A DNA stretch of 64,000 nt from Alphaproteobacteria bacterium (lineage in GTDB: Bacteria; Pseudomonadota; Alphaproteobacteria; GM7ARS4; G965262615): the NCBI GenBank assembly GCA_965262615.1, contig OZ253545.1, positions 928,001 through 992,000 of the forward strand, in the 5' to 3' direction. Of this stretch, positions 1 to 64,000 are shown piece by piece; the first letter of the stretch is position 1, and every line of letters begins with the position of its first letter. Made by a program: the position numbers and the translations under genes. A model generated the notes under the pieces. The model ran no database searches. It saw only the letters and a program-made list of their open reading frames with translations, and was not told the origin of the DNA.

Positions 1-232
1 CGCCGTGAATAGCGGGATGCAGGGTTTTGACTCTGCCATCCAAGAGCGGTTTCATGGCGGTGACATCTTCAATGGTGCGATGAGGGATATGGGCGTTCGC
101 GAGGCTTTGAGCCGTTCCTCCCGAAGCGATCAACTCAATGTTTCGCTCACGCAGTTCTTTGGCTAATTTTACCAATCCATTTTTATCCGACACTGACAGC
201 AGGGCATAACGGGGTTCAGTTAGCTCACTCAC
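1..232 (-). CDS. purH: Bifunctional purine biosynthesis protein PurH, N-terminal part (runs off the window start)
   Basis: Hand translation from GTG 232: ...RYALLSVSDKNGLVKLAKEL...LIASGGTA...LDGRVKTLHPAIHG, the PurH IMP-cyclohydrolase/MGS-like N-terminus. The start overlaps the bamE stop (GTGA). Confidence 0.93.
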   Translation of the reverse strand, partial: MSELTEPRYALLSVSDKNGLVKLAKELRERNIELIASGGTAQSLANAHIPHRTIEDVTAMKPLLDGRVKTLHPAIHG

Positions 233-675
233 TGGGGCGCGCCTCCGGGGATTGTTCCTGGCAGTCGTGCGCCACTTTCCAGCAATTGATCAAAGAATGT
301 GAGTCCTTGTCCTTGCGAGGGTGTGATGCGTTCCACCATTTTCATGGGTCTGTTGTCTTCTTTGGTGTAGAGGAAGACATCTTTGACACGATTTTTGTCA
401 TCAAAGTCAAAGGCGAGGATGACTTGTTTGGTGGTTTCTGGGTCAAGGAAGGCGATGGTTTCCACTTCTCGGTAGACATAATACCATCGCTCATTATTGA
501 ATGCGGGGACATGAGAGGGCGAGCCCAAGACCTGTTGCACATCGGATTTATCGGATTTGCTGGGCGTGATGTCGGCAAGGCGGTCAGGATGAAACGGAAA
601 GCCCGCCACCCTGATATCACTTGTGCAATGGGTCACCAGCATTGCGCCGATACAAAGACAGAGCCACCGAGCCAT
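229..675 (-). CDS. bamE: Outer membrane protein assembly factor BamE (SmpA/OmlA family lipoprotein)
   Basis: Signal peptide with Cys followed by 'KSDVQQVLGSPS...WYYV...LAFDFDDKNRV'. Start chosen at ATG 675 (MARWL). Confidence 0.85.
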   Translation of the reverse strand: MARWLCLCIGAMLVTHCTSDIRVAGFPFHPDRLADITPSKSDKSDVQQVLGSPSHVPAFNNERWYYVYREVETIAFLDPETTKQVILAFDFDDKNRVKDVFLYTKEDNRPMKMVERITPSQGQGLTFFDQLLESGARLPGTIPGGAPQ

Positions 676-754
676 GAGAGCAACATGGTCTTTTCCGCTT
701 TCTTTGTCAAGAAATCTTGACCTCACGAGGCGCGCATGGTTGCATGACACGGAT

Positions 755-828
<74 letters not shown>

Positions 829-983
829 CTGGTCATCGGTGTGTGTGGGTGGCAAGAATGTGCCGCTTTCCAAACGCCATCCTTGTTTGACATGGTCGGG
901 GCAGTCACACCATGCGAGGGGAGAGGCGACAGGAAATTCCTTTTGCGCCACTTCCACAACGATGCGATCAAGAATGAGAGCTT

Positions 984-1625
984 TCATGCGTTGGCGTACC
1001 ATTCAAATTCCACATGTCCATTGATGACACCCGAGCCAATGGTCACTTGAATGGATGATTTGTTGGTGGTGTTGATTGTGCCACAGGCGAGTCCTCCGCC
1101 TCCGGGCGCGCCTCCTGTGACGGCATCACCTCCAAAGGCTCGCCCGGGAGATGATAATGTGCCTCCCAATGCCGAAGCGATTGAATCAACCGAGGTGGTG
1201 GTGGCACTGTTTCCTGATGCCCCATAGATTTTGTAATAGACGGTGCGCGGATTGCCATCCAAAGAGACGGTGCTGGTCTGGGTGACGATTTTGCGTATGG
1301 GCAGTCTGCCATTGGTAATATTTTGGATGGCTTTTTGCGTGGTGAGGGGTGTCATGATTTTGTTGCTCATTGTTCCTGCGATCGCCTCATGGGTGGTGGC
1401 GATGGGAAGCGTTTGGCTCGGAATTTTGCCTGAGCTGTTTAGTTGGACGAGATTATTGGCAAGCGTGCCCACACTCATTGCGGCGGTGGGTTGGAGCCAT
1501 GTGAGCAGGGCATTGAATTTATCAATCACGCCTGCGAGATCCACCAGCAGAGCTTTTTTGGGATCATTGCTACTGCTGGAGCAATTGGTTTTGCTGGCGG
1601 AAGAGGGTTTGGGCATGGCATCCAT
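984..1625 (-). CDS. Phage tail-fibre-like protein with glycine-rich C-terminal domain
   Basis: Motif ATTHEAIAGTMSNKIMTPLTTQKAI resembles tail-fibre repeats, followed by a Gly-rich segment (GGAPGGGG...VTIGSG...GHVEFEW). Start uncertain (1625 or 1649). Confidence 0.55.
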   Translation of the reverse strand: MDAMPKPSSASKTNCSSSSNDPKKALLVDLAGVIDKFNALLTWLQPTAAMSVGTLANNLVQLNSSGKIPSQTLPIATTHEAIAGTMSNKIMTPLTTQKAIQNITNGRLPIRKIVTQTSTVSLDGNPRTVYYKIYGASGNSATTTSVDSIASALGGTLSSPGRAFGGDAVTGGAPGGGGLACGTINTTNKSSIQVTIGSGVINGHVEFEWYANA

Positions 1626-1711
1626 GTGTGGTGGATGGGCTCGTCCCACAAGGCGTAAGGTTGCGCCGCCGTCAATTTAAATTCATCCATCCCACGAGGC
1701 AAGGGGTTTCA

Positions 1712-2041
1712 TCATTTCAAAATAAGTGTCACCAAGATTCCGCCAAGAAAAACAATCATCCCCACGGCGGCGCGATTGAAGGCATACAACATCTCATTTT
1801 TCGCCTTCTCAATTTTATGATCCATGGCTGCCATGGCTTGCTTGTTTTCAGCTTGATGTTCAGCGATTTTAGTTTCCAGTTTGGCGATTTGAGTCTTCAA
1901 CTTGGCGATGTCTTCCTTCGTGGCAAAATTCTTGCCTTGCTCTTTAAGGGTGGCAACATCCACCTTGAGAGCAACCACATCATCATGCAAGCCATTCGCA
2001 CCGCGATGTTCTGTTGGTTTTTGTCCCGTCTGTATTGTCAT
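1712..2041 (-). CDS. Coiled-coil protein with C-terminal TM helix (DUF1640/CCDC90-like)
   Basis: ATKEDI motif, heptad-pattern helix, hydrophobic C-terminus (AAVGMIVFLGGILVTLILK). Start chosen at ATG 2041. Confidence 0.6.
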   Translation of the reverse strand: MTIQTGQKPTEHRGANGLHDDVVALKVDVATLKEQGKNFATKEDIAKLKTQIAKLETKIAEHQAENKQAMAAMDHKIEKAKNEMLYAFNRAAVGMIVFLGGILVTLILK

Positions 2042-2073
2042 GATGATCAGAATATAGGAATTTGCAGGGTTTG

Positions 2074-2775
2074 TCAATGACGGGATGCTGTCAGAAGGTC
2101 AATCATGGCATTGGTGGTGGGGGTGTCGCTGATATGACAGTGTCGCCAGCCCAGAGGTGCGGCGATGGCTGCCACCGCATCACTGAGACAGCAACAGTCA
2201 TGATGGCGCAGACAGTCTTTGTCGGCAAGCAATGAGGCAAAAATTCCTGCGGTGCGCGGCGAATAAAATGTGACACAACACGGCTCTCGCGCTGTCAGAT
2301 GGGTCATGAGTTGCGGCGGCAGTGTGTCGGTGGGGTGGGCATCGTAGAGCACTTGTTGGCGCACCCTGAACCCCGCTTGCTCCAATCGCTCTTTGAGCAT
2401 GCCGCGATGATGACGCTGTGTGCCATGATAGAGCATCCCATCATCACGGGACGCATGACGCTCAATCAGCTCATAGAGCTCATCGCTGCTGCCGTGAGCG
2501 GTGCGAATATGGGTAAAATGCTGTTTTTCGGCTTGACGGCGGGTGGCATCACCCACCGCAAAAACCGGCAGAGCCCGTGTCTGATGAGGAAAGTAACGCA
2601 CGCCATTGGCACTGGTGAAAATAAGAGCCGATATGCCATCCAATGTAACAACGGGCGGCGGCGTGATGGCAGTGACGGTAAAAAGAGGCGCGTGAATGGC
2701 GGATAATCCCGCCTCATGAAATAATGAGACGGTGTGCTCGCCATCCGGTGAGGCGCGTGTGATGATGTGGCGCAT
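2074..2775 (-). CDS. hemD: Uroporphyrinogen-III synthase
   Basis: IITR start, LIFTSANGV, VFAVGDAT and FYSPRTA motifs. Directly downstream of hemC with TGATG overlap. Confidence 0.9.
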   Translation of the reverse strand: MRHIITRASPDGEHTVSLFHEAGLSAIHAPLFTVTAITPPPVVTLDGISALIFTSANGVRYFPHQTRALPVFAVGDATRRQAEKQHFTHIRTAHGSSDELYELIERHASRDDGMLYHGTQRHHRGMLKERLEQAGFRVRQQVLYDAHPTDTLPPQLMTHLTAREPCCVTFYSPRTAGIFASLLADKDCLRHHDCCCLSDAVAAIAAPLGWRHCHISDTPTTNAMIDLLTASRH

Positions 2776-3662
2776 CACAGACGCGCCTTCCATTGCTGCA
2801 CCAATTGCGTTGCCAGTTCCTCACAATGAGCGGGCGTTGTGACGGTGGCTTGGTGCGTGACGGCGATTTTCTGCCACAGAGTCATTTCAAGGCGCGTGGG
2901 TGTGAGCCATGAGGCATGCACGGCGATGGCGGTTTGGCAATCGGCATTGAGGGCGCGCAAAACGGCACGCTCACTCATCGCTGCAAGATAACTGGGCATG
3001 TGATTGAGACGGTTTAATACATGGATGGTGTCATTGTCGTCACGGCGGCACAGAACGCCAATGATGGCTTGGCAGGCGGCGGGCAGCATAACACTATGGA
3101 CAAGAGCAATGGCGTGGATGTCATCGGCGAGGGTGATGCCAAGACGCTTGAGTCCCGCCGCCGCCAAAATAATGCCGTCATAATCGTGCGCCCGTAATTG
3201 ATTGACGCGCGTCATCACATTGCCCCTGATATCACGCGCCGTGATGTGAGGGGCATGGTGGCGCAAAAAGGAGACACGCCTTGGAGATGATGTGCCAATG
3301 ACTGCGCCATGAGGCAGGGAGGCAAGGGAATGATAGACGCGCCTTGTCACCAGAACATCGCGAGCATCTTCTCGCTTTAGGCAACAGGCGAGAACAAGAT
3401 TTTTGGGCGGGTCAAAGGGCACATCCTTGAGAGAATGAGCGGCGCACTCAATCTCGTGCTTGATGAGAGCCTCATCCAATTGTTTGGTAAAGATTCCCTT
3501 GCCGCCGCTTGCCAGCTGGCGCACGGGGATGTGAGGGTTGTCATCGGCGAGGCTGCTGCGGGTGATGACGCGGCTTTCTTCGCCAATGGCGGCAAGAGCT
3601 TGTTGAAGCTGCTCGCTTTGAGCCATTGCCAGTGGGGATGCGCGACTGCCTATGCGTATCAT
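2775..3662 (-). CDS. hemC: Hydroxymethylbilane synthase (porphobilinogen deaminase)
   Basis: IRIGSRASPLA, GKGIFTKQL, HSLKDVP, GTSSPRR, IRGNVMTR, ILAAAGLKRL and cofactor Cys in ADCQ. Confidence 0.96.
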   Translation of the reverse strand: MIRIGSRASPLAMAQSEQLQQALAAIGEESRVITRSSLADDNPHIPVRQLASGGKGIFTKQLDEALIKHEIECAAHSLKDVPFDPPKNLVLACCLKREDARDVLVTRRVYHSLASLPHGAVIGTSSPRRVSFLRHHAPHITARDIRGNVMTRVNQLRAHDYDGIILAAAGLKRLGITLADDIHAIALVHSVMLPAACQAIIGVLCRRDDNDTIHVLNRLNHMPSYLAAMSERAVLRALNADCQTAIAVHASWLTPTRLEMTLWQKIAVTHQATVTTPAHCEELATQLVQQWKARL

Positions 3663-3704
3663 GACTTCAATTGAAGCCTATTGTCATTTAGGATGATGGT
3701 CAAG

Positions 3705-4769
3705 ATGACTTTATCAAAGCGCATCATTCTTGCCATTGAGACCAGCTGTGATGAGACGGCGGTGGCGTTGCTGAGTGAGGATGGTGAGGTTGTGCATCAT
3801 TGTTTGTATTCGCAAGAGATTCATGCGGCGTGGGGCGGGGTTGTGCCTGAGGCGGCGGCGCGCGCCCATGCGGAACGATTGCCATCTCAGTTGCGTCATG
3901 TTTTGCGCGAGGCACGGTGTGACATCACGCAGCTGGGCTGGATTGCCGCCACCGCAGGACCTGGCTTGATGGGAGGATTGATGGTGGGAGTCATGATGGC
4001 AAAGGCGATGGCGATGGCGTTGCGTGTGCCGTTTGTGGCGGTCAATCATTTGGAAGGACACCTGCTCAGTGCGCGCATTGAGAACAGGTGTCCGTGTCCC
4101 TATGGCATGTTGTTGGTGTCGGGAGGGCATACCGAATTGTGGCTGGTGGAGGATGTGGGGGTGTATCGTCATTGGGGCAGAAGTTTGGATGATGCGGCGG
4201 GGGAGGCTTTTGATAAAACCGCTCGCCTTTTGGGGCTCGCGTATCCGGGGGGGGCGTTGTTGGAGCAATGGGCGGCGCGCGGGCGTGCCTCTGATGCTCT
4301 GCCGCGCCCGCGCATTCGCGAGGATGATTGCGACTTTTCGTTTTCGGGGCTCAAAACCGCCGTTGCCCAATTGGTGGCGCGAGAGGAAAAAAACGGCACA
4401 TTATCCGACCAGCGCAAGTGTGACATCGCCGCCGCCGTGCAGGAGGCAATCTGTGATGTGATTGAAAATCGCTGCCGCCGTGCCATGACGCAATTATGTG
4501 ATGGCACAGGGCGCGTGTTTGCGGCGGCGGGCGGCGTGGCTGCCAATAAAATGCTGCGGCAACGATTGCAGGCGGCGGCGACGGACTATGGCTTGTCTTT
4601 TGTTGCACCCCCGAATCATTTATGCACCGACAATGCCATCATGATTGGCTGGGTGGTACGGGAGTATCTCAAAGCCGGCTTGGCGTTGCCCTCCGATTTG
4701 ACGCAAGAACCCCATCCCCGCTGGGCCATTGTCACGAACCGTAGGGAGGTGTCGGGTGTTGAGAAATAA
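3705..4769 (+). CDS. tsaD: tRNA N6-adenosine threonylcarbamoyltransferase TsaD
   Basis: ILAIETSCDET, GGVVPE, NHLEGH, LLVSGGHT, DDAAGEAFDK, FSFSGLKT and CTDNAIMI. Start uncertain (3693-3705). Confidence 0.97.
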   Translation: MTLSKRIILAIETSCDETAVALLSEDGEVVHHCLYSQEIHAAWGGVVPEAAARAHAERLPSQLRHVLREARCDITQLGWIAATAGPGLMGGLMVGVMMAKAMAMALRVPFVAVNHLEGHLLSARIENRCPCPYGMLLVSGGHTELWLVEDVGVYRHWGRSLDDAAGEAFDKTARLLGLAYPGGALLEQWAARGRASDALPRPRIREDDCDFSFSGLKTAVAQLVAREEKNGTLSDQRKCDIAAAVQEAICDVIENRCRRAMTQLCDGTGRVFAAAGGVAANKMLRQRLQAAATDYGLSFVAPPNHLCTDNAIMIGWVVREYLKAGLALPSDLTQEPHPRWAIVTNRREVSGVEK

Positions 4770-4823
4770 GACTTTGCTCTTTCTTGTGGTGGTCATTGTG
4801 ACGGCGGAAGTGATGCCTTGGCA

Positions 4824-5585
4824 TCACTCATCCAGCTCGTCCAAAAATTCTTGAGCATTGGTGTTCCCTTGCTGAGCAGATTGTCGCCACCATTCCACCG
4901 CCTTTTCCATATCCTGCGTCACTCCCTCACCATTGGCATACATCTCACCAAGATGTTCTTGGGCGTGGTCATCTCCTTGCTCAGCAGCTGTTTGCCACGA
5001 TTCTAACGCTTTTTGCCACAATTGTGCCGCCTTTTCTTTATCTTGCGTCACCCCATCACCTTTGGCATACAGCCTCCCAAGATAGTATTGGGCGTGGGTC
5101 TCATCTTGGTCGGCAGCTTTTTGATACCATTCCACCGCTTTTTCGTAATCCTGCGTGACCCCCTCACCTTTTTCATAACTCCACCCAAGATAGTATTGGG
5201 CATCGGCATCCCCTTGGTCGGCGGCTTTTTGATACCATTCCACCGCTTTTTTATAATCCTGCGCCACGCCATAACCGTTGTCATACATCACACCAAGATT
5301 GAATTGGGCTAAGTCATATCCTTGCTCGGCGGATTTTCGTGTCCAGAACACGGCTTTTTCATAATCCTGTGTCACCCCCTCACCGTGCAAATACATCCAC
5401 CCAAGCTGAGCTTGGGCAAAGGAATCGCCTTGCTCTGCGAGTTTGATCCATCGTTGCCCTTCTTCCGTTTCATCGGCATGAGCCACGCTCGTCATCCAAC
5501 CCGTATGAGCAATAAAGACAATGGCAAACAAAAACGCCGTGCGACCCACACGCATCGCCAATACATTTGCTTTATTCCAACCCAT
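4824..5585 (-). CDS. Secreted Sel1-like repeat protein
   Basis: Signal peptide then five 36-aa-type repeats (AQxxLGxMYxxGxGVxQDxxKAVxWYxKAAxQG). Start chosen at MGWNK. Confidence 0.92.
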   Translation of the reverse strand: MGWNKANVLAMRVGRTAFLFAIVFIAHTGWMTSVAHADETEEGQRWIKLAEQGDSFAQAQLGWMYLHGEGVTQDYEKAVFWTRKSAEQGYDLAQFNLGVMYDNGYGVAQDYKKAVEWYQKAADQGDADAQYYLGWSYEKGEGVTQDYEKAVEWYQKAADQDETHAQYYLGRLYAKGDGVTQDKEKAAQLWQKALESWQTAAEQGDDHAQEHLGEMYANGEGVTQDMEKAVEWWRQSAQQGNTNAQEFLDELDE

Positions 5586-5642
5586 CCCCTCATTGTATCC
5601 CACCGTCACATTTTTCACAACACGAAAGAGATGGCGATAGTA

Positions 5643-6164
5643 TCACTGGTTGTTTTCTAACTCTTCTAATTTCTTGAGAACTTCTATTGCATCTTCATCG
5701 CCTTGTTCGGCGGCTTTTGTGAGCCAATAGACGGCTTTTTCATCACTCTGTGTCACGCCTATCCCCTTGCCATACATCACCCCAAGATTGTATTGAGCTA
5801 TGGCATTCTCTTGCTCGGCGGCTTTTTTCCACCATTCCACAGCTTCCTCATCATCCTGCGTGACACCCATCCCATCCCTATACATCACTCCAAGATTGGC
5901 TTGGGCGAGGGCATTTCCTTGTTCGGCGGATTTTTTGAACCATTCCACGGCTTCTTTTTTATCCTGCGTCACACCTGTGCCAGTGTTATACATCACACCA
6001 AGATAGTTTTGGGCATCGGCATTCCCCTGTTCTGCCATCATTTTCAATTGTGATAAGTCATCCTCCGCCACCGCGCTCAAGGCAAAAAATGTCATGACAA
6101 TGGCGAACAAAAACGCCGTGCGACCCACACGCCCCGCCAATATCTTTGCTTTATTCCAATTCAT
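5643..6164 (-). CDS. Secreted Sel1-like repeat protein (paralogue of 4824-5585)
   Basis: Near-identical N-terminus (WNKA..RVGRTAFLFAIV) and three Sel1 repeats. Confidence 0.92.
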   Translation of the reverse strand: MNWNKAKILAGRVGRTAFLFAIVMTFFALSAVAEDDLSQLKMMAEQGNADAQNYLGVMYNTGTGVTQDKKEAVEWFKKSAEQGNALAQANLGVMYRDGMGVTQDDEEAVEWWKKAAEQENAIAQYNLGVMYGKGIGVTQSDEKAVYWLTKAAEQGDEDAIEVLKKLEELENNQ

Positions 6165-6310
6165 CCCCTCATTGTATCCCCCCGCTCGTGTTTTTTGCAA
6201 CACTTGGCGGCGAAGGATTCATTGGCACGGCGGCATCCTTTTAGATAATAATGCCACACTCTTTCCATGAGCACCCAGCTAGGAAATTAAACGGAAATTG
6301 TGAATATAAA

Positions 6311-6958
6311 TCACTTGCGCTCTGGACAGGGACAAGGATTTTGATTTTTAGGAATACCGATGTTTGTGTCCTTCCCTCCAAAATACCACCATGCAATAAA
6401 TGGAATCCTCATACCTACATACATAAGCACTTTTTTAACACAACCAACCCTGGAAGCTTTCAGTAAACAATAGCACAGATTGTCAGCAAAGGCTTTATAC
6501 TCTTTTCTCGCATGTTGTTTAGGATTAGCACCCTGATGAGCAAAAAGCTGCCAAGCAATATAGAGAAAATCATGCACAATTGTTGCCTCTAAATGTGGTC
6601 CAACTCTACCGATACCCAATAAAAAACGAAGGAGACGCGTCGGGATCGTTGCTAAATCTGTACACATGAGTGCAGGCACAATGACCTCATCATTACCTTT
6701 TTTACCGTTATCAAAGGTGTAATCATAGGTCACCCTATAATTTTTTGTGACAATATATAAAGCTTCCGAATTATTTCGGTTTTTGTGTTTCTTGTTCCTT
6801 CCCAAACAGAGATGATCTTTAAAAGATGCCCGCCGAATTTTAAATGTCTTATTTAAACAAGCTGTCGGATAGACACAATCGATAGTTTTATAAATCTTTT
6901 GGATGCCAGGGATACTATTCGGAATGATGCCCCCAGCCTTCACACTTTGATTGCTCAT
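6311..6958 (-). CDS. DUF1353-like protein (phage-associated family)
   Basis: VIVPALMCTDLATIP...HLEATIVHDFLY...AD motifs match the family pattern. AT-rich, with a GGAGG RBS. Confidence 0.65.
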   Translation of the reverse strand: MSNQSVKAGGIIPNSIPGIQKIYKTIDCVYPTACLNKTFKIRRASFKDHLCLGRNKKHKNRNNSEALYIVTKNYRVTYDYTFDNGKKGNDEVIVPALMCTDLATIPTRLLRFLLGIGRVGPHLEATIVHDFLYIAWQLFAHQGANPKQHARKEYKAFADNLCYCLLKASRVGCVKKVLMYVGMRIPFIAWWYFGGKDTNIGIPKNQNPCPCPERK

Positions 6959-7108
6959 GACCTACCTCCTATCTCTGAGACAGCGAAAAAGCTCCGAACT
7001 TAATTGCGAACATCGTGAGCTAAAATTTTTACAATTACAACCCGAGCTGTCAATAAAATATGTTACAGTGGGACAAATGGTGGGACGGAAAAGCTTGCAA
7101 GGCACTCA

Positions 7109-7136
7109 TGGTGGAGAGGGGATTCGAACCCTTGAT
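7109..7136 (-). other. Degenerate copy of a tRNA 3' end (att-like scar)
   Basis: TGGTGGAGAGGGGATTCGAACCCTTGAT resembles TGGCGGAGGGAGAGGGATTCGAACCCTCGAT at the tRNA-Ser 3' end (29044-29074), in the same orientation. No 5' tRNA half is present. Confidence 0.6.
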
Positions 7137-7229
7137 GTTGTCACATCGGCTTGACAAGAAGGGTTGCCAATGATGTGTGTTGGCATCATCCATAAACATT
7201 ATCACTTTTTGTGTCACTCATAAAGGGTT

Positions 7230-8372
7230 ATGAGTTTTCGGCAAAAAATGAGTCTTTTGTTTGTGAGCGTGTCTCTGATTCCCATGTCGTTGGTGGCATG
7301 GCTGGAGCTGCAGTCGTTGCATGATGTGGTGCGCTCGCTGGCATCCATGACCATGTCCGATGAAGCCACCCGCGCCGCCGCCTTTGATACCATTGCCCAT
7401 GTGGCGATTGTTCGCAATGGGGTGATTGCCGTGATTTTTGCTGTGGTGGTGCTGTTTGTGGCGCGCCGCTTGGCGAATTATGTCACCCGTCCCATTGTGG
7501 CACTGGCACGCACCGCCGACCAATTGACGCATGGCAACACCGACATCACCCTGCCGCCGCTGAGAGGCAGTGGTGAAATCGCCCAGCTCAATCGCTCCTT
7601 TGGCAAGATGGTGGTGACATTGCGTCTTCATGACACCCTCATGCGTAATCTTGATTTGGCGCGTGATGTGCAGCAATCCCTGTTGCCATCTTCCGCCGTG
7701 CATGGTGAGCATCATCAGATGGCGGGGCATGTTGTTTTTTGTGAGGCGGCGGGCGGCGATTATTATGACATCGTGACTCTCGGCGGCAGGCGATTGCTTG
7801 TCATTGCCGATGTGTCGGGACACGGGGTGGCGGCATCCTTAATCATGATGGCATTGAGCGGGCATTTGCGGGCGTTGGTGCGTCATCATGGGGAGGCGTT
7901 GGATTTGCCGTCTTTGCTGGGTCAGCTCAATCAGTATCTGGCGCAGTATGTGGCGCGTGATGGACATTTTGTCACCATGGCTCTTGTGCAATTGCTGGAG
8001 GACGGCAGATGGCAATGGGCGTGGGCGGGGCATCCGCCCGCTTTGGTGTATCGCAGCAAGCACAGGCGCATTGAGACTGTGGGGACGGGCGGCATTGCTC
8101 TGGGGGTCACGCCTCACGCCGTTTTTCCTGTGCAAACCCTTGAGCCTCTTGACCAAGACGATGTGCTGCTGCTGCTCACTGATGGCATCACCGAGGCTCA
8201 CAACGAAACGGGCGTGATGTTTGGCACACAAGGCGTGCGCCGATGCCTCATGCGCCATCACACCAAAGACGCTGAGACAATCGCCAAAGCCGTCATAGAC
8301 AATGCTCGCCGTTTCACGGGGCAAAAAAATCCCCAAGATGACATGACCGCTCTCGTCATGAAGGCGACTTGA
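7230..8372 (+). CDS. Membrane HAMP-domain PP2C/SpoIIE (RsbU-like) protein phosphatase
   Basis: Two TM helices, HAMP (TRPIVAL...EIAQL), GGDYYD, IADVSGHG, AGHPP, LLLTDGITE and QDDMT. Confidence 0.92.
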   Translation: MSFRQKMSLLFVSVSLIPMSLVAWLELQSLHDVVRSLASMTMSDEATRAAAFDTIAHVAIVRNGVIAVIFAVVVLFVARRLANYVTRPIVALARTADQLTHGNTDITLPPLRGSGEIAQLNRSFGKMVVTLRLHDTLMRNLDLARDVQQSLLPSSAVHGEHHQMAGHVVFCEAAGGDYYDIVTLGGRRLLVIADVSGHGVAASLIMMALSGHLRALVRHHGEALDLPSLLGQLNQYLAQYVARDGHFVTMALVQLLEDGRWQWAWAGHPPALVYRSKHRRIETVGTGGIALGVTPHAVFPVQTLEPLDQDDVLLLLTDGITEAHNETGVMFGTQGVRRCLMRHHTKDAETIAKAVIDNARRFTGQKNPQDDMTALVMKAT

Positions 8373-8396
8373 CAAAAAGGACAAAAAGACAATAAT
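8367..8396 (+). promoter_or_regulatory. Sigma70-like promoter of the Panacea TA operon, homologous to the array promoters at 33.7-36.7 kb
   Basis: ACTTGACAAAAAGGACAAAAAGACAATAAT: perfect TTGACA plus an AATAAT -10-like box. 27/30 identical to the minus-strand motif before the coiled-coil genes. Confidence 0.65.
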
Positions 8397-8416
8397 CAAA
8401 TAAGAGGGGTGATGAC

Positions 8417-8881
8417 ATGGCAAGTGTGTTTGATGTGGCGACTTACATTTTGGAGAAAACAGAGAGACTTTCCACATGGAAGTTGCAAAAACTCGTTTAT
8501 TATTCCCAAGCGTGGCACTCTGTGTGGAGCGACCAGCCTATGTTTAGAGCAAGAATAGAGGCATGGGAGAATGGTCCCGTTTGTCCTGAGCTCTATAAAG
8601 CTCACAGAGGGGAGTTCATCATTGATAGCCTGCCAAAGGGTGATTCGTCACAACTAAGCGATGATGAAAAAGATTCCATTGATAAGGTGGTGGAGACTTA
8701 CAATCATTACAATGGACAGCAATTGAGCCGTTTGACTCATGCCGAAGAGCCGTGGCAGCTGGCAAGACAAGGATTAGAGAAACGGCAGCGCGGTAGCAAA
8801 GAAATCACTTTGGAGTCTATGGCACGGTATTATGACTCCATTCTTGACGATGACGATGATGATGACAATCATCGCTCATAA
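8417..8881 (+). CDS. Panacea-domain (DUF4065/SocA/GepA-like) antitoxin
   Basis: KLQKLVYYSQAW, IEAWENGPVCPELY and LSRLTHAEEPW motifs, plus an acidic tail. Confidence 0.9.
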   Translation: MASVFDVATYILEKTERLSTWKLQKLVYYSQAWHSVWSDQPMFRARIEAWENGPVCPELYKAHRGEFIIDSLPKGDSSQLSDDEKDSIDKVVETYNHYNGQQLSRLTHAEEPWQLARQGLEKRQRGSKEITLESMARYYDSILDDDDDDDNHRS

Positions 8882-9372
8882 TGATGATGGCGAGGACAGG
8901 AAAAAAGGCTAAATCTCAGTCAAGATACCTCCGAAAAGGAATACCAACACGCAATAAACTTGGGAGTGCTGTTGGAGAGTCAGATCAATTTTTGTGGCGG
9001 TTGTCTGAAATGGATGATTGGTTGCTCAATGAGAATTCTAAAGAAAAGACGCTGGATTGGAATGATAAAGATGGCATGCATTTTAACAAGGTAATGAGGC
9101 GCATGAAAGAACTTGAGGCACTTGGTTGGAATCAATTAATCAGTGATGGAAAAAATCATCATTTCGTTCCCGTCAAAAATATGAACGAAAAAGCCTGCAA
9201 GCGTTGGAATGAAATTTACTATGAAAAAAGGAGATTTGATGCCACAAGTCTTTTTTCCCTCAAAATTGATAGGGTGAAAAGATTATTTGGCGTGAGAGAT
9301 GGCGGAATTTTCATCGTCATCTGGTATGACCCGTATCATCAAATTTGCCCTTCGGCGAAAAAGAACACATAG
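8881..9372 (+). CDS. Putative toxin partner of the Panacea antitoxin (possibly RelE-like fold)
   Basis: Coupled to the antitoxin (TAATG overlap). C-terminal LFSLKI..RLFGVRDGGIFIVIWYDPYHQICPS is a pattern often seen next to Panacea genes. Confidence 0.6.
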   Translation: MMMARTGKKAKSQSRYLRKGIPTRNKLGSAVGESDQFLWRLSEMDDWLLNENSKEKTLDWNDKDGMHFNKVMRRMKELEALGWNQLISDGKNHHFVPVKNMNEKACKRWNEIYYEKRRFDATSLFSLKIDRVKRLFGVRDGGIFIVIWYDPYHQICPSAKKNT

Positions 9373-9382
9373 CAAGTTTTTC

Positions 9383-9590
9383 TTGAAAATATCAGTGTTT
9401 TTTTGTATTCTGTAAGAGCAAGGAACCTAAGGTCTGACCCACGTGCGTGGGTCGGGCTTCTTACTGAATACAATACCCGACCTCGCCTCGCGTGTGGAAA
9501 GGAAATAGGTAGGAGCTGTCCTTAGGTGGCTTTGCAAAGCCCGGCATGGGTTGGGCTTTATGAGCAAAAACTAACCTAAGGAGTCTCTTT
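9383..9590 (+). promoter_or_regulatory. Promoter (TTGAAA-N17-TATTCT) and ~175-nt structured 5' leader of the lipoprotein gene
   Basis: Promoter at 9383-9411. Hairpins GACCCAC/GTGGGTC and AAAGCCCGGC/GTTGGGCTTT. CCTTAGGT (9520-9527) is complementary both to 9425-9432 and to the RBS segment 9574-9581. Confidence 0.6.
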
Positions 9591-10093
9591 ATGAAAAAAC
9601 GGTTTATCTTTGTGCTTGCCAGTGTGTGTCCATTGGCGGTGCTTCTTGCTGGCTGTGCCAGTATCGTCAAAGGGTCATCGCCCAATTTGGTCTCAATTCA
9701 GTCATCGCCCGAAGGGGTGAATTTTGTGGTCAAAAATGATCAAGGGATGATTATCCACAACGGACGCACCCCCGCCACCGTCTCTCTCAAAGCCAGTGAC
9801 GGATACTTTCAAAGGGCAAACTACATTATCGTTTTCCAAAAAGCGGGTGGCGGCGAGCGCATTGTTCCCCTTTCGGCATCGGTGCGTGCATGGTATGTCG
9901 CAGGCAATGTAATTTTTGGCGGTCTCATCGGCTGGCTGATTATTGACCCCGCAACGGGAGCAATGTGGACGCTGGAAGATGAAGTCGTCAATGTGGCGTT
10001 CGGTGATGATGAGGTGGGGCAAACACAAAACGCTCTGCACATTGCATCCATTGACGATGTGCCGTCTTCATTGCATGACCGCATGAAGCCTTT
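9383..10093. repeat. Inverted repeat, copy 1 (711 bp); partner at 32587-33297
   Basis: Promoter, leader and lipoprotein gene align without gaps to the reverse complement of 32587-33297, with scattered substitutions. Confidence 0.95.
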
Positions 10094-10100
10094 GCAATAA
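9591..10100 (+). CDS. Lipoprotein with PEGA-like domain and hydrophobic Gly-rich hairpin
   Basis: Lipobox LLAGC, 'SIQSSPEG...GRTPATVSL' and 'GNVIFGGLIGWLIIDPATGAMW'. Confidence 0.8.
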   Translation: MKKRFIFVLASVCPLAVLLAGCASIVKGSSPNLVSIQSSPEGVNFVVKNDQGMIIHNGRTPATVSLKASDGYFQRANYIIVFQKAGGGERIVPLSASVRAWYVAGNVIFGGLIGWLIIDPATGAMWTLEDEVVNVAFGDDEVGQTQNALHIASIDDVPSSLHDRMKPLQ

Positions 10101-11432
10101 TCAGTCGGCAATCGCGTCTTTGATTTGTGGCACAAGGGCGCGAGTGCGCGCCATGACATCATTGATGTCCAGCGTGAGAATAATGCCATCGCGCACCAGC
10201 ATCGTGCCACCCACAAGCACATGGCGCACATCGGATTTCGCCGCCGAATAAACCAAATGCGTGATGGGATCAAACATGGGGACGCTATGAGGGCGGTCAC
10301 AATCCACCAATATAATGTCGGCGAGTTTTCCCTCCTCCAGCGAGCCCAGTCGGTTTTCAAGCCCCAACGCCCGTGCGCCGTGCAGCGTTGCCATGTGAAG
10401 CACATCGTGCGGCGAGATCATGTCCGCCCGTTGATGATAACCCTTCGGCAGTGTCGCCGCCAGACGCATGGTGAGCCACATATCCAAATCATTGCCACTG
10501 ATGGCGCCGTCCGTTCCCAGAGTCACCAACACGCCCGCTTTGCGCAAGGCATCAATGGGCGCAATGCCCGACCCCAACTTCAAATTAGACAACGGATTGT
10601 GAATCACGCTTGCGTGCGTGCGCGCTAAAATATCAATCTCCTCGTCATCCAGATGCACACAGTGAGCCAGATGGGTGTGGTCATCCAACAAATCCAACGC
10701 CTCCATGTGACGAATGACCGAGCGTCCATAGCGGTTGGTGATATCCGCCTGTTCGGCGCGCGTCTCGGCGGCGTGAATATGAAACAGCGCGCCTTCATCA
10801 CGCGCCATGGTTTTGGCAATGGTCAAATTCTCGGGACACACCGTATAGCAGCCATGAGGCATGACGGCGGGAAAAATATCATCGCTGTTTTTGTAATCTT
10901 TGATGAACTGGCGCGCCTCATCTTGATACTGCTGCTGCGAGCGTTCCCCCACACCGGGCGGGTCAAAAAAAATGCCTCCCGTTGACAGACGCATTCCCAT
11001 GAGACGCGCGGCGCGAGCGGTCTCTTGAGGATACCAAAACATATCCACCACCGTTGCCACGCCTCCCAGCAGATTTTCAGCCAGTCCCAACAGTGAGCCC
11101 AAATGCGTGGTCTCGGGGTTAAGAATGGCATGCTCCGCCCTCCACACAACCTGCAGCCATGCCTCAAGAGACAAGCCCTCAACCAAGCCGCGAAACAAAC
11201 TATCCGCCAAATGACAATGGGAATTGATGAGGGCAGGCATGACAATCATGTTGGCGGCGTTCATGTGTTCTCGCGCCGTGAGGTTGTGCTGTGCCGCCTG
11301 TTCTTTGGTGAGGATGGCGGCGATGGTGTCACCCGCCACCGCCACCACGCCATCACCGACGACGCGGTGTTTCGCATCCGCCGTCACAATCGTGCCGCCA
11401 CTGATGACAAGGTCATAAATTGTGTTGGACAT
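10101..11432 (-). CDS. Amidohydrolase family deaminase (MTA/SAH deaminase-like)
   Basis: MPALINSHCHL (HxH), HIHAAET, LAHCVH, HNPLSNLKLGSG, LGTDGA and GSLEEGKLADI. Start chosen at MSNTIYDL. Confidence 0.9.
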   Translation of the reverse strand: MSNTIYDLVISGGTIVTADAKHRVVGDGVVAVAGDTIAAILTKEQAAQHNLTAREHMNAANMIVMPALINSHCHLADSLFRGLVEGLSLEAWLQVVWRAEHAILNPETTHLGSLLGLAENLLGGVATVVDMFWYPQETARAARLMGMRLSTGGIFFDPPGVGERSQQQYQDEARQFIKDYKNSDDIFPAVMPHGCYTVCPENLTIAKTMARDEGALFHIHAAETRAEQADITNRYGRSVIRHMEALDLLDDHTHLAHCVHLDDEEIDILARTHASVIHNPLSNLKLGSGIAPIDALRKAGVLVTLGTDGAISGNDLDMWLTMRLAATLPKGYHQRADMISPHDVLHMATLHGARALGLENRLGSLEEGKLADIILVDCDRPHSVPMFDPITHLVYSAAKSDVRHVLVGGTMLVRDGIILTLDINDVMARTRALVPQIKDAIAD

Positions 11433-14400
11433 CCGCCAATGATACCATGAAAATATTACGGGTGAAACAAGGATGCTCGCGCCGTGCTTCCGCTTCAAAG
11501 CCTTGCCACCAAATTGCGAAGGCGTTCGTAGCGGCGGTCATCCGCAAGAGATGGATTACTTTCAATAATAATTTTAAGTATATCGGGCAAACTCCACGGA
11601 ACATTATTCGGATTGCTCCCCAAGATAATATCAAGCAATTCCAAAGTCTCATGAGGAAACTTCTTGGCGATGGGGTCGCCATCCCTCCCCTCATAAAACC
11701 TATAGAGCCATGGATTTTTCATCTCACCGAGAAACCCTTTCACTGCTTCAAGAAATTGGGGAAAATGCCCATTTGATTCTGCAAGCCCTGCCTCTTCAAG
11801 AATATCAATAAACGCCTCCATCGTCTCCTTGCTTTGATAATCCAGCCGCTGAGGCCATGCCTCTTTGATAAAATCAAGGGTAAGGCGATAACATCCATTT
11901 TTCTTCATATCATGTTTCATGTCATGTCTCAGCTGACGGAGAACATGAGACGCACCCAGTGGAGACATTTTTTTTATGCAAGATTCTGCATCTTGGTAAG
12001 AAAAAACGCCTTCCTTCTCATAATCAAAACACAATACACTCACCCAATGACATGCTGACTCATAAGCTTGTTCACGGCGATTTTCCCACTTCCACTCCTT
12101 ATCCATTTTTTCAAACAAATTGAGAAAATCTGACTTGAGATGCGGAAACATATCGGGATGCGACAGACCGTTGCTATGCAAGAGTCCATTCCATGCCGAC
12201 TCTGACCGTTCGTTGGTCAATTGAAACAGAGGAAATAAATGCTGGCTTGTCCAATCAGGGTCTATGTAGTGAAGATAGAGGCTATTTTGTGCCAAAATAC
12301 ATGCCACATGGTATGAGCCATCCCCTGGTGCTTGAAGCAATTGCTCAAAACGGCGGGCGAATTCAGAGGGTATGCCAGATTTTTCCTTTCTTTCTTTGGC
12401 AGAAAATATCTTAAGTAGCCCCTCTGTGATATGACCAAAATGCGAATTAATGGCATGCTCCAAAAGTGTGCGGGGCGGATTGTTTGTATCACCGTCATCA
12501 TTCAGCAAAGAACTCCCAGCCTGTTTTGGTGGTGCGGTGAGAAAACGCTTCAGCAAATCATCAAAAATGGCAAGAGCATATTGTTCGTCTTGTTGTGCAA
12601 TTTGTGGCAAGCGATCCCTAACCCATCCGCCGAGTGTAAATTGCATCAAATGATGAATAACATTGGCGGGCAAACGGCGCAGATGTTCGTGAAAAAGGCG
12701 AGTGATACGAGGGGGTGTTTTATCGTAATTCCACCTACTGATAGCATCCCTCCAAAAAGGAATATAATATTCATTTTTGCGAGTTGCCAACTTCAAAGCC
12801 GCTATGGCTCTCAGTGGCTCATCTCGCACCAGTCCAACAAAGGGGCGCAAATCGTCTCCACCCCACACAATCTTTTGGGATGTTTTTCCTGCTTGTTTAA
12901 TCACTTCTGCTAGAGGAATGTTCATCAATGCCTGATAATCGGTATCTTCACCGATACTTCTCGTAGTTCCAAAAAATGTCGGCTCTGGCTTTTTTTCGTT
13001 CAAGCAATCAAGCCAATAGGAAGATTTCCCTTTGATTTTATCAAAATAATTTACAAATTGCTCTTTAGTGTATTTTTCCAAGTTAATCAACTCAGCGCGA
13101 ATAGATTCAAGGTAGTCATCCCAATTGATTTGCTCGCCTGATGGCGGCAAAAAATCAGTGGATCTCAAATGGAAGAATGGCTGCTCATTGCGCTGCTCAA
13201 AAAAGGCGAATAGGAAATCCCATACTTTTTCAAAAGATTCGGGCATATCTTTTGCTTTTTGTGCCTCCTCCACATTGTCGGACAAGAAATTAAGAAGGCG
13301 AGGATGAAGAGGATAGTGCCGATTTTTCACCAACCAACCAACAACGATGGGTGATGTCACATGCTTTGCCATCCAGCGACATAAATGAAAAAGCCTTGGG
13401 GGCATATTAGGGGTGCTACCAAAAAAATATGGGTAGTCTTTCAGTGGATTGCCATCACTTTTGAACCATTGGAGCATCCCCTCTTCAGCAAAGACATCAA
13501 TCCAATCGGCGTGAGGAGAAGGATTCAAATCTGCAAAATCCTTGGCTTCCGCCACGCCTTTTACCATGTAGCAGACCTGTGTCCGTTCATACGACTCCAA
13601 TTCCTTAGGTGACGAAAGATATTTCTTTTTCACATCATTAGGATTGAATTGAGCCCAAGCTCGCAAGGCATCCCAGAGGTGTGAATGCTTATCATTTTGC
13701 AGAGGATAGAGTATGGGCTTTGCACGAATTTTCTTCCATCTTTTTTGAATTTTTTCTTTGTCACCTTCATCTTTGAAGCTATCAAAAGCATACAAGTCTA
13801 AATAAGACTTATCTTCTTTTAAATCTTTATCTTTTAAAAGCCCTTTGAAGAAATACTGGATGATTGGATCTTCAGCTGCGTATCCGCAAAATACCACCGT
13901 ATATTTCTGAATCAGTTCTTTCAAGAAAAAAGCCGCCCACCCCTGAGTTATGTACGCCTCACCAAAATCGCTCTGGCTGAGAACATAATTGCGAGAGCAA
14001 ATCCTACCATGAAGGTAGGTGATTCCAGAGATTGAGTCACCCCAATGAATTTGAGGCAGTGCAGGTGGTTCATGCACGACCGCGCCTTGAATTGCTTTTT
14101 CAAACAATAAATCAAAGTTAGTCGTCACAATTTGTGGAACGCCGTTGCTAGATGAAATATCGGCAATAATCTTATGATTTTTAACATTGGTGTGATTTTT
14201 CAAAAGACCAGCGATAATTTGATTGACCCTTATCCTGCTATAATTTTCTTCAAGCTGACTGAACAATTCGTCAAATCGGATGCCTCCGTTTTCAATTTTG
14301 CTTTTAAGCTCCTCGCTTTCTCTCAACTCTTTAACAACACTTTGAGCTAAACTCTTGAAATGCGGCATCCTACTTCCCACAGAAACCCCTGCACCACAGA

Positions 14401-14903
14401 GGAACACCACATTGCCTTGTCTTTGGCGTCTCACCAGTTCATCTGGTATATCAAGCCCATCACGATTAAATTGCATGAACAATCATCTCTATCATCGGAA
14501 GGGTAAGTTGTTTTTGCTTTCAAGTCAACGAAGTGTTATACAGAAATCATTTCTTGCGAGTGAACAAACTTGATTCTCATCGCGATGCGCCTTGGTGAGG
14601 TGCGTCATTATGGAGAGTCCCTGCCCGCCACACAATCTGTTGCCATGCCTCAAGAGACACGCTCGCACCCGAGCCGCGAAACAAACGCTCCGCCAAATGA
14701 CAATGGGAATTGATGATGGCAGGCATGACAATCATATTGGCGGCGTTAATGTGTTCACGCGCCGTGAGGTTGTGCTGCGCCGCCTGTTCTTTGGTAAGGA
14801 TGGCGGCGATGGTGTCACCCGCCACCGCCACCACGCCATCATCAATGACACGGTGTTTCGCATCCGCCGTCACAATCGTCCCACCACTGACGATAAGGTC
14901 ATA
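11137..14903. repeat. 281-bp direct repeats (11137-11417 and 14623-14903) bracketing the SIR2 gene
   Basis: Both copies encode the amidohydrolase N-terminus (YDL.SGGTIVTADAKHRV...INSHCHLA) at a constant offset of 3486 bp. Confidence 0.93.
11495..14476 (-). CDS. Long SIR2-domain protein, defence-associated sirtuin (Dsr1-like)
   Basis: N-terminal VVFLCGAGVS, IVTTNFD, YLHG, VLSQSDFGEAY and VVFCGYAAEDP followed by a long helical C-terminal region. AT-rich. Confidence 0.82.
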   Translation of the reverse strand: MQFNRDGLDIPDELVRRQRQGNVVFLCGAGVSVGSRMPHFKSLAQSVVKELRESEELKSKIENGGIRFDELFSQLEENYSRIRVNQIIAGLLKNHTNVKNHKIIADISSSNGVPQIVTTNFDLLFEKAIQGAVVHEPPALPQIHWGDSISGITYLHGRICSRNYVLSQSDFGEAYITQGWAAFFLKELIQKYTVVFCGYAAEDPIIQYFFKGLLKDKDLKEDKSYLDLYAFDSFKDEGDKEKIQKRWKKIRAKPILYPLQNDKHSHLWDALRAWAQFNPNDVKKKYLSSPKELESYERTQVCYMVKGVAEAKDFADLNPSPHADWIDVFAEEGMLQWFKSDGNPLKDYPYFFGSTPNMPPRLFHLCRWMAKHVTSPIVVGWLVKNRHYPLHPRLLNFLSDNVEEAQKAKDMPESFEKVWDFLFAFFEQRNEQPFFHLRSTDFLPPSGEQINWDDYLESIRAELINLEKYTKEQFVNYFDKIKGKSSYWLDCLNEKKPEPTFFGTTRSIGEDTDYQALMNIPLAEVIKQAGKTSQKIVWGGDDLRPFVGLVRDEPLRAIAALKLATRKNEYYIPFWRDAISRWNYDKTPPRITRLFHEHLRRLPANVIHHLMQFTLGGWVRDRLPQIAQQDEQYALAIFDDLLKRFLTAPPKQAGSSLLNDDGDTNNPPRTLLEHAINSHFGHITEGLLKIFSAKERKEKSGIPSEFARRFEQLLQAPGDGSYHVACILAQNSLYLHYIDPDWTSQHLFPLFQLTNERSESAWNGLLHSNGLSHPDMFPHLKSDFLNLFEKMDKEWKWENRREQAYESACHWVSVLCFDYEKEGVFSYQDAESCIKKMSPLGASHVLRQLRHDMKHDMKKNGCYRLTLDFIKEAWPQRLDYQSKETMEAFIDILEEAGLAESNGHFPQFLEAVKGFLGEMKNPWLYRFYEGRDGDPIAKKFPHETLELLDIILGSNPNNVPWSLPDILKIIIESNPSLADDRRYERLRNLVARL

Positions 14904-14906
14904 CAT
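14577..14906 (-). pseudogene. Truncated duplicate of the amidohydrolase 5' end
   Basis: About 95 codons match 10101-11432, then the sequence diverges and stops, lacking the remaining catalytic motifs. Confidence 0.88.
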
Positions 14907-14915
14907 GAGGAGGCA

Positions 14916-15071
14916 TCACGATTTTTTTTGCTTTGGTCGCCTCGCGCTCGTTCCTGATGCTCCAACCGTGACTTTTCTATATTTGGTTGCATCTGTGCCT
15001 TTGATCGCAACCACAGGTTTTTTTGGTCGCAGCCTAGTAACGCCTAAAAATGTGCTAAATCTTGACTTCAT
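14916..15071 (-). CDS. Small basic protein (51 aa), not in the ORF track
   Basis: MKSRFSTFLGVTRLRPKKPVVAIKGTDATKYRKVTVGASGTSARRPKQKKS. ATGA overlap with the upstream stop and a GAAGGGTGA RBS-like sequence. Confidence 0.4.
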   Translation of the reverse strand: MKSRFSTFLGVTRLRPKKPVVAIKGTDATKYRKVTVGASGTSARRPKQKKS

Positions 15072-15691
15072 TTGTCACCCTTCGTTGTTGGAGGAGGAGG
15101 TGTTTGAGCTGGTGATGTTTGTGGCTTGGGTGCTGCTACCCTATTGCCCTTAATTCCATCAATATTGTATTCAGCATTGATAGGGCTGGTATTTCCATCG
15201 GATGAAGTGGTTGTACTCTTCTCATTCATACCCTGTTCCTCCCCGTATTTATTATACACCAACGAACCCCATTGTAAAAGGATTACCATAGACATAAAGA
15301 CTGCTCCCAGCCAAAACAACCCATCTAACCAGTTAGTTTTTTTTCTGATAGATGTGGATAATTCTTCCTGAATTTCTTCGTCCCTAATAACCGCTTGTGC
15401 ATAATCTGCATTTTTTCTCATAATGGATAGAGCCAAAGATGCACTCGCAATGAAAGAAATAAAAGCAAGAAACCAAGAAACAGCCGTGCCAAAAAAGACA
15501 TCGGAATGATAATCCTTCAAAGACGGAAATAACAAGAGAAGCAAACCAATGGCAAGATATGAAATGGTCAGCAATTGTTTGTTTCGATCCAAGCGATTTT
15601 GCAGCCACGCATTGACAAGAGCATCGTAGTAAGCGACCTCCTTCTCGTAATAGACATCCCACTCTCTGTTCTTATTGTTATCTTGCGCCAT
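15068..15691 (-). CDS. Hypothetical membrane protein (3 TM helices, Pro/Thr-rich tail)
   Basis: GGAG RBS before MAQDN, three hydrophobic segments, AT-rich. Confidence 0.7.
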   Translation of the reverse strand: MAQDNNKNREWDVYYEKEVAYYDALVNAWLQNRLDRNKQLLTISYLAIGLLLLLFPSLKDYHSDVFFGTAVSWFLAFISFIASASLALSIMRKNADYAQAVIRDEEIQEELSTSIRKKTNWLDGLFWLGAVFMSMVILLQWGSLVYNKYGEEQGMNEKSTTTSSDGNTSPINAEYNIDGIKGNRVAAPKPQTSPAQTPPPPTTKGDK

Positions 15692-15883
15692 GTTTTTACT
15701 CCATTGATGTTTGTGATTATTGCCAATAGATATCGTTATTGCAAGAAACATCCCGCCTCAAGTCTTTGACGCATTGCTTAATGTGATGAGACCCTCTAAA
15801 AGTGGTGAACATATTTAACCCTAACCACAAGAGGAGACAGAAATTGAATTGAAAATTCATAGATATTTTGCTTTAGATAGACG

Positions 15884-16543
15884 ATGCCGACATTTGATGA
15901 AAATCCCATCCTGAATTCTCCTTACCGCCATCCGCAAAATCATTGGCGGCTGGATAAAGATGGAAAGCCTTTGGATATTATTGATTCGGGGCGGCGTCGT
16001 AGTATTCATTGGATGCCGATACCAAAATCAAGTCGCTCACAAAAAGGCGACCCTCAGCAAGGGAAGCTTGATTTAGAAGAACGGACACGCTCAAAAGAGT
16101 TGGCGTTGCAAATCGTCAAGCACATTCGCAACGAAGTTGATAATTGGCGGGTGCGTCCCATTCACAAGAAGAATGTCACCTATGTGACGCAAAAATTTTT
16201 ACAAAAATGGAACGAGGGGCAGGAGTCTGGAGGGTATCCTTTATTTTTTTGTCAAAAAGAGGCGGCAGAGACCCTTGTGTGGCTCAATGAGGTGGCTCCG
16301 CACACGGCACAGGGCAAACGCATTATTGAACAGATAAAAGATGCCAATGAAGAAGCCAATCCGTCTCTGCTGCGCTATGCCACCAAGATGGCGACAGGAG
16401 CGGGCAAAACAACGGTGATGGCGATGATGATCGCCTATCACACGGTCAATAAGATGCGCCAGCCGAAGTCGTCTCGCTTTTGCAATCATTTTTTGATTAT
16501 CACGCCCGGCATCACCATTCGGGATAGTCGGATTTTTCGCTGA
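15884..16543 (+). pseudogene. Type III-like restriction (Res) helicase subunit, N-terminal fragment
   Basis: ILNSPY..P..HW start, FCQKEAAET, Walker A KMATGAGKT and LIITPGITIRD. The ORF stops before the DEAH motif and nuclease domain. Confidence 0.82.
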
Positions 16544-16623
16544 TGCCTAAGAATTTGATAATTTCCATTTTTACTTGTTTGTGGAAAAATGATACAGAAT
16601 GACAATGTAAATAGGAGAACAGG

Positions 16624-17817
16624 ATGCCTCACGTCAAATCTAATGCAAATACCCTTCCCTATGAAAAAAATAGCGTTGAAGAAGAGAAGATTTTGTCAAA
16701 TATAGCATCATTTGATTGGAATTTTCGTGGAGCAATAACCAATGATATCACACACGGATATCATCCCTATCCAGCTCGCTTTATTCCACAAATTCCTGCC
16801 TCCCTAATTCAACATTTTACTAATGTTGGTGACATTGTTTACGACCCTTTTGTAGGTTGTGGAACAACATGCGTAGAGGCTAATATTGCTCGGCGTAATG
16901 CTATTGGTAATGATGTTAATGAAATTGCGGTGCTTATATCTAAAGTTAAAACAACTCCTTTGTATAAAAAGGATGAACTAAAAATTTTGAAGACCGCAAC
17001 AAACGCGAGAAATTTAGTGGACTCCCAGTATAACATTGAAAGTGATGATATCCCCGAGCTTTCACGGGAATGGTTTGAGGAATTTATTGCTCGAGAAATA
17101 TGCATTGTTAAAAAATCAGTTAATGAATTGACTTCTTGTGAATTGCAAAATTTTTGTTTTGCGGCACTGTCAGCAATTTTGGTAGGCATTTCAAAACAAG
17201 ATAGTGATACAAGATATGTACGGGTGTCAAAAAAATTATCGAATTTTGAAGCGATATCTCGTTATGAGAAGCAACTTTCAAAAATGTTACGGATAATGGA
17301 TTATTCTCGTTTAGCCTTGTCACGAGGAACTTCTGACATTCGGGTAGCCGATAGTCGAGATGAAGGGATATTCCAAGATGACTTAGCTGACCTTATTGTC
17401 ACATCCCCTCCATACCCCAATGCATACGATTATCATCTTTATCATCGTCATCGTTTGTTGTGGCTTGGCATGGACCCTGCAAAATTGAAAAAACATGAAA
17501 TTGGCGCGCACGCTCACTACTCTCGTACAAACGGGATGGATGAAAATGATTTTTATAATGATATGGAAAAAGTATTTCGTTCATCAGGACGAGTCTTAAA
17601 AAGCAAAAGATATTTTGTAATTGTCATTGGAGATTCAACTTTGCAGGGGCGACGAATTCGCAACAGCGAAATTATAAAGGATGCTGCAATTGTCTCTGGC
17701 TTTCGTCCAGTTTCAGAATTCAAACGAAAAATAGATTCTCGGAAAAAATATTTTAATCCTTCCCATGGAAATATTAAGGATGAAGATATTGTAATTTTCA
17801 AAAATTGTAAGTATTAA
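16624..17817 (+). CDS. DNA amino-methyltransferase (probably N4-cytosine), MTase 1
   Basis: THGYHPYPARFIPQI, motif I DPFVGCGTT, motif IV TSPPY. Confidence 0.88.
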   Translation: MPHVKSNANTLPYEKNSVEEEKILSNIASFDWNFRGAITNDITHGYHPYPARFIPQIPASLIQHFTNVGDIVYDPFVGCGTTCVEANIARRNAIGNDVNEIAVLISKVKTTPLYKKDELKILKTATNARNLVDSQYNIESDDIPELSREWFEEFIAREICIVKKSVNELTSCELQNFCFAALSAILVGISKQDSDTRYVRVSKKLSNFEAISRYEKQLSKMLRIMDYSRLALSRGTSDIRVADSRDEGIFQDDLADLIVTSPPYPNAYDYHLYHRHRLLWLGMDPAKLKKHEIGAHAHYSRTNGMDENDFYNDMEKVFRSSGRVLKSKRYFVIVIGDSTLQGRRIRNSEIIKDAAIVSGFRPVSEFKRKIDSRKKYFNPSHGNIKDEDIVIFKNCKY

Positions 17818-17823
17818 TAGCAC

Positions 17824-19326
17824 ATGCATCGCTACAAGTTGATGTTTGCAGAATATCCTTTGCGTGCCTATGAGCGTGAGATGGCGTTGTGGGAACTGCA
17901 GGAGCTATTGCCTGATGCTCGCGTCCGATGCGATGGCGAGGAAGTTTCTGTTCATACAGAGACACTTGATGGACAAGCTCATAAGAAGCTAAGGAAGTTA
18001 ACTTTTTTTTCGAAATTTCGAAAATGTGGAAGATGGATAGCAACGAATCAGAGCGTATTAGAGGCAGCAGACCGTAATAATAGGTTAGCTAGGAACGTCC
18101 GTTATTTTTCACATTCATTGCACGAGTACAAAGGACGTTTTTACCCGCAGCTTTGCAAATCTCTTATAAATATCAGTGGTGGTGAAGGGGTGGTATTAGA
18201 TCCATTTTGTGGTTGTGGGACGTTACTCTTTGAATCCGCCCTGAATGGTGTGCAATCAGTAGGGGTGGATATTAATCCGGTTGGGCACATGATCTCTCAG
18301 GCAAAAGTCTCTAGCTTGCGTATGAGTCAAGAGACCTTAAACAAGATGAGAAATTTTTTCTATGAAAAATCCGATAATTCAGTAAAACAACGCGGCATTC
18401 CTCTCAATGGAAGAGACATGGATTATTTGCGTAGATGGTTTCCTGAAAAAAATCTTGTTCAAATCATTCAACTGGATGATGAGATTAATTCTAATTTTTC
18501 CGAGGAGGAATCCCTTTTCTTACGTGTGGTGTTAAGTGAAATACTTAAAATTTTTTCGTGGCAGTCTCCAGATGAGCAGCGTATCCGTAGGAGAAAAGAC
18601 ACGCCACCTAGTAATGTTCGTGAATTCTTTTGTGAGCGACTATTTCAGCACCTTGACAAGATATCGATTCTAAACGGTATCCGCAAACCGTATGACTTAA
18701 AGGCAGAGGCAATGTTAGGAGACGCTCGAAATCTTCCTTTAGCTTCTTCCAGTATTGATTTTGTTGTTAGCTCGCCCCCATATGCGACTGCTTTGCCTTA
18801 TATTGATGCAGATAGATTGTCTCTATACCTATTTGCTCTCACAAATAAGAAAACCTTTAATGAGCTGGGACGAAGCTCTATCGGCAATCGTGAAATTTTA
18901 GTTAGCGAGCGTAAAAAATGGGAAGAGCAAATTTCTAGTGCGTACTCCAATCATGAATTACCCATCAATATATTGGATTTTTTGTCTGAAATCCGGGATC
19001 GCAATGCGAGAGCAAATGTAGGATTTAGGCGTAGAAATACTGCGGCTTTACTTTATAAATATTTTATAGATATGCGCGATTCTCTGGGTGAAATAATGAG
19101 AGTTCTGAAATCCAAGGGGAAAGCATCTTTGGTTGTAGGCAACAATTTTACTGTTGCTGGTGGTGTTCCTATGGAAATTCCAACCGCACATTTCATCAAT
19201 ACTATAGCTAATAATATGGGAATTCGCGTTTTGAGAAAGATTTATTCTAGCACTCCCTCGCCCTATAATATTTATTCTAAAAACGCGATAAGGCGAGAGA
19301 CTATTTCAATTTTGGAAATGCCATAA
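17824..19326 (+). CDS. DNA amino-methyltransferase (probably N4-cytosine), MTase 2
   Basis: SHSLHEYKGRFYPQL, DPFCGCGT and SSPPY. Confidence 0.88.
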   Translation: MHRYKLMFAEYPLRAYEREMALWELQELLPDARVRCDGEEVSVHTETLDGQAHKKLRKLTFFSKFRKCGRWIATNQSVLEAADRNNRLARNVRYFSHSLHEYKGRFYPQLCKSLINISGGEGVVLDPFCGCGTLLFESALNGVQSVGVDINPVGHMISQAKVSSLRMSQETLNKMRNFFYEKSDNSVKQRGIPLNGRDMDYLRRWFPEKNLVQIIQLDDEINSNFSEEESLFLRVVLSEILKIFSWQSPDEQRIRRRKDTPPSNVREFFCERLFQHLDKISILNGIRKPYDLKAEAMLGDARNLPLASSSIDFVVSSPPYATALPYIDADRLSLYLFALTNKKTFNELGRSSIGNREILVSERKKWEEQISSAYSNHELPINILDFLSEIRDRNARANVGFRRRNTAALLYKYFIDMRDSLGEIMRVLKSKGKASLVVGNNFTVAGGVPMEIPTAHFINTIANNMGIRVLRKIYSSTPSPYNIYSKNAIRRETISILEMP

Positions 19327-19328
19327 AA

Positions 19329-20408
19329 ATGGATGTTTCTCTTTTAACAGGTGAATATAGATCTGGGAAAGTGCTTTGCGATCTTTTAGAAAGCAATAAA
19401 TATTGTAATTTCCAATTTGCTGTTGCCTATGCGCGTCGGTCGGGCGTTAGACTTCTAAAGCCAGCAATGCAAAAATTTATTAATCACAATGGCAACGACA
19501 GCATGCTTGGCATTGTCGGGGTCAATCAAGGAAACACTTCCTATCAGGGCGTTCGCTTGCTTTCTGATATTATCAATGGTGGTTTATATTTGCGCTTTAG
19601 CCAAAATTATCAATCAACATTTCATCCCAAAATGTACATCTTTAAAAAACATCATGAGGGAAATGTTAAAATTTCCATTGCCGTTATCGGTTCATCAAAT
19701 ATGACCGTTGGCGGATTAAAAACCAATGAAGAGTGTGATGTTCTTTTGGAGGATATTCAAAACAATCGAAATTTTACAAATTCTATAGAGTCTTTTTTGG
19801 AAGATTTGCGTGTCACTAGAAATGGGTTTAATACCATCCGTGCGACACCTGATATCATTCAAAAATTTCAAGATTGTGGGGCATTAGTTAATGAAGATGA
19901 AAAAAGAAAAATGGGCTCAAGCAACCGCGCGTCAAAAGATGTAGAACAATCCATATCAGAAATTATTAAAAATAATAATAAACCGAAGCATCGTTGTTTT
20001 GCTATGACACTGAGCAACTTTGATGTTAGTGCAAGATCTCAAGATCCCGTTATACTGGTTCCTTTAACGGCTAGGAATATTGATGAGCGTTTTTGGCTAT
20101 GGCCGGGTTCTTTTGTGCAAGAAAGAGAATTCGCTGACTTGTATTTAGATTCATCGGTAAATATTGATGGTAAAGTTATATCTGAGCGGATTAGAATTTA
20201 TGACTATCCAAATAAATCTGAATTCCGTTTAAAATCAGAAATTGTTAAACGCAGAGGAAACGTGGGGGATATTCTTCTTGTTGAGCGTGATGATGATAAT
20301 TTTTTACTTTCTGTAATCAGAAAAAGTGACGAGGACAGGTATCGAAGCTATGAATCTCGCTTGACAACAATGGTATCCAGCCAAAAATCATTCGGTTATT
20401 TTAACTGA
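19329..20408 (+). CDS. Phospholipase D-superfamily restriction endonuclease (BfiI-like architecture)
   Basis: AVAY, FHPKMYIF...IGSSNMTVGGLKTNEE (HxK..GSxN..E). The C-terminal domain (EFRL...GDILLVER...SFGY) is reminiscent of the BfiI DNA-binding domain. Confidence 0.78.
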   Translation: MDVSLLTGEYRSGKVLCDLLESNKYCNFQFAVAYARRSGVRLLKPAMQKFINHNGNDSMLGIVGVNQGNTSYQGVRLLSDIINGGLYLRFSQNYQSTFHPKMYIFKKHHEGNVKISIAVIGSSNMTVGGLKTNEECDVLLEDIQNNRNFTNSIESFLEDLRVTRNGFNTIRATPDIIQKFQDCGALVNEDEKRKMGSSNRASKDVEQSISEIIKNNNKPKHRCFAMTLSNFDVSARSQDPVILVPLTARNIDERFWLWPGSFVQEREFADLYLDSSVNIDGKVISERIRIYDYPNKSEFRLKSEIVKRRGNVGDILLVERDDDNFLLSVIRKSDEDRYRSYESRLTTMVSSQKSFGYFN

Positions 20409-20430
20409 ATTCTCAACCCTCTGCTTCGTC

Positions 20431-21201
20431 TTGATAGACATCATTTTTGAGCAATTGCGTCAGAGCGGCATCAATAACGGCAAAAAAAACGAACAGCTCA
20501 TCTTTGATGAGCTCACCATTCTGCGACAAGGCAGATATCTGCATTTTCAGGGCAACTATCGGGAAAATGGCATCACCAAACGCGCCGCCATCTGTGTGGG
20601 ACCTCAATACGGCACTGTCAGCAAAGACCTGCTTGCCCATGCGGCACGCGAAGCCGCCGATTTTTTTGATATCCTCATCGTGCTGGGATTCGCCTTTGAA
20701 GGCTACGCCGATGAAGGCATCATGACTTTGGGCAACATTCCCGTTCAACGCGCCCACATGAACAATGATTTGCGCATGGCGGAACGACTCAAAGCCAGCA
20801 AAAACGACCGCCTCTTCGTGCTGTTCGGCGAACCCGACATCGCCCTCACCAGCCCCACAAAAGACACCATCCAGGTGACAATAAAAGGCATAGACATTTT
20901 TGATCCCACCACGGGCAACCTCACATCCTCCAATCCCGACGCCATCGCCTGTTGGTTCATAGACACCGATTACAACGAAGAAGCATTCTTCGTGCGTCAC
21001 GCCTATTTCCTCGGCATGAAAGACAAAGACCCCTACAAAAGATTGAAAAAAGCCCTCAAAAGCGACATCAATCAGGAAATATGGCAGAGTCTCTACACGG
21101 CGACCTCTCGTCCTTTTCCCACACCATCTTCGGGGAAAATCGCCGTCAAAGCCATCAACCGCTACGGCGATGAGGTGCTGAAAATTTTCAAAATCCCATA
21201 A
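20431..21201 (+). pseudogene. Type III-like modification (Mod) subunit, C-terminal fragment
   Basis: AAICVGPQYGTV, FVLFGEPDI, IACWFIDTDY..FFVRHAYF and KIAVKAINRYGDE match the C-terminus of Mod partners of this Res family. No catalytic motifs or clear start. Confidence 0.78.
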
Positions 21202-21242
21202 AACATCAGCGCGGAGATAGTGGAAAAAGCTCTGGCGAAAAC

Positions 21243-23723
21243 TTAATTGTCACTCTCTATATCTGGATTCAAAACATTTACATCATAAAGCCCGACATGT
21301 TTGTGTTTGTGTTTGATGATTCCCGTGTAAATGAGGCTTGAATTCTCGTAGCGTTTGAATTGATAGACGGCAGCATTCATGAGCGAACTGTTAAAGAGAT
21401 TCAGATTCACGAGCAAATCAAAATCCTTGATGGAGAGCCCTGTCACTTTTTTGAACAGTGTGGGTTCTAGTTGGGTGATGACATCCTTCAAAGTGTGCTC
21501 GCGATAGTCGGTGAGATACATGAACACAGGAATGCGCGTGGCAAATTTGATGAGCTTTTCTTGCACTTGTTTGCGGAGGCTTTTTTCTTTTTTTTCATCC
21601 TCTGTGAGTTGTTTCTTTTGTTTTTTAGTCAGTTCTTTTTCGTTGGCTTTTTCTTTGGTTTTTTTGATGGAGTCCGACTGGTTGATGATGGTTTCAATAT
21701 CTTGATTGAGACTTCTAAAGCCCTCAATGCTCATGAGGGCTTGCATGGCGGCTTCATTGTTGATGAGTTTTTTCAGCGTTTCATTATCCACATTGACCAA
21801 CAATGCGCTTTCCCACTTTCTTGCGAGGAGGGTGGCGGTTGTTTTGCTGGCGGCATAGTCTAGGATTCCGATCGCGTCTATTTGCTTCATTGAGCTGCCG
21901 TCATAGGCGAGAACAGGCAGAAACTTGATGAATTCCGCCACTTGTTTTTCGGGGTCGCTCTCTGTGGGATTGAGTTGGCTGCTGTAGTCGGCGATTTGTC
22001 GCAGAGCTCTGGTGGGAGCAAAATCAAACACATAGCACACCTGCTTGATGATCTCCTTGGCATTGGGCGAGAGACCGTCTCGGTTGGCGATTTCCCAAGG
22101 GGTTTGCACACGAAAGGCGGCTTGAAAGTATGTCTCGGGGCTGGATAAATTCCGCAGCATAAAAATGCCCGCCCACGGTTTGACCGAAACGCCCGTTGTG
22201 AGCTTGCCACACGAAAGAGTGATGGTTTTGGAACTGAGCGGGTCGTCCATGGCGTTGCGGACAGGGTCTAGTGCCTTCACCCCAATGCCCGCTTCCTTGC
22301 CCGCGGCGACAATTATTTTATAGTCATGATAAAAAACATTATCCCCCTCTTTGAGAAGATTCGCCATCGCATGACACGAGGCAACCGTCGGCAAAAACCA
22401 AAAAGTATGATTGAGCAAAGGCAATAGCCTTTTGTCGGAAAAAGGAAGCGGCGGCTTTTTGGCTTTGAGCTTGAGATTGTCTCGCGTTGTCTCCCGATGG
22501 CTACCGCGAATTAAATTCAGCCACTTTTGCACCTCATCCTTGTGGATGAATGCGGCATTGGCTTTTTCCCCTTCGGCTTTGAAAAACTCATTGAGATCAA
22601 ACTCGTCAAATTCGCCCTCTTTGGCTATTTCTTTGATGTCATCGGGCAGCTCGTAGGTCATCAGCACCATTTGCGGCAATGCGCTGTAGGGATTATCAGC
22701 TCCTTGCCATTCTTTTTTGGCTTTTTGTTCATCGGCATAAGTCCAGTTGAAGATTTCCTCCTCAATGAATTCCCCTGCGCCGATGGCGCGAAAGGGCGTT
22801 CCCGATAAATAAAGGCAGGCGTGGGTGGTGATGGGCATGATGTCTTTGTCAAAATGCTCCAAGCCTTCGCCTTGTTGGGCTTTTTGTTCTTGCCTGTCTT
22901 CCTCATCAAAGAGGTCTTTGGCTTTGGCGCGCCATGAGCCGTAGTGGTATTCATCAAAAATGACGCAATCCCAATTGAACTCATGCACCCATTCATTTTT
23001 TACCTTGATGCCGCCCGCACTGTTTTTACCAAGATAATCCTGAAATGAGCCAAAACAAACAAAAGGCTTGCTGGAATCAATTGATGATAAATTGTCCTTA
23101 TGGATAAATTGCCAACCCACAAAATCCTTGTGAGTGAGCAAATCCTCCTGCCATGCGTTTTGCACCGCAGGCTTGAATGTGATGACAAGAACGCGCCGCC
23201 AGTTCATTTGCAACGCCAATTGATAGGCGGCAAAGGTCTTGCCAAAACGCATCTTGGCATTCCAGAGAAAATGAGGCGTTTGTCCTTCTTCTGCTTTGAA
23301 TGACCGCATATGCTCGGCGGCGCGCCGCACAGCTTCTCGCTGTTCGGGACGCATGGCAAAATCATAAGGACGACCATCAATGCCCGGTGTGCGGTCGGTC
23401 AGAGATTTGACCGCCGCGGTCACATCAGACACTGAGCAACGAAACCACTCGCCTTCGGGATTAGAAAAGTCCCTGTCACGCAAATACCGATGCACATCAT
23501 GATCCGTGAAATAACTGCCATCGTTGCGAATCGCGGGCATATCCAGCTCAATGGTGTAGGGAATCTTGCCCGGAGCCTTTGTGGGATACTGCTGCGCCAC
23601 CCGCTCTGCCACCGATTGGTTGGTGTAGCCGATTTTCAAAAGCCCATCATATTGTGAGTGGGAATCCGAATAGGCGTAAATGCGCGGCTGGCTATGAGTT
23701 TTTTCAGGGAAAAATTTATCCAT
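21243..23723 (-). CDS. T5orf172/GIY-YIG nuclease fused to an SF2 helicase (restriction subunit)
   Basis: IYAY...LKIGYT...VAERV...EWF nuclease motifs, then AKMRFGKT, FDEYH, LSGTPF and YFQAAFRVQ helicase motifs. Confidence 0.85.
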   Translation of the reverse strand: MDKFFPEKTHSQPRIYAYSDSHSQYDGLLKIGYTNQSVAERVAQQYPTKAPGKIPYTIELDMPAIRNDGSYFTDHDVHRYLRDRDFSNPEGEWFRCSVSDVTAAVKSLTDRTPGIDGRPYDFAMRPEQREAVRRAAEHMRSFKAEEGQTPHFLWNAKMRFGKTFAAYQLALQMNWRRVLVITFKPAVQNAWQEDLLTHKDFVGWQFIHKDNLSSIDSSKPFVCFGSFQDYLGKNSAGGIKVKNEWVHEFNWDCVIFDEYHYGSWRAKAKDLFDEEDRQEQKAQQGEGLEHFDKDIMPITTHACLYLSGTPFRAIGAGEFIEEEIFNWTYADEQKAKKEWQGADNPYSALPQMVLMTYELPDDIKEIAKEGEFDEFDLNEFFKAEGEKANAAFIHKDEVQKWLNLIRGSHRETTRDNLKLKAKKPPLPFSDKRLLPLLNHTFWFLPTVASCHAMANLLKEGDNVFYHDYKIIVAAGKEAGIGVKALDPVRNAMDDPLSSKTITLSCGKLTTGVSVKPWAGIFMLRNLSSPETYFQAAFRVQTPWEIANRDGLSPNAKEIIKQVCYVFDFAPTRALRQIADYSSQLNPTESDPEKQVAEFIKFLPVLAYDGSSMKQIDAIGILDYAASKTTATLLARKWESALLVNVDNETLKKLINNEAAMQALMSIEGFRSLNQDIETIINQSDSIKKTKEKANEKELTKKQKKQLTEDEKKEKSLRKQVQEKLIKFATRIPVFMYLTDYREHTLKDVITQLEPTLFKKVTGLSIKDFDLLVNLNLFNSSLMNAAVYQFKRYENSSLIYTGIIKHKHKHVGLYDVNVLNPDIESDN

Positions 23724-23735
23724 AAATTTTTACCA

Positions 23736-25247
23736 TCACCTGCTTCGGATTGTTTTTTCAACAAACTCAATTTCATCATTTGTAAGTGCAAATTTTTTAT
23801 AGAGTTTGTAATCAGTCCATTTCTCTTGAAAATCCAAAACAGGAACAAAGGCAAAGCAATCGCGAGTAACATTGACTGACGAAATCGCCTGTCTAAGCAA
23901 GAAGCGAGGAAACTTCAGGTTAATGTATTCGTTAAAATTACTTAACTCTGCTTCGTTATCAAAAGAACCAATAACAATGTAAGATTCAGTTGAAATTTCA
24001 TTTGGACGCAAAATTTTGGTATCTGTAATGACTCTGTAGCCATCTACAGGATTAACATTCAATTCCCCATTGCTTGGCACAAGCCTTCCAATCAACACTT
24101 TATGCTTGTCTATCAAGGATATATTCTTGGTAACAGAATCTTTGGATACATAGCCCAATCCTTGACTTGACAAAATGGCTATATCCCCATCAGAACGCTT
24201 CTCATTTCCTCTAAAATTGGTAGCAAAACCGAATGGGTTTCTTGGCAACACAAAATTGTCCATCATTTCAGAGCTCATTGAAGTCACTTTTTCAACAATG
24301 CTAACCGCCTTATTTGATCTGATGAAAACAGAAAATTTGCTTAGAAACCTGCGTGTTCTGTCATGCGAATTCCCGTGAAGATTTGTTACCTCACACATGT
24401 CATCATATTCATTCTCCCATAGAAAGTAACAAACACCACCCGCAATATTCACCCCTGGAAAACAATTTTTGCTTGATTCAAAATCAACCAATCGGCTTAT
24501 TCTTTTATCATTCAGCATTTCTTGCCTAAATTCATCCAACCCCTTCCCTCCAGCATACCATCTGGAAGGAATAATCATGCTCAGAAAACGAGGGGTTAAT
24601 TTTTTCGCTTGGCGCACAAAATGTTGAAAAATGGGCGTGGCACTAACGCTATTTCCGCCATCATCTAATTGATACGGCGGGTTGCCAACAATTACATCAA
24701 ACTTCATGTTGAAAATCTCCTTTGGGTTGTGTGTGTGGATGAACTCATAGGCGTGGCTTTCCATGTCATCGTCTCTGTCGTAGGCGGCTTGGGATGCTCC
24801 GCAGAATGTGCAGCGTCCATTGTGCCACGAATGTTTTGCCTTGTCATTATAGCGTATATTGCCGTCTGATGATAGAAAATTCTCAACAACGGAATACTTG
24901 CCGCGAGCATCCTTTGAGCAATACAAGCTGCGGCGGGCGATCAACGATGTCAGTTGGGTGATGGCGATGCCATACAGCTGCTTGTGAAAAATATGATTGA
25001 TGCGTTCTTGCTTGTTGGGAATTTTCTGCTTCAATCCTTCAATGAGTCTTTTGGCAATCTCGCGCAAAAACACGCCGGACTTGCAGCAGGGGTCTAGGAA
25101 TGTCACCGTCTCATCGCTCCACAGTTCTTTGGGCAATAAGTCCAGCATTTGATTGGCAACAGACGGCGGCGTGAAAATCTCGTCCGCGCTCAAATTCGCC
25201 AAGCAACTCAAAACATCGGGATTATGATTCGTGTGGGACAGCATCAC
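23736..25247 (-). CDS. Eco57I-like N6-adenine DNA methyltransferase with target-recognition region
   Basis: EIFTPP, FLDPCCKSGVFL, FDVIVGNPPY and MIIPSRW. Confidence 0.88.
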   Translation of the reverse strand: MMLSHTNHNPDVLSCLANLSADEIFTPPSVANQMLDLLPKELWSDETVTFLDPCCKSGVFLREIAKRLIEGLKQKIPNKQERINHIFHKQLYGIAITQLTSLIARRSLYCSKDARGKYSVVENFLSSDGNIRYNDKAKHSWHNGRCTFCGASQAAYDRDDDMESHAYEFIHTHNPKEIFNMKFDVIVGNPPYQLDDGGNSVSATPIFQHFVRQAKKLTPRFLSMIIPSRWYAGGKGLDEFRQEMLNDKRISRLVDFESSKNCFPGVNIAGGVCYFLWENEYDDMCEVTNLHGNSHDRTRRFLSKFSVFIRSNKAVSIVEKVTSMSSEMMDNFVLPRNPFGFATNFRGNEKRSDGDIAILSSQGLGYVSKDSVTKNISLIDKHKVLIGRLVPSNGELNVNPVDGYRVITDTKILRPNEISTESYIVIGSFDNEAELSNFNEYINLKFPRFLLRQAISSVNVTRDCFAFVPVLDFQEKWTDYKLYKKFALTNDEIEFVEKTIRSR

Positions 25248-25875
25248 GCACCTTCAAAAAATGAATGGGATGGAAATCTCTGCACGGGCGCGGAATAAAC
25301 ACCTCCTCGCCTTGGTCTGAGGTGAGGGTCTCACCCTCCAGAGGCAGAGGTTTCACCAGAGTCTCAAATGTGTAATCGGTTCGCTTCACCAGACTGCCCG
25401 AGATAAAACTCCATTGTGAGAAAACAATCGGCTCCGTGCCGTGTGGCTTCTTCAAAGTGAGAGCATCACCCCACAGTATATTGCGAGCCAATACAAAATC
25501 AATCACATCAATAAACGCATCGTGCGCCGTCTTCTTATACAAAGAGCCGTAACATCGCCGCACCAGAGACAACAAACGAGAACGACACATCGCAACATTG
25601 TCAGCAAGAATCTCAACGCCATACACGCTCCCCACGCCCTGAAAGCAATAGCGTTCAAACTCCAACTGGCTATCGTGATAACGCTTGCCAATGACCTCAA
25701 GCTTGCGCCGCAAAATCTCCACCAAGAAATTGCCATCCCCGCACGCCGGCTCAAGAAAGCGAGAATCAATCCGCACCGTCTCATCATACACCAAATCCAG
25801 CATGGCGTTCACCTCCCGCTCGGATGTAAACACCTCACCAAAATTCTCAACCCGCCGCTTCGTCTTAATGGACAT
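25222..25875 (-). CDS. Short DNA methyltransferase-like subunit (SAM-binding half only)
   Basis: GEVFT, FLEPACGDGNFL, YGVEI and NILWGDAL, with no NPPY. Overlaps the next MTase gene. Confidence 0.8.
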   Translation of the reverse strand: MSIKTKRRVENFGEVFTSEREVNAMLDLVYDETVRIDSRFLEPACGDGNFLVEILRRKLEVIGKRYHDSQLEFERYCFQGVGSVYGVEILADNVAMCRSRLLSLVRRCYGSLYKKTAHDAFIDVIDFVLARNILWGDALTLKKPHGTEPIVFSQWSFISGSLVKRTDYTFETLVKPLPLEGETLTSDQGEEVFIPRPCRDFHPIHFLKVRDAVPHES

Positions 25876-25898
25876 CCCCCAATCGTAGCACGAAAACC

Positions 25899-28800
25899 CT
25901 AAGGATTAAACAAAGAAGCACGCTCGCTTGGTGTGAACAATATGTAGCCCTCAAAATCGTTGCCCACTTCGTATTTGAAGCGTTCAAAAATCTCAACCAA
26001 AACTTGCCCACGCAAATACTCACGCCGTTCATCTTCGGTTTCATATTCCTGCTGTAATCGTTGCGTGGGGTTTGCAATTAATTCATTCATCAATTGCTCA
26101 TCGTGAGAGAAAGCGCGAATGTCCATGTAGAAGATGTCCTCAACGCACTCTTCTTTGTAGTTTCCATAAAGTGGCGACAGCTGAACAATCCTACCCACTG
26201 TGGTTTTGTCCACAATTAAAACTGGATTGTCAGACCTGTGATGAAAGCCACTGAAAACGGGTATTTTGTTCTTGTTGAAATCATACCAACCCTCAAACCC
26301 CTTAATATCAAGCTGTTGAACACCTTCTTCCCAACGATGTTTGAAATTTTGCGAAGATGAAAAGAGAGTCCAAAAAGAGTCATGTGTTGTGATAATGACA
26401 ACATCATTCACATTGGCAAATTGTGCCAATGTTGTCTCAAAGTCTCCCTCATCTATTTGTTCGCAACACTTGGCGATTTCGTCAAACAGGTAATTATTCT
26501 CAAAGCGAGCAATTTCCGCTCCATATACACCATGCACTCCAACTCCACTAACATGCCAGTTGTCTAAAAATATTTCTTTAGTAATAATTTCTTTAATTGT
26601 AAGCCAGCCGTCATTAGAACCAACTTCGTTTGCAGTTTGATCATCGTAAGCATTGAAATGCTTGATGAAAATATCGCGCATAATGGCACTATTACGGAAA
26701 GACTTTTTGTCTCCATCTTTGCACTTCCGCACCAAATGCTCCGAGATGGGACGCTCTTTTACTTCATCAAACTCTTGTTGCTCTTGTGCATCTTTTGCTT
26801 TGGCAAGCAGCTTTTTGAAAGCATCCACTTTCTCAATTGCCGCGTCTGTTAAAACAGGCTGCCATTGGTCTGAATTGTTTTTGATATGATCAAGAATTGA
26901 AACCACAGAACCTGATCCGCCAGCCAAGTCGGCAAAATCGCGAGAAGTGGGAAGATTAATTGTTGCAATTTGTTCATCAGTATAGCCCGCCAACAAAGAC
27001 AGAGCTTTGACGGCATAAAATTGTTCCAGATGAGCAAATGAATTTACGCGATAGGTTTCTCCCCCTTCTTTACCTTCAAATTCCCAAGAATTCCAACCAT
27101 GAGAATTAACTTTGTCAAAGTGATGACATCGCAAAAACAATCTTGTAAACGGCTCTATTTCCGATGGCATTTTTGCTTCAATTGCATTGTAAAATTTCTC
27201 AACGCTTCCCTTCTCGCTATCGGTGCGCCATTTGTTCAAAATCCAGCCGCTCAAGCCAAAAAGGACTTCTTGGTTTTTCTGATTTAGCGAATCCACCAAT
27301 CCTTTTGTTCTGTCAATGTTGTCGTAGCGCACCATATTTTCAAGACTTCTGAAAAGCTTTGTGGTCACAGACAGATATTTTTCAAAGGAATCAAAGTCTC
27401 TTTTGTCAAAAGAGGCTTTGAGCAAATCCTGAAAGATTAAAAGGACGGCAAATGCAAACCTCTCAATCCATTCAACTGGATATTCCCCGTCTTCTATTTT
27501 GTTGCGTAAATCACGCCGAATAATATCCCGAGAATTACGCCAAGAGCGGTTAAAAAGCAAATCAGCTTTTTCATCATTTCCGCCATCTCTTGCCTTGAGA
27601 CTTTGTCGATAGAGACGATAAGGATAATATCTCAATTCATCAAAAATTGAAAAATCCCTATGGGTAATTATTTGTCCCATCAGTGCAAATGGCAAATATG
27701 ATGCTGTGAGAGCAAACTTGCTTTTTGCCTCAACCGAGTGTTCAAATATTTCCTGAATATCATTCGTTATCCAGCGAGCTGGGTTAGGCTTCATGCCAAA
27801 AATTGGGATGGAATTCCATTGAGACTTCAGTTCCTCTGAGTATGGCTCTGCATAGCTGTAAAATGCTTCAAACAATTGTCTGTAATAGTTTAAAGCTTCT
27901 CCAAATTCCTTTTCTTGCTGCTGTTTGAGCAATTTTAAAGATAACACTCTCAATACACCCATATCGTTTCGAAGTGATTCCAAATTTAAACCACTTTCAT
28001 TGATATTGAATGCCTTATGAACCAGCCTCTCAATTTTTTCTTTCTGCTTTTTGTTAGCAAGCAAGTCATTGCGAACCCAAAGCAAAGTTTCTCCTTCATT
28101 AACATGGTAATGAAGCGAATCTACTCCTAAACGGTAACAAGGCTTATCCAATCCAAATTCAGCTGCGTCATTGTTGCTGAAAGCAATTTCTTTTAGTTTT
28201 TGCACATCCAAATCTGTCACCATGCCAGATTTTCTTGATTTTATTGCGGTGTATTCCTTCTCATCAGGGATGAGCCAAGAGTTCATATCAATGGCAGACC
28301 CCTTCAATGAACTGGCAACTTCTTTACTGCCAATGACTTGTTCCATTTCTAAGTCAAGTGATTTGAGAAAAGCCTTTTTTATGTTATCGAATAACATAGT
28401 TCTTTCCTCTTTTTCCAATTCATAACTATTGAGAAACGAGCCAAATGTTTTGTGGACTGAAAAAAGAGTATATATGCCGATGACAAATATGGGCATTATA
28501 ATCATAGTGTTTACATCCCTCCAAAAAAGGATGAAAAAAACAAGCACTTCAGCAATGAGAAGATATAAAAATTGGCTTCTCTTGAGTAAAATAATCCCTT
28601 TGTAAGGAAATTGATTGTTTTCGCCTCTTGCAATTTCTTGTGCCACAAAAAACGCCAAGCCAATAAGCACCGCACCAATACCCGAGTGGATGGCAACCAA
28701 AATTTCATGATATTCTTCTCCCAGAACATGAATTTCTGAAAAAGCTGAGGGAAAAAAGGTGTGTCCATGTGCAAGAAAAGCAAACAAGCCAAAGACGGCA

Positions 28801-28928
28801 ACAATGCCCAATATCTGCCAGCGAGAATACCAAAGAGGTTTTTCTCTCTTTTTGAGAATTTTATCTATTGCGGGGCTGTTTCTTTTTGCCGCCTTAATCC
28901 TTTTTGATAATAAGTCGCGTTGGTGCAT
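25899..28928 (-). CDS. Large hypothetical membrane protein (N-terminal ~4 TM, DUF2254-like segment)
   Basis: Long AT-rich ORF with hydrophobic helices, then 'IKSRKSGMVTDLDVQKL...VNEGETLL' resembling DUF2254. Start uncertain (28928 or 28964). Confidence 0.7.
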   Translation of the reverse strand: MHQRDLLSKRIKAAKRNSPAIDKILKKREKPLWYSRWQILGIVAVFGLFAFLAHGHTFFPSAFSEIHVLGEEYHEILVAIHSGIGAVLIGLAFFVAQEIARGENNQFPYKGIILLKRSQFLYLLIAEVLVFFILFWRDVNTMIIMPIFVIGIYTLFSVHKTFGSFLNSYELEKEERTMLFDNIKKAFLKSLDLEMEQVIGSKEVASSLKGSAIDMNSWLIPDEKEYTAIKSRKSGMVTDLDVQKLKEIAFSNNDAAEFGLDKPCYRLGVDSLHYHVNEGETLLWVRNDLLANKKQKEKIERLVHKAFNINESGLNLESLRNDMGVLRVLSLKLLKQQQEKEFGEALNYYRQLFEAFYSYAEPYSEELKSQWNSIPIFGMKPNPARWITNDIQEIFEHSVEAKSKFALTASYLPFALMGQIITHRDFSIFDELRYYPYRLYRQSLKARDGGNDEKADLLFNRSWRNSRDIIRRDLRNKIEDGEYPVEWIERFAFAVLLIFQDLLKASFDKRDFDSFEKYLSVTTKLFRSLENMVRYDNIDRTKGLVDSLNQKNQEVLFGLSGWILNKWRTDSEKGSVEKFYNAIEAKMPSEIEPFTRLFLRCHHFDKVNSHGWNSWEFEGKEGGETYRVNSFAHLEQFYAVKALSLLAGYTDEQIATINLPTSRDFADLAGGSGSVVSILDHIKNNSDQWQPVLTDAAIEKVDAFKKLLAKAKDAQEQQEFDEVKERPISEHLVRKCKDGDKKSFRNSAIMRDIFIKHFNAYDDQTANEVGSNDGWLTIKEIITKEIFLDNWHVSGVGVHGVYGAEIARFENNYLFDEIAKCCEQIDEGDFETTLAQFANVNDVVIITTHDSFWTLFSSSQNFKHRWEEGVQQLDIKGFEGWYDFNKNKIPVFSGFHHRSDNPVLIVDKTTVGRIVQLSPLYGNYKEECVEDIFYMDIRAFSHDEQLMNELIANPTQRLQQEYETEDERREYLRGQVLVEIFERFKYEVGNDFEGYILFTPSERASLFNP

Positions 28929-29043
28929 CCGCAGCCCTCTCCACCGTATACCCAGTGATAGCATTATGATACAATACTTTGAGGATTGTGCAAGGGTTTT
29001 TATCCCACTTTTTGTCCCTCCTCACTGCTTTGCAAATTATTTT

Positions 29044-29133
29044 TGGCGGAGGGAGAGGGATTCGAACCCTCGATACGGCTTCCCGCATACACGCTTTCCA
29101 AGCGTGCGCCTTCAACCACTCGGCCACCCCTCC
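29044..29133 (-). tRNA. tRNA-Ser(GGA)
   Basis: 90 nt: GGAGGGGTGGCCGAGTGG..., anticodon stem CACGC-TTGGAAA-GCGTG, long variable arm, GGTTCGAATCC, encoded CCA. Confidence 0.96.
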
Positions 29134-29145
29134 TGAGATAACAAA

Positions 29146-29637
29146 CTAAAAAGGAATGTCGTCATCAAAATCAGTGGTGCTGGTAGAACCAGCGGATGAG
29201 CCACCCCCCGCGCCGCCATCATAAGAGCCGCCGCCCGAACTACTGCCATCAGAGCCACCCTGCCAGCCACCGCTTCCGCTTCCACTGTTCCGAGAGCTGA
29301 GAAATGTCAATACTGAATTAAATCCGCTTAGAACAATCTCTGTGCTGTAGCGTTCAATGCCGGATTTATCGGTGTATTTGCGCGTCCGCAACTGTCCCTC
29401 AATATACAACATATCTCCTTTTTTCACATATTGCTTCACAATGCCCACCAAGCCCGAAATGAAAATAACCACCCGATGCCATTCCGTTTTTTCTTGGCGA
29501 TTGCCATCGCGATCCTTCCACGATTCCGATGTCGCCAGCGAGAGAGTCGCCATCTCTTTGCCGTCCTGCATGGAGCGAATATCAGGATCCGCTCCCGTTC
29601 TGCCCACCAAAATCACCTTGTTCACACTGCCTGCCAT
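29146..29637 (-). CDS. ssb: Single-stranded DNA-binding protein
   Basis: [28 protein letters not shown], Gly-rich linker and DDDIPF tail. Confidence 0.98.
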
Positions 29638-29755
29638 CGCCCTCTCCTTTTCTAACCTACAATTCGCCCCCTCGCGTTTGACAAATCATCATTCATCATC
29701 CACTTATGAACTTCTTGCCGAAGCGTATCCTATCACAACCGAAAAGAAAAATAAA

Positions 29756-32587
29756 ATGACTTCATCCACAATTCGCATCAATGGTGCGTCCGAGCATAAT
29801 CTGAAGAACATCAACCTCACCCTGCCACGCAACAAGCTGGTGGTCATCACGGGGCCCTCTGGCTCTGGCAAATCCACCCTCGCCTTTGACACCCTCTACG
29901 CCGAAGGACAAAGACGCTATGTGGAAAGTCTCTCCGCCTACGCTCGCCAATTTTTAGAGGTCATGAAAAAACCAGAGGTGCAGTCCATAGAAGGACTCTC
30001 GCCCGCCATCGCCATTGAACAAAAAACCACAGGACGCAATCCGCGCTCCACAGTGGGAACAGTCACAGAGATTTATGATTACTTGCGTCTGTTGTTTGCT
30101 CATGTGGGAGTGGCCTATTCACCTGCCACGGGCAAAAAAATCGCGGCACAGTCGGTATCGGAGATGGTGGATCGCATTCTCACACAGCCCAAAGGCAAGC
30201 GATTCTACCTGCTCGCTCCCATCATCAAAGGACGCAAAGGCAGCTACAAAAAAGAACTGCAAGAATTCGCCAAACGAGGATTTCAGCGCGTCCGCATTGA
30301 TGGCATCCTGCACGACATTCATCAAAGCCCCACCCTTGATAGCAAGCGCAAACACGATATTGACCTTGTGGTTGATCGTCTGGTGATTGATTCCTCCATC
30401 AAGGAACGCCTTGCCGACAGTCTGGAGACGGCACTGAACGAAAGCGGCGGCATCGCATGGCTGCTGCCCGCCGATGAGAGCGACACACAAGAGCCTCTGA
30501 TTTTTTCATCGCAACTGGCATGCCCCGTGTCTGGCTTTGCCATTGATGAACTCTCACCGCGCCTTTTTTCATTCAATAGCCCGCACGGTGCGTGTCGTCA
30601 TTGCAGTGGGCTGGGGGTGCAAAAGGTGTTTGACCCCTTGCGGGTGATTCCCAATGAACACCGCTCCATTGAAGATGATGCCATCGCACCGTGGCAGCTC
30701 AAACGATTTCACAGACGATACCGCGAGCTCAAAAGTGCTCTCATCAGCCACTACGCCATTGCCCCCGCCGCGCCATGGCGAGAGATTGATGAGTCCGTTC
30801 GTCATGCCCTGCTGCATGGCGAGGAATCTCCCATTGAGCTGCCCATTCATTACGGCAATGGAGCGGTGGCAACCGCGCCCTTTCATGGCATCTTGATGCA
30901 GCTGCAACGAGATTACGACAACAGCGACCGATGGCAACAAGATGACCTCAATCGCTATCTCACCGACCGCAATTGTCCCCACTGTGAAGGAAAGCGTCTG
31001 TGTGAGCAAGCTCTGGCGGTCAAAATAGATCATCAAACCATTGCCGATGTGTGCGATGTTCCCATTGACCAGTGTGCGGCGTGGATTGCCTCGCTGGCAA
31101 AAAAACTGTCCGCCAAGCAACAAGAGATTGGCGAGCGGTTGCTGCTGGAGATTGGCGAGCGGCTGCATTTTTTGAGCGAGGTAGGACTCAATTATTTGAC
31201 GCTGGCGCGCCATGCGGCGAGTCTATCGGGAGGTGAGGGTCAGCGTATTCGTCTGGCATCACAAATTGGCTCTGGGTTGACGGGAGTTTTGTATGTGTTG
31301 GATGAGCCTTCCATCGGCTTGCATCAACGCGACAATGAGCGTCTTCTTGCCACCCTGAAGCGATTGCGAGACTTGGGCAACAGCGTCATCGTGGTGGAAC
31401 ATGACGAAGACACCATTCGCACCGCCGATCATGTGGTGGATATGGGACCCGCCGCAGGCAATGATGGCGGCTTTGTCATGGATGAAGGCACGCCCGCCCA
31501 CATCACCCGCAAGGGCAAGGGACTCACCGCTCAGTATCTGCGAGGGGATAAAAAAATCGCCGTTCCCAAGCAACGCCGTCCCACCGATGCGGCGCGCGCC
31601 ATCACCATTCGTGGGGCACGGGGGCATAATCTGCAAACCATTGATGCCACCTTTCCTTTGGGATGCTTTATCTGTGTGACGGGTGTCTCGGGCAGTGGCA
31701 AATCCACACTGGTGATTGACACCCTCTATGAGGCGGTGCAACAGACACTGGCGCGGCGGCGCACGCTGGATGCCTCGCACTATGAGGCGGTGGAGGGATT
31801 GCAGTGGGTTGACAAGGTGGTGGATATTGACCAATCCCCCATTGGGCGCACGCCTCGTTCCAATCCTGCCACCTATACGGGAGCGTTTGGTCCCATTCGT
31901 GATTGGTATGCCCAGCTGCCTCTGGCTCGCAGTCGTGGATATAAGCCGGGGCGTTTTTCCTTCAATGTCAAAGGAGGACGCTGTGAGCATTGCGGCGGCG
32001 AGGGCATGGTGCGTATTGAGATGCACTTTTTGCCGGATGTCTATGTGGAGTGCGAGCACTGCAAGGGGCATCGTTTTGGCAGAGAGACGCTGCAGGTGCT
32101 GTGGCGCAAGAAATCCATTGCCGATGTGCTTGCCATGACGGTGGATGAGGCGTTTGACTTTTTTCGCGCCATCACGGCGGTCAAAAGCAAGCTGGAACTG
32201 CTTCATCGGGTGGGGCTGGGATACATCACCCTGGGACAACAAGCCACCACCTTGTCCGGAGGCGAGGCACAGCGTATTCGTCTGGCAAAGGAGCTGTCGC
32301 GCCGAGCCACGGGACGCACCCTCTACATTCTTGATGAACCCACCACGGGATTGCACTTTGATGATGTGGCGCAATTGCTCACGGTGTTGCACGAGCTGGT
32401 GGGTCAGGGCAACAGCGTGGTGGTGATTGAACACAATCTGGATGTCATCAAGACCGCCGATTGGATTTTAGACATGGGTCCCGAAGGCGGCGATGGCGGC
32501 GGACGCATCATTGCCTCCGGCACGCCCGAAACCATTGCCAAAGACCCTCACAGCCACACCGGACGCTTTCTCAAAAAGCTCCTGTAA
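29756..32587 (+). CDS. uvrA: Excinuclease ABC subunit A
   Basis: [33 protein letters not shown], zinc-finger Cys pairs, [12 protein letters not shown] and second ABC domain. Divergent from ssb; start set at ATG 29756. Confidence 0.98.
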
Positions 32588-33089
32588 AAGGCTTCATGTG
32601 GTCATGCAATGAAGACGGCACATCGTCAATGGATGCAATGTGCAGAGCGTTTTGTGTTTGCCCCACCTCATCATCACCGAATGCCACATTGACGACTTCA
32701 TCTTCCAGCGTCCACATTGCTCCCGTTGCGGGGTCAACAATCAGCCAGCCGATAAGACCGCCAAAAAACAGATTGCCTGCGACATACCATGCACGCACCG
32801 ATGCCGAAAGGGGAACAACGCGCTCGCCGCCACCCGCTTTTGTGAAGACGATGGTGTAATCCGCCCTTTCAAAGTATCCGCCACTGGCTTTGAGAGAGAC
32901 GGTGGCGGGGGTGCGTCCGTTGTGGAGGATAATTCCCTGATTATTTTTGACCACAAAGCGCACCCCTTCGGGCGATGACTGAATTGAGACCAAATCGGGC
33001 GATGACCCTTTGACAATACTGGCACAGCCAGCAAGAAGCACCGCCAATGGACACACACTGGCAAGCAGAAAGATGAACCGTTTTTTCAT
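32571..33089 (-). CDS. Lipoprotein with PEGA-like domain (paralogue of 9591-10100)
   Basis: Near-identical protein. Its 3' end overlaps the uvrA stop. Confidence 0.82.
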   Translation of the reverse strand: MKKRFIFLLASVCPLAVLLAGCASIVKGSSPDLVSIQSSPEGVRFVVKNNQGIILHNGRTPATVSLKASGGYFERADYTIVFTKAGGGERVVPLSASVRAWYVAGNLFFGGLIGWLIVDPATGAMWTLEDEVVNVAFGDDEVGQTQNALHIASIDDVPSSLHDHMKPFTGAF

Positions 33090-33297
33090 AACGAGACTCC
33101 TTAGGTTAGTTTTTGTTCATAAAGCCCAACTCATGTCGGGCTTTGCAAAGCCACCTAAGGACAGCTCCTACCTATTTCCTTTCCACACGCGAGGCGAGGT
33201 CGGGTGTTGTATTCAGTAAGAAGCCCGACCCACGCACATGGGTCAGACCTTAGGTTTATTGCTCTTACAGAATACAAAAAAACGCTGATATTTTCAA
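32587..33297. repeat. Inverted repeat, copy 2 (711 bp), including promoter and structured leader
   Basis: Reverse complement of 9383-10093. Confidence 0.95.
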
Positions 33298-33316
33298 TAA
33301 AAATTTACCCGACCTA

Positions 33317-33688
33317 TTATTGGCGAGTGGTATTGCTCAGGTTATATTTTCTTTCAAGCTTCAATTGCTCAATGTGGCGGATTTCTTTGTCCAATTGACT
33401 GACCAGCTTTGTCCTTTCCTCACCTTCGGGCATCGCCAACACATCATTCTTTCGATTGACTAATGCCATCAGCTCAACATTCAAAAGACGCTCATCCATG
33501 CGGTTAATCATCCGCAACAGCAATTCGTTTTGCTTGTCAAGCCGAGCATTAACGGCAGCAAATTGGGAATTAATATCCGCTTTGAATGCCGATATGTGAG
33601 AAGACACATAAAAACCGAATGCGATGGCAATCACCACCATCACGCCCTTTGTTCCAATTGTTTCTGCTGCCAGCTTCCAAAAACTCAT
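33317..33688 (-). CDS. Membrane-anchored coiled-coil protein, paralogue 1
   Basis: MSFWKL.., N-terminal TM, AFKADINSQFAAVNARLDKQN heptads and conserved C-terminus (DERLLNVELMAL...LDKEIRHIEQLK). Confidence 0.8.
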   Translation of the reverse strand: MSFWKLAAETIGTKGVMVVIAIAFGFYVSSHISAFKADINSQFAAVNARLDKQNELLLRMINRMDERLLNVELMALVNRKNDVLAMPEGEERTKLVSQLDKEIRHIEQLKLERKYNLSNTTRQ

Positions 33689-33787
33689 CGTGACATCCTC
33701 ACTTAAGTTATTGTCTTTTAATCCCTTTTGTCAAGTTGATTGTGAGGATTTTGAAAATCGACGCAAGAAGCCGAACAGACGCGATTC

Positions 33788-33951
33788 TTTAGTAAAAGTA
33801 GCGAATTACCAACACAGAATGTTTGACCATTGCGCGGATCAATTAATCTATAAACATAGTGTCCGAGTTCTTTTGTAGTGTCTGAACTAAATTGACCAGC
33901 CACAATGTCCTCCTCCACTTTCTCAATCGCATTGTATTCAGCAAGAAACAC
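33788..33951 (-). pseudogene. Internally deleted copy of the GIY-YIG nuclease gene
   Basis: First ~47 codons (LAEYNAI..YVYRLIDPRNGQTF) are joined directly to TTCGCTACTTTTAC, which matches the last codons of the intact gene (TTCGCTATTTTTAC). Confidence 0.85.
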
Positions 33952-33953
33952 CG

Positions 33954-34304
33954 CTACTGACGAGTGGTGTCGTCAAGTTCATATTTTCTTTCAAACTTCA
34001 ATTGTTCAATGTGGCGTATTCTTTTATCCAGTTGGTTCGCCGTATCCGACCTCTCCTGACTATCGGGCTGAGCCAGCACAATATCTTTTCTATTGTTTAA
34101 TGCCATCAGCTCAACATCCAAAAGACGCTCATCTATGCGCTTAAACATCCGCATCAAAAATTCGTTTTGTTCGTCAAACCGAGCATCAAGATCCGTTTTG
34201 AATTCTGATATGTGAGAAGAAACATAAAAAGTGGCTGCGATGGCAATCATCACCAGCACGCCGGTTCTTCCAATTGTTTCTGTTGCCAGCTTCCAAAAAC
34301 TCAT
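33954..34304 (-). CDS. Membrane-anchored coiled-coil protein, paralogue 2 (shortest stalk)
   Basis: EFKTDLDARFDEQN, same N- and C-termini as the other paralogues, AAGGA RBS. Confidence 0.8.
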   Translation of the reverse strand: MSFWKLATETIGRTGVLVMIAIAATFYVSSHISEFKTDLDARFDEQNEFLMRMFKRIDERLLDVELMALNNRKDIVLAQPDSQERSDTANQLDKRIRHIEQLKFERKYELDDTTRQ

Positions 34305-34410
34305 CATGACATCCTTACTCAAATTATTGTCTTTTAATCCCTTTTGTCAAGTTGATTGTGAGGCTTTCTAAAATCAACCCATGAGGCTATGCAACAGAGC
34401 CTATTCTTTA

Positions 34411-34770
34411 TTACCAAGAATAGTGAACAGGCGAGGCATCGCCTTTGTCTTTTGGCAATATTTTTCCTAGAAAAAGCTTTTTAACATCATCAGGAGCTTC
34501 TTCTCCTTCAAAGCCGTATCTGTCTGGCTCGCCTTCTTCATTTGGAAAATTTTCTTTTGTTGCTTCCATCCATCTATCTGCGACAAAAACGCCCACGACC
34601 ACTCCATGTTGCTCAGCCAACACATAATCAGCTTCTTGCGCCCTATCTACATCAATTTTCCACGCATATCTGACCGCGTCATAAACACCTTTTTCGTCAG
34701 CCGTATGGTTGACATTGACGAACATTAATTGCAGTCCATCCATATCCTCTTTTTTAATTTCTTCAGTCAT
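34411..34770 (-). CDS. Stand-alone acidic homologue of the nuclease C-terminal domain
   Basis: Aligns with the C-terminal half of 35354-36163 (YDAVRYAW..DRA.EADYVLA...GFEG.EAPD...ASPV). Has its own GGAGG RBS and a TTGCTA-N17-TATTCT promoter at 34805-34833. Confidence 0.8.
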   Translation of the reverse strand: MTEEIKKEDMDGLQLMFVNVNHTADEKGVYDAVRYAWKIDVDRAQEADYVLAEQHGVVVGVFVADRWMEATKENFPNEEGEPDRYGFEGEEAPDDVKKLFLGKILPKDKGDASPVHYSW

Positions 34771-34852
34771 AATGGAATCCTCCAGTATCGGTTTGTGTAT
34801 TCAGAGAATATCAAAAGCACGGATAATTAGCAAGGGCAATTCACCCGACCCA

Positions 34853-35245
34853 TTATTGGCGAGTGGCATCGTTCAAGTCATATTTTCTGTCAAACTTCAA
34901 TTGCTCAATACGGCGTATTTCTTTGTCCAATTGACTGACCAGTTTTGTCCTTTCCTCACCTTCAGGCATCGCCAACACATGATCCTTTCTATTGTTTAAT
35001 GCCATCAGTTCAACATTCAAAAGACGCTCATCCATGCGTTGAATCATCCGCAGCAACAATTCGTTTTGCTTGTCAAGCCGAGCATTAACGGCAGCAAATT
35101 GGGCATTAACATCCGCAAATTGGGCATTAATATCCGCTTTGAATGCCGATATGTGAGAAGACACATAAAAACCGAATGCGATGGCAATCATCACCAGAAC
35201 GCCGGTTCTTCCAATTGTTTCTGTTGCCAGCTTCCAAAAACTCAT
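34853..35245 (-). CDS. Membrane-anchored coiled-coil protein, paralogue 3
   Basis: AFKADINAQFADVNAQFAAVNARLDKQN, one heptad more than paralogue 1. Confidence 0.8.
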   Translation of the reverse strand: MSFWKLATETIGRTGVLVMIAIAFGFYVSSHISAFKADINAQFADVNAQFAAVNARLDKQNELLLRMIQRMDERLLNVELMALNNRKDHVLAMPEGEERTKLVSQLDKEIRRIEQLKFDRKYDLNDATRQ

Positions 35246-35353
35246 CGTCACACCCTTCCCTATGCTAAATTATTGTCTTTTGATTCCTTTTGTCAAGTTG
35301 ATTGTGAGGATTTTGAAAATCAACGCAAGAAGCCGAACAGACGCGATTTCCTA

Positions 35354-36163
35354 TCAACCCCTGTCGTAAAAATAGCGAACAGGCGATGCCTCTCCTTTTT
35401 TTCTTTTCATGCCGTCTGGCAATCTTCTTCTGTGAAAAAATTTTTTAATTTCATCAGGAGCTTCTTTTCCTTCAAAGCCCCATCTTTTTGACACGCCCTC
35501 TTTGCCTGGAAAATTTCTTGTTGTTGCCTTCATCCATTTCTCTGCGATAAAAACGCCCTTTACCAATCCCTGCTGGATAGCCAACACATAATCAGCTTCG
35601 CGCGCTCTATCTACATTAATTCTCCACGCATATCTGACCGCATCATATGCTTCTTCTTCGCCAGCTGTTCTGTTGATATTGATGAGCAGCAACTTATAGC
35701 GTTTGATATCCTCTTCTTGAATTTCCTTTGCTTCATACTTTTCAATCACTTGTTTGGCGTGCATGACACCGCGATCGGCATAATGTCCCGAAATTTCATT
35801 TAATACTTCGGGATAAGCATCAATTAATGCCGCTTCCACTTCAAAAGCTGTGTTCTCATCTAAGCCATGACGATGGATAATGTGGGCAACTTTGAAGCCA
35901 TCGTTTTTAATCTGTGCAATGCGTTTTATTTTGTCACTGTTTTGGTCGACTTCTTCCTCCGTCATATCCTCCATGACACCATCAGCGTGTTGAAAGACGC
36001 GATCCCCTTTGCCTTTGCCAACATAGAATGTTTGACCATTGCGCGGGTCAATTAATCTATAAACATAGTACTTGAGTTTTTCTGCGGTTTCTAAACGAAA
36101 TCGACCAGCCACAATGTCCTCCTCCACTTTTCCAATCGCATTGTATTCAGCAAGAGACACCAC
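35354..36163 (-). CDS. LEM-3/ANKLE1-like (COG3680-type) GIY-YIG nuclease
   Basis: YYVYRLIDPRNGQTFYVGKGKGDRVFQH...AFEVEAALID...LN: GIY-YIG hairpin with conserved Arg, Glu and Asn. Start overlaps the paralogue 4 stop (TAGTG). Confidence 0.85.
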   Translation of the reverse strand: MVSLAEYNAIGKVEEDIVAGRFRLETAEKLKYYVYRLIDPRNGQTFYVGKGKGDRVFQHADGVMEDMTEEEVDQNSDKIKRIAQIKNDGFKVAHIIHRHGLDENTAFEVEAALIDAYPEVLNEISGHYADRGVMHAKQVIEKYEAKEIQEEDIKRYKLLLININRTAGEEEAYDAVRYAWRINVDRAREADYVLAIQQGLVKGVFIAEKWMKATTRNFPGKEGVSKRWGFEGKEAPDEIKKFFHRRRLPDGMKRKKGEASPVRYFYDRG

Positions 36164-36654
36164 TACTGACGAGTGGTGTCGTCAAGTTCATATTTTCTTT
36201 CAAACTTCAATTGCTCAATGTGGCGGATTTCTTTGTCCAATTGACTGACCAGCTTTGCCCTTTCCTCACTTTGAGGCATCGCCAGCACATCATTCCTTCG
36301 ATTGACCAATGCCATCAGTTCAACATTCAAAAGACGCTCATCCATGCGTTGAATCATCCGCAGCAACAATTCGTTTTGCTCGTCAAACCGAGCATCCATG
36401 GCATCAAACCGAGCATCCATGGCATCAAATCTGGCATCCATGGCATCAAATCTGGCTTCAAATTTGGCATCCATGGCATCAAATTCGGCTTCAAATTTGG
36501 TATCCATGGCGGCGATTTGGGAATCAATATCCGTTTTGAATTCTGATACATGAAAATAAAATGTAAAAGACACATAAAAAGTGCCCGCGATGGCAATCAT
36601 CACCAGCGCGCCCGTCCTTCCAATTGATTCTGTGATCAGCTTCCAAACACTCAT
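36163..36654 (-). CDS. Membrane-anchored coiled-coil protein, paralogue 4 (expanded FDAMDAR repeats)
   Basis: 21-bp and 33-bp tandem repeats at ~36384-36508 encode ...KFEAEFDAMDAKFEARFDAMDARFDAMDARFDAMDARFDEQN. Confidence 0.82.
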   Translation of the reverse strand: MSVWKLITESIGRTGALVMIAIAGTFYVSFTFYFHVSEFKTDIDSQIAAMDTKFEAEFDAMDAKFEARFDAMDARFDAMDARFDAMDARFDEQNELLLRMIQRMDERLLNVELMALVNRRNDVLAMPQSEERAKLVSQLDKEIRHIEQLKFERKYELDDTTRQ

Positions 36655-36786
36655 CGCACCATCCTTCCTTAAATTATTGTCTTTTAATCCCTTTTGTCAA
36701 GTTGATTGTGAGGCTTTCTAAAATCAACCCATGAGGCTATGCAACAAAAGAGCGTCAATCGTTCCTCAATTCACAGAGAAAAGTTG

Positions 36787-39700
36787 ATGACACAATACAA
36801 AAAATGGTTGGCGGGGATGGTGGCACTGAGCGTCATGCCATCAGGCGCACACGGTCTGCCGGACAAATGCGCCATCAGCAGTGATGCCAATGACAATAAC
36901 AAAGTCACCATCAATTGCGAGGGCAATCACTCATTGGGCATCACGGAATCCGACATGATGACCGGCACAACTCCCGCCCAATGGGGCGAGGTGACCATCA
37001 ATCTTCGCAATCTCACCCACGACATCAACACGGTCGCATCCAGAAAAACTGCCATTTTATTTGGTTATGACCTTGGTCCCACCACAGGGAACATCATCGT
37101 CAATAATCAGATTCATGATGCCACCCGGCACACCATCACGGGATATGAGGAGGGCTTATTTATTGCTGGCAACAGTGGCGGCACGGTGACACTCAACAAT
37201 GCGGGCACCATTAGCATCACGGGAGGCAGAGGCGATGCGGTGGAGCTGAATGCCCCTCAGGGATCCCATCTGGTGAATACCGGCAGGATTATTGGCATGG
37301 GAACAAATTCCAATGGTGTGCAGCTGGATCAGTCTTTGGGGGACGGGGCATTGTCGCTCGTCAATCGCAATCTCATTGAAACCCGTGGTGATGGGGGGCG
37401 CGCCGTGCATTTCAACATGTTATCGGCTCGCAGTCAGACAGCAGGAGCGGTGACCATTCACAATGAAAGTGGCGGTGTCATTCGCACCCAAGCCGACAGA
37501 GTCAGTTACTATTTACCCGAAGCGGTGATTATTCCCATCAGTCGGACTTTTTCCACAGTGACGCTGGAAAACGCGGGGCTCATTGAAGCCATTGGGTCAG
37601 GGGGCAGCGGCGTGGATATTGTCAGTCGCGATAATCAAGGTGAGAGCGTCACGGTTCTCAACAAAAGCGGCGGGCGTATTCATGCCAGTGGTGACCTCTA
37701 TGAAGATCCTCAAGGCAGGCATTATGATGCCAACGGTGTGCAAATTATCATGAAGCAACAAGCGGTGGCAATCACGGTGGAAAATGGCGAGACCAATGCC
37801 CCCAAAGACAGCAGCATCATCGCCACAGGCACGGGCGGCAGAGGTGTCTATGTGCAGGTGGATGGCAATAAAGCAGGCGGCGATGTCATGATTCGCAACC
37901 ACGCACGAGGCACGATTGCCACCCGTCTGCCACGAGGGCTGACTCTTTTGACCCAAGGGGATAATCCCGACCGCAGTGATGCCATTCGCATTGAAGCCCC
38001 CAGCAGCGCAGGCGCAATGACGGTGGATAATGCAGGATTGATAGAGGCATGGCGCAACGGTGGGCATGGGGTGTCCGCCATTCTCACCAGTGGGACGGGC
38101 GGTGGCTTTTCTTTGACCAACCGAGCAGGGGCAACCATTGACACTCGCGGCGCACTGCAAGACACCATCGGTAGCGATGCGGTGTATATCAGTGCCGTGA
38201 GCGGCGGCAAGGCAATGACGGTGGATAACAGTGGCACGATTCGCGCTGGCGGCTCTCACAGTCGGGCGGTGTCCATTTTGATGAGCCGCAGCACGGGGGA
38301 TGCCACCATCACCAACAGGGCAACGGGCATCATGAGCACCGTGCCCTATCCCACCAGTCCCACCACCAGCAGCACCATTGCCGAACACGGCATTTATATT
38401 GATGCCAAAAATGCCACAGGGGATGTGAGCGTCACCAATCAGGGGCATATTGAGGTGGGACATCAAAACAGCGATGGCATTTATATTGATGCCGCCAGTA
38501 GCACAGGGGATGTGTCGGTGATTCATGAGGGCGCACTGGTGCTGCATGATGAAACCAGCACCGCCACCACCATCAAAGGAGGCTCATCAGCCATTGAACT
38601 GCGCTACAAAAGAAATGCCGTCATGGCTCTGCTGGCGGACGGGCACGATTTGAATCTGCTCTCCCTCACTGGCGGCAGCACCGCCACCAATGACCCCAAT
38701 GACATCACCATTGAATCCTTCGTGGGCATGGAGGGCGGCATAAAGACGGGCGCGGGCGTTGAGCGTCTCACCATTGAGAAGGATGCCACCCTAATCATGA
38801 CCTCATTGGACATGGGAACGGGCAACGATCGCATCGTTGTCAATGGCACGCTGGGATTGCTGCCACGCACCTACAATAATGTGGAGACATTGTCTCAGGG
38901 GGCAACGGGGCGATTGTATTTTTTGCAAGCCAGTCAAAAGTCTCATGCCGACTTTGGCTCTGCCGCGCTCACTTTGGCAGGAGACATTGTGTTGGGCGAT
39001 GACTTTGAGATGCTGGTGGGCGATGACGATGTCATTTTAGAAACCGATGGCAGATTGAATGTGGATGATTTAGACCCCGTGCTGCAATTTGCCAGTGATT
39101 CGGCGGTGCACAATCAGTATTCGTGGACCAGTCAGAGCCATACTGTGTCGGTGGCGCGCGATTTTCGCTTTGTGTCGGATTCATCGGTGGTGGGAGAGCG
39201 TTTGACATCGGTGGCGCGCTATTTAGATGAGGTGATTGCCGCCACCAAAGGAGATTCGTTGTCTGCCGCCAATAAACTGGCTCTCAAACGCATGGCGACC
39301 GCCATTGCCGATGAGGCGGCAACCAGTGGTTTTCAAGACGGTCTCAATGTGGTGAGTGGAGCGGTTTATGGGGCGATCAATGAGTTTGCCTATCAGTCTC
39401 ATCAATCGTTTATGCGTCAGATTTTTGATGACCCGTGCCATCTGCCTGTTGCGGATCGTGTTGTGGATGTGGAGGGCAGTCAGTCTTTTTTGCTGTTTGA
39501 CGGTGACGGCGAATCCATAGCGGTGGGAGGAGTCCAGCCTCTGCCTGATTCCTTGCGAAACAAAGAAGAGGTGGATGATGTGGATGACCCTGTGGTGTTA
39601 TGGGACACCGCGCCGCATCGCTCGTGTGAGTTTATCGCCTTTGGCGGCGGCGTGACCCAAAGCAAAAACTCACAAGAATCGGCTGGATTTGATGAATACA

Positions 39701-40494
39701 GTCGCTTCATGCTCACGGGAGGCATTCGCTGGCGTCCTGTGGACGAGACCGATTTCACATTCACGCTGGCGGGACAATATCAATCATCTCATCATCAAAG
39801 TGACACCGATGCGGTGGGAGAGAGCGCGGGCGTGGGGCATCATGTGCGAGCGGCAGCCGCACTGTCTCATGATTGGTTGCTGGATGACGCGCTCTATGAT
39901 GTCATGGTGGGAATCGTGGGAGGCTACAGTCAGTATGATATTGACAGGCGCATGAATGCCGCCGAGAATGTCACCATGGGGGCGCGCGGGAAGGCAAACA
40001 TTGCAACGGTGGGGGCGCGCGCAGGCAATAGCATTCGCTTTGCCCTGTCTCATTGGTTTATAGAGCCATTTGCTCACTATGATTGGACTCACATTCGTTT
40101 TGGTCAATTGGATGAGACGGGCGATACACTGGCACTCTCTGTGGGGGCGATCAATGATTGGATGCAGACGGTATCGGCGGGACTCAAAGTGGGCGCGCGC
40201 TTTGAAATCGGAGGCGGACAACTCATTGAATCGGATGTGACGGTCAGCTTTTCTCGTCTGCTTCATCACAAAGAACAGCGTGATTCCAATCAATTATTAC
40301 TGTTGGATGACTCCATTGTGGCAGGTGACATGATGAACGGATTTTACACCACCCCCAACATGTTGTTTGTCTCGGCTGGATGGAAGCTGCTGGGCAGTGA
40401 GGATATTATTGGCTCTTTGACCTATGATGGCGTTGTGCCTCTGACACAACACAAGGTGACCAGTCATTCGGGACGCTTGCAGCTGTATTTTTAA
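36787..40494 (+). CDS. Autotransporter (type Va) adhesin-like protein
   Basis: Signal peptide, NxGxI beta-helix-type repeats, C-terminal amphipathic beta-strands ending in LQLYF. Start chosen at MTQYK. Confidence 0.85.
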   Translation: MTQYKKWLAGMVALSVMPSGAHGLPDKCAISSDANDNNKVTINCEGNHSLGITESDMMTGTTPAQWGEVTINLRNLTHDINTVASRKTAILFGYDLGPTTGNIIVNNQIHDATRHTITGYEEGLFIAGNSGGTVTLNNAGTISITGGRGDAVELNAPQGSHLVNTGRIIGMGTNSNGVQLDQSLGDGALSLVNRNLIETRGDGGRAVHFNMLSARSQTAGAVTIHNESGGVIRTQADRVSYYLPEAVIIPISRTFSTVTLENAGLIEAIGSGGSGVDIVSRDNQGESVTVLNKSGGRIHASGDLYEDPQGRHYDANGVQIIMKQQAVAITVENGETNAPKDSSIIATGTGGRGVYVQVDGNKAGGDVMIRNHARGTIATRLPRGLTLLTQGDNPDRSDAIRIEAPSSAGAMTVDNAGLIEAWRNGGHGVSAILTSGTGGGFSLTNRAGATIDTRGALQDTIGSDAVYISAVSGGKAMTVDNSGTIRAGGSHSRAVSILMSRSTGDATITNRATGIMSTVPYPTSPTTSSTIAEHGIYIDAKNATGDVSVTNQGHIEVGHQNSDGIYIDAASSTGDVSVIHEGALVLHDETSTATTIKGGSSAIELRYKRNAVMALLADGHDLNLLSLTGGSTATNDPNDITIESFVGMEGGIKTGAGVERLTIEKDATLIMTSLDMGTGNDRIVVNGTLGLLPRTYNNVETLSQGATGRLYFLQASQKSHADFGSAALTLAGDIVLGDDFEMLVGDDDVILETDGRLNVDDLDPVLQFASDSAVHNQYSWTSQSHTVSVARDFRFVSDSSVVGERLTSVARYLDEVIAATKGDSLSAANKLALKRMATAIADEAATSGFQDGLNVVSGAVYGAINEFAYQSHQSFMRQIFDDPCHLPVADRVVDVEGSQSFLLFDGDGESIAVGGVQPLPDSLRNKEEVDDVDDPVVLWDTAPHRSCEFIAFGGGVTQSKNSQESAGFDEYSRFMLTGGIRWRPVDETDFTFTLAGQYQSSHHQSDTDAVGESAGVGHHVRAAAALSHDWLLDDALYDVMVGIVGGYSQYDIDRRMNAAENVTMGARGKANIATVGARAGNSIRFALSHWFIEPFAHYDWTHIRFGQLDETGDTLALSVGAINDWMQTVSAGLKVGARFEIGGGQLIESDVTVSFSRLLHHKEQRDSNQLLLLDDSIVAGDMMNGFYTTPNMLFVSAGWKLLGSEDIIGSLTYDGVVPLTQHKVTSHSGRLQLYF

Positions 40495-40605
40495 AAGGGA
40501 CTCATATACAATCTGACCCAAACGCGGCATCATCCCAAAAAAATGGAGTTGATGACCCCTATGCCCCCTCGACCAAACGGGGGGCGTGGTGCATGTAGGT
40601 TGTTT

Positions 40606-40977
40606 TTACCTTCCGCAATATTTAGACCATGCACGCCCAAAATCGGATACTTCACTCTCAAGAAATGTTGCATACACTGTGCCAGAAGAAAGAAAACGCT
40701 GAAAGCCAGTATAGCCCCCAAAAGAATTCTTAGAATTTACCTCACCACAAGCAACAGGAACTTTATTAGGGCTACGATAGAGAAAAACATTTCTAAATTT
40801 TGCTGAATCTGGATCTTTCAGTTTCTCTCTAACCATTTTTTTCCCGAATTCCATCCATGTGAAATCATCTATCTTATCGAAATCACGCGTCATATCCCTA
40901 CCAAAACTATCATTGTTTGAACCTATAGCCATCATCAATAAAACAATAGCAAAAAGCACTGCATATCTTAACTGCAT
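40606..40977 (-). CDS. Small exported hypothetical protein
   Basis: GAGG RBS, signal peptide, and LKDPDSAKFRNV...CGEVNSKNSFGGYTGFQRF, a motif widespread in mobile-region proteins. Confidence 0.75.
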   Translation of the reverse strand: MQLRYAVLFAIVLLMMAIGSNNDSFGRDMTRDFDKIDDFTWMEFGKKMVREKLKDPDSAKFRNVFLYRSPNKVPVACGEVNSKNSFGGYTGFQRFLSSGTVYATFLESEVSDFGRAWSKYCGR

Positions 40978-41302
40978 AATTCCGTCCTCTTGATGCGAGC
41001 CGTGATTATAGTATTGGTCTCTCAATTTGTAAAGAGCGATATTAGGCGGTGTGCGAAGAGTCATCCCCGACAAACAAAAATGGGGGTGATAATCGCTATG
41101 AGTGGTATTGTAATTTAATAACGGAAACTCCCTCGCGTCCATCCATTGACATAAGGTGGTGTGAAGCGTCTGGCATCTTTGGCGGGAAACCGTGCCGATG
41201 GTTCGAATCTCGCACCGTCCGCCGATTGCCGAAAAGACTGCGTAAAAATTATAATTCTTGGAGTGGTAGCAAACTTTCACCTAACAATGTATATGGTTTT
41301 GG

Positions 41303-42139
41303 ATGAGCGTTGTTTTTTACAAAATGTGTTTCTTTGTTGGCGATAAAATCGCCTCAAACCAAGACCTAAATTCTGTTTTTGAGAACAATGTTTTGGAGAA
41401 AAAACCAGAAAGTTTTCCGTTCAACAATGCCTCCCATGTCCTTCAAAAGGAAATCATTGATGATAGATATTTTTGGTTCTACGCCAAGCACGGCACACCA
41501 ATCCCTCATAGCCCAACTGTTTTTAACAAGAAAAGCGAGAAGGAAGAAAACAACCCAAGAACGATAGAGCAGGTAGAAACAAACAAGCAATTGTTTGTCC
41601 TCTACAATCAAGATAATAGTATTCTTTATGTATCAAATACAGCAAAGAGAAAATTTCTTGAAGAATATTTCACAACAAAATTAGTAAAGAATGTTGTTAT
41701 TAAGGCTTCAGTCAAAGGTGTAAAGGAATTTCTTGCACAAGTAAGAAAAATAAACAGTGTGCAAATCTTTTACAAAAGAAGCATCTTCAACAACCCTAAT
41801 AAACACAGAAAAATGACAGAGATATTTCCAGAAAGCCAAGAGTTTTATGGTCTTGAAGGAGAGCCTGAATACACTCTAAAGGCAAAGTTTCGTCTCGCGC
41901 CCGTTACATCAGGGTTCGTTGACTTCATTCGTCGTGCAATAAAAGCAAAAACTGATGGTGAAATTAATTCTCTGATTTGTTTCGGTAAAGATGACCAAAA
42001 TGAACTAGCTATTCTCAATAGTGACTGCTTCATCCAAAACCTTTCTATTGAGCTAAACACAGACGAGGAAGGATTTTACAACCCGATTGATGTCAAATCG
42101 TCTCTTATCGATAAAATCGAAAGCACGAAAGATGCATAA
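41303..42139 (+). CDS. Hypothetical soluble protein (278 aa)
   Basis: Long AT-rich ORF overlapping the next start; no motif recognised. Confidence 0.7.
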   Translation: MSVVFYKMCFFVGDKIASNQDLNSVFENNVLEKKPESFPFNNASHVLQKEIIDDRYFWFYAKHGTPIPHSPTVFNKKSEKEENNPRTIEQVETNKQLFVLYNQDNSILYVSNTAKRKFLEEYFTTKLVKNVVIKASVKGVKEFLAQVRKINSVQIFYKRSIFNNPNKHRKMTEIFPESQEFYGLEGEPEYTLKAKFRLAPVTSGFVDFIRRAIKAKTDGEINSLICFGKDDQNELAILNSDCFIQNLSIELNTDEEGFYNPIDVKSSLIDKIESTKDA

Positions 42140-42635
42140 AGACCACAAAAGAATATCTTGGGCAATACTCATTGCCATCTTCTTAATTGCTTGCTCTGCA
42201 AAAGTGCAAATGACTGACACCACAGCGCAGAGCCTTGTGACATTTTTTTCTATCCTATTTGGTTTTTACATGACATCATTGACCATATTCTATAAATCTT
42301 CCTACATAAAGGAACTCTATAAAACCATTGACCAAGAAAGAAAACGAAGAAGAACCTACATACTCAAAAGGTATCTTCAAAGGATTAGCGAGTGCTTGAT
42401 ATCTTCTATCAGCTGCGTCTTCTTTTTTATGATGTTTGCCACAAGGAACGCGGACGGAATTTTGAGTGTGGATTTACACCCCTTCGTTTTGCCTTTGATT
42501 GAGATAACAATTGATTTTGATTTCAATTTGCTTGTGGTTTCCCTCATTTTTGCAATGGCTGCTCTGAACATTTTTTACATGTTGCTGATAATAAACGAAG
42601 TCATCAAAGCCGTTGATACAGAAGCAAAAAACTAA
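42132..42635 (+). CDS. Hypothetical membrane protein (~4 TM)
   Basis: LVTFFSILFGFYMTSLTIF and further hydrophobic helices. 8-bp overlap with the upstream gene. Confidence 0.72.
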   Translation: MHKDHKRISWAILIAIFLIACSAKVQMTDTTAQSLVTFFSILFGFYMTSLTIFYKSSYIKELYKTIDQERKRRRTYILKRYLQRISECLISSISCVFFFMMFATRNADGILSVDLHPFVLPLIEITIDFDFNLLVVSLIFAMAALNIFYMLLIINEVIKAVDTEAKN

Positions 42636-42873
42636 ATCAACGCCCCACCCCACAACCATCTTTCTTATTGTCGCCGCCACTGCTACACTCACATCAAAGA
42701 CAAATCTGGCGAGATCGCACAAAGCGATCCCGCCACTGATGACTTACCCTGTCATTGCACCGATTTTGTATATTAAGTCCCTTTTAAAAAATGTAACGAA
42801 TTGATTGCATCTGTTACATAAGGGATGCAAGACAGTTTTCCATCATTGATGTTCGTCTCATAGGGAGATGGAC

Positions 42874-45800
42874 ATGAAAAGAAATCTCATCAATTGTCTC
42901 TGGGCATCAATGGTGTTGATGGGCATGGTTATGCCTCATTCTGCCGAAGCTGACCCTGACTATTGCACCGCGACGCGTCAAATCATTGATGGCAACGCGC
43001 ATTTTCGCATTACCTGCAAGGATAATGGTAGTGACGAGTGGAATAAACACACCACAGAGGGATTTAAGAACGAGCATCATCTGGGAAACATTCCCAATAC
43101 CACTTCTAACGAATTTACTCGTGTGGATCATGTGTATGTTGATATTAAGGATTTGGGCAATACAAGCGTCCATAACACCAATGGCAGTGTGATTAATTTG
43201 AGTCATGACTTTGGCGGCACACTGGAAGTGCGGCGGCACTGGGATGAGCCAACGACTGATCATAAAGCCTTCAATGCGGTTAATAAGGAGTCGGCTCATG
43301 GCATTGAGTTTGCCCAGAGCACGGGTCATGGCATCATTCGCACCAAAGGGGACATCACCACCAATGGCGCATCGTCTCATGGCATTATTGGCAAAGCCAG
43401 CAAGGGCAAATTATTGATTGAATCGGCGGGTGACATCACAGCCAATGGCAGTGGCTCTCATGGCATCACCGCTGAGGGGCGTGATGCGGTGAAGGTGGTC
43501 AATTCCAGTGACATCGTTGCCAAAGGGGCATCATCGCACGGCGTTCATATGGTGTGGTCATCCGATAGCGGCACGCCTGCCGCCACGCGCTATGATGGAG
43601 GAATGGCGGATGTCACCACCATGACACTGGTCAATAAAGCGGGCGCCACCATCACCGCCAATGACAGTGCCTCGCACGGCGTCCATATGGATCACAGAAA
43701 CTCAAAAGGCGATGCCACGATAGAGAATAAAGGAACAATTGAAGCCAAAGGAAATGGGGCTTATGGAATTTATGTGCACAGTCAGCGGGCAGGTCATGAT
43801 GTGAGCATTGTCAATGAAGGCACTGTGAAGGCATCAAGCGGTTCGGCACACGCCATTCATGTGAATCATGTCGCCGCACTGGGCAAGGTTTCTGTTGACA
43901 ACAAGGGCACCATTGAGGCGAGCGGTGATGAAAATCATCTCATTTATGTGCAGGGTAAAGATTCAAAAGATAACATCACGCTTACCAACAGTGGCACGAT
44001 GACGGTGGCGGGAGATGAGGCTCATGTTTTGTATGTGGATGGCACTGAGTCAACGGGTTTGATTACCCTTCATAACAAAACGGGGGGCAGTGTCGTCACT
44101 TCATCTGATGAGAGTCATGCCATGTATGTGAAGGCACACTCATCACGCTCCAACATTGTTCTCACCAATCAGGGCACGGCGCGCGCTTCGGGTGAAGATT
44201 CCCACGCCATGTATGTGGATGGGACATCGTCATTGCAGAACATCAGTGTGACCAATGAAGGCACGGTGAGCAGTCATACGGATGGCGACCATAGCATGTA
44301 TGTGAATGGCGCACAGACGCGAGGTCAAATTGATCTCGTCAATCAAGGCAGTGTGAGCAGTTCGGTGGCGGAGTCTCACGGCATGTATCTGGATGGCAGT
44401 GGCGCGCGAGGCAGACTCTCAATTCTCAATGCTCGCCAGGGCACGGTGGTCACATCGGCTGACGATAGCCACGCCGCTTATATCAAAGCTTCGTCATCTC
44501 AGAACAACACTTCGTTGATTAATTTTGGGACACTGCGGGTGTCCGGTGAGGACTCCCATGCCATGTATCTGGATGGCGAGGGGGCGACAGGCACGCTGGG
44601 TGCGTTCAATTATAACACCGTGACCAGTCAAACAAGCGGTGGTCATGGGATGCATGTGAACAGCAAAAGGGCGAGAGGCAGAATATATGTGACCAACGAG
44701 GGCACGGTGACCAGTTCGGTGGCGGGGTCTCATGGCATGTATGTCAATGCCACCGAGGCAAGAGGCAATGTTATTTTTAGCAACACGACCAATGCTCGTG
44801 TGACGGCATCGGCTGCTGATAGTCATGCCGTTTATGTGGATGCCATGCTGGGCACTCATGATATTTCTCTGACCAATGATGGTGCGTTGACGGCGGGGAC
44901 ATCATCGTCTCATGCGGTGCATGTGGATGGTCGCAGTGGCACTGGGGCGATGAGTCTGACCAATCGCGGCACGATGACGGCGGGAGCGGCGGGGCATCAT
45001 GCACTGTATGTGACGGCAGCCAATCGCACCGGCATCATCACACTGACCAACAGAGGAACGATTCAAGCGACAGGCAATAATTCCAATGGCATTCATGTGA
45101 CGGCAGATTCGCAACAAAGCGGGGTGACGGTGCATCACGAAAGCGGCGCACGGCTCACCAAAACAGGACAAGGACATGGCATCTATGTGCGGGCGCAAGG
45201 AGGCAAAGGAGCGATCACGGTGCGTCATCATGGCATCACCAATGCGGCGGTGGGACAGGCAACCGGAGATGGTATTCACATTGATGCCACCAATGGCAAT
45301 GGCGCAGTGACTGTGGAACACAAGGGAACGCTCAATATTTCGCAAAACGGACGCGCCATTGCGGTGAAATCCGGCAAGGGACGCATTCAGGTGACTTTTG
45401 ACAAAAATTCCACCATCAGTCGTCCTCAGTCGGCGGGAACGGCGTTGAGTGCCAGTTCTGCTCCTCGTTATTTTGCTGATATAGAGGGCGGCAGTCGCGA
45501 TCAGCTGCAGCCCAACATGGTGGTGCTCAATGGCAACACGCAAGGAGCGTTTCGCAGCACCAATGGGCATGACACCCTCTATATTGCCGATGACACCGCG
45601 TCTCTTGATTTGACAGGAGCTGAATTTGGTGGTGGTCACGATCGCATAATTAATAGAGGAAGTCTCACTATGAAGGCGGGCACTCGTATCAGCGGTCTTG
45701 ATTATTTTCGCCAATTGCCCACAGGCACTCTCACGGTGGACATGCAAAATGGTGACAAGGACGGCATGGTGATTATCGGCTCGGCGGGCATGATTGAAGG

Positions 45801-47283
45801 CGGGGTGATGGTTGATAATTTTGATTTTAATCAAGTGAAGAAAGGCAAGCCCATCTATATTGTGCGCACCGATGGCGGCATGACCTATAATCCCGATGCT
45901 GATCTTGCCAGCGTTGTGCTGAAATTTAGAGATTTCCTTTGCCGTTTTGGCAGCTGTCCGGTGTTGCTGGGCGATGAGAGCGGCTCATTGGTGAGCGATG
46001 AAGGCGGTCGTTCAGCCTTGACGCTGTCTGACCATACCGATGTGATGCGTGTGACAAGTGGTGGCAAGGACTATCTGGTGCGGATGGGCTCGTTGGGCAT
46101 TTCGGTTCTGGCGGATGATGATTTTGCGAGATACAGTTCTTCTTTGACACCTCGCCAGCGCGCCATTGCCAATTATCTGGATGCCATCAGTTCGGACAAT
46201 CCGTCATGGTTGAATCAAATGCTGGAGAACAATTTTTTGTCGCTTCGGCATGATGATGGCTATGGTGCGGCATTGGATCAATGGGGCGGTTTGGTGTATC
46301 GGGTGTTGCCTCATTCCATGATGGATGGCGATCGGCGTTTTGCCACCGATTTGCACCGCCGTGATGTCTGTGACGATGATGACACCCGTCGCAAGGGCAA
46401 GCGTCAGCGCAGTCGTGTTGGTTTGGTGTGTGCCACCCTTGATATGAAGGGCAGCTACTTCAAAAGAAATGGTGACAGCGAGCATCTGGCTTTTACCGAA
46501 TCCGGTTTGATTGTTGATTTTTTATCGGTGCTTCATTTTGCTCACGAATGGTCAATGGAGTATGGATTTTCCTATTCGTTCAATGACGGTGAGGATGATA
46601 TGGCTTCGTCTTGGAAGCGTCATCGTCTGCAGGGCTTGGTGGGCTTGCGTCATGAGAATCGTTTGAGTTCATCTGTGACATGGCAATCGTTTGCGGGTCT
46701 TGTGGCGGGCATGGATTTTCATGATGTGCAGCGTTCCTTTTCGCAAACGAATTGGCGGATGGTGACGGCATCACCGAAAACGGAATCGGTGAGCGGACAT
46801 GGTCGCACGGGATTTGTGCAGCAAGCATCATCCTTTTCATGGGGGGGCGCGATGGATATTCGTCTTGGACAGGTGAGCAGCAATTCCTTCACTGAAGAAG
46901 GGAGTGCGGCGGTGGCATGGGAATTTGCCAATCAATCCAACAATTTTGGCGACATTGGCATCTCGCTGTTTTATGAGGACGGCGAGGCTGAACACGGACA
47001 CCAATCTCATGGCTTCGCTGACGAATTCAAGCCCTTTGTGACGGTGGGGGCGTATTATCAGTTCATGGGACGGGATGTCTCACTGGACGGTCGCCTGAGG
47101 GGAAGTCGCAGTGAGGCTGTGTTGAGTCTCACCGATGAGCGCGCCGCCATGACGGTGGATGCCGATGTGGGCATGAATTTTCAGTATAGCGATATGGATG
47201 TGAATCTGCGTTATCAATCAAGCTACGGCTTTGTGGGGGCTCTTTCAATGAGTCATCGGGGCGTTTTTGCGGTTCGTTTTTGA
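42874..47283 (+). CDS. Autotransporter (type Va) with His-ladder beta-helix repeats
   Basis: Signal peptide, many ~28-aa repeats N.GTV.....SH(G/A)(M/I)(Y/H)V, beta-barrel ending in FAVRF. Confidence 0.87.
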   Translation: MKRNLINCLWASMVLMGMVMPHSAEADPDYCTATRQIIDGNAHFRITCKDNGSDEWNKHTTEGFKNEHHLGNIPNTTSNEFTRVDHVYVDIKDLGNTSVHNTNGSVINLSHDFGGTLEVRRHWDEPTTDHKAFNAVNKESAHGIEFAQSTGHGIIRTKGDITTNGASSHGIIGKASKGKLLIESAGDITANGSGSHGITAEGRDAVKVVNSSDIVAKGASSHGVHMVWSSDSGTPAATRYDGGMADVTTMTLVNKAGATITANDSASHGVHMDHRNSKGDATIENKGTIEAKGNGAYGIYVHSQRAGHDVSIVNEGTVKASSGSAHAIHVNHVAALGKVSVDNKGTIEASGDENHLIYVQGKDSKDNITLTNSGTMTVAGDEAHVLYVDGTESTGLITLHNKTGGSVVTSSDESHAMYVKAHSSRSNIVLTNQGTARASGEDSHAMYVDGTSSLQNISVTNEGTVSSHTDGDHSMYVNGAQTRGQIDLVNQGSVSSSVAESHGMYLDGSGARGRLSILNARQGTVVTSADDSHAAYIKASSSQNNTSLINFGTLRVSGEDSHAMYLDGEGATGTLGAFNYNTVTSQTSGGHGMHVNSKRARGRIYVTNEGTVTSSVAGSHGMYVNATEARGNVIFSNTTNARVTASAADSHAVYVDAMLGTHDISLTNDGALTAGTSSSHAVHVDGRSGTGAMSLTNRGTMTAGAAGHHALYVTAANRTGIITLTNRGTIQATGNNSNGIHVTADSQQSGVTVHHESGARLTKTGQGHGIYVRAQGGKGAITVRHHGITNAAVGQATGDGIHIDATNGNGAVTVEHKGTLNISQNGRAIAVKSGKGRIQVTFDKNSTISRPQSAGTALSASSAPRYFADIEGGSRDQLQPNMVVLNGNTQGAFRSTNGHDTLYIADDTASLDLTGAEFGGGHDRIINRGSLTMKAGTRISGLDYFRQLPTGTLTVDMQNGDKDGMVIIGSAGMIEGGVMVDNFDFNQVKKGKPIYIVRTDGGMTYNPDADLASVVLKFRDFLCRFGSCPVLLGDESGSLVSDEGGRSALTLSDHTDVMRVTSGGKDYLVRMGSLGISVLADDDFARYSSSLTPRQRAIANYLDAISSDNPSWLNQMLENNFLSLRHDDGYGAALDQWGGLVYRVLPHSMMDGDRRFATDLHRRDVCDDDDTRRKGKRQRSRVGLVCATLDMKGSYFKRNGDSEHLAFTESGLIVDFLSVLHFAHEWSMEYGFSYSFNDGEDDMASSWKRHRLQGLVGLRHENRLSSSVTWQSFAGLVAGMDFHDVQRSFSQTNWRMVTASPKTESVSGHGRTGFVQQASSFSWGGAMDIRLGQVSSNSFTEEGSAAVAWEFANQSNNFGDIGISLFYEDGEAEHGHQSHGFADEFKPFVTVGAYYQFMGRDVSLDGRLRGSRSEAVLSLTDERAAMTVDADVGMNFQYSDMDVNLRYQSSYGFVGALSMSHRGVFAVRF

Positions 47284-47556
47284 GGAAAGAAAAAAAGCGG
47301 CTTGCCGTTTTTTTTGCAATGAGCTGATGGTCTGTCTGCCTTTCTCGGAACGCAGCCAATGAGCAAAACAAAAAGCTTGATAACGATGTGGATGTGAATG
47401 TGCGTTATCAAGCAAGCTATTCGTTATCAAGCAAACTATTCATCGTGGCGTTTTTGCGGTTCGTTTTTGAGGAAAGAAAAACATTGGCTCGCCGTTTTTT
47501 TGCAATGAGCCGATGGTCTGTCTGCCTTTCTCGGAACGCAGCCAATGAGCAAAACA
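47190..47556. repeat. ~190-bp imperfect tandem duplication at the autotransporter/tupA junction
   Basis: 47253-47370 recurs at 47440-47556, and GGATGTGAAT.TGCGTTATCAA occurs in both units. Confidence 0.9.
47290..47315. terminator. Putative bidirectional intrinsic terminator
   Basis: A7-GCGG-CTTG-CCGT-T7 between convergent genes; the stem is short. Confidence 0.5.
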
Positions 47557-48270
47557 CAATGCCTGTTCATAGCGCACATGAGGATGCAGCACAGGATGGG
47601 TGATGAGAATGCTGTATTGATTGGGAACGGCATCGGTCATGGCGATGCGGAGGTGTTGTGGTTCAAACCGATGCCATGTGGCACTGTCACTGATTGTGTA
47701 GGCATTGAGTTCGTTTGCCATCGTGAGAGTCGCTCCCATGCCTTGCCCACTGGTGAGATAATGCTCTTGGGTGTGCTGGGTGATGCCCGCCTCTTGCCAT
47801 AGCATCTGTTCCCGATGGTGCGTGCCGCTCTGGTCGCCACGGGAGAGAAAAACGCCGCACGAGGCGAGTCGTTGCAGAGCTTCTGACATGGAAGAACTTG
47901 TTGCGGTGGCGCACGGGTCATCGTGAGGGGCGATGAGAAGGAAGTGATTCATCATGATGAATTGACGAAAGGCAAATGCTCCTTGTTCTAACAGCTGCTG
48001 TTCTGCCGCTGGATGATGACTGATGACACCGTCACTGTCGCCTCTGGCGGCAATGCGCAATGATTGACCACTGCCAGCGATGAGAAAAGAGATATCAATG
48101 GCGGTGTCTTGTTCAAATGCGTCTTCAATGCGTTGCCGCAAGCCCGAATTTTCAAAGGATGTGGTGGCGGCAATCAGCAGGGAGGCATTGTCGGAACGAG
48201 GGCAGTGATGATGGATGCCATGCAGGCTCACGGGCATCATCAGCAGTAGTAGGGCAAAGAGTTTTGTCAT
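47440..48270 (-). CDS. tupA: Tungstate ABC transporter substrate-binding protein
   Basis: ATTSFENSGL (TTTS-like), GSGQSL, FLSRGDQSGTH and GQGMGATL. Confidence 0.85.
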   Translation of the reverse strand: MTKLFALLLLMMPVSLHGIHHHCPRSDNASLLIAATTSFENSGLRQRIEDAFEQDTAIDISFLIAGSGQSLRIAARGDSDGVISHHPAAEQQLLEQGAFAFRQFIMMNHFLLIAPHDDPCATATSSSMSEALQRLASCGVFLSRGDQSGTHHREQMLWQEAGITQHTQEHYLTSGQGMGATLTMANELNAYTISDSATWHRFEPQHLRIAMTDAVPNQYSILITHPVLHPHVRYEQALCFAHWLRSEKGRQTIGSLQKNGEPMFFFPQKRTAKTPR

Positions 48271-48977
48271 GACAAAAGTTCTCCTGTGAGAAATTGGTGA
48301 GCGGCGTGGCTGTGCGGCTCTGTGAAAAATTGACGAGCGGGTGTGTGTTCCCATAGCCGTCCATTGTGAATGAAGAGGACATCATCGGCAAGGCGTTTTG
48401 CCTGTGCGCCATCATGGGTAGTCATGATGATAGTGCTTTGGTGTTTGAGGGAGTGAAGGGTTTGTTCAATCAGGTGGGTGCTGTGATGGTCAAGGGTGGC
48501 GGTGGGTTCGTCCAGCAGCAGGGTTTGCGGTTTGACGATGGTGGCGCGCAGCAGGGCGATGATGTGCTGTTGTCCCAATGACAATTGATGGGCGGGTCTA
48601 AAGGCAAGGTGGGTGAGTCCCACGGTTGCGAGGTGGTGCGATGCGCGCTCATATCGCTCGCGCCGTGCCACGCCTTTGAGAGCCAGAGGAAATGTCAGAT
48701 TGGCGATGACCGAGCGGTGCAACAAAGAGGCTTTTTGAAAAACCATAGATTGATGATGTCTGGCTTGAGGTGCAGCAACGCCATTCCATGATATGTCCCC
48801 GGTGCTGGGTGATAACAAGCCATGCAGCAGGGCAAGGGTCAGACTTTTGCCCGCGCCATTGGGTCCCATCACAATGGTGATGCCTTGCTGCTCAATGGTG
48901 AGGGAGATGTCATGAATGAGGGTCACGCCATGAAGGTCAAAGGAGACATGGCGCGCAATGCACGGCAATTGATTCAT
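48267..48977 (-). CDS. tupC: Tungstate ABC transporter ATP-binding protein
   Basis: GPNGAGKS, MVFQ, LLLDEPT and TTHD; sits between tupB and tupA. Confidence 0.82.
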   Translation of the reverse strand: MNQLPCIARHVSFDLHGVTLIHDISLTIEQQGITIVMGPNGAGKSLTLALLHGLLSPSTGDISWNGVAAPQARHHQSMVFQKASLLHRSVIANLTFPLALKGVARRERYERASHHLATVGLTHLAFRPAHQLSLGQQHIIALLRATIVKPQTLLLDEPTATLDHHSTHLIEQTLHSLKHQSTIIMTTHDGAQAKRLADDVLFIHNGRLWEHTPARQFFTEPHSHAAHQFLTGELLS

Positions 48978-49666
48978 GGCAGCAGGGATTGTTGATGGTG
49001 GCTATGGATGTGCATGATGCGCCATGCGAGCCAGTTGATGACAAGGGCGATGAGCAACAGGATGCATCCCAACGCCATGGCGCGTGCGAGGTCTCCTTGA
49101 GCGGTTTCAAGGGCGATGGCGGTGGTCATGACGCGCGTGTGATGGTCAATATTGCCGCCCACAATGGCGACCGCCCCCACTTCCGATATGCCGCGTCCAA
49201 AACCCGCAAGGATGGCGGTGAGCAGATGATGACGCACATCGTGCAGCAGTGTCAGAACCATTTGCATGGGGGATGCTCCCATAGAGACAAGAGGCATGTG
49301 AAGCTGTCGCTCGCGGGCGGCGACCGCCTGATAACAATGAACGGCGACAATGGGAATAATGATGAGCATCTGTGCCATGATCATGGCACTGGGGCTATAG
49401 AGTAATCCTAAAAATCCCAGAGCGCCACTGCGCGACAGCATCAGATAGACCGCCAAGCCCGCCACCACAGGAGGCAATCCCAATAATCCGTGCAGCACAA
49501 CGGTGACGAGGCGGGACGCTCTTGATTGATGCATGGCAAGAAAACAACCCAAAGGCAAAGCAATCACCAAAGAAAAGAGCAGAGCGGTGGTGGTGACTTC
49601 CAGCGAGAGACCAATAATCTCATGCAGGTGGGAGTCGGTGAGCAAAATCAGACTCTCCGTGATCAT
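48974..49666 (-). CDS. tupB: Tungstate ABC transporter permease
   Basis: GLPPVVAGL and GFGRGISEVGAVAIVGGNIDHHTRVMTTAIALET. Confidence 0.88.
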   Translation of the reverse strand: MITESLILLTDSHLHEIIGLSLEVTTTALLFSLVIALPLGCFLAMHQSRASRLVTVVLHGLLGLPPVVAGLAVYLMLSRSGALGFLGLLYSPSAMIMAQMLIIIPIVAVHCYQAVAARERQLHMPLVSMGASPMQMVLTLLHDVRHHLLTAILAGFGRGISEVGAVAIVGGNIDHHTRVMTTAIALETAQGDLARAMALGCILLLIALVINWLAWRIMHIHSHHQQSLLP

Positions 49667-50913
49667 GAATCAATGGGAGTGATTGAGCCCTTGGCAAGAA
49701 TGTGCGAGCATCGCAACGCCCGAGCATGGCGATGCAATGCGTCACGAGAATAATCCTCAAGAGCCTGAATGACGATGGCATTGTCAGCGCGCCACTGCTG
49801 AATGTGTTTTTGCTCACTGTTCCAGACGGCAAGAATTCTTTTTTCCGATTCAGAGGGGTCAATGGTGTGAGCAAGGGCATCAATAAAGAGGGTCATGCCG
49901 ACGGCTTGTTCGCCCGTGAATTCATCGGAAGGTGATGGGAGAGGTGCGCGGTGAGATGAGTGGTGTGGATAGAGATGATTGTGATGACTTTCATGATGGC
50001 GGGCAAACAATCGTTGGGGCGTGTGGGGGCTATGGGTTTCATAGCGTCCGCCGCGCCCGATGTCACTGTCGTGTCCTTCCATGAAGAGGGAAAAGGTGAT
50101 GCCTGAGTATGCCACCATTCCTCTGTTTTCCAATGGGTCTAGGGTGATGAGCAGGTTGGGGATTTTTTGCCGAATCTGCTGTGCCAATTCCAGCAACAGG
50201 TCTCGTTGTTCTTGCACGGCTTGCGGCAGGCTGATGGCTTGCAGGGCGGTAAATGACTCATCCATGGGACCAGAGCCTTGCAGCAGTTGGGTCAGAGTTT
50301 TTGCCATGTGGGTGTCATAATCTTGCAGGGAGGAAATATCCTTGCGATTGAGGATGGAGCGCAAAATCATGGTGTCTTTGTCACTGAGATGATGATGCTC
50401 AATGAGCGACTGGGTGAGGGTGGGCAGGTTGAGATCAATGGTGATGGGACACGATGACACCAGTTTCAGGGCATCCAATGCGGTGAGGATGACATCCAGT
50501 TCCGCCTGAATGGAGTTTGCTCCAAACAGTTCAATTCCCGCTTGCAAATATTGTTTGTCGGGATGCAGTTGGCTTTGTTGGGTACTGAGACATTCGCCGC
50601 AGTAAGCAAGACGCAGAGGACGCTCTTGATGACTCAATTTGGTGCGGGCAATGCGCATGACTTGCGGGGTGATGTCATGGCGCACGGCGGCGATTTTTTC
50701 TGTGGGCGTATGGGCGAATCGCAATTGATGCACCTGTGCCGATAGGGGGAGACTGTCATGCTGTTCTTGTTCCACCAGTGGCGGTTTGACTCGCTCATAG
50801 CCGGCGCTGTGAAAATGGCTCATGATGGTGTGAGCGAGGACGGCTTCATGGTGCGCCGTTGGCGGGAGCAAATCATGAAAGCCAGCAAGGGGAGATGTGA
50901 AATCAGAGGTCAT
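49663..50913 (-). CDS. hisZ: ATP phosphoribosyltransferase regulatory subunit, with His-rich insertion
   Basis: GFHDLLP, VKPPLVE, RHDITPQVMRIA, RPLRLAYCG, QAGIELFG, YSGITF and GRGGRY. Confidence 0.85.
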   Translation of the reverse strand: MTSDFTSPLAGFHDLLPPTAHHEAVLAHTIMSHFHSAGYERVKPPLVEQEQHDSLPLSAQVHQLRFAHTPTEKIAAVRHDITPQVMRIARTKLSHQERPLRLAYCGECLSTQQSQLHPDKQYLQAGIELFGANSIQAELDVILTALDALKLVSSCPITIDLNLPTLTQSLIEHHHLSDKDTMILRSILNRKDISSLQDYDTHMAKTLTQLLQGSGPMDESFTALQAISLPQAVQEQRDLLLELAQQIRQKIPNLLITLDPLENRGMVAYSGITFSLFMEGHDSDIGRGGRYETHSPHTPQRLFARHHESHHNHLYPHHSSHRAPLPSPSDEFTGEQAVGMTLFIDALAHTIDPSESEKRILAVWNSEQKHIQQWRADNAIVIQALEDYSRDALHRHARALRCSHILAKGSITPIDS

Positions 50914-52711
50914 AATAGAAGGGGGCAAAGATGCTGAAGACAATCCATAACAGCAGCGTGAGTGGCGCGCCAAAGCGGACAAAATCGCCAAAGCGGTAGT
51001 GTCCCACCCCCATGACCAGAATGTTGGTTTGATAGCCGATGGGGGTGACAAAGCAACAGTTGGCGGCAAAAATGACGGTGATGGCAAAAATCATGGGATC
51101 TGCGCCAATGGCATTGGCAATGCTGATGGCAACAGGCGTGAAAATAACGGCGCAGGCGTTGTTGCTGATGAGGTTGGTGAAAATAGCCACCAGCAAAAAG
51201 AAAATAGAGATGATGCCAGCCGTGCCAACAAAATCAAAGATGTGAATGAGCTGTTCAGCCAGCAGGGCAGCCGCGCCTGTCTTCAGCAGAATCGTTCCCA
51301 ATGCCAGGCTAGAGCCGATGAGCAAGAACAGATTGGGTTCAATGGCGCGCGCGGCGCGTCTGACATTGAGCACCCCACTGAGCAGCATGGCGGTTGCGCC
51401 CATGATGGCTGCCACCACGATGGGGACGACTTCTGATGCCGCAAGGGCGATGGTGCTCAAAAAAATATAATTGGCGCGCCGTGCCATGATGGGTGAAGGG
51501 ATGTGGGTTTCGGCATTTTCAATGGTGAGCACATCGCGCGTGAGATAGAGATGACGGAGATCATTTTGTGCCCCGCGCAAGAGGAGGATGTCGCCGGCTT
51601 CCAGGGGGGCATCGGTGAGGCGTGTCTGGCGCACCATGCCGCGCCGCTGCAATCCGAGAACGATGACTTTGTAGCGATAGCGAAAAGCGAGGCGTTCCAG
51701 TGTCTGTCCCACAAGGCGCGAGGCGGGGGTCACCATCACTTCGGTGAGAACATGGGGGTTGTCTTCGTTGGTGCTGATTGTGCCGTCTTGGGCGGTGATG
51801 TGTGAGAGGTCTTTCTTGGTGGCAAAAACAATGAGCACATCTCCCACATTCAGCGTGACATTATGAAAAGGGATGGTGAAGGCGCGCTCGCCTCGTTGAA
51901 TCATGTGGATGCGAATGGCGCCGGCATTGGGCAGACGCGAATCGGTGATGACCTCACCCCTCCATTGCGACTTGGTCGTAATTCTAATTTCTGCCAAAAA
52001 AAGCTTTTGACTGGTCTCTTCTTGTTTGATGAATTCCGAAGCAAACGAAGCGCGCTCCACCAACAAATAGCGTGACGCAATCAGCACATAAAGGATGCCG
52101 GTTGCCGCCAGCAACACACCGGGGACGGTGAAGTCAAAGAAATGAAGCGGCGGCAGTCCGATGTCATTGAGGGATGAGGAGACCAGCAGATTGGTGCTAG
52201 AGCCGATGAGGGTCGTCATGCCGCCGAGAATGGCGGCAAAGCTGAGAGGCATCATGAGGCGACTGGGAGATTGCGAAAAACCCGCCGCCAATTGCTGCAT
52301 GATGGGAATGAACATCAAAACCACAGGCGTGTTGTTGAGAAAACCACTGATGACAGCCACACACAGCAATGCCAGAATGATGGCGAGGATGGGAAAATTT
52401 TGAATACGCGTCAAAATCGGCTGCACGAAGCCATCCAAAGCGGCGGTATAGTTGAGTCCTTGCGAGACCACCAGCAGTGCCAGCACCGCAATCAATGCGG
52501 GGTTGCCAAAGCCTTTGAGGATGTCTTCCAAACTGATGGAAAACGATGCCTCAGGACTCACGGGAAACAGGCTGTAGAAAATCAGCAGCACTCCCAAAAT
52601 AATCAAAGAAGTCACGGCTATGGGGACATAGTCAAGGGCATACAAGACAATCGCCCCACTGACGAGCAGCAGTGCCATCCCAATGTGTATGTCGGCGGAG
52701 AGTGGATACAT
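50903..52711 (-). CDS. SLC13/CitMHS-family permease with TrkA-C domains
   Basis: SGFLNNTPVV, GGMTTLIGSSTNL, two TrkA-C-like domains, ISNNA and TPIGYQTN. Confidence 0.9.
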   Translation of the reverse strand: MYPLSADIHIGMALLLVSGAIVLYALDYVPIAVTSLIILGVLLIFYSLFPVSPEASFSISLEDILKGFGNPALIAVLALLVVSQGLNYTAALDGFVQPILTRIQNFPILAIILALLCVAVISGFLNNTPVVLMFIPIMQQLAAGFSQSPSRLMMPLSFAAILGGMTTLIGSSTNLLVSSSLNDIGLPPLHFFDFTVPGVLLAATGILYVLIASRYLLVERASFASEFIKQEETSQKLFLAEIRITTKSQWRGEVITDSRLPNAGAIRIHMIQRGERAFTIPFHNVTLNVGDVLIVFATKKDLSHITAQDGTISTNEDNPHVLTEVMVTPASRLVGQTLERLAFRYRYKVIVLGLQRRGMVRQTRLTDAPLEAGDILLLRGAQNDLRHLYLTRDVLTIENAETHIPSPIMARRANYIFLSTIALAASEVVPIVVAAIMGATAMLLSGVLNVRRAARAIEPNLFLLIGSSLALGTILLKTGAAALLAEQLIHIFDFVGTAGIISIFFLLVAIFTNLISNNACAVIFTPVAISIANAIGADPMIFAITVIFAANCCFVTPIGYQTNILVMGVGHYRFGDFVRFGAPLTLLLWIVFSIFAPFYYDL

Positions 52712-52809
52712 GAAAGTGAGGGGAATGAGCAATCAAAGAAATCATCATAGCAAAAGTCATGATACGGGGGCAATGGCTGTTTTTTTTCAGATTGTATGCT
52801 ATGGTGTGA

Positions 52810-55199
<2,390 letters not shown>

Positions 55200-55213
<14 letters not shown>

Positions 55214-56582
55214 GGGAGCGTTGTTCCATCAATTCTGCCAGTTGCGTGACGATTTTTTCGGCGATGGCGGCATCATGGCTTTGCGCGGTGATGCGAATAC
55301 AGGGCTCAGTTCCCGAAGGACGCACCACCAGCGAGCCGCCGTGTTGTTTCAACGAATGTTGGGCACTTTCAACGGCGCGCGCAATGCCTTCTTCCTTGAG
55401 CAGTTGTCCTTGTCGGACGCACGCAACTTTATGTTCCACCGCAGGAATGGCGGTAAAGGGATGAAGCAACTGGCTGGCTTTGGTGTCGGTGTTTTTCATG
55501 ATGGCGAGAACCTCCAGTGCGGCGCGCAAGCCATCACCGCTCATGATGTCATCGTTATCGCCAAAGATAATGTGTCCCGAATGCTCGCCTCCCAGCACGG
55601 CGTTATGGTTCTGCATCATGCGCGCCACTTGGCGGTCACCCACATCGGCGCGCAGCAATTGCAAACCGACGGATTCCAAATAATGCTGCAGGGCGATGTT
55701 GCTCAAAGAAGTTCCCACCACATAGGGCGTGGGCATGGACTGGCTGTCAAGACGATGACGCGCCAGCACGGCGAGCAATTGATCGCCATTGGCGATGTGT
55801 CCGTGTTCATCCACCAAAATGACGCGATCGCCATCGCCGTCAAGGGCGATGCCAATATCGGCATTTTCTAAAATCACGCGTTCTCGCAATGCTTCAGGAT
55901 GGGTCGCGCCACAGCCATCATTGATATTGATGCCATTGGGGTCAGCACCGATGGTGACCACATCGCCCTCCAGTTCCCACAAGATGGTGGGAGCGATTTT
56001 ATAGCTCGCGCCGTGCGCGCAATCAATGACGACTTTCATCCCATGCAGATTGAGGTTTTTCGGCATACGGCTTTTGACAAATTCAATGGCGCGTCCTTTG
56101 GCATCCTCCAGACGGCGAGCTCTGCCCACAGCATGATGAATTCCTTGAGTGTAGGTTTTGTCACGCAGACACTGTTCAATGTGTTGTTGGGTGTCATCGT
56201 CTATTTTGTGTCCGTGGGGTGTGAAGAATTTGATGCCATTGTCGTGGTAGGGATTGTGAGAGGCGGAGATGACCACGCCAATATCACAGCGCATACTGCG
56301 GGTGAGCATGGCGATGGCGGGGGTGGGCAACGGTCCCACCAAAATGACTTCCATTCCCATCGCGGTGAAGCCTGCGCTCATGGCGTTTTCAATCATGTAA
56401 CCGGACAAACGGGTGTCCTTGCCGATGATGACACGGTGTTTGTGGTCGCCGCGCCGCATCACATGGGCAACCGCCATGGCGATTTGCAAGGTGGTGACAC
56501 CATCCATCGGTGCGACATTGGCTTTGCCGCGAATGCCATCTGTGCCAAAAAGTGGCGCGTCTTTCACAACATGATTGTGCAT
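55200..56582 (-). CDS. glmM: Phosphoglucosamine mutase
   Basis: FGTDGIRG, GKDTRLSGY, VISASHNP, DGDGDR, GGEHSGH and RPSGTEP. Confidence 0.96.
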
Positions 56583-56630
56583 AGGAATGGTGTGCGAGGT
56601 TTGCGATTTTTTGTCAACGCAAAGTTCGTT

Positions 56631-57704
56631 TCAATTTGTAACAAGGGTGCGCCACACGGCAAGAGCTTGTTTTGTCTGTGCCACATCATGCACCCGCAGC
56701 AGTGAGACACCGCGCGCCGCCATCATGACGGCGGCGGTTACCGAGCCTGCCAATCGTTGTTGGGGGTCATTGTGTGGCGCGCAATCATCAATGAAGCGTT
56801 TGCGAGACACCCCAATTAAAAGAGGACAACCAAGCGTGTGAAAAAGGGCGATATGAGTCAAAAGGGCGCGGTTGTGTTCTTTGTTTTTACCAAAACCAAT
56901 GCCGGGGTCTATGATGAGACGGCTGGCATCAATGCCCTCGTTTTTGAGGATGGTGATGCGGTTTGCGAGAAAATCATAGATATCTAGCAGAGCGTCATCG
57001 TAGTGGGGATTGTCCTGCATGGTGGTGGGGTCATCACCCATGTGCATGATGATGATGGGCAGCTGGTGACTTTGGCAAAAAGGGATGGATTGCGAGTCGT
57101 GGGTGAGCCCGCTCACATCATTGATGATGGTCGCCCCTGCCGCCACCGCTTGCTTCATGGTCTCGCTGTGACGAGAATCAATGGAGATGGGAACACTGCC
57201 TTGCGTTGCCAATGCGGCAATGACTGGCTTGACGCGCGCAATCTCATCGGTCGGCGCAACGGGCGTGGCATAGGGACGGGTGGATTCGCCGCCCACATCA
57301 ATCACCGCCGACCCTTGTTTCTGCAACGCCAGACCGTGCGCCACCGCCGCATCGGTGTCATGATACAAACCGCCATCAGAAAAGCTGTCTGGTGTCACAT
57401 TGACGATTCCCATAAGAGATGGCTCATTGCCGTCATGGAGAAACGAGAAGTGATGTTTTTCTTGCAATCTCGTCAAACAGATCTCAGCATAATCACCTCC
57501 CTCTTTGCCGAAATGTTGATGGATATAGGAAGACGCGTTTGCCAAAGACAATGGCGGATGAGAGACGCGAGCGCGCGTGGCATCACGCTCATGAATCATG
57601 ACCGATGAGAAAAAAACAAACGATGATTCGGCAAGAGCCATGCTGTCAGGCGCGCCAGTGCCATAGGAAAAGCCGCAAGGCTCAAGATAAAGGGGCATCG
57701 TCAA
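56631..57704 (-). CDS. folP: Dihydropteroate synthase
   Basis: [43 protein letters not shown] and RVHDV. Confidence 0.96.
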
Positions 57705-59629
57705 GTGGCGGTGGCGGGAGAGGTGTCATCGCGCCGCCGCGGCGATGATGTGGTCACAGGAATGGCAGAATGACGAGGTTCGGGGGCATCGTCATCATCG
57801 TCAATATTTTCCATCGGCGGAAGTTTCTTGCCACTGATGACGACCCGTGCTTCATCGCCTGTGAGTGTTTCGCGCTCCAGCAGAGCCTCGCTGAGCAGGC
57901 GCAGTTCTTTTTTGTGTTTGGTCAGTGTTTTGCGTGCGGTTTGTTCGCCTTCGTCAACGATGCGGCGCACTTCTTCGTCAATCAGCCGTGCGGTGGCATC
58001 GGATACATTTTTGCGCTGGGTGATGCTGTGACCCAAAAAGATTTCTTGTTCATCCTCACTGTAGCGCAAAGGTCCCAATTGATCGCTCATGCCCCATTCG
58101 GTCACCATGGAGCGTGCCGCACTGGTGGCTTGCATGATGTCATTGGACGCGCCAGAGGTAATATTTTCTTTGCCAAAGATGATTTCTTCGGCGACTCGTC
58201 CGCCGAACATCATGGCGATGCGCGCCATCATTTCTTTTTTGTTGATGTTGTAGCGATCGCGCTCAGGCAGATTCATGGTGACCCCCAACGCTCGCCCCCG
58301 TGGAATGATGGTCACCTTGTGCAAGGGATCATTGCCTTCAATGAGCATGCCAACGATGGCGTGTCCTGCCTCGTGATAGGCGGTGAGCTCGCGTTCTTTT
58401 TCCGTCATGACCATAGAGCGGCGTTCTGCCCCCATCATGACTTTATCTTTGGCATCTTCAAATTCGGTCATGGTGACCATGTTTTTGTCGCGGCGGGCGG
58501 CAAGCAGGGTGGCTTCATTGACCAAATTGGCAAGGTCTGCGCCCGAAAATCCCGGTGTGCCGCGCGCCAAGATGCTTACTTTGACATCAGGCGCGGGCTT
58601 GATGCGTCCCACATGCACCTTCAAGATGGCTTCTCGTCCTCTGAGGTCCGGCACAGGGACGACAATCTGGCGGTCAAAACGACCAGGGCGCAACAGGGCG
58701 GGATCTAAAACATCAGGACGATTGGTGGCGGCGATGAGAATCACCCCACTGTTGCTGGCAAAGCCGTCCATCTCCACCAAAATCTGATTGAGGGTTTGCT
58801 CACGCTCATCATTACCACCGCCCAGACCCGCACCACGATGACGACCCACCGCATCAATCTCATCCATAAAAACGATGCATGGCGCGTGCTTCTTGGCTTG
58901 TTCAAACATGTCGCGCACGCGACTCGCGCCCACGCCCACAAACATTTCAACAAAGTCAGAGCCCGATATGATGAGAAACGGAACGCCCGCCTCGCCAGCC
59001 ACCGCCCGCGCAAGGAGAGTCTTGCCAGTGCCCGGTGAGCCCACCAGCAACACACCCCGTGGAATTTTGCCTCCCAACCGTTCAAACTTTTGCGGCGAGC
59101 GCAGAAATTCAACAATCTCTTGCAAATCTTCTTTGGCTTCATCCACGCCCGCCACATCGGCAAAGGTGACTTTTTCCTGATTTTGATTGACCATGCGCGC
59201 GCGCGAGCGTCCAAACCCCATCGCCCGATTGCCACCTTGCGCGTTTTGCATGAAGAAAAACCACAGCCCCATCAAGACGAAAAACGGCAGCCAGTATATG
59301 AACAATCCCAAAATGCCGGGGGAATCATCCTCTTCCGGCAGAGCCTTGATTTTGACTTGGGGAGCTTCCCTGCTGAGCCAATCCACAAACTGTGCCCCCT
59401 CAGGCATGTAACTGACAAACTGTGAGCCATCCGATAGCGTGCCTTCAATGGTGCGTCTCTTGACGGTGACATCACTCACTCTGCCCTGACGAGCATTGGT
59501 GAGCAAATCGGAATAGACAATCTCTTGACGATTGTGATGGCGTTCCCCGCCAGAGACCGCACCGTAGAGCATCACCACCAACAGCAGTGAGAGCAAAAAT
59601 AAACCGAGATGTTTTTGACTATTCTTCAT
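57701..59629 (-). CDS. ftsH: ATP-dependent zinc metalloprotease FtsH
   Basis: Two TM helices, [25 protein letters not shown] and HEAGH. Confidence 0.99.
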
Positions 59630-59672
59630 GAATCATTGTCACAACGATGAGGTAGGACACAAGACGGCTGCG

Positions 59673-60968
59673 TCAAGTGACGGTGCGCACGGGCTGAAAC
59701 CGAGCCGTCACTGTGCGATAACAATCGCTTGAATGCAAGACAATGTCAAGAGATGGCACACAAAGCAATTCATGATTCTTATTCCACAGAGCAGGCAGAC
59801 TCATGAAGATGTCGGCTGGCAAGCGCGGCAGGTCATGATGCTTGATGGCATGCCAGCCGCTCTGACGCAACGGACGCACCATTGATGATGGAACAGAAGC
59901 TTTACTCAGAAGTTCAAAGCGATTGTCCCACAGCGTGGGGTCTCCTTTTGGCAAATTGCATGACTCCTTGATGAGTGCCACCTCACGATAGACAATCCAC
60001 CACTGTCCTCGCAGACGGCTGATGACGCAGCCGTGCAGCGTGCGGCTTTCCTTGTTCATGATGGCATCGCGTAACGCCAGCACATTCTCCAAACGAGGCA
60101 TGACGCACCGCCCGCCCACCATCTGCAGAACAGACGACAACAGACGCAAATGAATCTCCTCACTGTGGCTCAACAGCTGGCAACGATGATACATCACACA
60201 TCCCAGTGGTGAGACTTGCAATGTGGCAGCCGCGGCGGTGGCGCAATCATGCTCAAGAGCCTTGCGGGCGCGCCGCAGGCGGCGCGTGGTGTCACTGAGG
60301 CGGGTGCGCGGCATCAATTCATTCAGCAGTTCCTCATGCTGACGCAGACGCACCCGAGCAAAACGACTGTCATCATTGCTGTCGTCATCCACATAGGCAA
60401 TGGCGTGATGCTTGATGGTGGCGTGAAGACGACTGCGAGGAACGCTCAGCAACGGACGCAGCAGGCGCGTGGCGCGTCCGTAGCGGCAGGGTGTCATCGC
60501 CGCCAGTCCATAGACACCACTGCCGCGCGCCAGGCGCAGAAGCAGTGTTTCCGCCTGATCATTGTCATGATGAGCCACAAGCAGATGAAGAATATCATGC
60601 CGCTCACAGTAATCTTCCATGAGCCGATAGCGCGCGTTGCGAGCGCGCATTTGCACATTGCCGCCCGCCTCAATGGAGGCGGTGAGAATGGTGGCTTTGA
60701 TTTTCATCTTTTGCAGATTTTTTTTGGTTTGTTTGGCTTGGCGTGCGGATGCCGCTTGCAAGCCATGGTCAACAATCAACCCTTCCATGTGGCACTGGTG
60801 ATGGCGACACCATCGCTCGGTGAGAAAGGCAAGAGCCATGCTGTCTTGTCCGCCCGATACGGCAACCGCCAGTGTGGCATGAGATTCAAAGGGAGCGAGT
60901 GTCTCCATCAATGTGGTGAATTCGCCATCGGTGATGGGCGCGCTTCGCGCACTCATAATGTGATGCAA
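59673..60968 (-). CDS. tilS: tRNA(Ile)-lysidine synthetase
   Basis: AVSGGQDS, VDHGL, ARNARY, AHHDNDQAET, LRPLL and DDSN. Confidence 0.95.
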   Translation of the reverse strand: MHHIMSARSAPITDGEFTTLMETLAPFESHATLAVAVSGGQDSMALAFLTERWCRHHQCHMEGLIVDHGLQAASARQAKQTKKNLQKMKIKATILTASIEAGGNVQMRARNARYRLMEDYCERHDILHLLVAHHDNDQAETLLLRLARGSGVYGLAAMTPCRYGRATRLLRPLLSVPRSRLHATIKHHAIAYVDDDSNDDSRFARVRLRQHEELLNELMPRTRLSDTTRRLRRARKALEHDCATAAAATLQVSPLGCVMYHRCQLLSHSEEIHLRLLSSVLQMVGGRCVMPRLENVLALRDAIMNKESRTLHGCVISRLRGQWWIVYREVALIKESCNLPKGDPTLWDNRFELLSKASVPSSMVRPLRQSGWHAIKHHDLPRLPADIFMSLPALWNKNHELLCVPSLDIVLHSSDCYRTVTARFQPVRTVT

Positions 60969-61597
60969 GACAGACGCTGATACTCACTGCGCTGTTTTTG
61001 TAAAATGCGTTCATGTCCTGTGGGAAACAATTGAGGAATTTGACCAAGGGCGCGACAGGCGGCGGGGATTTCGCCGATGAAGCTCAAAGACATGGCGAGT
61101 TTGAGCAAATTATCGGCGGCTTTGTTGCCTTGGGGATCGTTTTCAAAGGATTCGCCAAATTGTGTCGCCGCCTGATGATACATCTTGCGAGCATAAAAAC
61201 TCTCCCCCAGCCAATAGCGAGCATTCGCGGCAAGAGCGTCATCGGCGTGATGCTGTAAAAACGCTCTAAAGGATTGTTCCGCTTGAGCAAAGTCACCCTC
61301 TTTGAGAAAATTGCGTCCCTCCTCATAAATTGATGCTGGAATTGATGATGGAATTGATGATGGAATTGATGATGGAATTGATGATGGCTCACCTTTTTTT
61401 GCTGATTTTTTGTCATCTGTCTGCTCCAGTGCATGGCGCAAACGCTCCACTTCCCCTCGCAGTTCAGACACTTCTTCTTCCAAAATGGACAGACGCATTT
61501 CCACTCGTGAGGCATCATGCAATTGTGCCACCGCAGGCGACATCGTCATGAGCCAAGACAATGCAAGCAATAAGACCAAAGGCGGATTAAGATACAT
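60953..61597 (-). CDS. cpoB: Tol-Pal system protein CpoB/YbgF
   Basis: Signal peptide, coiled coil and TPR (NARYWLGESFY...KAADNLLKLAMSL); lies upstream of tilS. Confidence 0.85.
   Translation of the reverse strand: MYLNPPLVLLLALSWLMTMSPAVAQLHDASRVEMRLSILEEEVSELRGEVERLRHALEQTDDKKSAKKGEPSSIPSSIPSSIPSSIPASIYEEGRNFLKEGDFAQAEQSFRAFLQHHADDALAANARYWLGESFYARKMYHQAATQFGESFENDPQGNKAADNLLKLAMSLSFIGEIPAACRALGQIPQLFPTGHERILQKQRSEYQRLSCITL
61328..61387. repeat. 12-bp tandem repeat x5 (SSIP linker in cpoB)
   Basis: AATTGATG(C/A)TGG units. Confidence 0.9.
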
Positions 61598-61650
61598 CTT
61601 GTGTCACCGTCATTTATCTTATACCATCACGACAGGTAAGAAAACACACC

Positions 61651-62865
61651 ATGACAATATCTTACAATCATACGATGCAAACACCAAGAGGATGGTTTTT
61701 GGGTTTGTGTGTCGCGAGTGTTCTTCTCACCGCGTGTGGTGGAGCGCAATCACCTCGTTTTGTCAACAATGTGTTTGCTCGTGCCGACCAATTGTATAAC
61801 ACCGGCAATTATAATGAGGCGGCGGCTTTGTATCGCCGTCTGCTCAATGATGAAGACCAACTGCCTGATGAATTGCTCGTTGAGATCTATAGCCGTCTCG
61901 CCGATTCCTATAATCAGTTGGAACAGCCTGAGGCGGCGGTGGTCATTTTGCAAAAGTATCTGGAACTGGACGCATCCGACAGTGAGATCAATTACAAAAT
62001 GGGCAAGAGCTTGCTGGCACTGGACAGGGTGGAAGAAGCCAGCATTCATTTTCGTCAGATGCTGGGATACGGCAGTGATACCAAAGCCTATAATGGCATC
62101 GGTGTGACGATGGATTTGCTTGCCGAGCATCGTGAGGCGCAACTGATGTATCTCAAGGGGCTGGAGATTGATTCTGATTATATTCCCATTTTGAATAATT
62201 TGGCATTGTCCTATGTGCTCAGTGGTGACAGCGATGAAGCCATCAAGATTTTCAAACGCATCAATTTTGGACGCACCGGCAATCCGAAATTGCGTCAGAA
62301 TTTGGCGATGGCGTATGCGATGGTGGGCAATGAGCAGGAGGCGGAACGGGTGAGTCGCATTGACTTGACTCCAGAGGAGGCTCAGCAGAATCTTGATTTT
62401 TTCGGTCGCTTGCGAGACCAGCGCATTCAGGCTCTGCTGGGACATGATTCCATTGCCGCCACGCAGGAGGATATTTTATCGCAAGTCATCGGCGGAAAAG
62501 GTGATATAAGAGATGAAGAGGCAGACAAGAAGTCAGATGACAAGAAATCAGATGACAAGAAATCAGACGACAAGAAATCAGACGACATGGCGGGCGGCAC
62601 ACGCATGAGTGGTGACATGCCAGAGACGGGAAGATTCACGGTGCAAATTGGGGTTTATCGCAATCGGGTGATTGCTCAAAACACCGCTCGCCAATTGCAG
62701 CAGGCAGGATTCAAACCGCGCCTGCATGATTATGAAAAAAAAGATGGCGAGTATCAGGTGTTGCGGCTGGGAGACTTTGAATCAAGCAAACAAGCCCGCC
62801 AAATGGTGCGGACAATTTATGGCAAGACGCAGCTGCTGGGCGAGATTTATCTGTTGGAAGAATGA
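61651..62865 (+). CDS. TPR + SPOR domain lipoprotein
   Basis: Lipobox LLTAC, TPR motifs (AYNGIGV, NNLALSY, RQNLAMAY) and C-terminal FTVQIGVY...LRLGDF SPOR pattern. Confidence 0.82.
   Translation: MTISYNHTMQTPRGWFLGLCVASVLLTACGGAQSPRFVNNVFARADQLYNTGNYNEAAALYRRLLNDEDQLPDELLVEIYSRLADSYNQLEQPEAAVVILQKYLELDASDSEINYKMGKSLLALDRVEEASIHFRQMLGYGSDTKAYNGIGVTMDLLAEHREAQLMYLKGLEIDSDYIPILNNLALSYVLSGDSDEAIKIFKRINFGRTGNPKLRQNLAMAYAMVGNEQEAERVSRIDLTPEEAQQNLDFFGRLRDQRIQALLGHDSIAATQEDILSQVIGGKGDIRDEEADKKSDDKKSDDKKSDDKKSDDMAGGTRMSGDMPETGRFTVQIGVYRNRVIAQNTARQLQQAGFKPRLHDYEKKDGEYQVLRLGDFESSKQARQMVRTIYGKTQLLGEIYLLEE
62524..62583 (+). repeat. 15-bp tandem repeat x4 (DKKSD linker)
   Basis: GACAAGAA(G/A)TCAGA(T/C) units. 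Confidence 0.9.
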
Positions 62866-62868
62866 CGG

Positions 62869-64000
62869 CTACAGGGAATTACCTTTGCCAATAGATCTGG
62901 TCATGCCCATCTTTGGACGAGGCTTGGGGATGGGCGGTGTTTTCATCACCCGCTGACGCTTTGCCCCCATGGTGCGCTCGCTGACGCGCTCTTTGGGCAT
63001 TTTCATCACATAACTATTGCGCGGTGATGCCAGCGTGATGCCTTGTCTGTGAGCATCACCGTGAGGCAACAGGTGACGATACACATACAGTCCTGCCAGA
63101 ACATTTTGCACATAGTGGCGCGTCTCATAAAGGGTGATGGATTCCACCCAAAATGGCACATCCACATTGCCGTAGCGAGGGTCGCCGAATTGTTCAATCC
63201 ATGAAATGGCGCGATGCTCACCGGCATTGTAGGCACTCACCGCAACCAAATATGAGCCGTGATACTTGTTGAGAAGGTAGGTGAGGTAGGCTCTGCCGAG
63301 GGTGATGTTGTAATCTCTGTCGGCAAGCATTTTTCTGCGATCAAAGGGGATGCCATACTCTTGGGCGATGCGCTGTCCCGTGCGCGGCATGATTTGCATG
63401 GCACCATGGGCACCGGCAGGGCTCAGAACCTTTCTCGCTGTGAAGGCACTCTCTTGGCGAATGATGGAATAGACAAGAGCTTTTTCCACAACAAAAGGAG
63501 GAGGCGGCGCAGCTTCGTTGTCATCTAGGGCGATGTGCAGAGGGCTCTCGTCAATAGCAAAGGGCATGGGATAATGAACGGGGTGATCGGGTGCTCCTTG
63601 ACGCAAGAACTGATGACCCATTGCCACCATCAAATCATGAGAGCCATAAAGGCGCAGCAGCTCAACGATGCGGCGGATGAGATGAGCATGGTGGTCGCGA
63701 TGGGAAACCAACTCACGAATAAAAGGCATGGTGGAGGATATCGCGTTCCCATGAAGCAACAGCCGAATGAGGGTGAGAATTTCTTCTTCTTGGGCGGTGA
63801 GGGGATGTGTCTGCCCGGTGTCATCATGAGCAAAAATATCTTTGTTGTGATGATGCAAAGCCTCACGAGCTTGCTGTCCGTAGAAGGTGGTGGGCAACAG
63901 ACTGGCTTTGAGAAACCACTCGCGCGCAATTTTTTCTTGATTCATATCATCAGCCGAGCGACCCGCCCAGTAGGCGGCTCGTGCCGCCAGACGCGAGGCG
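62869..64000 (-). CDS. Soluble lytic murein transglycosylase (Slt-like), C-terminal part; begins beyond the window
   Basis: IIRQESAF, SPAGAHGAMQIMP, AYNAGE and ETRHYV. The frame stays open upstream (..AAYWAGR..). Confidence 0.9.
   Translation of the reverse strand, partial: ASRLAARAAYWAGRSADDMNQEKIAREWFLKASLLPTTFYGQQAREALHHHNKDIFAHDDTGQTHPLTAQEEEILTLIRLLLHGNAISSTMPFIRELVSHRDHHAHLIRRIVELLRLYGSHDLMVAMGHQFLRQGAPDHPVHYPMPFAIDESPLHIALDDNEAAPPPPFVVEKALVYSIIRQESAFTARKVLSPAGAHGAMQIMPRTGQRIAQEYGIPFDRRKMLADRDYNITLGRAYLTYLLNKYHGSYLVAVSAYNAGEHRAISWIEQFGDPRYGNVDVPFWVESITLYETRHYVQNVLAGLYVYRHLLPHGDAHRQGITLASPRNSYVMKMPKERVSERTMGAKRQRVMKTPPIPKPRPKMGMTRSIGKGNSL

Follow-up and report, generated by a model that had tools for sequence, protein, structure and literature searches.

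A PD-T4-3/CMoRE-type restriction endonuclease in a tandem array with membrane coiled-coil genes in an alphaproteobacterium

Results

Organization of the array

The locus lies within a 64,000-nt window of an alphaproteobacterial genome (contig OZ253545.1, positions 928,001 to 992,000), to which all coordinates below refer. On the minus strand, four promoter-preceded genes for small membrane coiled-coil (CC) proteins are arranged with one full nuclease gene, a gene for the C-terminal domain of the nuclease only, and a dead nuclease remnant, and a lipoprotein gene follows. The features, in minus-strand order, are as follows.

36673 to 36728, minus: promoter of type B with dyad, before CC4
36163 to 36654, minus: CC4, a small coiled-coil membrane protein of 163 aa that has an additional FTFY insert and 7-residue (21-nt) repeats
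35354 to 36112, minus: intact PD-T4-3/CMoRE-type type IV restriction endonuclease, 252 aa from a likely GTG start (longest ORF to 36163, 269 aa)
35269 to 35324, minus: promoter of type A with dyad, before CC3
34853 to 35245, minus: CC3, membrane coiled-coil protein, 130 aa when read from the ATG of MSFWKL (35251 is where the longest ORF starts)
34411 to 34770, minus: CMoRE modification-sensing domain alone, 119 aa, with its own Shine-Dalgarno (SD) sequence and ATG (PDLC04031, E = 2.4e-35, profile positions 137 to 254)
34323 to 34378, minus: promoter of type B with dyad, before CC2
33954 to 34304, minus: CC2, membrane coiled-coil protein, 116 aa when read from the ATG of MSFWKL (34322 is where the longest ORF starts)
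33806 to 33951, minus: dead nuclease remnant within a 77-aa ORF (33718 to 33951), which then runs into promoter A
33707 to 33762, minus: weakened version of the type A promoter (GTCGATT in the dyad, AATAAC as the −10 element), before CC1
33317 to 33688, minus: CC1, 123-aa membrane coiled-coil protein, with only a nuclease-leader relic (CTGAATACAA) on its 3′ side
32571 to 33089, minus: lipoprotein, 172 aa, outside the repeats (phrog_6823, E = 9.2e-35)

All eight minus-strand ORFs listed in the initial annotation were found in place, and their positions, together with the repeat families, bear out its description of the array. Families D1 (279 nt, four copies, 69 to 91% identical to the reference copy) and D2 (213 nt, four copies, 72 to 85%) span the CC genes and promoters, and families D4 (300 nt, 83%) and D5 (279 nt, 78%) lie over the nuclease pieces. 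These repeats are true duplications, well above chance. The lipoprotein has an Atlas score of 0.97 to widespread Pseudomonadota clusters, in which 14 to 20% of members carry PEGA, and it gave no match in Pfam and NCBIfam searches. It is unlikely to be part of the system and is probably only a neighbor.

The intact nuclease belongs by homology to the PD-T4-3/CMoRE family

PD-T4-3/CMoRE is described as a single-gene type IV enzyme that cuts phage DNA containing hydroxymethyl- or glucosyl-cytosine, and the accompanying survey of 22,803 genomes counts 274 such systems, “all single-component” (PMC12923530). Family traits include cleavage of 5hmC/5ghmC DNA, protection against phages whose DNA is modified, and assembly as a tetramer. 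Judged by its sequence, the product of the intact gene is a full-length homolog of this enzyme. It matches the PADLOC profile PDLC04031 (PD-T4-3) with E = 5.9e-91 over positions 5 to 255 of 256, and its residues 25 to 264 match the CMoRE chains 9u75 (E = 9e-67) and 9u7u (E = 1.1e-61) in the PDB. All 47 invariant columns of a 39-sequence family alignment are present, and in the same alignment the YVY...FYVG signature and the catalytic Arg and Glu are kept. The segments YYVYRL...FYVGKGKGDRVF...FEVEAAL match the E. coli residues of the GIYxY-YIG motif, as defined for CMoRE (PMC12923530), at columns that are invariant in the 39 sequences. The third tyrosine that characterizes this motif is found along with the catalytic Arg and Glu.

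An acidic autoinhibitory loop is reported for “most” CMoRE members (PMC12923530), and a negatively charged loop is present between α2 and α3 of the nuclease. This loop, EDMTEEEVDQNSD, aligns to the AADDDDLLSN loop of E. coli CMoRE, wherein its acidic stretch EDMTEEEVD lines up with the DDDD residues. Unlike its E. coli counterpart, it is two residues longer and, in place of four acidic residues in a row, has three Glu in succession plus Asp. The alignment continues through residue 264 and takes in the C-terminal modification-sensing domain. At about 48% identity to the studied E. coli enzymes (tblastn, E. coli plasmid copies), the substrate of the nuclease is one that we can only infer.

The nuclease therefore shares with E. 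coli PD-T4-3/CMoRE (9U7U, 9U75) a two-domain architecture over its full length, including the GIYxY-YIG motif, the catalytic Arg and Glu, the acidic lid loop, and the C-terminal modified-cytosine sensing domain. It also shares a scattered occurrence across genomes, plasmids, and phages. PD-T4-3 is present in 9 of 400 other genomes of the class and on 181 plasmid and 22 phage records, which is a typical distribution for a defense gene. The locus also differs from known PD-T4-3/CMoRE systems in its arrangement. The nuclease gene is second in an apparent operon, after a lineage-specific membrane CC gene, and it stands in a tandem array with one intact, one sensing-domain-only, and one dead copy. 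The enzyme is of a familiar type, and the array that contains it is unusual.

The initial annotation had assigned the nuclease to the Pfam family LEM-3_GIY-YIG, and this assignment holds (PF22945, E = 8e-14, residues 45 to 136). The GIY-YIG core indeed fits a Pfam model built around the eukaryotic LEM-3/ANKLE1 proteins. An orphan LEM-3-like protein was nevertheless rejected as an identity given the full-length PD-T4-3/CMoRE match. No ankyrin or LEM match was found in Pfam at E ≤ 0.1, the C-terminal domain corresponds to the CMoRE sensing domain, and the role of the nuclease would be restriction of modified phage DNA rather than chromatin-bridge resolution. As in PvuRts1I, MspJI, McrBC, and GmrSD, a comparison made in PMC12923530, a modified-base reader is coupled to a nuclease, but here the two folds, that of the nuclease (GIY-YIG) and that of the reader, are both different. 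A model of the reader domain matched YTH-like structures only weakly (E = 0.04, TM ~0.41).

The earlier statement that bacterial homologs lack an assigned role is out of date, as PD-T4-3/CMoRE has been characterized experimentally (PMC12923530). A Capnocytophaga homolog degrades modified DNA of T4 and Mu in vitro (10.1101/2025.02.28.640651), PD-T4-3 is reported to be active within its native E. coli host (10.1101/2024.12.20.629700), and CMoRE has been proposed for 5hmC detection (PMC12923530). The profile and structure-sequence matches that place the nuclease in this family also support the original guess of an anti-phage function. The active part of the locus would be one two-domain enzyme, with an N-terminal GIYxY-YIG nuclease bearing the acidic lid loop and a C-terminal modified-base sensor. 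By homology, it would bind and then cut hypermodified phage DNA (hydroxymethyl- or glycosyl-cytosine, possibly others), and so act alone as a type IV restriction enzyme.

Promoters and the nuclease start

The regions upstream of the four CC genes have a mean identity of 83% when aligned and fall into two types, wherein the CC4 region pairs with that of CC2 and the CC3 region with that of CC1. The promoters before CC4, CC3, and CC2 were each identified from sequence, alignment, promoter scan, and dyad match. These three carry TTGACA-16-AATAAT (11 of 12 consensus matches), and the CC1 copy reads AATAAC. The dyad GTTGATT-N14-AATCAAC, said originally to adjoin the −35 element of every promoter, does so in exact form in three copies, and in the CC1 copy it has changed to GTCGATT. 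Across the 1.54 Mb genome, the pattern TTGATT-N12–16-AATCAA occurs at five sites, three of which are in the array, and the reversed pattern used as a control occurs at none.

The longest nuclease ORF begins at a GTG that overlaps the CC4 stop codon, from which translational coupling through TAGTG had been proposed. This overlap is probably an artifact of choosing the longest ORF. An internal GTG at 36112, located 51 nt downstream, follows GGAGGAGG, and when the leader shared with the sensing-domain gene is aligned, it falls on the ATG of that gene. Close homologs of the nuclease are called at 248 to 252 aa. The GTG at 36112 is the likely start on this basis, which would leave a 50-nt spacer after CC4. 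Neither a promoter nor a terminator was found between CC and nuclease.

The CC proteins form a lineage-restricted family

Small coiled-coil proteins with an N-terminal transmembrane helix include the i-spanins (Rz), YhcB/ZapG, and PspB. The CC proteins are built similarly: an N-terminal transmembrane helix is followed by a long helix, which a short break containing proline separates from a second one; in the AlphaFold model of CC3 (pLDDT 71), the helices span residues 5 to 93 and 99 to 131. The i-spanin identity was rejected because no o-spanin, endolysin, or holin is present at the locus, and the neighboring lipoprotein, at 172 aa, belongs to a widespread PEGA-like group. CC4 contains 21-nt and 33-nt tandem repeats.

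CC has no match in PADLOC and none above threshold in Pfam or NCBIfam, and its PHROG matches are weak and to families of unassigned function (E = 3.4e-6 and 9.1e-6). Relatives number 21 among 5.8 billion clusters, and the family comprises 7 representative clusters among 1.84 billion proteins and occurs in 0 of 400 other genomes of the class. On these searches, the CC family is confined to the lineage. A CC-like tandem pair is also found between the housekeeping genes hisBH and ahcY/trxB, with no nuclease nearby.

Fates of the nuclease copies

As had been described, a single intact nuclease stands against four intact CC genes, the other pieces being the dead remnant and the C-domain-only gene. 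The first ~48 codons of the remnant share 87.7% DNA identity with the intact nuclease gene and keep 15 of the 18 invariant residues covered. The changes are Y30C, K33N, and G34S, and the YIG tyrosine has become Cys.

The C-domain-only gene has lost the nuclease domain cleanly and in frame, with its SD sequence and start codon retained. All 13 invariant C-domain residues are kept, and the predicted structure (pLDDT 89) resembles the C-domain of 9u75 and 9u7u (TMq 0.81 to 0.84). Its ORF is intact in other assemblies at 96% and 83% identity. The protein is 55% identical to the C-domain of the neighboring nuclease versus 62% to a second nuclease type, P0004. From these sequence features, the gene looks maintained rather than decaying.

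Synonymous divergence is similar for CC pairs (dS 0.15 to 0.39) and for the C-domain copy compared with the intact nuclease (0.34). The nuclease pieces have dN/dS values of 0.82 (the C-domain copy) and 0.72, versus 0.36 to 0.56 for CC pairs, and CC3 compared with the other CC copies gives 0.40 to 0.48. In a related strain, X5 (roughly 96 to 97% identical), contigs join position 34821 to 36740 and 33194 to 34844, and the array thus differs between strains.

Discussion

We consider it fairly probable that the locus is a tandemly amplified, partly decayed PD-T4-3/CMoRE cassette, and that CC provides a separate membrane function with amplified dosage and is not a required partner of the nuclease. 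In each cassette, a strong sigma-70 promoter with an operator-like dyad would drive transcription of the gene for a lineage-specific bitopic membrane CC protein and then of the nuclease as second gene, with its own SD sequence. Unequal crossing-over between near-identical promoter/CC segments may have produced a pair of B and A units, which was later duplicated as a whole. Nuclease copies that were redundant would have decayed afterward, with all four CC genes apparently kept under moderate purifying selection. The locus shifts from a possible new system to a known one, the family gains a distant, apparently marine-associated member, and the array would show that PD-T4-3/CMoRE genes can amplify in tandem and then decay.

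The original proposal of a nuclease with a CC partner called for recurrent linkage, and this is absent outside the lineage. Neither a CC homolog nor any small N-terminal-transmembrane coiled-coil gene upstream was found at the 26 other PD-T4-3 loci (0/26 for each), in keeping with 0 of 400 class genomes. As gene neighborhoods indicate, CC is not a general partner of PD-T4-3. Within the lineage, the CC-then-nuclease order occurs in three units with a shared leader. A diverged CC (P0142, 57% identical to CC4) and a nuclease (P0002, 82 to 84% identical) are each on an ENA contig of 1933 nt, and contig sizes of 18897, 11787, and 35455 are likewise common to CC and nuclease proteins. The equal sizes suggest lasting linkage in relatives, and shared ancestry would look alike. 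Because the two remain together within the lineage, a partner role for CC is possible though unsupported.

Such a role would make CC a true accessory in a two-component variant, in which the membrane coiled coil tethers, senses for, or restrains the nuclease, perhaps by keeping it where phage DNA enters the cell. The repeated operon order, the lack of a promoter or terminator between the genes, and the apparent co-occurrence in relatives are consistent with this arrangement, and a lid-loop mutant of E. coli CMoRE is reported to be toxic, such that restraint can matter (PMC12923530). However, family members are reported to need no second gene, either in E. coli or in vitro (PMC12923530; 10.1101/2025.02.28.640651; 10.1101/2024.12.20.629700), CC copies outlast nuclease copies in the array, and nuclease-free CC-like genes exist. 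The charges flanking the transmembrane helix also weakly favor an N-in/C-out topology, which would put the coiled coil on the periplasmic side of the membrane and the nuclease, in the cytoplasm, on the other. We therefore regard an accessory role as rather unlikely. A broader reading, which we find quite unlikely, is a working multi-part variant in which CC brings the nuclease to the envelope or gates it there, the separate sensing domain joins a head-to-tail oligomer or recombines to alter the modifications recognized, and the promoter/CC repeats serve as anchors for gain, loss, or swap of cassettes.

Decay of redundant copies, as our preferred reading supposes, fails to explain the C-domain-only gene, as this keeps its SD sequence, ATG, invariant residues, and an ORF across strains. 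The lone sensing domain might instead be a working part, either a subunit that joins or caps a head-to-tail CMoRE oligomer and tunes or widens its specificity, or a donor cassette that recombines into the full gene using the CC/promoter repeats as anchors. Its clean in-frame origin, its confidently predicted CMoRE fold, its greater similarity to P0004 than to its neighbor, and the variation of the array among strains would all fit, as would the report that CMoRE dimers are head-to-tail and that defense requires oligomerization (PMC12923530). Against this, its dN/dS of 0.82 suggests relaxed selection, and a word-based search of proteins of 65 to 209 aa gave one stand-alone candidate outside the lineage (114 aa, 44% identity), which is on a 923-nt contig and may be a fragment. 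For the donor version, the repeats are direct, so that a crossover would delete rather than switch, and evidence for chimeric alleles is lacking. On balance, a working role seems improbable. If functional, this natural, conserved lone sensing domain would offer a ready test of reader or modulator action on modified DNA.

Abortive effectors are often small membrane proteins. This fact and the adjacency of the genes could mean that the two form a toxin-antitoxin or abortive-infection pair. CC would then be either the effector in the membrane or the antitoxin, and the nuclease either the toxin or the sensor. We judge such a pair very unlikely, since it does not recur outside the lineage, CC has no PADLOC match, three of the CC genes are retained although no working nuclease accompanies them, and the wild-type family enzyme is reported to be non-toxic and to act directly on phage DNA (PMC12923530). 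These observations leave the TA-like and DNA-bridge-resolution roles that were first suggested without support.

Over-expansion of the repeats by the assembler is highly improbable. Short-read contigs from public runs end at the repeats, so that each covers a part of the array and not its full length. However, the copies diverge by 9 to 31%, which collapse or expansion artifacts do not yield, the genome is a single 1.54 Mb contig, and single junctions are bridged by contigs from other studies (one bridges 34334 to 35238).

The CC proteins constitute an orphan family of small membrane coiled-coil proteins that are strongly promoted and variable in heptad number between strains, and that could matter if functional. 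A defense island is also present in the same window, 4 to 20 kb from the array.

Anatomy and origin of the array

The locus is probably a tandemly amplified and partly decayed array of PD-T4-3/CMoRE (type IV restriction enzyme) cassettes, wherein the small membrane coiled-coil (CC) proteins are not required partners of the nuclease. It is unusual in that a known defense nuclease sits behind an orphan membrane coiled-coil gene, in that the two are amplified in tandem with decay, and in that a conserved stand-alone sensing domain is present. The minus-strand array is flanked in the ORF list by uvrA and an autotransporter gene, both on the plus strand.

Features of the array and its flanks (window coordinates, from the ORF list; array genes in transcription order)
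36739-40494, plus strand, autotransporter gene (PF03797)
36163-36654, minus strand, CC4, 163 aa, first in order
35354-36163, minus strand, nuclease ORF, 269 aa, second
34853-35251, minus strand, CC3, third
34411-34770, minus strand, 119-aa ORF, fourth
33954-34322, minus strand, CC2, fifth
33718-33951, minus strand, 77-aa ORF, sixth
33317-33688, minus strand, CC1, seventh
32571-33089, minus strand, lipoprotein gene, last
29357-32587, plus strand, uvrA
36383-36510 and 35082-35137, tandem repeats of 21 and 33 nt, in frame within CC4 and CC3 (heptads DAMDARF, ADVNAQF)

Two direct-repeat families with four copies each, 279 nt (69-91% identity to the reference) and 213 nt (72-85%) long, span the CC genes along with the sequence upstream of them, and the nuclease pieces form direct-repeat pairs of 300 nt (83%) and 279 nt (78%). 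These repeats confirm that the array is a real duplication. The four CC upstream regions align with a mean identity of 83% and fall into two types, one shared by CC4 and CC2 and the other by CC3 and CC1. The anatomy described in the initial annotation, including its two-level duplication, is borne out by the ORF list, the direct repeats and the promoter types. The accompanying claim of a dyad and promoter at each CC gene stands for three copies, where a promoter scan found TTGACA-16-AATAAT (11 of 12 consensus positions), whereas the region upstream of CC1 carries AATAAC and a single-base change in the dyad. The half-dyad pattern occurs at five sites in the 1.54 Mb genome, three of them inside the array, and its reversed control at none. 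An Rfam search over 32400-37000 (E<=0.1) gave no matches. The lipoprotein gene was rejected as a system component, being outside the repeats and a member of a widespread family.

CC4 and CC2 end in CAGTAGYGG with a shared leader directly after, and CC3 and CC1 end in CAATAATRGGTCGGGT, with an insert preceding the leader. Taken with the promoter types, these 3′ ends point to a B-unit that would comprise a CC gene and a full nuclease gene, and an A-unit that would comprise a CC gene, the insert and a C-domain gene. The B-A pair would then have been duplicated, and the lower pair would have lost both nuclease-derived genes. Synonymous distances are similar for the CC pairs and the nuclease pieces, which fits duplication of whole units.

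Contig junctions in a related strain (X5, a sequencing run labeled marine metagenome) indicate that the array varies between strains. Short contigs of this run, in pieces roughly 96-97% identical, link 34821 with 36740 and 33194 with 34844, and a 1060-nt contig spans 35280-36340. These junctions, short of a full reconstruction, suggest a single B-A pair with the C-domain gene beside the autotransporter side. Among the other public runs that match the array, X1-X3 are possibly the source sample and not independent, and X7-X11, which share little with it and carry labels of sponge metagenome, marine metagenome or a coded organism, were excluded. No RNA dataset was listed among the matching runs, which has no bearing on expression.

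The nuclease belongs to a published defense family

The proposed assignment of the nuclease as a LEM-3-like GIY-YIG protein was upheld by an HMM search, which matched residues 45-136 of the ORF to PF22945 (LEM-3_GIY-YIG, E=8e-14). Other matches are more specific and place the protein in the PD-T4-3/CMoRE family, away from LEM-3. These are PD-T4-3 in PADLOC (E=5.9e-91, profile positions 5-255 of 256), phrog_5356 in PHROGs (E=7.5e-75) and, over residues 25-264, the CMoRE crystal structures 9u75 (E=9e-67) and 9u7u (E=1.1e-61). The protein keeps the YVY and FYVG tyrosines and the catalytic Arg and Glu, its acidic loop aligns to the PDB sequences as EDMTEEEVD, and it shares all 47 invariant columns of a 39-sequence family alignment. 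PD-T4-3 was reportedly discovered by Vassallo et al. in 2022. A homing-endonuclease or mobile GIY-YIG reading was rejected, since the CMoRE sensing domain is present and a DNA-binding homing module is absent.

According to Liu et al. 2026 (PMC12923530), PD-T4-3, renamed CMoRE, is a type IV restriction enzyme with a single component. In their account, the N-terminal GIY-YIG domain carries a "GIYxY-YIG" motif, an acidic loop over the active site blocks cutting of ordinary DNA, the C-terminal domain binds 5-hydroxymethylcytosine, and a head-to-tail dimer-of-dimers is required for defense; the 274 systems surveyed in 22,803 genomes were "all single-component" (PMC12923530). A Capnocytophaga homologue is reported to degrade modified T4 and Mu DNA in vitro (10.1101/2025.02.28.640651), and activity of PD-T4-3 is reported for the E. 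coli host in which it naturally occurs (10.1101/2024.12.20.629700). The literature retrieved on the family, paper supplements aside, describes no membrane partner and no tandem array. The proposal of a new system is not supported, as its effector belongs to this published single-gene family.

The nuclease probably starts within its longest ORF

The stretches between each CC stop and the next gene share an aligned leader, CTGAATACA...GGAGGA...CATTRTG, and in this alignment a GTG inside the nuclease ORF (codon 18; window position 36112) falls opposite the ATG that begins the 119-aa ORF. GGAGGAGG precedes this GTG, and the GTG further upstream, overlapping the stop of CC4, lacks such a site. Close nuclease homologues have recorded sizes of 248, 249 and 252 aa, and the PD-T4-3 profile match begins at residue 21 of the 269-aa ORF. 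From these features, the TAGTG overlap, and with it the proposed translational coupling, is most likely a longest-ORF artefact, with the start probably at GTG 36112 behind its own upstream site. With such a start, a 50-nt spacer would separate the nuclease from CC4, and the interval would hold a distinct ribosome-binding site. Because a scan found neither promoter nor terminator in this interval, the two genes are likely co-transcribed.

CC genes form a lineage-confined family

The four CC proteins share 73-86% pairwise identity, and each has an N-terminal hydrophobic stretch and a long predicted helix, followed by a short break at MPEGE and a second helix (helices 5-93 and 99-131 in the CC3 model, mean pLDDT 71). 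CC4 has extra 7-residue repeats encoded by the 21-nt and 33-nt tandem repeats. Relatives vary by whole heptads, with CC4-type proteins of 141 to 163 aa, and a related strain has one additional 21-nt unit in a CC2-like gene. The dN/dS values of the CC pairs (0.36-0.56) indicate that these are genuine genes, moderately constrained.

CC fits no curated family in Pfam, NCBIfam or PADLOC; all Pfam and NCBIfam matches fall below curated cut-offs and are coiled-coil noise, and PHROGs yields weak matches to families of unknown function. Relatives at 61-90% identity number 21, nearly all in ENA assemblies. Seven representatives (E<=0.001) were found in 1.84 billion proteins, a search without length limit and thus one in which fused forms are absent. 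CC was found in none of 400 other genomes of the class, none of 109 pattern matches in JGI metagenome contigs was confirmed, tblastn against phage records gave no match, and the best ESM Atlas score for CC3 (0.81) was under lead level. By these searches, the family is confined to this lineage.

A distant tandem CC-like pair (165 and 121 aa, 37% identity) with 7-residue repeats (IETRFAN) lies at G000:C1:255333-256201 (L009 1363-2231; L049 5333-6201). It is bordered by hisB/hisH plus a pentapeptide-repeat gene on one flank and by ahcY and a thioredoxin-reductase-like (trxB-like) gene on the other, with no nuclease in its neighborhood. One of the two proteins scores 26.1 bits against DUF7365 (Pfam cut-off 27) and has a weak XhlA match.

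CC is unlikely to be an accessory of the nuclease

We consider it unlikely that CC is a true accessory of the nuclease. Three units retain the CC-nuclease order, and related proteins may keep company as well: P0142 (57% identical to CC4) and the nuclease-type P0002 are both on a 1933-nt contig, and contigs are equal in size for P0133/P0130 and P0004 (18897 nt), P0148 and P0150 (35455 nt), and P0147/P0139 and P0001 (11787 nt). These equal ENA contig sizes, the sole basis of the comparison, suggest co-location in relatives, but shared descent would yield the same pattern.

The recurrent linkage expected from the initial annotation did not emerge from a neighborhood survey of 26 PD-T4-3 loci in other genomes (15 from a general contig search, 11 from a same-class search), which contained neither CC nor an analogue. 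A CC profile that detects the CC copies in the window at E<=1e-64 found none on the six-frame ORFs of these loci (best E=1.3), and none of the 26 has a small N-terminal-TM gene upstream of PD-T4-3 among its flanking ORFs. In L023 a 583-aa membrane protein lies upstream, and other loci show HTH genes, a 590-aa protein, recombinases or divergent genes. Moreover, the family is sufficient alone in experiments, the CC genes outlast the nucleases in the array, and charge counts weakly favor an N-in, C-out topology that would make the coiled coil periplasmic. Co-folding of the nuclease with the soluble part of CC4 (residues 36-163) scored 0.00 in both runs, which weighs neither way on binding.

Nuclease-derived pieces

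The 77-aa ORF retains the first ~48 nuclease codons (87.7% DNA identity), has lost the YIG tyrosine and two further invariant residues, and then reads into promoter A; it is dead. The 119-aa ORF begins at the inter-domain linker, retains the family leader, SD and start codon, and matches PD-T4-3 profile positions 137-254 (E=2.4e-35) with 13 of 13 invariant C-domain residues kept. Its model (mean pLDDT 89) superposes on the 9u7u/9u75 C-domain (TMq 0.81-0.84), and other assemblies contain 119-120 aa ORFs with the same start at 96% and 83% identity. It is 55% identical to the neighboring nuclease's C-domain and 62% to that of P0004, a second nuclease type from a relative.

This ORF may be a reader-only protein that is being maintained, or a copy in slow decay. 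That the stand-alone domain or the cassettes have a working role seems to us slightly less likely than a CC accessory role; against function of the domain, dN/dS is 0.82 relative to the intact nuclease (dS 0.34). What little probability remains falls jointly to a TA/Abi pair or an assembly artefact.

After CMoRE, the best Foldseek matches of the sensing-domain model (m00482b1d1f29, 34411-34770) are YTH m6A-reader domains (E=0.04, prob 0.87, TM about 0.41), and the list also includes the YTH-like N-terminal domain of archaeal McrB. The CMoRE paper reports finding no structural homologue (PMC12923530). The domain may have a distant PUA/YTH-like relationship.

Family distribution and genome context

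The nuclease family is large and patchily distributed, with 6517 proteins (E<=0.001) among 7270 candidates. It is also present in 181 plasmid records and 22 phage records. Homologues occur in 9 of 400 other genomes of the class, and 60 nearer relatives yielded one weak match. Pairs of PD-T4-3 paralogues separated by tens of kb occur in several genomes (G140:C6 86622-111776; G236:C1 348859-406742), and two proteins of one MAG contig (P0041 and P0052) are spaced likewise, so multiple copies per genome are recurrent.

A defense island lies 4-20 kb from the array and includes a Dsr1-like protein, several methyltransferases and a type IIG-like pair.

Defense island features (window coordinates)
10101-28964, island of lower G+C (0.38-0.47), adjoining tRNA-Ser (29044-29133)
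11495-14482, Dsr1-like SIR2 protein (PDLC04167, E=2.1e-91)
16624-19326, two type II methyltransferases
19329-20408, weak type IV REase-like ORF directly after the methyltransferases
21243-23723 (also T5orf172 domain) and 23736-25247, split type IIG RM-like pair
25899-28964, 1021-aa ORF without family

Downstream of the autotransporter gene, within 40606-47283, are three ORFs of 224, 278 and 1471 aa without a Pfam family at E<=0.01. In a Truepera sp. MAG contig (L022 1198-4949), a PD-T4-3 homologue directly adjoins uvrA as in the window, which is probably coincidence. The longest uvrA ORF (1076 aa) reaches ~130 codons beyond the conserved UvrA start on its upstream side (29357 to about 29760) and overlaps the divergent ssb gene (29146-29637; PF00436, E=1.2e-31), so that uvrA probably begins near 29760.
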